A stretch of DNA of 54,722 nucleotides, filler included, from Piptocephalis cylindrospora (lineage: Eukaryota), in assembly GCA_003614145.1 (NCBI GenBank). It is 3 parts of 3 records of this genome, joined end to end, with 100 filler letters (N's around TTAATTAATTAA, not from the genome) between each part and the next. Parts side by side here need not be neighbours in the genome. Positions count along the whole stretch, not along the records: positions 36,590 to 54,722 come from KZ987843.1; 2 more parts are not named here. The stretch is one strand, 5' to 3'. The position numbers were made by a program, and so were the translations under genes. Below, piece by piece: positions 1 to 54,722 of this stretch. The notes below the pieces were generated by a model. The model worked only from the letters and a program-made list of their open reading frames with translations. It was not told the DNA's origin and did not search any database. The stretch's first letter is position 1; every line of letters starts with the position of its first letter.

Positions 1-3000
1 CTCTTGCCCATCTCCTCTCCCAGCCCCTTCTTCCTCAACTTTTCCTGAGCCTTATGGGCGGCGCCACCTTTCTTGTCATTCCCGTCCTCCACTGTCTCTT
101 CCACTCCCCCATCGCCTCCCCCTCCCCCGCCCCCGCTGCCTCCAATACCCTCGCCTTCCTCCTCGGCTATCCCTCCGAAGGCACCTCCGTCGACCCCACC
201 TCCCTTTTCTTCCATTGCCTCTCCCCAATGAGCCCTCGTACCCGTACCCTCCTCCTCGCCTTCCTCTTTGGCTACTTCACCCGGAGGTCCTACGAGCTCG
301 AGGTCTTCACCCTGAACTCAGCCTGGTCCCAGGCCCAGATCGAATCCTCCAGGGCCGTACGCTTCGTCTCCCAACTCTCCCATGAGCTGCGTACCCCTCT
401 CTCCGCCATCCTCGGTTGGACTGAAATCCTCCTTCATCCCATGAATACCCCATCCTCCTCCAGTCCCCCCACAGCCTCCTCTCAAAGGGTCTCCACCACC
501 CCGAAAGGTGACGAATCTGACGGCGTTCGATCGGGTCTACGCGTCATCCATCGTTCCGCTCAACAACTTCTCTGTCTCCTCAATGACCTCTTGGACGCGA
601 CAAAATTGGGCGCCGATAAGATGAATGTCGACGTTGGTTCCTTTGACCTCGAACGTCTGGTCCTCGAGGTCTGTGATACCATGTCCGGTCTCCTTCCCCT
701 CACCCTTTCCCAAAGGAACCAACGAGAGGGTGATACTTCCTCCTCTTCTTCCTCTTCCTCCTCCTCCCCCTCTTCCTTCAAATCCGCTCCTATCACCTCT
801 TTTCCTCTCGAGCTGCTTGTCGATTACCCAAAATCGGTTCCGGCCATGTGGTATGGTGACTCTGGTAAAATTCGTCAGATCATTTGTAATTTAATGTCCA
901 ATGCCATCAAGGTACTGTTGTTGTTGTTTTTATCCCTCTTCCATCAATCTCGGGCAACTTTGAGGGAGAGAAGCGTCTTTCTCTCTTTTTTTTTTCTCTC
1001 TCTCTCCCTCTTTCTCTCTCCCTCTTTCTCTCTCTCTCTCACTCACCCATTCATTCACACCCTCTCCCGCAGTATACCAAGGTGGGATCTGTCACGATCA
1101 AGGTCCGTGTCCATCCTCATCCTTCTCTAAAGGATCATCCCGACATGGACCCCTATCCTCCTTTATCCGATCCCGAGGAGGGGAAGCATGAGGATAATGT
1201 CTCCTTTTCTAGCCCTTCCCTACACTGGGTGCTGGTTGAAGTCCAGGATACTGGCGCGGGCATCCCGGCAAAGAGACAAAAGGAACTTTTCAAGGAGTTT
1301 ACCCAACTTATCCCCACCTCCTCCTCCGCCACCTCCGTCCTCCCCTCCCCCTCCACCTCATCCGATGGGGATAGTCATTCATCCGGCTCAACCGAGATGA
1401 CCAAGGAGGTTGAAACCCTCCTGGAGGATCCCCTGGATGATGAAGAGAAAAGTGGAAATGGTGAGGAGAAGGAAGAAGAAGAGGAGGAAAAGAGTGAGGA
1501 AGAAGAGGTGGTCACTCAACAGCCCGGAACGGGTTTGGGTCTCTACTTGGTCAAGCAACTCAGTGAGCTCATGGGCGGTAGGGTGTGTATGACCTCCAAG
1601 GTAGGGGAGGGTTCTACCTTTTCCTTTGAACTTCCCCTTCAACGTGTTCCCTCCCCCAACGCCGACGTATCATCCTCCACCATCATCCCTTCCCCCACCA
1701 CGACAGCGGGCCCCAATGCACCACAGGCCTCTTCACCCAATTCAAGGTGTGGGAGGGAGAAGCAAGAGGGGATCAAGTACTCCCACCACTCGAGGAAACC
1801 CTCGGGCCCCAAGGACCATTATCCCTGGGAGGCATTTCCCTCCACCGATCCAAACCCAAGATCAAGGGAGAGGGCTGCCACCAGACCCAATGCCTCCCCT
1901 ACCTCCTCGTCCCTCATGGGTCTGGAAACCCCTTCGTGGTCCCGTGGCCTCGTTGCCTCTACACCTTGGGGCTCTGGCCCTGACCTCATTGGCCTTGCCA
2001 CCGGTATGCTCCATGGGTCTGGTCATACAAATCATTGGGAGGATGGTGGAGAGGAGGAGGAGGAAGGGGAAAAGGGGAAGGAGGGTAACCTTCTTCTCTC
2101 CAGCAAGGAGGAAATTTACCCCAAACATGGAGGATTGGTTGACGCCCTCTCCTCCTCCTCCAAACCGGATGAGGTTTCCCAAAGGGAAAAGGGTCAAGGG
2201 TATGAGTGGAGTACGGTGAACGAGTCCTCCCTCCTCTCCCACCGATCCTACTGGGTCATTATTCCCCACCGTGGTATGTCTGATCAGCTCACCAATATCC
2301 TTCATGGCTGGGTCGAGGGTGATGCTAATGGCAATGAGAAGGAGGAGGAGGAGGAGGAGGATGTTAGAATGGGGGCAAATTCCATCAAGAAAGGGATGGA
2401 TTCCATCGAGGAGGAGGGTCGGGCCAAGGATGGGAGGAGTTCAAAGGGGGAAAGTTCATCAAGCCCCACGAAAATAGGAAAAGATCGAATCAAAACCGCC
2501 TCTTTTGTCACCGATCCCTCCCGTGGTGGCCTTTGTATTCGAAGGTCCAGTTCCTTGAATGATCCCATCCCATCTCCTAATAATGATCCGAGGTATGCTC
2601 CGAAAAAGTCCGTTTTCATCATTGATCTTCACGGTCGGATGTCCTCGCTCTCCTCGGGTGCAGAGGAGGAGGAGGAGGGGGATATGGCCGGAAAAGATGG
2701 AATTGGGGTAAGATGTCTTGCTGTGTCATCCCTCCTTAAGGAACGGTCCAAGTACCATGGGGGAGATACTCAGGATGTCGTCCTACTTCTCGAAAGTGGT
2801 GGTTTCCTCGGTGGCTCCCTAGGTGGTGTGAAATCCCAGCTTGTCTCCTCGATCATCCCTCTTTCTCCAGATTCACACTCTAAGATTTCCCCCCCCCTGA
2901 GATCTACTTTTCTCTTTCATGATCATCATGATCACCATTCCTCCTCTTCTCCCTCTGGCGCCACTACCACCTCTCCTGCCTCGAGGGCTACTCCCCTTCA

Positions 3001-4472
3001 TCCTCGACCTTCCCTCTCCTCCACCCACTCCTCCTACTCCGCTCATTCCACCCACTCACCCTCCCCCTCCCCACCCATTCATTTTTCCAGAGGAACTTGT
3101 GGTATGATCATCAAGATTGCCGCCTTGGAATCAGGGGTCGCGGTGGTGTGGGTCAAGAGACCCGTGTCGGAAAGGGCCTTGTGGTCCGCCGTCATTGGTG
3201 GAATCAGACAGGCCAGTAGGAGGTGCGGTTTTGTCGAAGTTGGGAGCCCCACCCCAGAGATGGCCAAGTCTACCCCTCCTCTTCATCCCTCCTCCCATTC
3301 AGATTGTCCAGATGGTGGGGAAAGGCATCGTCATCAGAACTCCTCTTCTTCCTCCCCGTGGATGGGGAGGTTCCGAAGGGCTGTTGTCGAGTCTGGTGTC
3401 TCCAATGGTCTGGATCTTGGAGAAAAGCTTCGGCTGCCAGATAAGGCTCAGGAAAAGTTGAGGAAGAAGGGGCTGGGAGAGGAGATGGGCAAGAGACCTA
3501 TTCAGAAAATACGAAGAGAGGTATCGGACGGGACAAAGAGGGAGGCACCTTCCTCCATAGGACTGGGTGGGGAACAAACTGATTATCTATCTGAGGTGAT
3601 CGAAAGGGGCTCCTCCGCGGAATCGCGTAGAGGGAAAGGAGACATGTCCCAGGGAAACGCCCCTACCTCCCTCCAAAGGCGGGTATCCGAAGGCTGTGGA
3701 GGTGAGTATAGGAGGAGAAGGAGGGATGAAGCCATGAAAATGTTAGAGGTCAGCACCCCTGGTCTTGGTCACCTTCACTCTGGAGGTATTCTACCCATCT
3801 CCTCCACCGTCACCTCCCCTTCCCCCCCTCCGCCACCCACCTTCCTCTTAGTCGATGATGATCCTATTACCCAAAAGCTCCTCCATCGTCAACTGACCCT
3901 CATGTGCCGGCCCTCCCCCAGGATTGTCATGGCCTCCACGGCCCAGGGTGCTCTTTCTTCTCTGGAAACCTTCAAGGCAGATCAGCAGCGAGGGCCCTCC
4001 GATTCTATGGGTCGGCTGGTCGTCTTGATGGATCAGCACTTGAAGGCACTGGGTACCTGTCGTATTAAAGGAAGGAGAAATAAGGAGGGTAATCTTTCTC
4101 TGGGCACGGAAGTGGCCAAGGAAATGAGATCCAGGATAGCAGGGACTGTTTCCGTGACAAATGATCACCAAGAGGAAAGGAGGGGAGGAGAGTCTATGGT
4201 TACCCCTTTGAGGAAAGACGGTAACCCCAGTTCTCGTGCTCAATCTCCCCCCCCCCCCCTCCTCCATTTCGTCTTACTCCTCCACCGGCTCCTCCTCCTC
4301 CGCCTCTCCATCCTCCTCCCTCCATCTCTCGATCCTCCTTCTCAGCGGAGATAGTGATCTGGATAAACTTCCTCAAGTTCAGGACGGGACCGTTGATGCG
4401 ACACTCAGGAAGCCATGGGGGATGGCCGAGTTGAAAAACACTCTCCTTTCCCTTAATGTAGATCTGGGTTGA
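1..4472 (+). CDS. Hybrid sensor histidine kinase (HisKA, HATPase_c, degenerate receiver, receiver); probably 5'-partial
   Basis: H-box FVSQLSHELRTPLSAILG. N-box KIRQIICNLMSNAIK|YT is joined across a GT-AG intron at 912-1072. G1 VQDTGAGI and G2 GTGLGLYLVKQLSELMGG...GEGSTFSF. Receiver FLLVDDDPITQ...VLMDQ; its end (ILLLSG...LRKPW...ELKNTL, stop 4470-4472) is in the +1 frame after a C13 run at 4247-4259. The frame is open to the window start. Confidence 0.9.
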
Positions 4473-4798
4473 TGTGGAGAGCGATACCCCTTACGGGCCT
4501 CTTTCTACCTTAATCGCTCCCTCCATTATCTTTCTCCATCATGTGTTGCGTGTGTATGTCATACTTTTCCCTCATTTGCTCCCTCACTGTCTATGTCTAC
4601 GTGTTTGTCTCCACTTTATACGCTGTGAGCTGTCCTCGTTTCATTCAAGTCAATACATTACTTACTCTTTCGCCACTTAACAACACAGTAACACAGTGCT
4701 TCTCCCCACCAAACACATAAGGAATCAAATCGTGTAAAATCAATGGATCTCCAATCACTACATGGCAACCAAGAACCACTCTCAATACCCTTCATATC

Positions 4799-5925
4799 TC
4801 ACATGCGTTCCATCCGAATATAAGCAAACCTGACCCAGCCGGGCGTTGGATCGGCGGCTACCCGTGCTGCAACCTTTTGCTCCAGGACTCCTTCGACTGC
4901 AGACCATCGCTCTGCCCCAAGTCGAAGCCGACCCCAGCGTTGCACTAAACCCCGAACGACGGCAGCACACGCTTGGCCATAGACCTGGCTGGAGATGCGA
5001 CCATCATCGAAGATGGGCCAAGCGGTCATGCAGGCACGGTGCTCGGCGTATTCGGCAACATAAAAATCACCCTTGGCGGCGGCCAAGGAATGGTTGATCT
5101 CATCATCGCTTCGTAGATAAACAGGGAGGACAAGGGAGGAGACCTCAGTGGAAGATAAGAGGTCCTCACGGTGCATATCTTCCAGGGTGCGCATATACCG
5201 ATCCATCAATCGAGCTCCGGTGAGGTCGGACAACGGATCCCTCAAAACGAGGGCAAAGACCAGTTGGCCCCCCCGTCGTAGCTCTTTAGCACGGGCCTGG
5301 AAAAAGTGGGTCATGTCTTCCTTGGCCCGACGAGACGCTTCTCCGGATCGGAGCATACCCCAGACCAGATCTTCGGTAGTCTGGGACTCTGAGGAAGGGA
5401 GGGGAGGAGGGACCTTGGAGAGGAATTGAAGATGCATCACCGATACGGCCATGTCAGCGCTACCCTGCCGATCCCCGCAGTAGGGGTGAAAAAGTCCGCC
5501 ATCCTGACAGATAATGTCCGGTAGTAACAGGTCCCCCAAGGAAGTGAGGATCGTTGGGGAGATGGGGAGGGAGGAGGGACGACGATGAAGCTGAATCCGG
5601 GAGCTAGGTCGGGTTTCGTGCATGGCCTGTAAGATCGTGTCCAGGGGCTCGGTGACTCCAGCTCCCCGGGTGACATCGAGAATATGGTAAGGAGAGTTTG
5701 GATCCGTTTGACGAGGAAGATCTTGAACTACAAAAAGAGAGGAGGAGTCAGGCGGATGGACGGATGAGAGATATAAGATAAACGTCTCTTTCAAGACGTA
5801 CGGGCTTCTTTTAGTAGACGAATAACCGGGAGAAATCCCAAATTGTCGAGATGACCAGCAATGACCTGCTCTTGCATGGGTTCGGTGAAGTGAATAATGG
5901 GATGTGGGGTAGCACGGGGGGTCAT
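4799..5925 (-). CDS. SABATH-like (Methyltransf_7) SAM-dependent carboxyl methyltransferase, divergent, about 350 aa
   Basis: Exons 5925-5802 and 5727-4799, intron GTACGT...TTGTAG. C-terminal family motifs: SADMAVSVMHLQFLSKVP (cf. S-[LV]-H/D...LHWLSxVP), AKEDMTHFFQARAKELRRGGQLVF (cf. D...FL..RA.EL.PGG), LVLPVYLRSDDE (cf. F..P.Y.RS.EE). Confidence 0.7.
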
Positions 5926-8810
5926 GGGAGGAGGGCAGCTGCTTAGAATGACATAGAATCCGAGAGATCCGGTAGTACAGCTGGTTACAAGATGGAGCGG
6001 AGCAAGAGGATGAGACTGCGGGAGAAGGGAGGAAGAAGTGGCTTACTCTGGATGACGACAAAGGTGTATGGATGGCTATGATTTATAGAGGTGGAACCTG
6101 GGGTCAAGAGAGATAAGGGAGGGGAGCCTGGGAGTTGTGAGTGAGCAGAGCCCATCCACACGACACAGACACGGCACAATACGATCCGCACCGCCGATAT
6201 ACGTGTGGGGCTGGGCAGCTTGGGGCCGATGCACGCATTTTTCCCATCACCGAGGATGGGAGAGAGCAGAGCAGAGCACAGAGCGGGAAGATACGTTGGG
6301 GTGGAGGGGGAAAGGGGGACCTGTGGAAACATTAATAATACATAGGGACGTCCGGATATGAAATATATCATAGAAAACGAATGATTAGGATATTTTCAAT
6401 ATAGACCATCTTCTACATCCTGGATACATGTTTAAAGATTACCATACTTTTGAAGATTGTAGAAAAGTAATACTTCCCGTAGCCCAGTCGTCTAATCTTT
6501 TTTCTTTAGGTTCGACTCTGAGTGCGTTATCCCTCCCTTGCACTAGGTCAAGTTCAAGAACCCCAATGGTACCGTCTCCACTGCTGGCCACCATCTTCTT
6601 TGTGGATCCCGTGGTCATTTACCCCGGAAGGGGGTACACTAATGGTTTTCTGTAGTGTCCATTTCAAAAATTACAGTACAGGGCATACGTCGGGAACATT
6701 GTTTCTGGTGTCACGCAGCCCGGCCGAATGAGGCGGGCTATGTGTTCGGATGCCTTTAGCGCCTACCCCATTAGGGAAAATAAAATGGTTTCAACAACAA
6801 CACTGTAGAAAAGTGCGATGAAACTTCATCGCCTACAATGCATTATAGGAACCAAGCCGCAAGCGCATCACCATCTATCCAAATTCAGAAAACCATACGT
6901 AGAACACTGGGTCACGAGAGGACGATGAGATACTGTGATCACTGATAGGATGATAGGATAATAGGATGCAGCCATACTACTTTCCCATACGGTCTATGTC
7001 ATACTCCCCTACGTTATAAACAGGTAAATCGCGCAAACAATGATGATCGTACATAGGCAAGGGCGGGAGGACGCGAACATGGAGAATGATGTGAAAAAGA
7101 ACATTCTAGTCTTGCCTCTTACTCACGAAACGGTATTGTCTGGAGTCCACTTTTGGATAAATTTATTCTTGTTTTAATCTGCAGTGATATTACCAGTATC
7201 TTGACTAGCCCGGAGCCCTTGTTCTACTATTGAATTGAGTGATGGTTTAATCATGACATAATGATTTGGATGGATATGATAAAATCCTTACTCTTTATTT
7301 AGGTAGATAAATGGTGCAATTCAAATTCGACACACCTTACGCCTAAATGAAAAAGCGGTATTTCAAGAATGCATTATATGCGTGTATTTATCAAGTTGAC
7401 TTGAATACCAGAGAACATAACAGCTAACAAATCAGGATACACTCTTATTTTTAAAGATGACCAAGCTCGCTATCCAATAAAAACAGGCTGTAGGAAAAGG
7501 ACATGTTTGGAAGGAAAGGTAATGAAATGGAATATCAGCTGATTTGGGTGGGAAAGTTTCCCAAAAGTCCATCAGCCCATCCTACCAAAGGCAAATAGGC
7601 TGATATGCCACTGCCCATGTGGTTCATGGACAAGGAAAACGACCATGATTATTGAACCATGACGGGGTTTTGCGATAAAATATAATCCAAGAATGATGAT
7701 GATGGTGATAAAATCATTTTATTTTCCCTAGTGGGGTAAGCAGATGGACATTTGAACACCGTATCTGCTAGGAATAATGATAAACAGTAACATTAATGAT
7801 ACATTTTCCTAACGAGTCGATGTACGTTGCTCTCCATTAAGTATAATCAATAGTACAGAGGAACTCCTAAAAAGAGAATAGACATTTTACCTTCAAGTAG
7901 AGACGGAAAATCAGCCATTCTTTGTAGTGAGAGCTTCATGCTTGAATAATCGTTGATCTATTCGCAGATGATAGTATTTCGTCTTATCTCTCCATCTCAA
8001 CAGAAGTGAACGAATGATGAAGAGGAATAGTGGGCCCTGACCTCTGGACTAAATGCTAGAGATCCCCCTATCTCTTGGGTCTACTTCTCTAGACATGTGT
8101 CACTCAAATCAAATAGCCCTTAAGATGGGAGCCCTACTCTACGCAAAGTATGCGAGGCACTTTTGAAACCTGGTAAACAATTGCGGATAATACATATTAA
8201 CAGCAAATGCATCCTGTTATCCATCAGAAATCAGATATCGGGAAATGCAATACCCGAATGGGTCCTTCGCTCCCCCAAATACCTTTTATGTGCTGCGTCA
8301 AGCTGAATTCAGTGGTAAAGCTGTTTGCTTTGAAAACCCATTTATTTTCTGGTCCCCATACCAACTATGTTGCTCTGTAGGGTTTACCCAGAAAAATTAC
8401 GCCTGCCGCATAGACAGATAGACCCGAACGCTACCCTGCGCACAGTCAGGTATGTAGGTACGTGGTACCGTTCCCCTCCAGTGGTGAAACTATTAATTTG
8501 TGCCCTCATATACCCACGGCCAAAGTGAGTCAAGGGTATCAGAAATTTTAATACAATGTTACTCCCGATAGGGAAAATGCCTGAATTTTCCAGCCCAAGC
8601 CACCATTTGTGCGGTCGCATTTTCAGCAACAGTAAGCCGCATGGCCTTAGTGGGCTCATCCTTTAGCTCATGCCTCAGCAAGAAGGTACAGTAGGAGGAC
8701 GGTTGTCGTTGGCTACAAAAAGGGACCGACTTTAGTCTACCTTCTTCCTCTCAACTCTTATCCTCCTATCCACACCTTATTCCGTCTCCTCCCTTCCTCG
8801 CTACTACTTA

Positions 8811-10253
8811 ATGCTGCGTCGAATTACTCCAAGCTTCATTCGACAGGGTCGCGTTCCCATCCGGAGCCTTCCCATTACCCGTGCCCTGTCTGCCCCGGCA
8901 TATTCCTCCAGCTCCCTCCTGGCCCGTGCACACCCTCCCGCGCGTATTCAGGCGAGTATAGTCCGATCCAACCCCTCTCAGTATTCAACCATCTCAGAGG
9001 AACGGCCTACAAAATCTGCCTCATCCTCCAGGTACGCTAAGTGGGGGAAAGACACGCCCCATATGTACACCAACCAAACATGACTAAAAAAATCCATCCT
9101 TTCCCAATATTTCACAGAGTCACCACGACCCATGTCATTGTCCCAGAGCAGTTGGATCGTCGTGGATATGTCCACGGAGGTGACGTCCTGGGGTGGATGG
9201 ATCTTTCTGCAGCCTGTGCCTCTGGTCAATTTAGCGGAGTTGCCTGTGTTACTGCTTCAGTGGATGCTGTCCATCTTATGTAAGCAGCCCCCCATCCTGC
9301 ACGGATGACAATTCACCCAACTCACTCATCCGCCCTTCACCATCACTAGTCAACCACTTCGACTGGGAGATCTCGCCATTTTAACCTCCCAGGTCACTCG
9401 GAGTTGGAGGAGCTCCATGGAGGTGAGCATTCGCGTGGAGGCCGAACACATGCTTACCGGACGGCGCACTCTGTGTAGCCATGCATTTATCACCATGGTT
9501 GCCATGAAGGAAGGTAGGCCAACCACCGTTCCGGAGCTCATCCCCGAAGGCCCCGAGGAAGTTATGATGCATGCTGAGGCCGATCTTCGTAGGTCCGAGC
9601 GCTTCCGTGAAAGAGAGCACCGGTCCAAGTCCAAGGATTCCCCCAAGGTCATTCGTGATCTTCGATCCTACTCCGACTCCCTTTCCGCTACCCACACTCC
9701 CACCACCAGCACTTCCTCTCTTCAGCTGTCCAGGTCCCCATCCACTAGGACCTGCGGATTCCTCCCCGCCGAGCTTACCCCAGCTGACTCTTTTACTGAG
9801 TCGGCCGAGACCGTCTTGCCGGCTCACACCAACATGTTTGGTGCTACATTTGGCGGCCAGATGATGAAGTGGATGACACAATGCGCCCTCATCTCGGCCA
9901 TTCGTCACTGTCGAAAGGATCTACTTCTTGTCTCCACCGACCGTCTCAACTTTCATAGCTCTACCCAAGTCGGTGATATGATTACATTACGTAGTGTGGT
10001 CAGCCGGTCATGGGGCTCCAGTGTCGAGGTGTACGTCACGTCCGAGAGCGAAGGTATCGGCAAGGGTGGATCCAACACTTGGAGCAATGACGCTTTTGTC
10101 ACTTTTGTTGCCGTCGACGATCTGGATAGACCATTATCCGTCCCCTCTCTTATCCCTGCATCCGCTGAGGAGGAGAGGATGTGGGAGGGTGGCGAAGCCC
10201 GTCGGGCCCTCCGTCTCTCCCAGAGGGCTCATGTCTCTGCTGATCGAGGATGA
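8811..10253 (+). CDS. Acyl-CoA thioesterase with two hotdog domains; likely mitochondrial presequence
   Basis: Exons 8811-9031, 9118-9279 and 9350-10253 splice in frame. Motifs GYVHGGDVLGWMD...CVTASVD...SSMEV and VLPAHTNMFGATFGGQMMKWM...SSVEV. The N-terminus is Arg/Ser-rich and lacks acidic residues. Confidence 0.9.
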
Positions 10254-10427
10254 TGCTATAGAAGGGAATACATATCTTAGTTTTTAGAATGACTGCGAGC
10301 ATAAAGATAATAGAAAAAGAAAAGGTTCATCGTGCTGGTTGATAACCACACATCATCCCCATTATGGGCCATTCCACCCCGTCCCATCCCATCCCATCCC
10401 ATCCCATCCCCCAACTTCTTTCATTGA

Positions 10428-12891
10428 CTAATTCCACTCTTGCAGGGCCTTACGGACTCTATCCATCAATCGAACATAGGAGGGATGAAGGACAGTGGGA
10501 GAGGGACCATCCCCTTCCCCCACAGAGGATGATGTCTTGGGGGACCAATGGGCCATAGACCGGGTTATCTTATCCAATCGAGTTTCTTCTCGATCCTTTC
10601 TCCATCTCTGCTGTGGATCTACCCTATCTAGATCGTACCCATATTCCTGCACTAAGGCCACCATTTGGCTCATCTCTTCTTCAGTTAGACCTTTCCCTTT
10701 GTAAGCCACTTTACTTTCTTCCTTTTCACCATCACCTTCCATGGCCTCTTTACCCTCCTCCTTCTGAGCTAGCTCAAGTTCAGGTAGTACCTCATACCGA
10801 AGGCGTTTGGCCGTAGAGGACCCGGTATCCCCGGAACCCTGGACATGAAACCAGTTATGGACAGAGACGCTTCCAGGCAGGCGCTGATCCCAGGTGCCGG
10901 CAATGGCCCCGACAAAGCGCTCCTCCTTGGTGGACTCCTCCCGGAAGAATCTTTGATAGTTCTTTTGATTTTCCAAGTCCACCAAGCTGGGGTCGGGGGC
11001 GAAGAGGGGGTGGGAGTGATACCAACCAATGACCTCCAGCCCATGCTGAGAAATGGCACTTCGAACTCGAATGGCCGATTCCGGATCCATCTCCACGCTC
11101 ACATGCCCTTCATCCACCGCCATGGAGGAACAAGGATAGGCAGCCATGATGTGCAGAGCTGGGGAAAGGAAGAGATAAGTCCGGATGAAAAGAGACAGAA
11201 AGACGTGGAATCGACGAACCACCTTTACTTACTTTTAGTTTCATCATTCCACAAACCCCCGAGAAAACCAATGACCTCGGTGTGGCGGAGATGGGAATGA
11301 AGATCCATGGCTACAAGACACTTGGGTGTAACACGGATGGCAAAGGGTTGGGAGCCTGGGAGGCCAGATCCAGGAGCCCCATCCGTGTATTCCTCACACT
11401 TGACCATGGAGAGTGGGTCTCTGTTGGGGAGGGAGAGGGAGGAGAGGAGGGAGGGGGGGGGATAAGGTATGTGTCATTTCGACAGAGTCCTCTCATGAAC
11501 ATACTCATTCTGCATGGGATGATGACGATGTGGAGCAGACCTGGCGGCAGCGGATCTTTGAGGGCGAGACCGAGAGTATTCGGTCTTTCCATCGACTAGA
11601 TCGGTCGCGCCCTCCTCTTGGGCCTCTTCTTGTTGATCGTGGGTATGGACTTTAGGTTCCTTTTTCCTCGAATGTGCATCATCTGAGATTATCTCATTCT
11701 CCTTTGGCGCATAATTCCTTGGCTTCTTTGTCGAAGTGGGATGAATGACTTGCTTCCTTGCCCTTCTTGGTCTACAAGATAAAGAAGATGAGCGTGCTGT
11801 GAGGACCACTCAATTTGGCGTATCTAGCCCTCTTCAAAATTCCCATGGCTCCAGGGGTGCTTACCTAGGAATCATTTCCATGATCTCACTCTCCATGATC
11901 TGATGCGATGGAATGGCAGTGACAGGGGCAGGGGCAATGGCGGTGGCGACAGATGAGGAGGAGGAGGATGGGATGGAAACCAAAGAAGGATCGGTATTTT
12001 CCTGCCCTTCTTCAACTTCCCTATCCACGCCCACATCGTCTTCTGGAGGCCTTGGATGGAATTGGGGTCGAAGATTGGCCTTGTAGGAGAGTTCAGGAAT
12101 GGTCTTTCCTTGGAGATAGGGCCGAGCAGCAGAAGATTCCTTTTCCAAAGGGGCGCCCGACAGGGTATATCCTTCCCCACTTTGACGGATCTACATCCCC
12201 ACCCGACGCATGGGGATCAGTTTAATAACCATGTCCGGTTCACGGGCTATGTAGCACGCACCTTCAGGGGCAGGGTCAGTCCATCTCTGTAGGCTTTGAT
12301 AAAGTACTTTTGAGCATGGCTACTGATGGAATGAGTATTCCTTGTTCCGAGATGTTCGCTAATCTAGAGAATGGAGGATGGGGGTTTAGCTGGTAGAGTG
12401 TCTTCCCCCGTCCTTCTTCACAAGACATATACCTGCTTCCAATGTCGACCGTAGAGGGAGATAGCCTCTAGAAACTTTTCTTCCTCCTCATCGGTATAGA
12501 TGCCCGTGTTCATGATGCCCTGATGAGTCTGGTTCGGCTGTACCTCATCCTGTTCCGCTGTGGAAGGTGGAGTGGATTGGGTGGAGGGTCGGCCACGACG
12601 AGCACCCCTTCCCCGCTTGACCGACGCTCCTCCACGACGAGCGGGGGCCTTGGACCGTTTGTTTGGGGTGTAATCATCCTCCTCGCTTTCATCCCCTCTC
12701 CATTCCCCCCCATCCTCATCACTATCGGGTCTGGATCGACCCTTTCTACCAGTACCCTTACGGACTGAATGATCGTATTCTGCATAGTAACCGCCACTCC
12801 CTCCATCAACCTCCTCATCCTCTTGGAGTAATTGGGCAATGAGAGCAGCCGACATGGCCTCTTCCTCGGCCTTGGACATGGGAGTAGTCAT
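10428..12891 (-). CDS. Myb/SANT + MPN/JAMM metallo-deubiquitinase (MYSM1-like)
   Basis: Six exons with GT-AG introns. SANT/Myb: TGIYTDEEEEKFLEAISLYGRHWKQ|ISEHLGTRNTHSISSHAQKYF. MPN: AMDLHSHLRHTEVIGFLGG...VIGWYHSHPLFAPDPSLVDLENQ, with an intact JAMM E...HxH...SxxD motif. Confidence 0.85.
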
Positions 12892-13403
12892 GCTTAGGAT
12901 ATGGGACGAAGTTCCCGATTGGGGCTGAGACGTGGGAGAGGGGAGGGAGGAAACGATCCGAATGAATAGATAGTAGCGAATGGTTCGCCAGGGAGAAGAA
13001 TGAAAATGGCGAGGTGAGTAGGAGAAAGGAGAAGAAGAAGGGGGAGGAGAAGGGGTCCTTGACGCGTGATGGCATCTCTGGGTGCGCGCGCGCCCCTCCC
13101 CTATTTATGCCAGCCCTATCTCCGAGCGTGTGTGGACCGACGCGTCCTGTCGAGGGTAAGCGGAGCTTGAATACGACTAGGGCAGCTTACCCACATCCAC
13201 AGGCCGATTCATTTGACCTGTCTGTTGGGCAAGAGAGAAGAACAGCTGTCCGATGGCGCCCTCTCCTTTTAACCATCCAAGCGCCGGTTATACATACCCC
13301 TGTTAACTATGGATTTCTTGGAGAATAAAAAAGTTTCATTGAACCATCATGTCCATGAAGTCAGCATGATACAAACAGACCACCTTGCCCCTCCCTTGCC
13401 CGC

Positions 13404-14480
13404 TCATGCCTTATGTGCCATACGAGGATGATCGATGTGGATGGGGGATAGACCAGGGACCAGGAGGTTCATAGTACCTTTAGCGGTCAAGGAAAGGATG
13501 TAGCCCTCCCCCCGAAGGATGTCCCGTGAAAGAATGGAAAAGAGGATAAAACAGTAGATAGAAAAGCCGGTGCCCAGGTGCCAAAGGGCATGGAATTGCA
13601 GGAAGGAGGCGAAGAAGGAGTCGCCAGCCATGGTGCGAAGGGAGCGTATCTGGGAGCACAGGGCGGTATCAGCGACCCAAAGGGCAAAGGCCAGACCCAA
13701 AGAGACCCAAGCGAGGATGAGGATAGATTTTGCGGATTTCTTGGCAGGGTTAGAGGATGGTAGGATCGAGTAGGAACGAAGGCTAAAATAGAGGACCAGA
13801 AAGGTTTGAGAGGAAAAGAAAACAAGGAAAAACCAGGGGTTAGGGATAGAGGCGTAGGCTGGGGGGAAGACCAAGGTCTCGGTGATAAGGAGAGCGGGGA
13901 ACCAGGGACCACGAATCGGTTTATCCCGGACCTCAGACATGACATAAGTGAAAAGAACGATCATGAACCACATGGGCAGTTCGTCCAGGGCCTGGAACTC
14001 GCGGAGGAGGGTCATATGAAATAACCACGAGCCTACACCGATGAGGGCCAGGAGGGAGAAGCAGGCAGTATACCGAGTACCCAATTGCTTGGATCGACAT
14101 AGGTTGATCCCATACAAGGCCACGGCGACTGGCATGGGGATGTGAGCGGTATTTGGGGATCGTATATGGGGCTGTCGAGGGTTCACTTACCAAAGATCAA
14201 ATTGGAAACAGTGTTCCAAAATTCGGCAATGTACTTGCAAACAACATAATTTTCCTGGAAAGCAGATAGCATGAAAAGGTAAATGAGAGCATCAGAAGAG
14301 GGCTAGGACAGTTTAGACTTACCTCACACCAGTCTAATCGGGCAGTCCTATAAGGTTTTCCCATGAAGAGGGTGGTGTTGTTAATCCTGTTAGAATGAGT
14401 TTTACATGGCCTGACTTTCAAAGGTCCACTTACCCAGGCCAATATCCCTTGGTGGAGTCTAGAGGCTCAAAAAAATGCAT
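13404..14480 (-). CDS. Alkaline ceramidase (YPC1/YDC1/ACER3 family), copy A, 3 introns, 286 aa
   Basis: Exons 14480-14434, 14347-14323, 14254-14191 and 14128-13404 give MHFFEPLDSTKGYWPGTARLDWCE|ENYVVCKYIAEFWNTVSN...GSWLFHMTL...ALDELPM...QFHALWH. Multiple hydrophobic segments. Confidence 0.92.
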
Positions 14481-16000
14481 GAAGATGAATAGCTGCTGCA
14501 AGGAATTCGAATGTAACCTACAAAAGGAATGGATGAGTAAAAAGTAGGATGAGCCCTCTATCATGTTAAGATCCATCACCATCGTTTTTGTTACCTTGTC
14601 AATTAGGGGAAAGGAAGGCAAAGGAAAGGAAAGGAAAGGAAAGGAAAGAAAAAACACGCACACCTTAAGGGAAGATAGTCAAGAGAAAGGATGGCACAAT
14701 CGATGGGTATGAAGAATCGTTGAGGGAGGGGGAGGCCGTGTTTGGTGACCTGGAGTTGAATCATGATTTATACCTGCCTTTTTTCCGCCGTCAAAAAGTT
14801 GGATAGTGTATCTAGTGATGGAATGAGACCATCAGCAAGCACAAGAGCGTACCGGGACGTGCGTCTACATCAATGTCAGCACGTGCGGGGAACCATGAGC
14901 AACTAAACAGCACTTCCTCCGGATACAAGCTGTGGTTCTCTCCTCACCTAGGCGTGGAGAAGTGGGCGTCAGGGACTATTGTAAGGATGTCAAGGGTTGA
15001 TGGGAGAGTGTAGCTTTCCCCTAATTCCCAGCCTTCATCGGATCCTCCCGGGGGTGAAGGGATGACTAATCCACCGATACAAGATGGAGTTTGGTTCCTA
15101 AGACAGCAGGGTCCATTGGTGAGGGAGAGGGAGGGAGCGTGGGCGGAAAACATTATCTCTCCCCCTTTTCTTTCCTACCTATAGGAGAATGTGCTCATGG
15201 GCGCTGTAAGGATAAAGATCGTGGCCCTCTTTCCACTATGAAAATCTCGGAAAAGTTACTCCGAGGGATCTACTGAAGCCTCCTTTGAGCAAGCTATTGA
15301 TCTCGGCATAACCTCACCTCCTGTTCATCACTATGCTGGTAAACCTGTCTGTGACATGATGGTGACGAGGTAGAGTTGCAGGGGGAAGGGACTAGTGTAG
15401 TTAACCAACCAGAGGGAACACCTGTTCCCATCCCACATAACAAAAGCACACTCGGATTGTGCGCCGATTGGATTAGTCAAGCTCTTTCTTGCTCTCTCCC
15501 TTTCATCTTCCATCAGCGCTTACTCCCTGGTGCTGGCAGTGAGGGAAGGGCATGAGTCAGTGAGTACTGAGGATGAGTTTAGATCGATCCATGAGCATAC
15601 ATTAGATAGCCTTTCGGACCATAAAAGGATCGTGTTTCAAGCAACCATGCGCTGACTCAGCCAAGAGAAATGTGCTCTAGGTAGCACGCCAAACCCATAC
15701 CCATTGGTATACGCATTCAGCCATCGTCTCATTTACTCAGGCTATGGCAGCTCGCAATCACAGCAAAAAAATTGAATGGAAACATGTTCATTGGTGTTCA
15801 CACACGATTTATCATGACACAAGCAAACAAATTTAAAAGTTGTTAATCTATGATTATCAAAATATCCTCTATCCAGTCAATCACTCTACCCCCATCCCCA
15901 TGGATTTCCCGCACAAAGTCGATGTACACAGAGAAGCACATAGGCACACGCCATCTAACGTGGCCTAAAACAAGGGAGAAAGGATAGCCGCCCTTTATAT

Positions 16001-16864
16001 CTAGGCCATCTTGACCATCTTGACCTTTTCCAATCCAAGGGTGGGGAGGATTCCACCGCGCCAGTGAAGGTCAAAGCCCTTGGCCTTGCCTTGGGCCTGG
16101 AGATGAAGACCAAAGATAAGAAGGACAAAGCAGTAGGCCCCAAAACCACTAAGGATGTGCCACCAGGCGTGGAACTGGAGGATAAGGGAAAGAGGCCAGC
16201 CAACCCAGGTACGGCCCACACGCAAATGTTGACATAGGACATTGTCCGCCATCCACAGAATCCCACCAGAAGTATATGAGGCAAATGCCACCTTGACCAG
16301 AGAGCCCATACTGGCTTTGAAGTCCCGGGTCTCGGGTGTGTCCTTGATACGAACATATAGCATAAAGGAGTAGACGATGAGACCGTTGACCTGGCTCGAG
16401 TAGAGACCGAGGAAGATGAGCGGATTGGGCACGGCTAGGTAGATCCAGGTGAAGAGAAGGGCCTCAAGGCCCATGGCCCAGGCCAGGACCCGGGTCCGAA
16501 GTCCCCTGGACTCCTTGATCCCCAGATTAGCCATGGCATACGTGAGGACACAGACGACGTAGACCATGGGTAGCTCGTCCAGTAACTGCATCTCGTAGAT
16601 GAGGGTCATGTGGAAGAGCCAGGACCCGATGCCCACCAGAGCAATACCCAAGTAAGCCAGGGTGAATCGGTGGCCCAGACCCAAACGGTGGGTCATGCTG
16701 GCGCCGTAGAGGGAGAGGATGAGGAAGAAGGCGTTGGATAGGGTATTCCAAAACTCGGCAATGTAGTTACACGCAGCGTAATTCTCCTCGCACCAGTCCA
16801 TAGTGGCCGTTTGTTTCCAGTAGTACCCAGAGGCGCTTGGGCCGGCTGGTTCAAAGTGATGCAT
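16001..16864 (-). CDS. Alkaline ceramidase (YPC1/YDC1/ACER3 family), copy B, intronless, 287 aa
   Basis: Single ORF with DWCEENY, AEFWNTLSN, GSWLFHMTL, QLLDELPM and QFHAWWH motifs. Confidence 0.95.
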   Translation of the reverse strand: MHHFEPAGPSASGYYWKQTATMDWCEENYAACNYIAEFWNTLSNAFFLILSLYGASMTHRLGLGHRFTLAYLGIALVGIGSWLFHMTLIYEMQLLDELPMVYVVCVLTYAMANLGIKESRGLRTRVLAWAMGLEALLFTWIYLAVPNPLIFLGLYSSQVNGLIVYSFMLYVRIKDTPETRDFKASMGSLVKVAFASYTSGGILWMADNVLCQHLRVGRTWVGWPLSLILQFHAWWHILSGFGAYCFVLLIFGLHLQAQGKAKGFDLHWRGGILPTLGLEKVKMVKMA

Positions 16865-18019
16865 TGTGCGAGGGCGTGGGAGGGAAGAGAAGAGAGTAGT
16901 AGTAAGTGGTACAAAGGGAAGGATAGGAAGAGCGGCTCACGAGTTGGTCCCTTTTATTGTTATAGGCAGTGGTCGGCTCTATGAAAGGAACAGATGATGC
17001 GGTGTCATCGAGCAGCATCTGCGCTGCTCATTATGCGACTTGGAGCCTCCCGTCACTGATCCAAGCATGCCTAATAAAGCATCGAGTAATGTGAATGCTA
17101 CATGACATGCCTCTTGTGGCTGCTCTGTGCATGACTTTCTGTCTTATTCCTGCGCAGAATGGCTAATGCCGGGAGCCCCTCCTATTGAATGATCGTATCA
17201 CCCCTATCACACCTATTGAGGATTAGGAGATATTGATGGCAGTGGGAAGGAGGCCATTAAGCCAAGGAAATACCACGTCCAATGCTTATGTGTGTGGCAG
17301 CCCTATGTGCACACGCGCGTCACCTTCCCTTCTTGCCTCACCCTTTGACCCATAATCACCTTGGTTACAAGGCTACTTATGTACAACCCCTCTCCCCACA
17401 ACATGCACTAGAAGGGATGAGCACCCTTCCAGATGAATATGGAAAGTCAGATCACATGTGGTGCTGGAGACCCTACCTCGCATCCACAACAGTATTATTA
17501 GGAACACAAGGTCCACCAAGGAATAGGAAGGTGGGACAGAGGGCCAGGTCGGCTCCAGTTCAGGTTTTATGCCATGATGATTAGGAATAGTGGTAGCCAC
17601 ATGGATGACGTGTGCATATGGACCATATGAAACCCCAGTAGCATGCATTGACTACCATCCGAGAATGGAATACAATCGCCACCAAGAGAGGAAGGAGTGT
17701 GAAGAACGTGAACCCATGCGCCGTGAGACCCCAATCTCCACTCACCCCTGCCAAAAAAGTTGCCTCGATCGATATCATGTTAGAGCCGATGTTTCATCAC
17801 AAGTCGATCATCGCATGTGGAGATGGCGTTGCTAGAAATGACCCAAAACATTCCTCGTCTATGTTGTCCATGTCTTCCCATAGCAACATAATAATAACAC
17901 AGTACATCTACATCATTGACAAACAAGCGTGCATTGTTGATGAAAAAAGATGAGGAAAAGCATGGAAATCCTCACCCATGTGGGTTTCAGAGAGAGGGAA
18001 CAAGAGCAAGAGGAATGAT

Positions 18020-18204
18020 CTAGTACTCATCCATCACCTCCTCCTCCTCCTCGACAGAGTCCATGCCAACCTCCTCGTAGTCCTTCTCGAGGGCAGCAAG
18101 ATCCTCCCGGGCCTCGGAGAACTCTCCCTCCTCCATGCCCTCACCGACATACCAGTGGACAAAGGCACGCTTGGCGTACATGAGATCGAACTTGTGGTCA
18201 AGAC
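18020..18204 (-). CDS. TUB1: Alpha-tubulin, 3' end only (truncated by contig end)
   Basis: The reverse strand reads [60 protein letters not shown]. It is absent from the ORF track because there is no start codon. Confidence 0.97.
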
Positions 18205-18304
18205 NNNNNNNNNNNNNNNNNNNNNNNNNNNNNNNNNNNNNNNNNNNNTTAATTAATTAANNNNNNNNNNNNNNNNNNNNNNNNNNNNNNNNNNNNNNNN
18301 NNNN
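18205..18304. other. Artificial contig-joining spacer
   Basis: N44-TTAATTAATTAA-N44, which gives stops in all six frames. Confidence 0.97.
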
Positions 18305-19275
18305 CTCCGCCCCTAGAATCACCTTGTCTTCTTCACAAAGACCGCCTTCTTCCTTTACCACTAACCCCTCTACATTCGTCCATGAATAATCTTTTAGTGA
18401 AGAAGTAAGGTATAAGTAGCCGGACATTCGATCCCTTTTTGCATCAGTCTGAAGAATACATGTCAAATTTCCCTCCATTTTTCCATCCCCTCCTCCCTCG
18501 TGAACCCTCCCCTGATTAAGATACCCTTTGATAAGAATTGATTCCAGTTAAGAACACGTCCCTAAGTCCCATTTTGCCGATCCAAGATTCCTCAAGATAA
18601 AGTCAAGCCCTGATTAAGATTTCCAAGGCCAAATTTCAATCCCTTCTAATTCCATCGTGAGATTCAGATCTCCATTTCCAACACAGCATCATCATTCAAA
18701 CCCAAATCACCACAAGAAATGTGTATAAAGAGATAATGGTGAGCAAGTGGCTGTGTAGGACTGCGAAGAGGATCAGCTTCTCTGGAAAGATCTATAAGAT
18801 CTCATTTTTCAACGAAATCCAGAAAGTTACATTTTAGACATCAGAGCAGGGTATTTAATATTAGACACGACGTGTAAATGCGAAAATATTCCCATCTATA
18901 AAAATCAATAATTGAATAGCTCGAGCCGGGTATAACGCGTCCTGAAATTCCCCAATACATTTCGCTGTTTACTACCACGCCCTAAAAGTAAAAAAATCGC
19001 GGGAACATGAGTTATTTGCCATATATTTTGCATAATCAACGCGTTTTTAAAATGGCTAGGGAATATAACGCTAATGGGCAGTGGACAGGGGATTTCAAAG
19101 TCATGATGCCTTCGCCATAATGATAAAAGGGGCTTCCGTCCATGTTGGAGGGAAGCTCCACAATCTCCCAAGCGCCCTTCTGACCAGAGCCTACAAGGCA
19201 CGCTTACATATACTAGGTGAGTAGAGCACACGATGTTTTTCTCCCCTTCTTAGACACACATTCAAGCCCTTCGTC

Positions 19276-19306
19276 TTGGATGCCACGCGCTTTGGATGCC
19301 ACGCGC
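19276..19306. repeat. Short tandem direct repeat TTGGATGCCACGCGC x2
   Basis: Copies at 19276-19290 and 19292-19306, in non-coding DNA. Confidence 0.7.
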
Positions 19307-20348
19307 CTTCCCGTCTACGGACCATAGGTATATGTTCGTGCATCCCCGCCTGAGCCATTAGATGTGTTGGAGGATGTGGATCTTCTCTTCATTCAAATGA
19401 GTGTATGGTTAGTTCTCTCACGGAAGCCCCACATCTCCTGATCAATATGTTTCAAGGGACTTAACGGCCGTCAAGAGGATAATCGAAAAAATGATATGCT
19501 CGCCATAAATTATCGGCCTAACTAGCATGTCAACTAGTTCACCATCTCTGAGTATCATCTGCTGTATCCCTCCACCATTCCTAGATCTCACTATACCAGC
19601 TCGATTCAGTATAAGCAGTCAGGAGCGATATAAATGAGGTTCAAGTTCTTCCCTCTCCGTGGTATAAGTCTGTATTTTTCCCCGGTTAGAAGGTTGCCTT
19701 TATCGTATTAGCATAATAGAGCCACGCTTTTCAAGCCAAGAAGGAAGTTTTTGATGGGGCAGGCGCTTCTGCCTCATAATCATCATTAAAACTATGACGT
19801 TGTGTTGGACGAGGCCTCATCACAGCATGGCTCCATCCTCCGCTGCTGCAATGGTCCTATTCTCGGACCTCTCTGCGATGTTTTGCCGACCCCACTATTC
19901 TCCCACGCCTCCCAGTGCATCCACACACTCAATACACTCAGAGAAGTGCCCTTCTCCCTCTTTCCCCACACACAGGCCTCTATCTCAGCCGCTATCTTAC
20001 CCCACAGACGCCCCTCCCTCCCCGGCTTGTGCTGTGCGGGAATTGAACATGCTCCTGCTATAAATCTGCCTTGTGCCCATGGGAAAACTCTGTCACTCTG
20101 GTCGGTCCAACTTTCCTTCCGCTCCGCCCTCGTTATCTTCCTTTAAAAGAAACATCCCCCTTTGTCTCTGCCCAAATTGCACGGGGAAAGTCACTTCTAT
20201 CCCCATCTCAACCTTCCTTGTTCTATCTCCGTAGCCCTTTGGCCTAGCCTAAACACTCGAAGCTAGCTTTCTACTCATTTTGCCCAGATAGCCACCAAGC
20301 ACCTCTGTCCCATACCCTTGTCCTTTGATCCATTCTCTCTATCTCGCC

Positions 20349-22650
20349 ATGCCATTACCCAGAATTCCATCTATCCGAGTCTTGCAAAACCCAAGGGAGA
20401 TGGCCTTGGGTCTCATCCACCAGGTAAACGCTACCACTGGAAGGGCATGTCCTTGCCACGGGGGTGCACGCCATGACCACCACCACCATTCGGTTACCGG
20501 TGGGGCATCTCGTCCAAAATTTGCTTCTACTATCAATACATCCACGGATTATGCCTTTGAAATGGCTGCTTCGAGCATCCGATATGGCGAGGGCGTGACC
20601 CAGGAGGTTGGCATGGACTGTGCCAACCTTCATGCTAAGCGTGTCCTCGTCGTCACAGATCCCAAAATTGCCAAGTTGAGCCCGCTCAAACGCGTCCTTG
20701 ACTCCCTCAAGACTTCTGGGGTCTCCCACGATGTTTTTGATCAAGTGCGTGTTGAACCTACCGACTCAAGGTAAGTCAATGGACCCAATAGGAAACCTCC
20801 TCACCCTCTAACCCTATAATCGGCTTGCTCCTCTTCATAGCTTTGCCAAGGCCATTGCCTTTGCTAAAAACTACAAGCCTGATGTTATCGTTGCCGTCGG
20901 AGGCGGGTCCACCATGGATACGGCCAAGGCTGCAAACCTCTATAGCACATATCTAGAGGCAGATTTCCTGGACTTTGTAAATCCTCCCATCGGCAAGGGT
21001 CTTCCTGTTGATCGGCCCCTAAAGCCCCTTATCGCGAGTACGTCTAAAGTTTACATGGGAGCTTGATCTAGAATTTTTTTCAAATCACTTAAACCCCTTT
21101 GCTCATGTCCTCATTAGTTCCCACTACTGCTGGGACGGGAAGTGAGACAACTGGAACCACCATCTTTGATTATGAGGCTCTTGGGGTCAAGACAGGTATC
21201 GCCCATCGAAATCTACGCCCTATGCTCGGTATTGTCGACCCACTCAACACACAGTCCATGCCGCCTCAAGTGAGGGCTGCCTCTGGTCTTGACGTGCTAT
21301 GGTAAGTAAAAGGGATATAATGAAGATTAAAGAATAGGTGTTTCCAGGCCAAACATCCTGGAAGGTGGGTAGTTGTTAACACGACCTTTCCAATCCCTGC
21401 TCATGCATAGTCATGCTCTTGAGTCCTATACAGCCATCCCATACAATCAGAGGAGCCCACGTCCTGATAACCCATTGAACCGTCCTGCCTACCAAGGTGC
21501 GAACCCAATTAGCGATATCTGGTCACTTAAGGCCTTGGGCATGGTCATTCAAGCTCTTCCCCGCTCTGTGAAGAATCCAGATGACTACCAGGCTCAAGCT
21601 GATATGCTCTTGGCCTCCACGTATGCAGGCATTGGCTTTGGAAATGCTGGGGTTCATCTCTGGTAAGTTTGTGATCAATGGTGATGGTATGAGGAGGAGG
21701 AGGGGGCTTTTGAACGGCCATAGTAGCTCGAATGCGTGTGTGCATGTGTATATTTAAAGAAAGGTCTGGTAACTCATCGGTTTGGCCTTACATATGAACT
21801 GATCCTCTATCCTCGCCCTACCAATTGGGAATCAATAACCTATAGCCATGGTATGAGCTATCCCATTAGCGGCCTCGTCAAGAATTACCATCATCCTGGA
21901 TACCCCACGGACCATTCTATTGTGGTGAGTCTTAAAAAAGTCATGAGTGCTTTGAGTAGCTCTCGGTGGAATACTCACTAGATAGCTTTCTCATGAATCC
22001 AACTCTACCACTTGCTCATCATATCCATATCACTCTCATATCTCACGATTTATAGCCGCACGGAGTGTCAGTGGCTATGACCTCCCCAGCTGTCTTCAAA
22101 TTTACTGGAGCCGCCTGTCCCGAAAGGCATCTGGAGGCTGCCAAGCTCTTTGGTACGTGTACTGCTGCTAAAGTGGGTTTGAGAGGGATAGTGAAAAGGG
22201 TATGGTGGAAAAAGGGCGGTGAGCCGGGTCATATTTGCAGTAAGATTCCTTACTCATCCTATACATCCCACCTTAACATTGGGCATATCCTTGATGTGGA
22301 GTAGGAGCTGATGTGAGCAATGCCCGCCTTGAAGATGCTGGAACTATCTTGTCTGAAAAGCTCAGAGAGTTTCTTTACAAACTAGACCAGCTTCCCAATG
22401 GCCTTACTGGTATGGGGTTCCAGTCAAGCGATATCGCCAAGTTGGTTGAAGGCACATTGCCTCAGGTAAGTAATGTACTTTTTTCTCATGAATGAGGAGT
22501 GGGTTATTTCAGTCATTTTACAATTGATAATGCTAATCCCCCCTTTCACAAATCCTGTGATAGCAACGTGTCCTCAAGCTGGCTCCCGCTGGAGCTGGGC
22601 AGCAAGAGAACTTGACTAAGCTATTCGAGTCATCTATGTCTCTTTTCTAA
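20349..22650 (+). CDS. ADHFE1: Hydroxyacid-oxoacid transhydrogenase (iron-containing ADH family), probably mitochondrial
   Basis: Eight exons (20349-20770, 20841-21037, 21118-21301, 21411-21662, 21846-21924, 22056-22152, 22305-22465, 22564-22650). Motifs [90 protein letters not shown]. Confidence 0.95.
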
Positions 22651-22783
22651 GATACTCCCAAACGCCTTTCAATTCGCGACAAGGATCAGCAGTCAGAGCT
22701 GTCTATTGAAATGCCCTTGAAGGCCCTCAAATTTTCTCTTTAACTGCTCTACTGCGCCAATAAACCGAATTCGCTACTCAGTA

Positions 22784-24375
22784 TTATGGGAGCAGGGCCA
22801 GCTCTAGAGCAAAGGCGACAGCAAGACGAGCAAACCTCTTGGCGTGATTGTAGTCAATATTCTCTAGTGAATCTTCTTGGGTATGAAGAACCTTATTGAC
22901 CTCCATGTCGTTTGCTATTTGATGAGGAGGGACGGGGGGTGATGAGTGTCACATTGCCTGATCAAGCAGTAACTGATTTCAATAATGGATATTCCTTTTC
23001 CAGCCCCCAGCTTCGCCGAAACGTACATTCAAAAACTAGGGAAGTGGGGAAGTTTTTGCGAAACCAGGGATAATTATCACTGCAAGCATATCCGCATTGA
23101 AAGTCCTTAGGGATGGCGTCCGTGTATGTCTTGACCAAAGATCGAACAAATTGGCTCAGCTGGGGATTGGTATTGTCGTTGGCAACGCCAATCACAGGAT
23201 TTGACCCCTTCCCTTGGGGAAAAGCCACCATGTCCATCATCAGGGCTCCTGCGACTTTCTTGTGCCCTTTAACATATGATCGAACAACAGCTTGGGATCC
23301 CAAGAGGCCAGCTTCCTCCCCAGAGTACCAATGGAACTCGATCGGATGTTTCAGGGGCGTATTAGCCAGCATAACGCATCGTAGAGCCTCCATCAACACC
23401 ACTACACCGCTTCCATTATCATCTATGCACATCGGTGTGGTGATAAAGAAATTAGCGTGCATATAGGAGATGTAAGGACGTAGCTTTAAACACCACCATC
23501 TCCCCATAAATGGGGATTTAAGCCCCATCTGAATGCGCGATAAGCACTTACCGGCTCCAGGTGCTCTACCACTTCGTGGATCCTTAATGTTAACTGAATC
23601 ATAATGAGCTCCGAGGATGACAGCAGGATTTGAGCTGCTTTCTGATTTGACGGATGCCTCAACACGAACGATGAAGGAGGGCTGATCCCAAGGATGATCC
23701 ATACGCTGTAGTTTGACCCTTGATTTCATGCTTGCCGGTGAGGCATTCAGAATGCTTTGCAATACTCCTGCAATCCATTTTCCTGAAAGGGCCTATTTTG
23801 TAAGAGAAGTGAGGATGGCGATTAGTGTGATTATGCCGCGGCAAGAGGACCAAAACACAACTCACTCCCTGAGACGACAGGATATTTCGGGTATGGAATT
23901 GTGTAAGCAATGGGAGGATCCTCTCCATTAGCTGAGTATTAACCGCTTGGTCTAGGACAGCTCTAACAATTCTTTCCTGCTGTGGGTGCGAAGGAAGTGG
24001 AAGGTTTAATGCTGGCGGATTGGTGTTTGTTAATTGGTGACTGTCTACCTTTAAACCATTTCAAATAAGCTGATTGCTCCTACCTTTCTTCCGTGGTCGT
24101 CGGATAAATGAGAGAACATTATCCTTTGGTTCATCGTAGGTAAGATCCATAAAATTGGTTCGGTTCATCATCAGTTCCTCTACGACCTGTTCAGGCACCT
24201 CAACCTCAGGACCATCCTCCTTTAACTGGACAATGTGCTTTAAGGTGTCATAGTTGTCTGGGTGGTCAGGATGAAGGTCATTTATCTCCTGGGCAAGTGC
24301 AGGAGCCAATAGGACCAAGGTGATAGCGATGATCAGGCAAGTAGATGACTGGGGGAAGGGCGGAGTTTTTCGCAT
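22784..24375 (-). CDS. Secreted M28 leucyl aminopeptidase (LAP1-like)
   Basis: Signal peptide CLIIAITLVLLAPALA and a propeptide. Zn-ligand motifs ILGAHYDS, PGADDNGSG (split by an intron), HWYSGEEAGLLGS, MMDMV, CGYACSD, and last exon VLHTQED...FALEL*. Confidence 0.9.
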
Positions 24376-25369
24376 AATACTGTATCTTTAATAATAGAGT
24401 GAGGGTGAAGGTTGTTTCGAGGGATTTGAGGTATATGTTGAAGGAAAGGATAGGGACGGGTTGGAATTGTGCAAGGTGGATACATTATATATTCTTTCTA
24501 AACTCACTTCGTGATTACCCTCGTACAATGATCTTTCCCAAGAGACTCCCCCCTGAAGTGACGTAAAAACCTTCCCTAATCTCCATTATTTGCCGCTAGG
24601 GCCTTGGAGATAATACAAGCCGAAAGTAGCCCCTTCCCCTGAGCTTCTCGGTTCCTTTTACTGTGGGATTTTTCATTCCTGTATGGGGAGTTTAGACTCA
24701 AGGGATCATACGATGGAGCTGTTGAAAAACACATTGTCTTATGGGAAAATGCACTCAAACGGCTACACAGACTCACGCTCTTGGACTTTAGAGGAGGCGA
24801 TGAATGAAGGACATCATCGACAATGGCCTCCATCATATCGCGTCGCTCATGCAACCTTCCGCATAACAGGATACCTCCTGGGCAATGAGATTGACTCTTA
24901 GGAGTCGGGAGTGGTGAAAAGCAAACATAATGCCTACCATAGCAGATGTACCATGCCTATAGCACCTGGCCACATGTGCTGGGGCCTGTCCGATATGGGC
25001 TTCGATCGAGTCGATGAGCTCAGTGACCTTGGCATATCCAGAGGAGGCAGTAAGAAGGATGTACTTGTTATCTGTCTTGAGATTGCGGAAACGCACGTTT
25101 CTTTCTGCAGCAGTATCAGCAGCGGCAGTGCTGGAATCGGAGGAGGCAATTGAGTCATGAACGCTCTCCATCAGCCATTATGACCAAAAAGGTAAGTGAT
25201 ACCTAACATAAAATCTCAGTACAAATACTGTAATTCATACCAGTTGCATAGTATTTCCAATATCCGTCGACTATGTATTATCCACGCATACATCCCAATC
25301 GTCCTAAACGCCATTCATCCATATTTAAGGCGGGAAATCATCAAAGGCTCAGGTAAGACCAGCACACAC

Positions 25370-27401
25370 GATAACGCTTAGCCTGCTCATAGTTCACCTC
25401 GGTTCCGAGGCCCTATTCGTAAGCCTCGGCCAGTTTAAGAAGAGCCTTATCCATTCCCATATCCCGGGCTTGGTGAAGAAGGCTTAGAGCTTCTTTGGGA
25501 TCATTTATATGACGTGCCAATTGGTACATGGTCTCGCTGTCCTGTAGCTTCACCCCTTCTTGCAGGCGAGCAACTATCATCTCCTTATCACCCTCTTGGT
25601 TACGTTTCAGTAAGGCCCACACGTATACTTGTCGAGCTTGACGACATTTGTACTGTAGTGATTTTTCGAGTAAGAAAATGGGCCTGGCTAGATCTTGATC
25701 CTGATTCAGCAGCTCCTCCGCAAATAGACGCATCGCGAAAGGGTCTTCTAGGCTTTCAGTCTCCTCAAAATGCTCCTTGGCCTTGGTGAGATTCGCGGTG
25801 GTCCATTCGCCCTGTAAATAAATTTGGTAGAGGAAAAGATGGGCTTCATCAGAACCCCTCGCCGCGGCCTTCTCCAACAGATCTAACCCCACTTTTATAT
25901 CCCTCTCTATCCCTTCACCTTTGATCATGCACATCCATAGGGGCACTTGGGCCTCATTTTCCTAACATGTCATCACACCACCATTTGTACCAGAAAAAAG
26001 TGGCTAGGGTTTGCCGTCCGCTGAGGATCCCAGAAGCTGAGCATTCCTGGAATATCTTGACGGTTTTCTCCTCATCCTTCCTGCATCCGTGCCCATGGAG
26101 ATGGAGACGTCCTATGGCCACCAGGCACATATCTTTGTTTCTTCGAAATCTCGCATGTTTTGTCACCGCCTTTTCCCGGCTTTGCATTGTCCCGAAACCC
26201 TCCTCATACGCACGTCCTTCCAGGGATGCGGCCTTTTCGGAATTTACTTCCTTGGTGCCCATGCATCTACTAAATAGCTCACCGCCACTTCTATCTATAT
26301 ATGTAGTGCAGCTATAGATAAACGCCAAAGCAACGTTCCCAGATTCGCTTAGTGGGCTCTCAGCATCTAGTAAAAGGTCGATTCCTTCCTGTACATACTG
26401 CTTTTTGCCCTCTCCAATAATGTAGTAATAGGTCAGCGACTCCCATATCCGTTCACCCTCTTTAGTTTCTATCATCTTCCGCTGATTTATGGCCTCCTCC
26501 CGGTCCCGAGGTATCCCCAGCCCCCAATAATAAATGAACCAAGGTGGTAGCGTAAGTGAGAATCGAAGGTCAGACATTCCTTCTCCTCATAAAGGGTCTC
26601 CATGGCCCACTCAGTTCTCTTGGGTTGGTGATAAAGATCGGGATGGTCCTTTAGCCTCATGCAATAGGTATATGCCTTGTAATTGGAAATACGCTCCGTT
26701 TCATCGTTGGTGTCATACCGGAGGAGCGAGTTGATCAGCTCATTGTAGAGTTGAAAGTAGCTAGCACTCAGGCAGTTCTCCCCATGTTGCACAACCTTTT
26801 CTTTCTCCTTGCGGAAATTACTATAGATCATGAGACCATAAAAGCCAAGGGCAGAACCGCCATTAGCGGCTTCTTGGAACATTCTCTTGGATTTCTCCGG
26901 ATAAGTGAGAGTTCCATTCGTGTGCCCCAATTGCCATGCATACTTGGCCTTGGCCGGGAGGAAGCCTAGTGAGCCTGCCCTACCCAAGCATTCACGCCGC
27001 AGGGTGGCTGAGGACCTTAAAGAATCCTCCCACCTAGTGGCCGTCCCATAGTAGGTGAGGGCTTTTGGGTCATTCTGAATGGCCGCACGAAGGAACCAAA
27101 GACAGTAGAGAGGTCTATTCTCCTCCAGGCCCTGGTCCCCGTCCATATACGCTTCACCTGGCCACAACATGGAGGAGACGTCCCCGGCAAAGGCATTTTC
27201 GTGCCTCTCCCTAATCTCAGTGCCCTTGAACTTTTTGTATTCCTCCTGGAGGGCCTTGGTTTCCCGGATAAGATAAGTAGTATTCGTTGTGTCGCATTCA
27301 TTATTCCAATTGATGGTGGAGTCGGAGATGTCATAGTACCAGATTTGACTTTTTCTCCAACATCTTGGATCTCCAATCGGTCCAGCGAGAAAACCATTCA
27401 T
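25370..27401 (-). pseudogene. Sel1-like repeat protein, disrupted
   Basis: Sel1 units (GEAYMDGDQGLEENRPLYCLWFLRAA; GRLHLHGHGCRKDEEKTVKIF; KGEGIERDIKVGLDLLEKAAARGSDEA) are spread over three ORFs. Frameshift near 26535 (LRYHLG/FIYYWGLG), frameshift near 25950, and an in-frame TAG at 25413-25415 inside a repeat (LAEAYE*GLGTEVNYEQAKRY). Confidence 0.7.
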
Positions 27402-27989
27402 GGATGTTCATTACTATTGCATTATTTACTTCCTAGCGATTACAGAAGAAAGCGAGGAGATATTAGAAATTCCTCGTTGTGCATCAACTATCACAGAACC
27501 CAAGTAGAACATTACTCTAAAGCGCCATCCATCTATGAAGCTTACATCACCAGGGTAAAGAGTTAAGGAGGCGCATTTCTCAGAGAGCTAAATGGCCTTA
27601 TCAATATAGCAAATTAGCATAAGAAGATCTTTTTCCTCGTCTCCGGAGGGACCATTATACCCGATCATCTCCATGACCGAGAGGAGCCGAGAATGGATGG
27701 GTATGTCGATATCACTCAATAAATACATACTCTTAAGGGCACTCTCTATGCACTTGGTCGTAATTTACATATTGGTTTCGCAGCACAGGTAATATATTGG
27801 TTTTTTCTTCAAATACTTTTTGAGTTTCTGACGAGCCTGTTGAATCCTGTGAATGATAGGGAGATGTTGATATTTTTGGTGAGATAATTATCGCAGTAGT
27901 GTGCCTTTACTTGCATTTAAATGCGGGATTGGCTCTTGAGATGGCCCTGATGGACAATCCAGTCCCCGGGTTAGTACTTTGATATTACC

Positions 27990-29520
27990 TTGAGAAATAC
28001 TTCGTTGATCTGTTCAATGGTCACGTAATTCCCCCCGAGAGGAGGGAAAAACTCGTCCATAAACCTGTCAAGGGCCTCAAAGGCAGCCACGTCAATGGCA
28101 AGGTGGTTCTTTAATGATTCCACCAGTGTTTCACTCAAGGCCTGGCGGTCCCATCCATCGGTACTCCAAATCCTACGTAGTCCATGATGACGAATATACC
28201 AGGAAAAATTAATGAAGATGCTATCGTTTTCTTCGGGAATTGCAACAGCCCCTGCTCCATCCTCTTTACCCTCACCTGCTTCAATGTCTTTAACAGCCAG
28301 GCGTTCCTTGAGTAGATCACTGACAACGCGGGTATCTAAAATTGAGCTAAAGTACAGCCTCTTCTGAATAATGTTACGGAATAAATTGAAAGATGAGAGA
28401 TGAGCAAGGAGAAAAATAAAGTTTACATAAAACAGAGCCGCTTACTCGAATAGCCTTAAGATTCAAGTGCTCGGCAGGGTCCTTTTGCAGGAGTCCCACT
28501 ACCAAATGATACACGGGCGGCTGAGCAAAGTTAGAGGAAGCGATAGGGAATTCCGATGCTTGACATAGCATATGCGCCATAAACGCATGAGTAGGATCTT
28601 CCTCTCCCCAGATGGGGGCGCTAGATGCCATCCAATGGATTATTTGGCCGCAGGAGAACATATCCAGGGCATGTGTTGTCATAAAGGACTTTCCAGCTCG
28701 GGTGGCATGGAGCACCTCGGGGGAACAATGGTCTAGGGTAAGGCCTCTCACAGGTTGTCCGACTCTATGAGAAATCTTGATGAGTGGTATGAACCATCAA
28801 GCCAAGGAAGGACATACTTGCAAGTACAATCAAAACCGATGAGTTTCCATATTCCTTGCTCTCGGCCTGGGCAGGAAAACTGCATGATGTTTCCTGGTTT
28901 GAGACCGAAATGCACTAAAGTATATGGAAATCATGGATGGCTATTAGTCACTTGGGATGAATATATTTAAGATTGGTCAAGAGAGAATATATCATCTTGT
29001 TTCATGATGCAATCACCTACCCAATCCGGCAGTATGCATGGATTCTAGGCCCCCAAGGATATCCTGGGGGGTATGTAGTTGTATAGGAATGGGAGAGTGA
29101 CGTGAGTAGTAAGATCCTATGCGCTAAAATAACTACTTGTGTATCCTTCCTTTATCAAAAGAATGGGTTTTAAGGTAGATATCGGAAATGGAACGCTTCC
29201 TATTAGCCCAGTGCTGAAGACTCACAATACCCAGCTCAAGGACAATAATCGACTGTGGAAACCACTCGTCTTCCTCTGCCTCAAAGTAGTCGATAATACC
29301 AATGACATTCTTTAGTGCAGTAGCGGTTAATAACGACGGAGAATGATCAGTATGGACAGATAGGTCTTTTTGTTTCATGAAAGGAGTTTACCCTAGATTA
29401 TGCCGCTTGAAGGATAAGAAGAGAGGAAAGCTCACGCTGATAGCCAGCATATTGGGCAAAGAACTTGATGATCACATCCCTACCAACTTTGCTAATGGCC
29501 GGCCTAAGGATCGACATACC
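27990..29520 (-). pseudogene. Degenerate Ser/Thr protein kinase-like gene
   Basis: Subdomain remnants in order: DVIIKFFAQYAGYQRELSSL followed by an in-frame TAA at 29398-29400; NVIGIIDYF...IIVLELG; VHFGLKPGNIM (catalytic D>G); WKLIGFD (D>G); TLDHCSPEV; LDMFSCG; LVVGLLQKDPAEH. Confidence 0.65.
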
Positions 29521-30581
29521 CATTTTGAATACGCCGTTAAAGTATATTCATCGATTTCAATGCCAACAGCTATTGAAGAAATTTGACAAAATATCATGGC
29601 TGGCGAAGAAATAGATGCAGCTATGGTCTACCTAGGCCGACTGGCTCAGTGCCTTGCATCTTGACAGCGGTTATAGTAATTTTAAGAGGGAGCTGGAAAG
29701 AGAGAGGGAGGAAGGGAAAGGATGGGATGGAAGGAGCTAGATGGAGCAAAGCAAAATGACTGAATGATGCAAGGGGATCCTGGAGTGTAAGAAAGCGGGA
29801 GAAGGAGTGGGAATATTCTTTAAGGTGGCTGTATCAAGACGGATGGGCTCCATTTAACCAGACAGGCGGAGTTAGCGCATCTGATCGGCCATTATTCTAG
29901 GCAAAGTGGAGGTGGCCTTGGATGCTCTGGGAACCAGCACTGATGTGGATTTGATGAGTTTCAACTATAGTAATAGAGCTAATGTTCTTATCCATACCAA
30001 AGCAGCAAGAATTAGCCCAACAGAACCTGAATACATGTCAACGACTTTCAATAATAATGTTGCAGTAGTCAACAACAGTAATGTTGTAACAGCTTTGGAA
30101 GTCGTTATGCTATTCGTGTGAGGGAAATGTCTGTAGGAAGCCCTAGAGACAGGCAAAGGTCAAAGTGAAAAATGCCTCATGAACGAACAAAGCAAAGGAT
30201 TCGACTGCACAAGGATACCCTAGTATAGTCCTAAATATAGGGGATTATCCCCTTAGATGATTCCCTATAAAGAGCTAGACTTTCGATAGGCACTTACATT
30301 GAACTAGGAGATAGGAAATGGCTTATAGATATTGTACAATGGCTTCATGACCACTGTGCGAGGCGATCAAGGCGGAAAGATGTGGGGTTCATCCTGTAAG
30401 GAGGAGCAAGTTGCCTTTACCCCATGTATACGTGCACATACCCAATCTCACTTCATTCACTTACTATTCACTCCTCTTTTCCCGCCCTTACCTTTACCCT
30501 CTCCCTTCCTCCTACGCATACTCGACTGATACTCTCTCGCAATCATCCTCCCTCTCCTCTACATATTCTCCCTGCCTCAGG

Positions 30582-33500
30582 ATGAGTTCCCAGCGTACCC
30601 CACGCGTGGTCTGGTCACCCCGTCCCGGGTTGCAGCAGTTTCTCGTTGGAGCCTCAGATCTCCGCTTGTTCGAATGGATCCCCGGGGTAAGCCGATCCAA
30701 GTGCTTTGTGCTTCCTTCGTCCATGTAGACTGATTAATACCCTCGTGGTCTAACGTGCATACATATGACAGGCCACCGATGACCAGGCCCAATTTCCCAT
30801 GGTAGCCGTCAATTCCGACGTGCCCCTAATGAAGGTACGCGTCAGCCATCCTATTGTAGTGTTTTCCTCGAGAATACTACAAAGTCTCCACCCATCGGGC
30901 TCTTTAGATAATCTCTTAACTCACAAATCTTTTGTGCTCAACTGCCTCCGTAGTGCTTCGCATGGTCTCCAGACCCACAAGTTAGTGACCTGGTGGCAGT
31001 GGGCCAAACGAATGGAAGGACGCGTCTCGTTCGCCTCCATGCCATTTCCACTCTTAGTCAGGGCCAAGGGAATGGGCAAGTAGGCTCGCAGCCCACATCA
31101 GGGGTAGTGACCCCCTCTGCCCCCGTAGCACTTTCTCCGGGCGGAGGAATGAGCTCTCATAGTCTCATGTATCCTGAACTTCCGGTCAGAAATGCCCGTG
31201 CATGCAATGTCGTTGCATTTTCCGATTCCAATCCCAATCTCCTGGCTTGCGGACTTGATAAGGTCAGGACAGATTACTCAGTTAATATCTGGGACATTGA
31301 AATGGCCCGGGAAAGGGCGGCCGATGTCATTGCCTCCACCTCCACCGTCTCCAATCCGACCCATGTGATCCCCTCCAGCAGTTCCAATTCATCCACAGTA
31401 CGCGATTCAGACTCATCAGGTCATGGACGTTCCTCGAAAACAGGATTTCACGGACACTCTGGCCCTCCAATTGCCCCATCCACTCAGGCTCTACAGGCCA
31501 TCGCGGATGAGCTGCGGCCCTTGCGGCAATTCGGCATGTCCGAGGCAGTGACTTCGGCCGTGTGGATTCCGGCTAGTCCCCATAAGCTCCTGGCTGGTAT
31601 GGGGATGAAAACGGTGCGATTGTATGATATCCGCGCTGGAGAGTCTTCCAATTCCAATTCCTCTTCTGCATCCTCCAGCTCCTCATCCAATTCAAGCCCC
31701 ATCAGCATCTCCACAAAGGCAGTCTACGGGATAGCGCCAGATCCCTTCCATGAGCATCGATTTGCCTCCTATCAGGAGGATGGTGTAGTTCGGATCTGGG
31801 ATTTGAGGAAACCCGTTGATCCTGTCTTATCCCTGCACGTGGCTGCCGCTCCGGGATCTTCTTCATTCTCTTCATCTTCGTCCACCTCTCACTCGAGTAT
31901 CCTGCCTTCTTCCTCGGGTGGAAAGTCCCAACCTATTGATGTGATTTCCTGGAGTCCAAGGGTTACGGGACTTTTGGCGACACATCAGAGAGATGCTATG
32001 AGTGTTCGGCTCTGGGAGATGCAGGAGGGGACAACGCAAATACCCATCCCTACGACTGGCCAAGGGGACCGTATAGGGAAGCCCACATCGGGAACACCCA
32101 CGGGGTCCACAGGAACAGCAGGGCACGGGAATCCTTTTTTCCCCGGATTCATGGGTACCAACTCTAATAGCCCAGGGGAGGCCAAATTCGGGTTTTCCGG
32201 CTTCTTTGGAGGTGGTGGGGGCGGGGGTGGCGGGGGGAATACGACGGCCAAGGAAATTGAATCTGAATCATATACGGATATCCCCGTATTATGGAGGACG
32301 AGACAGACGAAACCTTCGGTCCGTCTCATCTCCTCCTTTGCATGGATCCCAACAGAATCTTCCAGTGGAACTGGGCGTCTCGTCCTTGCCGCCAGGGATG
32401 GGACAGTGGATGCAGTGACCATCCGAGATGCCGCACGTTTGGCCTGGGCGCCTAGCGGTAGCTTGATCGTCCTTGGTGACCGTGGAGTTGCCCACAAATA
32501 CGGGCCGCTTGAGGGGATAGAATCAAGTGGAGGCGGGGGAGGAACCGGTGGGGGGGATGTCCAAGGACATTCGGGGGCCGAAGGTGGAGGAGGGAATGCG
32601 ACCGCAGATTTCCATACTCCTCAATATGGTAACCATACTATTTATGGTAGTAGGAGGGCTTCACATGGTCTGGCGGGTCTGGAGGAACGCCTGGAGGTAC
32701 TAGAGCGAAGCGGTCGGATCCTCGGGACAGGCCCTCGTGGCCAAGGCCAGCGCGGTTCTGGTCGTGGTGCCGGTACCGCTGGCGGAGGAGGCAGCATGGC
32801 CACGGAAAGGAATCGAGTTAGCATGGAGCTGTGTAACGACATCAGCGTAGTGATGCGCCGTCGTGCGCAGGAGGGCTATAATATGAACGCCGAGGAAAAC
32901 ACCAAGCTCCTCAAGGATACTTCCTTATGTGAAGTGTGGGCCTGGTTAGCACGTAAGTGTTTTTAGAAGAATGGTAGGGGGGGATAAGTCTTTCATCCCT
33001 CAACTTAATAACCTCTCTCCATAAAATTTTCAATGATGGAGTAGAGGAGGAAAAGCTAGCTGAGGTGGGAAGGATCCAGTTGGGTGGAGTGAATTTTAGT
33101 CATCAAGGCATTCATCACGTCCTCTTGGGAACACGAGGTATGTTTGAAGACAATTGGACCTTTCAGCATTTATCCTCATCTCCTCTTTTCGATCATTCTA
33201 TTAGCAACTGGAAAGCGAAGATCAGCTAATCCTTCGGCTCAAGGATCGCCAATACCCCAGGCATCATATGGACCCGATGTAGGCTTGGGGAGGCCAAGCA
33301 CTCCTGGGGTCATCTTGGAGATGCAAGGAAGACACGTTCCCTCCCCTGCTCCTACAGAGATGACAGGAGCGGCAATGGGCATGGCCGGGGGAGGAGGAGA
33401 GTGGGTTTTTACCTCCACGCACCGGATGGAGCAACGTCGTTTGGCTCTGCAAATTTGTGGATGGAGTAACAGCGCCAGTGTTCTTGAAGGTGTCCTGCAG

Positions 33501-35234
33501 ACCATGGAGGCCAAGGGCGAGTGGGATAAGGCGGCGGGCTGGGCCATTTTCCATGGTCGGCTCCAAAGGGCCATTGAGGCCTTAACCAATAGCAAGGATG
33601 AAAAATTAACACTGGTATCTGTTGCCTTAGCGGGTTGGGCATCCCGGGAAGGATCCAACCTATTTCCCACTGCCTCAGCTGCATCCACTACACCCTCGAC
33701 TTCCACTTCCCCATATACAGCGGCGGGAGGTGGAGTAAATGAAGGGTATCCAGGGTTTGGCCAGGGGTCCATGGCCTCTCGGGTAGCTAGCCCAGCCTCC
33801 ATGAACCCTAACGCTCCGACATCCGCCCCGATCTCCCCCTCAGCAAGTAACCCCCAGGATACGTCTCCTCAATCGGGAGTCTGGCGGCACTTGTGCAGGA
33901 ACTTGAGCGCAGATCTGCATGGTCCGTACCTTCGGGCCATTTTTGCCTATATAGGCTCGGGAGACTGGTCGGCCGTCCTGAAGCTGGATGACCTTTCCCT
34001 TCGGGATCGTCTTGGTATTGCTCTTCGCTTCCTCGGGGATGATGAACTCTTCCGCTACATCCACGACCTTGCGGATCATGCGGTACGACAGGGGCAAATT
34101 GAAGGGATTCTCCTAACAGGTCTGACCCCTAGGGGCATCGATCTTCTGGGGGCATATGTTGACCGGACAGGTGATATTCAAACGGCGTGTCTGGTAGTGA
34201 GTCAAACGGAGACCCGTCGATTCCGAGATCACCGAGTAGATGAGTGGATCGACAGCTACCGCCGTTTGCTGGATCGATGGAGGATGTATCAGCATCGTGC
34301 TCTCTTGGACATTGCCCGAGGGAAGCGGCAAAGATCAGCGGGAACAGGGGGAGCAGGGAACACTGGAACGGGAGATAGGGCACAAGCTCCGGGGATGGGT
34401 GGAGCCCAAGGCAAGATCCCACGAGGGTCCTCGCTTTCCCATCACTCACCCTCTCCAGTCCCGCCTTCCTCCACCCCCGCCCCGACATCCATTTCTTCCT
34501 TGGTTGGGAGGAAAGGTGAGATGCATGGAATGGGAGCCGAAGAAGATACTGTGGCGCCCCAGGTTTATGTCCGATGCAATTTTTGTCAGCAAAGCATTGC
34601 CCACTCCCTTATGTACACCAGTGTTCGTGGGGGTCATGGGCCTGGGGGTCACGGGGGTGGGGGACACCATGGGGGAGGGCCGGGTGGGGGACCGGGTGTT
34701 GGCGGAGGGGGTAGATTGACCCTTTCCACCACTAGTGTCACCCCAACCGGACACTCTTCCTCCTCCCCCATATCCACGGCCAGTACCACATCTTCCTTCC
34801 CGGGGTGAAATGGCCCAGGTATGGGTGGGGGAGGTGGGGTATTTGGCGGAGGAATGGAGCTGGCTGGATCTCTCTCTCAGTATGGATCAGCGGGCGCTCG
34901 GCTCAAATCGACCTGCTGCCCCAATTGCCGCAACCCCCTTCCACGGTGCGCTCTATGCCTCATGCACATGGGGACCCCATTGGACTCAGGCCGTTCCAGA
35001 TCTTTTGCTAATCCCGAGTATGATCGTACGTATATCTCTTTGACGGCAATTCACTCTTTCTCCCTTCATTCACGTTGCACCTTTTTCTCTGTAGATTACC
35101 CCTCAGGATTCGAAATGTGGTTTACATGGTGTCAGACGTGTCGACATGGGGGTCACGCAGCACATGTTCTCCAATGGTTTCAGGAACATGTACAGTGCCC
35201 CGTGGCTGGGTGTGGATGCGAGTGTTCTTTGTAA
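30582..35234 (+). CDS. MIOS: GATOR2/SEACAT subunit MIOS (Sea4): WD40, helical solenoid and C-terminal zinc fingers; in-frame TGA at 34806-34808
   Basis: Six exons (introns 30687-30771, 30835-30953, 32953-33044, 33138-33204, 35026-35094). Motifs AVGQTNGR, RNARACN, LLACGLDKVRTD, STKAVYG, DISVVMRRRAQEGY, GPYLRAIF, GILLTGLT, YVDRTGDIQTA, CPNCRNPLPRCALCL, WFTWCQTCRHGGH...CPVAGCGCEC. Confidence 0.93.
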
Positions 35235-35897
35235 CTGATCAAGGGTTCCGAACCGGATGAGATGAGATGGAGCTAAATAAGAAAGGAATGGGGCGGCGTT
35301 GGATTTTACCTTGAGATTTCAAAAACACTGTGCAGTTGATGCGTTGATGGGAGGGGAGGCAGAGTGATGATTCTACTTTGTTTTATATACTCTATTGTGA
35401 CAGCGTACATAGGCTGCTTCATGCACGTTGGCTTATCAGGATAAAAAGTCAGTCCCACATCCATCCTCCAAGGGTTCCAAGATCCAGCCGTCTAAGCTGG
35501 TCACGTGTGCAAGTGGGAGCGGGTAGGGGGGTCTGAACCAGTCCCTTGTCATCAAGGCAGCCCCGCCCCCACTGTGGAATCGCGTCTGCTGTGGTGTAGG
35601 ACTTGAGTACTAGGGTCATCGGGGGTACAGCACCTGCGGCAGTGCAGATAGACAGCAACCTTCTTGACCTTTTTTTAAGCATATATATCGTTGCTAAGGT
35701 GGATTTACTGGGCCTTTCCTCCTTTGCTTCCCCCTTTAAATCATCCTCATTCTAGTAGTGCCCCTTCCATCCCGCTCCCTCCCTATCTTTCGCATTACCA
35801 GAAAGAGTGTGTACATTGATCCCAGTCGCTTTTGCCCTCCTCGTCTCCTCCTACTTCTCCTCAGCTCAAGGTTGACGACGAGAGCAGTGACACCGAC

Positions 35898-36489
35898 ATG
35901 CCTCAGAAACACACATTTAAAGTGGTTCTCATCGGCGATGGCGGGGTAGGAAAGACGTCTTTGCGTAACCAATACATCCATAATCGGTTTGCAGCAACTT
36001 ATAAAGCGACGATCGGGGCCGACTTTCTGTCTGCCGAAGTGGAAGGAGCGGACGGCCGAAGGGTCCTACTGCAGGTATGGGACACAGCGGGTCAAGAGCG
36101 ATTTGCGTCCCTTGGCAAAGCATTTTACCGGGGAGCCGATGCTTGCATCCTGGTTTACTCGGTAGCATCCTACGCGTCCTTTGCATCGCTCGACCGATGG
36201 AGACGGGATTTTCTGTGTCATGCATCTCCGGCTGATCCAGCGGCATTTCCCTTCATCATTGTCGGAAATAAGTCAGATCTGGGGGAGGAAAGGGTGGTGA
36301 CGCGTCGACAAGCCCAGGACTGGGCATTACGAACTCATCGAGACTTGGATGAGTGGGATAAGCAGGGCGTCGAGGTCATGCCCTGCCTCGAAGCCAGTGC
36401 AAAGGAGGGTATGGGAGTAGCGGACGTGTTTTCCGCTTTGCTCTCCGAGACATCAATGTGTGTACTATTGAGTGTCGTCCACACGTCCG
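35898..36489 (+). CDS. Rab7-like small GTPase (divergent), 3'-truncated by contig end
   Basis: KVVLIGDGGVGKTSL, YKATIGADF, WDTAGQERFASLGKAFYRGAD, FPFIIVGNKSD, EASAK. Confidence 0.88.
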
Positions 36490-36589
36490 NNNNNNNNNNN
36501 NNNNNNNNNNNNNNNNNNNNNNNNNNNNNNNNNTTAATTAATTAANNNNNNNNNNNNNNNNNNNNNNNNNNNNNNNNNNNNNNNNNNNN
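36490..36589. other. Artificial contig-joining spacer
   Basis: N44-TTAATTAATTAA-N44, identical in design to 18205-18304. Confidence 0.97.
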
Positions 36590-37599
36590 AGGATCCACAG
36601 GTGGACTCTGAGCGGGTCGACGAACTGGGGGGGGGAGTGGTGGGGAGACCCATGGGAGGGTAGAAAAGGGTGGGGGTGGGGAAAGAGGAAAAAAGGGAAG
36701 ATGGGAAGGAAGAGGATGGAGAAAGGATGAATGATGGTATGGGGGGAGGGAAGAAGAGGAAGGGGAGGTATGGGGGGAGTATGGAGAAGTATGGGGGAAT
36801 ATGCTAGGGATGGAGGATAAATGGATGATTGAAGGGGTGGGGGAAAAGAGGAGTGGGAAGAAGAAAGATGGGTAGAAAGTAATAGTATTTATGAAAGATC
36901 ATGATAAATGCAAGGGAGATATCCTGGATAGGATTGAGAGGGAGGAGTGGCCATGATGATGTTCTTTCAAGCTCTGTAGAGGAGGGATGGAAGGCTAACA
37001 TTATCGTTGCATTCATGACCATCTTCCTCCCTCCTGTGGACCCTATTATACTTTCCGCTAACTTCTTCCTTACACTCCCCCATGCCCTTTCCTTAGTCAC
37101 TTGGTGCTGGCATTATTTGATTCGTATGCTCTCATATAGTCATCTTTGATTTTGGGCACGCCTTTCGTAACTGAGGACTACAGCTAAGTCTAATACTGAA
37201 TTCATATGAATTTGGGTTGTCCATTTTTCATGGACATTCAGTCTCGCTACTAGGGATGCACAAGCAGATGTGGGGTCTCCCCCATCTTTGTGTCCCCCAT
37301 TTACCTTGCCCTATCTTCTCAGCCTGGCATGGCTGAATGATGATTCCAGTACCATTTGGCATAACGTATTGTGGTGTGTGTTGTTTCTACACTGGCACTA
37401 CGACAATTTGTGTGGTATAAAAAGTGTGTGTCTAAAAAATATTCAATGTAATAAAGGCCCCTTTCTCTCTCTCTCTCACTACTATGGGACGCGTTTGACG
37501 ATATCGGATCGCGGACATTATTTGTGATAACTATCGCGATCTCAGTTGATGGGATCAAAGCTAGCGTTCTAGGTGTCACCCTCTTTGCCATCTTCCTCA

Positions 37600-38818
37600 A
37601 TGCCAGCCACTCGCCCCGAACCCCTTACGCAGTCTTATTCCCATTATTCTTCTATTCCGGAGAAGACGATGGAGGATGAAGGATGGATCCTTGGCGTGGA
37701 TGAGGCAGGTCGTGGTCCTGTGCTTGGGCCAATGGTCTATGGGGTTTGTTATTGCCCGAAGGGCAAACAAGAGGAGTTGAAGGATTTAGGTTTTGCAGGT
37801 ATGTTTGGCCCATGCATCCCTGTTGCGCACTTCTAAACTCTCCTTGTTTGGTGTTGGTAGATTCCAAGACCCTGGATAAAGGGGAGAGGGATTCTGGATT
37901 AGGCCGAGTGATTGGAGCCAAGGACTGGCTGGGCTGGGCAGTCAAGGTGCTTTCTCCTCAAGATATTTCTAGTGGGATGCTGCGGTCCTCAGTCAAGTAT
38001 AATCTAAATCAGCAAGCCTTGGATGCCACTGTCCAGCTCGTTAAGGGCGTCATTGATCTTGGCATCCCACTTACTGAGGTAATGCCTTTATGGATGAGGT
38101 CGGGGATTGTGTATTGGGTTATCCAGAAGCGCGCTGGCATTGACCGTTGGCTTTCACCTTCTCCCCAGTAGCTCTACGTTGATACTGTAGGTCAACCCAA
38201 TGCCTATCAAGCCAGCTTGGCCACCAGGCTTCCCCGGAATCTCAAGATCACTGTGACCAAAAAGGCGGACTCTCTTTTCCCTATTGTATCGGCCGCCTCC
38301 ATTTGCGCGAAGGTGACACGGGACACTATCATGGAGAAGTGGATGTTTGCGGAGGTGGGACTTGGCCCTGATGTGGTGGGCAAGGCTCTTGGCTCCGGGT
38401 ATCCTAGTGGTATGTGCCATCCTATCCCTCTCTTTTCCTTGCTGCATGTCTTATCCTCGTATATTTGATAGACCCGAAAACTGTTCAATGGCTGAAAAGG
38501 TCAGTCGAACCCATTTTTGGCTTCCCAGGAATCTGCCGTTTCTCCTGGGGGACCTGTGAGCGTTTACTAGACGAATTTGGCAAGGCAATTCGATGGTATG
38601 TTGCGGTTAAAAATAGGCGAAAGGCGGTACAGAAAAATGAATAATCAAGGTACCCATTTTTTAGGGAATGCGAGGATATTGAGGAGGCAAGGGCGAGACA
38701 AAAGCCGGGAAAACGATCCAGGGTAGATAGAGCCTTCCAGTCCACCTCCCAGTATCTTCTACCTGGACCTGGCGTCAGTAAGAGACTGGGATTGGAGTCT
38801 ATGAGGGATTTTGAATAA
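37600..38818 (+). CDS. RNH201: Ribonuclease H2 catalytic subunit A
   Basis: Five exons (37600-37798, 37861-38078, 38172-38409, 38472-38595, 38665-38818). Motifs [72 protein letters not shown]. Start codon uncertain. Confidence 0.95.
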
Positions 38819-39083
38819 GCTGGTAGGTACCTTTATTCTATTGGACGTGTAGGACTGATAACAAGATGTTCAATGTAATATGCTCATTCTACATTAGCAT
38901 TGACTCTAGAAATTGTATCGCATGGAGCTTGGAGGAAAATTGAATGAGAAGGGGCAATAAATTATTATAGCATGCTCGTTTCACTGGTATATGAAAACTT
39001 TCTGTATGCATGTCTTTTATTAATCATCAGGGGGACCTACACAGCAAAACGCTTCCCTTTACTTCATCTAAATATTGAGAGGA

Positions 39084-42000
39084 TCAATCCAGGCGAAAAT
39101 CAGCCCTGAGGGGGATGGCCTTGGATGGGGCGTTTCTCGACCCTCCGGACCCCATGCGGGTGGATATCGATGCGGACGTGACAGCTTGCCGCATTACCCT
39201 CTCCATCTCTTGTTTCCTATCAATCTTTTGGAATACTACCTTGAATGCCTCTGGCTGAAGCGATGCCAGGCGGAGAAGATGCTTCCCAAGGACCATTTCC
39301 GTCTCATGTGGAACTCTTTCCAAAAGACTTGACCCTAAAGAGAGAATGATCATGATGTGACTAGCCACTAAGGATACGATGAGGAAGGAAGGAGTGGTGG
39401 TGAGTAGCTGTATTGCCTCGCCTTTTGTTCAAAGCCCTTAAATCTTCTAGAGACTTACCAGCAGATTGTTCTGAGAAAAGGCCAATGACAGAGATGCTCG
39501 AGGAGAGAATCACGTCCCATTCCTCCATACCCATGGATGGAGGCTTCATCTCTTCCACTTTTTCCTGAATTCCTCTCGATGCTATGCACCACATCAAGCC
39601 TAACAATCCGCCCGTCCTTTCCATTCTTCCCATTTCCGAACCAAATCGATCTTCCATCATCAGCATAGTTTGTAAGGCTCTTAAAGGCAAAAGAACCTTT
39701 CGTAGAACGAGTGAATAGCAATGATTAGCTATCAATGGGAGTCAGAAAATCCCAAAGCATACATCCCTTCTTACCTGCTTCTGCTCAAAGGATCGATTGA
39801 GCCGAAATTGTATCCTTCCCAGGAATTTAGACCATTCAGCCGTTAGGCCCCACGACGAGGATGCCTGAAGGCACCAGGAATGGACGAGAGCATAGAAAGA
39901 GCTCATAGCCTCGTGTCCATCTCCTGCTTCCATCCCCTTCTTTTCCTCATCAATTAAGCATGACAGGCAAACAGGGGCCAGTCGGGGTATGTCTGCTCCT
40001 ACAAGCCTGGCCAGCTGTCTCAGAATTTCAGAAGAGAGGGTTAGGTGGGAGGCCCGGTAAATAAGTCTCACTAGCAGACCGACCACTCCAGCTTGCACTC
40101 TAGAGCCTCCCTGATGGATCATCCTATCCACCAATATTCGGACACCTAGCCGGATCCCTGTAACTCCCTTGATCTTAGGAGGCCCCGGCTTACGAATCTG
40201 CCCTTGCCCTACCATGTCGCCCATGACTCCTGGGGGTAATCCCCAGGCCATGGCATGAAGTACCAACCTTAGACGGGCCTCCTCATCTCCTTCTTTCTCC
40301 TGTTCCTGATCCATCTCATCGGATACCCAGATGGATCGCACAATACCAAAGACCTCCTCCACAATTCGTGCACCCTTGGAGGAAATATTTGGTCCTGGTA
40401 GGGTTAGGACCGTTCTATCCAGCAGTCCGATCAGCTCCCTCTTCACCGCCCTAATCTCCTTTTTCTTCACTCCCTCCAGACCTTCGGGGGAGGCATACAC
40501 TCTGGAAATGGAGCTAAGGAGAAGGAGTTGCAAGGAATAATCTAGACGATCTAGCCCTTCCACTAAGACCATACCCATTAGACCAATAAATAAAGATCTC
40601 GAGGCTGTAGGCATGGTAGGAAGGGAGGAGGCAGCTGCTAGGAGCTCTATCCATCCTTTACCCCTAACCCCTCCCTCCAGGGCCGAACCACCCCCTCCTT
40701 CATAGACGGACCTTCCCCAGGAATTACGGACCCCAGAAGAGACGCCTATCCAAGCCTGACCAGAGTCTCTACCCGGGATGACACTGGATGTTCTGGTCGC
40801 GAAACCCCCGTTGGGGAAGCTTTGAGACTTGGGAGTCCCAGGACTATCCAATCGAGATCCTCTTCTGGATCCATTTCCTTCACCTCCCCCACTTCCCACC
40901 CCCCCACTCTCCTCTTCTTCCTCTTCCTCCTCAACTCCCAGCCGAAATTTTCCATATTCTTCCAAAGACCGAACCCATAAGGGACCTAGGGTTGCCAACC
41001 GAGGCTCGAGTACCGAGCCTAAGAATGGTCTGCCATATATATGCTCCTTTCTATCTTCATCATCTTCCTCCTCTTCCTCATCCTCCGCCTCGATAACCGT
41101 CAGGGCCCGGGCATCTAATCCCTTATATAGGATGTAAAGCCTTGCCCAGCCTTGAAGGACCGATACTTTGAGGAGGAGGGAAGCAGGAGCGCTTTCTGCT
41201 CCTATAATTTCAACAACGGATGGTTCACCTTTTTGCGACTTCCCTTCCGTTCCTTTTCCTTCCTCAAGTTTCTCACCTTCCTCCCCCATTCCATCTTGCT
41301 CCTCTTCGTCATCGTCAGCTTGATCAAGTCTAGCGATGGCTGTCAAAGCATCATCTAATAGGCGCAAAACTCTACCCATCTTCCTAGTTTCCTTGACGAT
41401 TCCAGCTCCAATGTACTGAGCAGCCACCTGGACAGCCAAGGCCACCACTCGAACATCCTCCTCTCCAGCCTTGGCTCTCTCCCCCAAAGAGGCGGATTTG
41501 TCCTTGGAAAGTGCTGGGGTAATGGCAGCTGTGATCTGAGCCTGGTATTGGGCAAGTAGAGGCGTCCCATGCCTTTTTCGCTTTTGGAAACTGCTCGTGC
41601 CTACCTCTCCATCTTCCTCCTCATCTTCTAGATCATTGGCCGCTCGTGGCTCGTGCACTTCCTCTTCCTCCTCGTCGTCGTCCATCAGACCTTCTGGGTC
41701 AATGGCCTCTGCAAAATGAGTCAGAATGCTTCTTAGTAGCAGCAGGCCTTCTCGACGCACTCGCGAATCCCCGGTAGTGGCGGCACCAAGGGAGGTGCGA
41801 ATTAGATCTCCCACATGGGTAACAATCTTGTTAGGAGAGGACTTGGCCAAAAGTGGGTCCATATGGGAGGTGATGGACCCTTTGGTGGTTCCAGCTGTGG
41901 CAGCCTCCTCTACCAACCAGCGCATTACCCTAAGGGCCAGCCACTGACTGGGCCCACGTACAGGACCCGTAAGGTAAAGACCTAGGGCGGATGGAGCCAC

Positions 42001-45000
42001 TCGCTCCTCCTTCCCGGGCCCCGATTCAGAGTCTTCTTCTCCTTCCTCCTCCTCTCTCTCCTCCTCCAAAGGTACTTCGTTATTTGACCCAGCCCCTGAC
42101 CAGATGCCCCGGGCAAGAAGAACATCTACACATCGTTTTACCCACTCAGCCGTGTCCTCCCTCAGGGCTCGGCCCTCTTCGATAAATCCCTTGAGTAATG
42201 TACCGCAGCCAACTCTACTTCCCACGACTCGGTCTTCCTCTTCCCAGTCCGTCATGGCCAAGAGAAGGGTAATCCATTCGTCCTTAAATCCCCCGGCCTC
42301 CCATACTCCTTGCAGATCTCGGCGAACTAATTGACCCAAGCATCCAAGGACCACTCTTCTCGTCTCTGATGCCCCCGGTCCCTCCCCCCAGTAGGGTGGA
42401 ACAAGGGGAAGTAGAGCATGTAGTCGACTGGCTAATCCTCTTACTTCCACGTGGCCAGGAGCAAAGATGACACAGTGCTCCAAACAACGAATACCTCTTG
42501 CTGTTAGATGAATCCATAGACTTCGTCTTACCACTGATCTATCCGACGCTGTATCAGCAAATTTCATCAAACATAAAAAGGGGAGAGGTGAGTGTGAATC
42601 ATGGGATGCTTCATCGTATCCCCTTTTTCATCCGACCTATAAACACTTACACATCGATTGTCTTAGGCCCATCCTCCATAGTTCATTCGCGAGGAGAGTG
42701 CATGTTTTTAGAAGACTCCCTCCATGGGATAGGTCGGGACCCATGATTTCTATAATGGCTTCTAGAACTCGTCCAGCACCTTGCCCAAGACCCTCTTCAT
42801 CCATGCCCTCACCATCTAGAGGCAGTGAATGAGAGAGAGCATGGACTACTACACCCAAAATACCCTTGCACCAGGTGGAGGAAGATGACACAGAAGCGGA
42901 GTAACTGGACCCGGAGCCACGCACTACGCTAGCAAGAGCAGCGAGGGCAGATGTGGAAACAGATCGATGAGGATCACGACCCAGGGCTTCCAAGACCCGT
43001 AGGACTGAGCGCGCTGATTCAGGACCTAGCATTCCTCCACACATCCCTCCGACAATTCTAGTCATCCCAGCTCGATCGGAGGGTTCCCGTACCTGGACAA
43101 GCCGATCTACCCCCGCTTGTAAAATCCCTGTAACGAGGGCCGCGCCCGGATCGGGTCCAGAAGAGGTGGAGGTAACGAGGCTGGAAGAAAGGACCGCCAA
43201 GTCTCCAGCTACCTGACTCACCAACCCACGCATCCCTTCCCATCTCCAGACGCCGGGAGTATCCACAGAGGCCAGCAGGGGAGGGGTAAGGCCAAGTAAG
43301 CCGTAAGCCAGGCCGATGCCCGTAGGGCCCATCCAAGCCTTGGCTTGACTAGTTCTTCTAGAGGCTCCCTTAGTCAATGGGCGCAGCAAGGCCAGTGTAC
43401 TACCCTGCAGAGATAGACGATGAATGGAGTGAGGACCTAGACGAGAGGAACTTAAGGCTGTGGTCAGCTGATGCAAAACCTTTTCCGTCAGTGTCATCCT
43501 AGACCCATGCCCGATGGGTTCCGTCGACTAAGAAAATAAATGAGGAAAATAAACGGGTTAATTGAGCTTGAATCAGGAACTTGACAGAAGTCACGCTCAC
43601 CTTTCCAGGACTCGGATAGAGTAGCGGCAAGAGGGAGCCAAGAAAGATGATAGCTCCGTCTACAGCTTGGTATCCGGCGGAAAGGGAGGCTGTCGTGGAA
43701 CCAGTACATCCCCCTAAAACCCCCATCCAGCCTGGGGACCAGGTGACTGATCTCTTGAGGATGGGTTGCCACTCAGGGTCCATATCCGACCAAACGCTGG
43801 AAGCCATGCCAGCGTGTGCCGCCATGGTCAAAGTAACGTGCCCGGCCCAAACTCCCGTCTCCCCCTTTCCTTCACTCTCCTCCTCACCTCTATCGGCCCC
43901 CACACCGCTGTTTAATCCCTCAGCATGGATCACTGTATCCAAGCTGGCCCTCACTACGGTTTGTACCCAGGGTTGGGTCCCACCTCGCTCCTCGAGTCGT
44001 AATATTCCCCGGGATACCCGATCCCCAAGACCTACTAGAGCACCATAACACTCGAGTAATAAGGCCTTGATACGTCCTTTGGTTCGATTCCCATCACCTT
44101 CCCCTTCTCCGGCCAAGGCAGCCCAGGAGTTGTGGAGTAGAGAAAGAATTCTTCTTCCTACCTCAATGCCTACCAAGGAACCTGAGGATCGGAGAACTTC
44201 GCGAATGGCACCCAAGGCAAGAATACGTCCCTCCAGGTCATCTGGCTTTCCTTCCTCCCCTCGAGCATGGTCAGCTGGAGGGCGGGAGGGGCGGGGAAGA
44301 GCATCCTTACACAGGAGGAGTAAGGGGGTAAGATGAGGCTGAAGTCTTCGTGGACCTGTGCGAGCCAGGGCACCCACAAGCAACCATCCAGCCTCCCGAT
44401 GTCCACGATGATGCGAAGAGCGCAATAGTTGATGTACCAGGGCAAAGACCCATGCATCCCCTCCTTCTCCGACCACCAAAGGGTGCGCTGGGCCCTCGGT
44501 CACCAGAACTGCCAAACCCGCAGCAGTACCTCGTATCCGACGCAGTTCCATGGCCGTGCCACTCGTGCTGGTTAGATGGCCCTGAAGGTGCTTATGTAAA
44601 CCTTGCGTCAGGGGCGGCAAGAGGTTTGGAGAGGCCCGAACCACGCTTACAAGAGTAGTGCATGCTGCAGCCTGGACACTCCAACGGGGATGTTTTAAAA
44701 GGAGATTCTCGACACTGGAGGCAAGGGCCACTGGTGTCGATACGGTTGTAGCTCCCTTTGCGACCGTTCCCCCAGAGGGAGGGTGAATGAGTGCAGAGCT
44801 AAGTCCTGAACCAGTCATGCTTCCTATCCCCCCCTCCTCCCTCTAGCAGGTCGGAGCACGCGGCTAGAATAACACGGAGGGTCCTGGGCCCAGGGGCTCT
44901 CTCGCCCGGAAGTATGGCAGGCCACGCCCTGAGCCATGAGCGGATCAGTTCATGCAGACCGTCCGAGCGGGATGTCGCATCCGGAAGCCATTGACGACCA

Positions 45001-46412
45001 ATACGGAGGAACAAACGGGTAATTCCCACCTCAATATACAAGGCCGCACCCTTTCCCTCGGCTTCAGCCTCGATTAAATCGGCCTCAGATCCCTCTCCCT
45101 CCTTTTCCACAGAATCATATGATCGTAGAACCTCATCCAGGATATGTCTTACTATCTGACCATAATGTCGGGCGGTCCATGTTCCACCTAGCCTCCCACA
45201 CATCTCTCCATAGGCTTGGAGAAGAAGGGAGGACGAACGTCGACGCCTCTCACGGATCTCACCATAAGTATTCCCCGCCTCATTATGAAGCTTTTTTAAG
45301 GGAACAGAAAGCTGCTTGAGCATCTCGTCCAGTGAAAGAGCTCTTAAGTCCTTATCCTCGGTACGAGTCTGGCTTCCCCCTCCACCGCCCTGAGGATCAC
45401 TGCCTACAAAGGGGCGATGAGCAAGAGAAAGTAATGTACCAAGAGTTCCAGCCAAGCGAGCCCCGGCATCTTGCACCTCCCGAATAGTATCTCCTGGAAC
45501 TGGTGGAGCCTCAATGGCTCTAATTAAGGCTTGAATCAGGGGAAGCGCTATGGATCGACGAAAGGGATGACCAAATCGGGTGTGCACCAAAACTAGTTCT
45601 AAGCACTGGATATAAATAGAATAATGAGTTGGAATGGCGCCAGAGATCACATAATCTACATGGAGATGAGTCATACTAGAGCAGCTTGGTTTTGGACGAC
45701 GGCAACGAGGTATCGGTGGGGACTCATTTCGGCCTTGAGAAATTTGACAAGGTCTGCAGCCTCCTTCTCTGATAGACTACGGCCAGCTCCACGAACGATA
45801 ACTCCTATTCCATCCAAAATTTCCACACGTACCGCCGGTTCCTAAAGAAAGACAGTGATAATGAAGAGACCATGAGGCTATTATAAAGGAAGAGCGGGAC
45901 TCCTTACATGAAGCATATAATCTTACGCGTGGGTGTGCCTTGAGACACTTAAGCATCACTTGAAGCATCTCCCCAGCTAAATAGCCTACTGACCGGCTAA
46001 AACGACCAACGAGAACGGATATGCAGTGTATGGCAGCCAGTGAGGCCTCCATAGGCCCTTGGTCCGCAGCGGCTTTTCCTGTGGCCAAGAGGGATGCCAA
46101 GGCATTAAGTACTTCTGCTAGCATTCCTCCCACATGTCCCTTGGCTCGGGAGTAAAGAACGAGGTAGCATCGGGCTACTCGATCCCGGATCAGACGCGTG
46201 GGTCTTGGCTGAGAACTGCATACGAGGCGTAAAAGTTCTCGTTCCAATCCACCCCTTGCCACCTCCAGGACCGGCACAGGGCAACGCATAGCCTCCTCCT
46301 CCAGTCGGGATAACCATTGAATGACGTAGAGTTCTTGATTCTCCGTGGAATCGCCAACCCCAGCAAACCCTTGCTCATCCCACTTGAATGCTGAGGGGAT
46401 TTGAAGGTCCAT
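39084..46412 (-). CDS. HEATR5/Laa1-family HEAT-repeat AP-1 accessory protein; apparent frameshift at a G7 run (44828-44834)
   Basis: N-terminal ELYVIQWLSRLE...PTRLIRDRVARCY. Internal REAGWLLVGAL, VLEALGRDPH, IIEIMGPDL and LLAQYQAQITAAITPA. C-terminal IPLRADF*. Several GT-AG introns. Confidence 0.8.
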
Positions 46413-47576
46413 AAATGGAGGTTAGCAAGGCTGAAAGGACAGGAGAGATAAGGACTAACTGGAAAAGGGGGGATGACGAGATGTGCAAAGAGGGAGGTTT
46501 AAAGGGAAAGGTCAAAGGAATAAAGCGTGAGCACTTGTATCAAGAGATGGATCCAAAGATGTGAAGAAGGATATTGAATGGGGAGCACACCTTGAAACGG
46601 GGACGTGGCAGACTGGCTCTACCCTCTATGCTCACACGTCCGCTCGGTTACTCAGTGATGAGAGCGTCGGACATGAAAATCCGTGTGCAAAGTTGGAATT
46701 ACGGTACAGATTGCTCTCTTTGCATGGTGATTGACCATGAGTGGCCTGTAGATGCGGAGGCGATGGTGCAGTGATTGTAATACCTGTAGTCCTCACCGAT
46801 CATCTCCTGCACTTTTGCTAAGTACTGGCTCTGGTTCCTAGACTTGGCGCTATACTTGCTCCTGCACCCCTTCATAGAGTATCCCTTGGCCTATATATTC
46901 ATAGGGCAAAACATTACTCAGTGAGACAGAAAAGGATAGTTTATAGGTATCCTAGGACGACAGTCATGTAATATGACCCAGATTTGATGACTGTATTGCT
47001 AATAGTAAGAGCAATGGTATTACCATCCATTTAGGCGAGTGATGCATTCGAATATCCATCAGTCTGCCCGCGATCCTGGGGGATAATCAAGTAAATGATG
47101 GTGATCCCAGGACAAGGCTGAATATCCCGTTGCCGGGGGACGATAGCATACTCAGTCGCGTTCCGAGCTACCCTGATCGGGCTCTGAGGCCTTCCCGGTG
47201 GCGAATGTTCCTTTGGATGACGGTGGGTAGGGTGCTTCTGTAGTATCCAAATGTTCACTCTGTCGGGTACACGTCGGAAGCATGCTCCCGGTACCATGTA
47301 GGCCTAAATCTAAATGCCTATCCCATCGGGGAAATAAAATGAGTTTGTCATCATCCATCAGCCTGTCCCACTAAGGGAAGGCAAAGTGAGTCTATTATAA
47401 TCTGTCTCGTTTAGCAGATAGAGCACATTTTGCGTCAGATGTAATATAATGAATATACTACTACGGTAGAAATGGGAGATATATATTCTCTCTTTCCCAA
47501 GTCCACTCTGATACTACTATTATTCTCGTCCATTAATTCATCCTTTACGGCAATAAAAATAACCATCCAACGGATT

Positions 47577-50500
47577 CTACTCCTCATCTTCATCTGCCGG
47601 TCTTGACCAAATTCTACGGATGGTCAAAACCATTTGCTCCACAGGACAGCAGTGCTGCATCATGGGATGCTATCAAGGATAGATAATCAAGGAATCAGTA
47701 TCATAGGCTATCTACACCTTTCTCTTCCCTTCCCCTTTCTCTAGGATCACTTACAATCAAGAGGTCGTCAGCATGGGGTCGACGGTCCTTCTTGAGGCAT
47801 TCAGAAATAAAATGGCACCATTCCTCCGACCATTCATCCCCAGAGAGAGTGGCCGAGGGGGAAGTAGCAATGGCATATAGGGCTTGAAGAGGGGCTAATC
47901 CCATGTACGGAGGGGCTCCTTGGGACATCTCAATGCATACCACACCTAAAGACCAGATATCGACTCTGACGTCATAGGGCTGGGCTAGAATGACCTCAGG
48001 GGCCATCCAGTAAGGTGTGCCCACAATAGAAGTCCTACGCTCTGCTCTGGAGGTCAATTGTACAGCCCTACCAAAGTCGGCTGGTAAATAAAGAATGAGA
48101 TAATAGAGGTACGGATATTAGTGTAAGAGCGTCAAAAAGCAATATTCCTCGCAGCCACCCATTCTCATTGAAATCAACAAACGATCTCCTTACCCAACTT
48201 GACTTCCCCACGAGAACTAAGGAGGATGTTGTCGCTCTTGACGTCCCGATGGATCCTTTCATGCTCGTGAAGGTACTGAAGGGCCTTGAGGACCTCCTTG
48301 GCCACTCTGGCCATCTCTGCCTCTTGTAGACGATATGCTGGGTCGTCGCAAATAAGATCAGTCAGAGCTCCGGCATCCATGTACTCCATGAGGATCTGTT
48401 GACAATAAAGGAAAGTGAGGATTAGGGCGCTCCAGACATGCCTCGTTCACCATTACTTAAAAAAAACTTCAACTTTACCACTTACCCAAACTTCCTCCAA
48501 AGAATCTTCCTCGTCGCTCTCGGTCCCATCTTCATCCTCGTAATGGTAAGCCCCAAAAAACCGGACAATATTCTTATCCAAGCTAGCCTTCATCAAACCT
48601 AACTCATTGGATAGGATGCCCATTTTTTCCGTCGCGCTAACCGATACAACCTTGCAGGCCACCTAATGGAATAAAAGAACCAATGGGAGGAGAGAATAAT
48701 AGGGGGAATCAGATACCGTTAGAGTGAGCGTGTCCATACTTCCCTATAGCACTGCCTCGTCTCCTTAGTCCACGGGCTTTTCTAGCTACCAAATGCACTT
48801 ACCAATGATTCTGTACCCTTGTACTTGCCAGCCAGAACATCACCAGAAAGACCTTCGGCCACCTGAATGATTTCCGAGACTAGCTCCCTTGGATCCTTTT
48901 CCTCCACCCATTCCCTCAAACCATACTCATCCAGTGGGTGGGGCCCGTCCTGTTGTCCCTCTTCTTCCTTTTTATCCCCATGATCTGAGTCAGAGCGCTC
49001 CTCCGCCAATTCTTGTAACTGCGTTAAATCCACTAGCTGACTCTTCCTCACACGAGAGGCTCCCTTTTGCTGGACAGACGTCATCCCCTCGTCCTCAACT
49101 CCTCCATTCAATGACACTTGATCTGCCTGATTTTCCTGGACCATTTCCTCTTCCAGAAGCTTCCTGGCTTCAGCAGCCTGGCTCTGGGAGACTCGGATAG
49201 ACGTGCGCTTCCGCCGATCCTTCTTCCCCACCTCTGCCATAGACTCTTCCTGCTCCTCAGACTTCTCCTTCAAGTTCACGTCTTGTTTCCATGAGGTAGA
49301 CCGCGGAGCCGGAGCTGGAGAAGGGATTGGAGGATGTGAAGCGAGAGCAGGTGGGCCTCCACCGGCAAAAGAGCTTTGGGTCCTTCGATGCCCTTTCTGG
49401 GCTAAGGGACTAGAAGGCTGGTGCAGCTGGAAAGTAGGCCGAGCCATCAGTCCAGGGGAGGCTGACCCATCTACTCGGACCACTTCGCCTACTCGAATTT
49501 CCACATCTCCCACTGATCCTTGAATCAGTGGTCCTACGGAGGATGAGCGAGCTGGAACATCCGTCACCACGCTATGAGAACTTGATCCACGAGGAGGGGG
49601 AGTAGCCATAATTCTCGACGGGATTGAGGTGGTGCCTAGAGCAGTGGGGATTTTCCTCACGGAGGGAGAGAGCGCGTATTGAGAAGAAGGAAGGCTTCTT
49701 ATTGGAACCGGAGACGAAGTGGCAATCTCCGGTCCTTCCTCCTTTCCAGATGTATTCAAAGCAATCGGGATCTCCTTGGTCGTGACTGGGGCCTGGATGG
49801 GCAGAAAAGGCACCTTTTCCTTTGGCACAAGGGCATTTTTTCCCATTTGCCCACCATCCACATGTACACTTGCTCTACTCATGGAGGCTTTGCCCTTTTG
49901 CGAAAGGACAAAAGATCGATGCTTCCGGACCATTTGCTCGGTAGATTCTTCTTTTTCCTGGGAGGCGTCGTCCAAGGTAGCTGCTTTCCAATTGGGGTTT
50001 CCATCCATTTCCCTTCCTTCCTTGCTTTCCTGCACTTGCCTTGACTCGTCCTCCTCTTTCGCATCTAGCCTTCTCGTATCGTCTTTGACGGTCTCATCCA
50101 CGTTTACTGTCATATTTTCCTCCACAATTTTATCTTCCTCCATTTCCTCTTCCTCCTCGGCAAAAATCATTCCAGATCGGCGCAAAAAGGACCTCATCCC
50201 CCGAGCACCACATGATTTCTTCAGTAAGGGATGCTCTAAAAGTGTGGAGGCCGAGGGCCGCTCCTCTGCCTTATAGCGTGTGCAATCCTTGAGAAAGCTT
50301 ATAAGGTCCGTGCTAAGTCTCTCATTCTGCTCAGCGTCCTTATCCTCCTTAATTTCCTCGTCAGGCATACCTCCGGTAGCAAGGAGGTAGAGAGCCTTTA
50401 GGGGAGGGTAATCAATGTAAGGAGGCTGGCCATGCATCATTTCGTAGATCACAACGCCCAAAGACCAGATATCCACTTTGGGCCCATACCACTCGCCCTT

Positions 50501-53500
50501 TACCACTTCGGGAGCCATCCAGTAAGGGGTGCCCACGACAGCATTCCTAGTAGGCTTCGTTTCGGTCAGCTGACTGCAATGGACAAAGTCAGCTAGCTTG
50601 ACTTGACCTCGGGAGTTGAGGAGGATGTTATCAGATTTGACATCCCGATGCACACGCCTCCCGGTATGTAAGGCCTCCAGAGCTTTACTAATCGATAGGG
50701 CTACATATGCCATTTCAGATTCTCCTAGGAAAATAGCATCTCCTCTAACTTTCTCTCCATCCTCTTCCTCCTCGCCTAGCATGAGAACATCGGCCAGGGA
50801 TCCAGCGTCCATGTACTCCATGACGATCCATAAGGATTGGGGAGAGGGGTCCAGATAGCAACCGAGGAATTCGACAATGTAGGGCCGACATGCTGGGTCA
50901 TCCGTGGAGGCCTGCATCATGGCCACTTCGTTTCCGATGACCTCCATCTTCCCTTCAGCATCCCAGGGCACTATTTTGATAGCCACTTCCTTACCCGTTT
51001 CCTCAGCAGCATCCCCCTTCCACACGTCCCCACTATCTCCTTCGGCTACCTTAATTCGGTGGGGAAAGAGGGCGTCGAGGTCCCCGGACCTCTTGACCAT
51101 ATTCACTAGACCATACTGCTGCAGTTCACAAGTATTAAGAAAGATGAATTCAGGTTCCAGTTCAAGATCGGACTCGGCCCCATGCCCCGTAGGAAACACG
51201 TGGTTAGGCTCGGCGTGGGGCTTGACGGTTAAGGGAGAGGTGACAGGCAGGGGTGGAAGGGAAGGTACGGCGGAAGAGTCGGTGTCCGCAGAATGGTTGG
51301 AGAGGACGGTGGAGGCGCGTGTCGACACGCGAGTAGATCGACGTCTGGATATGCGATGGTTTGATGAAGCGGTTGAGGCACTGCTGCGTCTCCTCCCAAC
51401 CTTTTCCTCCGCCTGACATTCATCCTCTCCAAGGATCTCGGAGCCCTTGGAAGCCTTTCTCGATGAAGGGCCTGTCCTTCCAGGAGTGTACATACTGGCC
51501 CTGGCCAGAGCTCGCTTCTTCCTCCCTCCCTCCTCGTCCTCGTCCTCCAAGCTCCTCTGAGGAGAGATGTAACTTTGATGTCGATGCTTACTCATAATTC
51601 TGGCTAAAGTATCCTCATTCTTGGCCATCTCGTCCTCTTCCAGACCCACTTGATCCTTAGCCAGACCCTTCCAATTTTCGGGAAGTTCGGCATCAGTGGG
51701 CTTCCGTGTATTGGGATGGGGCAAGGAGGAAATGACTTCACGGGCTCCATTTGCTTCCGTTGACTCATCTTCTCGTGTCCTCTCGGTGCCCTCTTCTTCT
51801 CCTTCCTCTTGGTTGGCTACAGTACGGATCACTTCCACGAGCTCCTCCTTAGAGCAGGCACAACGCAGGAAGGGATGCTTTAGGAGGTCATGGGAATTGG
51901 CCCGGCCCGTGGGGTTCATTTGGGTGGAGAGACGAAGGAAGTCACGGAAATCCTTGCTCCAGGCCTCAGGATCAGTCAATTGGGGCGGACCATACGTGGC
52001 AATCATAAAGATTGCCCTGAGGGGAGGATAATCTAGATAGGGCGGAGTCCCCTCGGACATCTCAATGAGAACAATGCCCAAGGACCAAATATCAATCGCT
52101 GTCCCGTAATTTTGACCATTTACCACCTCTGGTGCCATCCAGTAGGGGGTACCAACTACGGAAGATCGATAATCCCTTTCTTGGTTCAGGGCAGCACAAT
52201 GAGCAAAATCAGCTAGAAAGGATGGGAGAGTGAGATACAGGATGAGTCAAAAGCCTTTTCCATCCTAAAATTAGTGAGAAGACGACCCAATCAAAATCAC
52301 CCACCTAGCTTAACATCTCCTTGAGAGTTGAGGAGAATGTTATCTGACTTGATATCCCGATGGATCATCCTCCGAGCATGGAGCCATACCACGGCATTCA
52401 GCACCTCGAGGGTCACTTTAGCGATATGACGCTCGGTAAGATGGTGGGAGGCAGGATCTCCAGATTGGGGAAGAAGATCAGTTAGAGCGCCAAAGTCCAT
52501 CCACTCCATTATCATCCAAATACATGGACCCTCCTGTTCCTCCTCTTCTTCCTTCTTTGGTTCCTTCCCTTCTCCCTCCTCTTCCTCCTCATTTTCAAGG
52601 AAGTACCGGCCGTTCTCCACAAAATGGCCACCAACCCACTGAACAATATTGGGATGAGGAAGGCATTGCCGCATCGTTGAAAATTCATTCCCGAGAACCT
52701 CGAGTTTAGCCTTGCACTGCAGGGGAATGACCTTGATGGCATGGGTGACCTCCACGATGGATCCTTTGGTAACAGCAGAGTAGACACACCCGTTCTCTCC
52801 ATGGGCAATCATGGTCAAGGGCTCATACTTATCCTGGATCCCAGAGTCCATGCCCACCCCTCCCTCCAATTCAATACTGTACCGTTCCAGGGTTCCTTTG
52901 ATCCCTTGAGTGCCCGATATGTCCAGGGCTAAGGAAGGCAAAGGGGGTACGGGAGGGAGAGGAGGCATGGCGGGGTATCCTTCCCCCAAATCTTCCGTTC
53001 CCACTCGATCCTCCCGGTCCTCAAAAGCAAGAGAGCTTGCATAGATAGAAGCTCTAGAGGATTTTCTTCGGTGCTGAAGGACACTTTGTCTTGATACCGT
53101 AGATGACCTTCTCTTCCCCGTCTTTCCCAAAGATACCCCACCACTTGATTGGGGCCGAGGGGCTTCTTGACCTTCCCCGCCTATTCTACCCTCTCCACTC
53201 CCGCTTTCCTCTGCCCCCGATCCTTGAGCATACCGGTGGTGTCGGTGGACACTCATGAGCCTCTCGACCGTCTTGGCATTCTGCCGAAGTTGGTCCTTGG
53301 GAATACCCGCCTCTTGGATCATCTCCTGAAGATCTTTGGCCAAGGTCTCGGCAGGAGCCTTCACCACCTCAAGGGTCTTTTGTTTTGGGGGAATCGGAGC
53401 CATGGGGAGCATTTGGCGGACGCGCATCTCTCGAATGAGCTCCTCCTTGAGGCATGCCCCACGTAGAAAGGGATGTTCCAGGAGGGCGAGGGCGCTGGGT

Positions 53501-54722
53501 CGACTCTTGACCTCTGCCATTGTCGAACATCTGACATAATCCTTGAAATTATCCGACCAGACTCCTTCCTTGAGCTCCGGAGACGGATTGGTAGCAATGA
53601 GGAAAAGAGCCTAGAAGAAGGGTATTTTTAAAGGAGGATATGAGTGAAATAGGAAAATTAAGGAACCATATTTTTTTTTCCTTCTCCCTGTCTCTCCTTT
53701 CCTTTCTCCCTCCTTCATCCTCCACTCTGTGAATACATACCCGAAGGGGAGGATATTTGAGATAAGGAGGGAAACCCTCGGCTAGCTCAAAAGCCACAAT
53801 GCCAAGGGACCAAATATCCACCCTGGTGCCATAGTGCATGCCCTTGGCCACTTCGGGGGCCATCCAGTAGGGGGTTCCGACGACGGAATTCCTGGTCCAG
53901 GAGGATTGCTCCTCCAATTGGGCGCAGTGGCCAAAGTCGGCGAGCTTGACGTCGCCCTTGGAATTAAGGAGAATGTTATCACTCTTGATGTCCCGGTGGA
54001 CTCGGTGGGAGGAGTGTAGCCAAGCCACGGCCCTTCCCACCTCCCTCAAAACATGAGCAATGATGTCTTCGGACAGAGGACCAAACCTAAGCTCTTCAGT
54101 TTGCTCATCCCCGCCGATGAGATCAGTCAAGGGGCCTGCATCCATATACTCCATGGCTACCCAGATGGACTCGTGATCAGCCAGACACCGGCGTAGCCCG
54201 ACAATGTTACCATGGGCGCTGGCTCGCATGAGGGAAACCTCATTAGCAAGAATATCCATCTTCTCTTCGGCGTCAAAGGGAACAATCTTGATGGCCACAG
54301 TGATAGGGCTGGCGGCGGAAGATTGAGAGCGCATCTTGGCCGTAAAGACATCCCCACTCTCCCCCTCGGCAATCTGCTTTCTCGGACCAAATAGCCGAGT
54401 AGGATCCCCCTCCTGGACACACTCGGTCAGGGAGTGCTGTTCAAGGACAGCCTGAGAAATATGGCCTTGGAGCTTGGGTCGTTTAGATGTTACCGTGGAA
54501 GCCCTAATTGCTCGCTCAGAGATTTTCTTATCCATTTGGTCTGCAGGTGGGTCTCCCCTCACATCAGAGACGGCTGGAGGCACAGGAATGGAGCGGGATT
54601 GATCGGGATAAGAGGAGGAAGAGGAGGGCGGGAAGTTGCTGGTATTGGCCGAGGAGGTAGTGGAGGAGGCGGACAGAGGAGGCGGGGAAGGAATGGTGTT
54701 AATAGGGGGCCTGGCTCCAGGG
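47577..54722 (-). CDS. Tandem four-domain STE20/PAK-like Ser/Thr kinase, 5'-partial, at least 2,164 aa
   Basis: Exons >54721-53741, 53610-52305, 52212-48803, 48662-48486, 48395-48194, 48080-47755 and 47669-47577. All are bounded by GT-AG and splice in frame (6,495 nt). Four domains (about 54390-53464, 52827-51866, 51066-50222, 48880-47658) each carry HRD[IV]KSDNILL and GTPYWMAPEV. Confidence 0.88.

Follow-up and report, generated by a model that had tools for sequence, protein, structure and literature searches.

A Piptocephalis cylindrospora reading frame with four PAK-type kinase domains and its possible role as an in-cis relay

Described PAKs and multi-kinase proteins

PAKs are GTPase effectors with one kinase domain. 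The group I PAKs (PAK1-3), Ste20 and Cla4 share PAK sequence and fold with the kinase domains described here, and the three-helix switch is known from PAK1 (available text of PMC3490965). They differ in having a GQG loop, a Thr phosphosite and a separate clade, and their single C-terminal kinase contrasts with the four kinase domains found in the mycoparasitic fungus Piptocephalis cylindrospora, where the window (the whole stretch of DNA analyzed, 54,722 nt including filler) contains neither CRIB nor PH.

Plant tandem kinases (WTK1/Yr15, RPG1) and dual-domain kinases (JAK, RSK, GCN2 and those of Dictyostelium) likewise originated by duplication, after which one copy drifts to a regulatory role, according to the accessible parts of PMC8761531 and PMC1420674. 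These proteins contain two domains, rarely three (PMC5878832). All these proteins belong to other kinase families and have no PAK switch; the domains analyzed here are PAK-type and not the two RLK/Pelle domains of plant tandem kinases, and only the architecture is analogous.

Other polypeptide models with four kinases exist. Oomycete (OQS05006.1, OQR99834.1 and OQR85635.1) and amoebozoan (Mastigamoeba) chains also have four kinase matches each, but these are predictions with non-PAK catalytic loops and weak similarity. The first-pass annotation knew of no four-domain PAK. No description of a fungal one was found in the literature searched (mostly without subscription papers), but a bird PAK3-like RefSeq prediction, XP_039238671.1 (Pipra filicauda, 2,027 aa), likewise contains four HRDIKSDN kinase domains. 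It falls inside the PAK1-3 clade and is of independent origin, its copies are 73-85% identical, and it has no switch. Since birds carry ampliconic PAK3L gene arrays, as the accessible part of PMC13477013 reports, it may be a merged model.

A single frame joined by six introns

Removal of six GT-AG introns between positions 54721 and 47577 of the minus strand (on which all features below are located) gave one frame of 2,164 aa that contains four kinase domains of PAK type, K1-K4, exactly the length and domain positions proposed in the first-pass annotation. The frame terminates with TAG (47579-47577) and is open on its 5′ side at the window edge. The last N-free part of the window spans 36590-54722 (18,133 nt), and its end at 54722 is very likely the contig end, cutting off the 5′ end of the gene; a contig record of run X1 continues 1,919 nt beyond this point.

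The introns (85-140 nt, GC 0.38-0.46, a branch-like site in each) and a single mRNA are predictions. Intron 1 (53740-53611, 130 nt) interrupts K1, intron 2 (52304-52213, 92 nt, phase 1, in the Ala preceding DF) interrupts K2, and introns 3-6 (48802-48663, 48485-48396, 48193-48081 and 47754-47670, respectively) lie inside K4; introns 2 and 5 occupy the same position. Exon 1 (53741-54721), open at the contig end, encodes a Pro/Ser-rich leader and most of K1, with a possible start at Met63 or further upstream. Exon 2 (52305-53610) comprises the K1 end, linker 1-2 and the K2 N-lobe in a single frame, while exon 3 (48803-52212; 3,410 nt) runs from the K2 C-lobe through linker 2-3, the whole of K3 and linker 3-4 into the first part of K4. 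All three interdomain junctions are therefore exonic, as had been claimed. The last exon (47577-47669) encodes an acidic tail, which the terminus of the related sequence P0197 resembles, and the stop codon. Rfam and tRNA searches downstream of the gene gave no match.

The linkers (213, 269 and 450 codons) contain no in-frame stop, compared with 5-26 in the other frames, and all three score as coding; stop-free base shuffles numbered 1, 0 and 0 of 20,000 for linkers 1-2, 2-3 and 3-4, respectively. Linker 1-2 is homologous to linker 2-3 (27% identity, E 3e-12). The former contains a basic RRxS cluster and a PxxP tract (52927-53115), putative phosphosites and a candidate SH3 ligand, and the latter a basic RRxS cluster (51332-51394). 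Linker 3-4 (48869-50218) is acidic and Pro/Ser-rich.

In run X1, possibly the source itself, a single contig covers all of the gene's stretch and differs by one synonymous change, and in run X2 a single contig covers 47000-50562 without any difference, bridging linker 3-4; the K1-K2 junction is bridged by X1 only, and linker 2-3 is otherwise covered in pieces, by X2 and X3. Runs X4-X6, guessed to be RNA, cover about 160 nt of exon 2, cross no intron and are uninformative on expression.

Kinase domains, switch remnants and relatives

K1 (53464-54390; IAEGESGDV, VAIK, HRDIKSDN, DFG, activation-loop Ser) is canonical and shares 86-88% identity with P0155. K2 (51866-52827; IAHGENGCV, HAIK, DFA, activation-loop Ser) carries an acidic insert of about 25 aa (52596-52528). 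K3 (50222-51066; VAEGDSGDV) has a PAK fold, with DFV at 50590 and Ala replacing the PAK activation-loop phosphosite at 50542, and K4 (47658-48880; VAEGLSGDV, VACK, DFG, activation-loop Ser) is split by introns 3-6. The four domains are only 40-50% identical to one another, so a collapsed repeat is ruled out. The conserved motifs previously noted (beta3 Lys, alphaC NE, HRD[IV]KSDNILL and GTPYWMAPE) do occur in every domain, but not all of the domains are canonical, given DFA in K2 and DFV without the phosphosite in K3.

The expected Pfam Pkinase matches were obtained in five of the six exon-frame pieces tested; NCBIfam returned generic kinase matches only, below the cut-off. The best PDB sequence matches were PAK3/PAK1 (E 3e-56), and the K3 fold superimposes on PAK1 with Z 37.2 and rmsd 1.9 A over 287 residues, the VIA fold comparison covering the kinase part of the model (residues 197-521). 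By sequence, tree and fold the domains are PAK-type, within the PAK radiation and apart from GCK/SLK.

Classical pseudokinases were ruled out: beta3 Lys, HRD Asp and DFG Asp are kept in all four domains, and K2 and K3 deviate only at the DFG Gly, plus the phosphosite in K3. DFA and DFV need not imply low activity, because 7 of the 54 single-kinase relatives also have a DFx without Gly. The phosphosite is Ser in 53 of these 54, whereas the three K3 sequences (this one, P0311 and P0168) all lack both it and the DFG Gly; the retention of this K3-specific double loss points to division of labour.

Judged from their sequences, AEG-loop fungal PAKs constitute a subfamily, an undescribed grouping defined here, whose members normally have a double CRIB and one kinase; no paper on such a subfamily of non-Dikarya fungi was found in the literature searched. 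K1-K4 all fall within this clade (24 of 32 tree rows, support 100/98) and all have an AxG Gly-loop. The clade is separate from that of Ste20, Cla4 and PAK1, and neither clade nor loop (GQG) makes the four domains orthologues of Ste20, Cla4 or PAK1-3. The Gly-loop that had been called unusual is indeed present in all four, but it is a subfamily signature shared by the 54 single-kinase relatives (Mucoromycota, Basidiobolus and others), which rules it out as a feature private to this gene. These relatives, known as database models (e.g. ORX85642.1 and KAL1924520.1), have the clade, the Gly-loop and the post-CRIB switch in common with the frame. They differ in possessing one kinase (54/54) instead of four, CRIB motifs (44/54 by pattern, a tandem pair in those inspected) where the switches here are CRIB-less, and Arg at HRD+2 (52/54) where Lys is found here.

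In the tree, K3 groups with P0311 and P0168 (99/97) and K4 with P0197 (100/98). K2 is on a long branch, and the AU test of its orthology (p-AU 0.49) simply fails to reject it. A Piptocephalis-only amplification clade was rejected (p-AU 0.0013).

Linkers 1-2 and 2-3 match the post-CRIB segment of the single-kinase relatives and contain remnants of a PAK inhibitory switch (remnant 1, 53224-53328, aa 422-456, profile 22.8 bits; remnant 2, 51554-51685, aa 939-982, 10.2 bits). Neither score was reached by any of 500 shuffles, whereas 209 of 500 reached that of linker 3-4, in which no significant remnant was found. Remnant 2 is conserved in P0161. In the AlphaFold model it forms three confident helices (pLDDT 80-94 over model residues 11-50), followed by a linker with predicted disorder, most of residues 65-185 having a pLDDT below 50; this fold may lean on intact switches, because its alignment was rich in them and it came without a contact list. 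The switch of PAK1 also consists of three helices, which are unfolded alone, as stated in the available text of PMC3490965. No CRIB was detected within the window or ahead of either remnant, and Pfam PBD matched none of four linker segments. We lean slightly towards the remnants still being inhibitory.

All database models are single-kinase pieces. GenBank model RKP14381.1 joins frame aa 63-213 to aa 726-903, a K1/K2 chimera; such models are therefore artefacts that hide the four-kinase architecture. In P. tieghemiana one contig carries, under consecutive accessions, a chimera of K1 and K2 and a model of K3, and chimeric models in two genomes represent a repeatable annotation failure. Thamnocephalis has two such kinases, also on consecutive accessions of one contig. 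In P0161 (ENA) one ORF runs from a K2-like kinase through the same switch into the beginning of the next kinase, and a 6,052-nt contig is listed for both P0168 and P0197. The K2 DFA and K3 marks and the switch remnants are found again in P. tieghemiana, in Thamnocephalis and in two fungi from metagenomes, one of which has kinase, switch and kinase within one ORF. With such matching pieces in related fungi, the idea of an architecture peculiar to this genome was abandoned. The models P0168, P0197 and RKP06664 have no sequence ahead of the kinase, as expected equally of separate genes and of truncation by the gene caller. Three Syncephalis species have one kinase model each among the 120 matches listed, so the fusion is perhaps not a universal feature. 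Two metagenome DNA loci from a K3-motif scan (L001 and L002) were chance matches, having no tblastn match to the protein.

A full-length model of an AEG PAK with several kinases was not found in 33 matches of 1,199 candidates (2,021-5,000 aa), in the 120 matches listed of 1,706 (634-2,020 aa) or in the 150 matches listed in the representative search.

Relay, scaffold or gene cluster

We interpret the locus as a single intron-joined frame, likely producing one protein, that likely arose by old internal duplication and would act as an in-cis relay, and assign this whole reading a probability of about 0.55. Its parts differ in strength: translation into one four-domain protein is highly probable, the fusion is probably old and conserved in Zoopagales, and an old internal quadruplication is likely, while strict ordering of the relay is tentative and on balance doubtful. 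The earlier proposal of a relay or signal integrator may be a fair one, now backed by switch remnants in two linkers.

The duplicated ancestral unit would have consisted of inhibitory-switch helices, a basic/PxxP linker and a kinase, derived from a double-CRIB fungal PAK. A Cdc42/Rac-binding CRIB would lie upstream, beyond the contig end; this element is assumed, and Met63 may instead be the start. A bound GTPase would release K1, allowing it to phosphorylate in cis the RRxS clusters and activation-loop serines; the clamps that the CRIB-less switches place on K2 and K3 would thereby open, and K4, the output kinase, would become active. The role envisaged for K2 and K3 is that of low-activity modulators or of scaffolds, and the output would likely be actin/polarity control.

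The same four-domain protein could instead be a multivalent kinase or scaffold (dose, avidity, different substrates) without an ordered relay, its switches clamping a nearby domain or being vestigial. The Lys, Glu and HRD-K-N residues present in all four domains, the long linkers with their predicted disorder, and linker 3-4 without a switch are all compatible with this; the double loss maintained in K3 argues against it, and we consider it unlikely. Less probable again is a tandem array of PAK paralogues with separate or shorter transcripts (through internal promoters or intronic polyadenylation) or with proteolytic cutting, read-through being rare or limited to Piptocephalis. Such a cluster would account for the single-kinase database models and for several orthologous ORFs beginning at the kinase, but no stop follows any of K1-K3, the linkers resemble coding sequence, the gene contains no AATAAA/ATTAAA, the RKP14381.1 splice shows the models to be artefactual, and P0161 carries the fusion in another organism. 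An assembly or amplification chimera of unrelated kinase genes, suggested by inverted ends in some short contigs of runs X3-X6 (as common in amplified DNA), is very improbable and already largely refuted by the three in-frame joins, the homologous linkers, the X1 and X2 contigs, the same neighbours in P. tieghemiana and the same junction in P0161.

Extended to the order, the in-cis relay would be a Zoopagales-wide PAK cascade in one polypeptide, in which Rho-GTPase input at K1 would pass through GTPase-uncoupled clamps and K2 (DFA) and K3 (DFV, no phosphosite), as specialised regulatory kinases, to K4, overlooked because gene callers splice K1 into K2. We regard this extension as distinctly unlikely; if true, polarity during host attack or haustorium formation would be signalled in a switch-like manner. 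The gene exposes a PAK subfamily of non-Dikarya fungi, and its four diverged domains, which seem to have kept autoinhibitory helices and dropped the GTPase-binding motif, are a natural experiment in the rewiring of kinase regulation, in which one chain lets cis versus trans autoinhibition and activation be tested directly.

Reading frame and assembly support of the four-kinase gene

Manual splicing of the minus-strand sequence at 47577-54721 removed six predicted GT-AG introns and yielded a 2,164-aa frame, which has no start within the window, running off its edge, and stops at a TAG at 47579-47577. The first-pass annotation had proposed six such introns and one frame of at least 2,164 aa with four kinase domains (K1-K4), and this was reproduced. 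The introns (85-140 nt) have a lower GC content than the exons and contain branch-like sites; one intron position is common to K2 and K4. All four domains, which share 40-50% pairwise identity, contain the Gly-loop, the beta3 Lys, the alphaC Glu and the HRD[IV]KSDNILL, GTPYWMAPE and DIWSLG motifs. The kinase assignment was borne out by Pfam Pkinase matches in five of the six exon-frame pieces tested; the sixth, a 69-aa piece of K4, was too short to be matched.

The linkers between the domains are placed within exons 2 and 3, in line with the earlier claim that the interdomain junctions fall inside uninterrupted exons. No in-frame stops occur across their 213, 269 and 450 codons (5-26 in other frames), and stop-free base shuffles numbered 1, 0 and 0 of 20,000 for linkers 1-2, 2-3 and 3-4, respectively. 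The linkers score positive for coding in the frame of the gene only; taken by itself, synonymous-codon preference gives a weak or negative signal for linkers 1-2 and 3-4. The four-kinase PAK frame is real.

In sequencing run X1, a possible source, one 14,953-nt contig covers 47000-54722 with a single, synonymous difference and extends 1,919 nt beyond the window. Run X2 contains 47000-50562 in a single contig with zero differences. Continuity across the linkers is thus provided by X1 throughout and by X2 for linker 3-4, but among the matches listed linker 2-3 is covered by X2 and a third run, X3, in pieces only, and the K1-K2 junction is bridged by X1 alone.

The public model RKP14381.1 of Piptocephalis cylindrospora consists of aa 63-213 and aa 726-903 of the 2,164-aa frame, and is a K1/K2 chimera created by a false intron. 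The contig recorded for this model measures 18,133 nt, the same as the last N-free stretch of the window, so the gene is very likely truncated there by the contig end. KAI9226706.1 of P. tieghemiana carries the same error (a K1-like part, 86%, then the K2 C-lobe, 89%), and its adjoining accession KAI9226705.1, from an equal-size contig, encodes K3 (74%). The four-kinase architecture is therefore concealed by annotation. The false K1-K2 introns of the two species lie at different points and create non-existent single kinases (53291-51866).

Other features of the window

The plus strand carries a histidine kinase (3-4354; HisKA, HATPase_c) with very long low-complexity inserts and an end that is receiver-like by eye, and MIOS (30954-34808). 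On the minus strand there are genes for a SAM-dependent carboxyl methyltransferase (4799-6082; Pfam Methyltransf_7, E 3.6e-15), of a family known mainly from plants, a JAB-domain protein (10428-13104), two tandem ceramidase-family proteins (13404-14186 and 16001-16936), a run of Sel1-like repeat frames (25413-27407; one weak Pfam match), a Rab-like GTPase recognized by eye and running into the N gap (35820-36545), and HEATR5/Laa1 (39742-46421). Downstream of the four-kinase gene, short stretches of 47215-47355 recur in several further contigs, some of them at very high depth, and this segment is possibly a dispersed repeat; Rfam and tRNA searches of it gave no match. The gaps at 18205-18304 and 36490-36589 each comprise two 44-N runs flanking a 12-nt island.

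Relationship to fungal PAKs and apparent conservation beyond the genus

Among the matches listed, the closest intact relatives are PBD-kinase proteins from Mucoromycota and Basidiobolus. The AxG loop was found together with the PAK catalytic loop in 65 of 419 collected proteins. All 54 AxG-loop proteins outside the Zoopagales-like set have a single catalytic loop, and most contain a CRIB-like pattern (44/54), DFG (47/54), Ser at the activation-loop site (53/54) and Arg at HRD+2 (52/54). The Gly-loop described earlier as unusual is indeed present in all four domains, but these 54 single-kinase relatives share it.

Trees were built from 67 rows (quick) and 32 of these (careful; 35 redundant or outgroup rows dropped), and two chimeric K1/K2 models were excluded from both. 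Each placed K1-K4 within the AEG clade (100/98 in the careful tree), a fungal PAK grouping with an AxG-type Gly-loop, apart from Ste20/Cla4/PAK1, which upholds the PAK-family assignment. The predicted K3 model matches PAK1 with Z 37.2 and rmsd 1.9 Å across 287 residues. Proteins P0035-P0068, P0317 and similar represent a Mucoromycota/Basidiobolus PAK subfamily, separate from Ste20 and Cla4, with a tandem CRIB pair, the AEG Gly-loop and Arg at HRD+2; a literature search for this subfamily found no paper.

Piptocephalis, Syncephalis and Thamnocephalis are described as obligate mycoparasites of one group (PMC6784888), and the four-kinase architecture is apparently conserved beyond the genus. A single ORF, P0161 (an ENA record), encodes a DFA kinase whose C-lobe is K2-like (59%). 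After it come an inhibitory-switch (post-CRIB) segment of the PAK type, nearest linker 2-3 (score 95; 0/1,000 shuffles), a patch of basic residues, a PxxP motif and the Gly-loop of another kinase. P0161 and Thamnocephalis RKP06664.1, which also has DFA, form a group (93/94); RKP06663.1, the neighbour of the latter, shows 58% similarity to K1. P0168 groups with K3 (99/97; DFV and activation-loop Ala in common) and P0197 with K4 (100/98; VACK, DFGR and acidic end in common); each is listed on a 6,052-nt JGI contig, a size suggesting one shared contig. A single clade of all Piptocephalis domains was rejected (p-AU 0.0013), indicating that the duplications predate the genus. Against conservation, K2 is placed ambiguously, Syncephalis has one kinase model per species in three species (among the matches listed), and several orthologous ORFs start at the kinase; the fusion is seen directly outside Piptocephalis in P0161 only.

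The top match of a representative search, a 2,027-aa bird model, also has four kinase domains, PAK3-like ones, but it is of independent origin (copies 73-85% identical), and ampliconic PAK3L arrays are described in that bird group (PMC13477013). Oomycete and amoebozoan models likewise show four kinase matches, but non-PAK ones. The multi-kinase proteins described in PMC8761531, PMC1420674 and PMC5878832 have two domains, rarely three. The first-pass annotation knew of no described four-domain PAK; for fungi our literature search found none, and the bird model shows that four-domain PAK-like models are not unique to Piptocephalis. As far as searched, the Piptocephalis protein is undescribed. 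ENA records P0001, P0156 and P0417-P0419 (~2,910-2,960 aa) contain about nine kinase-like stretches with an HRDVAARN loop in the last only, a multi-pseudokinase array.

Switch remnants and proposed mechanism

Linkers 1-2 and 2-3 align with 27% identity across 182 columns (E 3e-12). A switch profile built on post-CRIB segments from 27 relatives with a single kinase matched both linkers, at 22.8 bits (remnant 1) and 10.2 bits (remnant 2), scores reached by 0/500 shuffles; it did not match linker 3-4 or the N-terminal 110 aa (209/500 and 100/500 shuffles reach the score, respectively). A CRIB profile gave no convincing match in the linkers or N-terminal part (best linker 3-4, -0.7 bits, 6/500 shuffles). 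Behind each remnant there is an RRxS cluster together with a PxxP tract. MAFFT independently aligned remnant 2 onto the switch of fungal, amoebal and animal PAKs, and AlphaFold predicted three helices for it (same alignment, 76 rows; pLDDT 80-94, pTM 0.74). The PAK1 switch is described as three helices packed between alphaEF and alphaG, unfolded alone and followed by the kinase-inhibitory tail (PMC3490965). Since that switch is unfolded alone, the confident helices of remnant 2 are compatible with docking in this model, which came with no list of contacts and used an alignment favouring such a result.

The ancestral protein may have been CRIB-CRIB-switch-linker-kinase, and tandem duplication from the switch onward would have produced kinase-switch-linker-kinase units. 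As these lack an internal CRIB, a GTPase would be unable to open the internal clamps, which would have to be released by phosphorylation or by a conformational change of the neighbouring domain. K1 and K4 look fully competent. All catalytic residues are likewise present in K2, which has DFA, an atypical Gly-loop and an acidic insert, and in K3, which has DFV and lacks the phosphosite, but these two domains look tuned down or changed in regulation. We favour a signal relayed in cis from K1 to K4; the main rival is parallel multivalent action of the domains.

PAKs have actin and polarity roles. Cytoskeletal roles are described for Dictyostelium PAKA (PMC1420674). Because of this PAK biology, the four-kinase protein may act in actin organization or polarity, and a tie to parasitism is a matter of speculation. 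As a PAK, the gene is new in its architecture, but it does not represent a new type of system.
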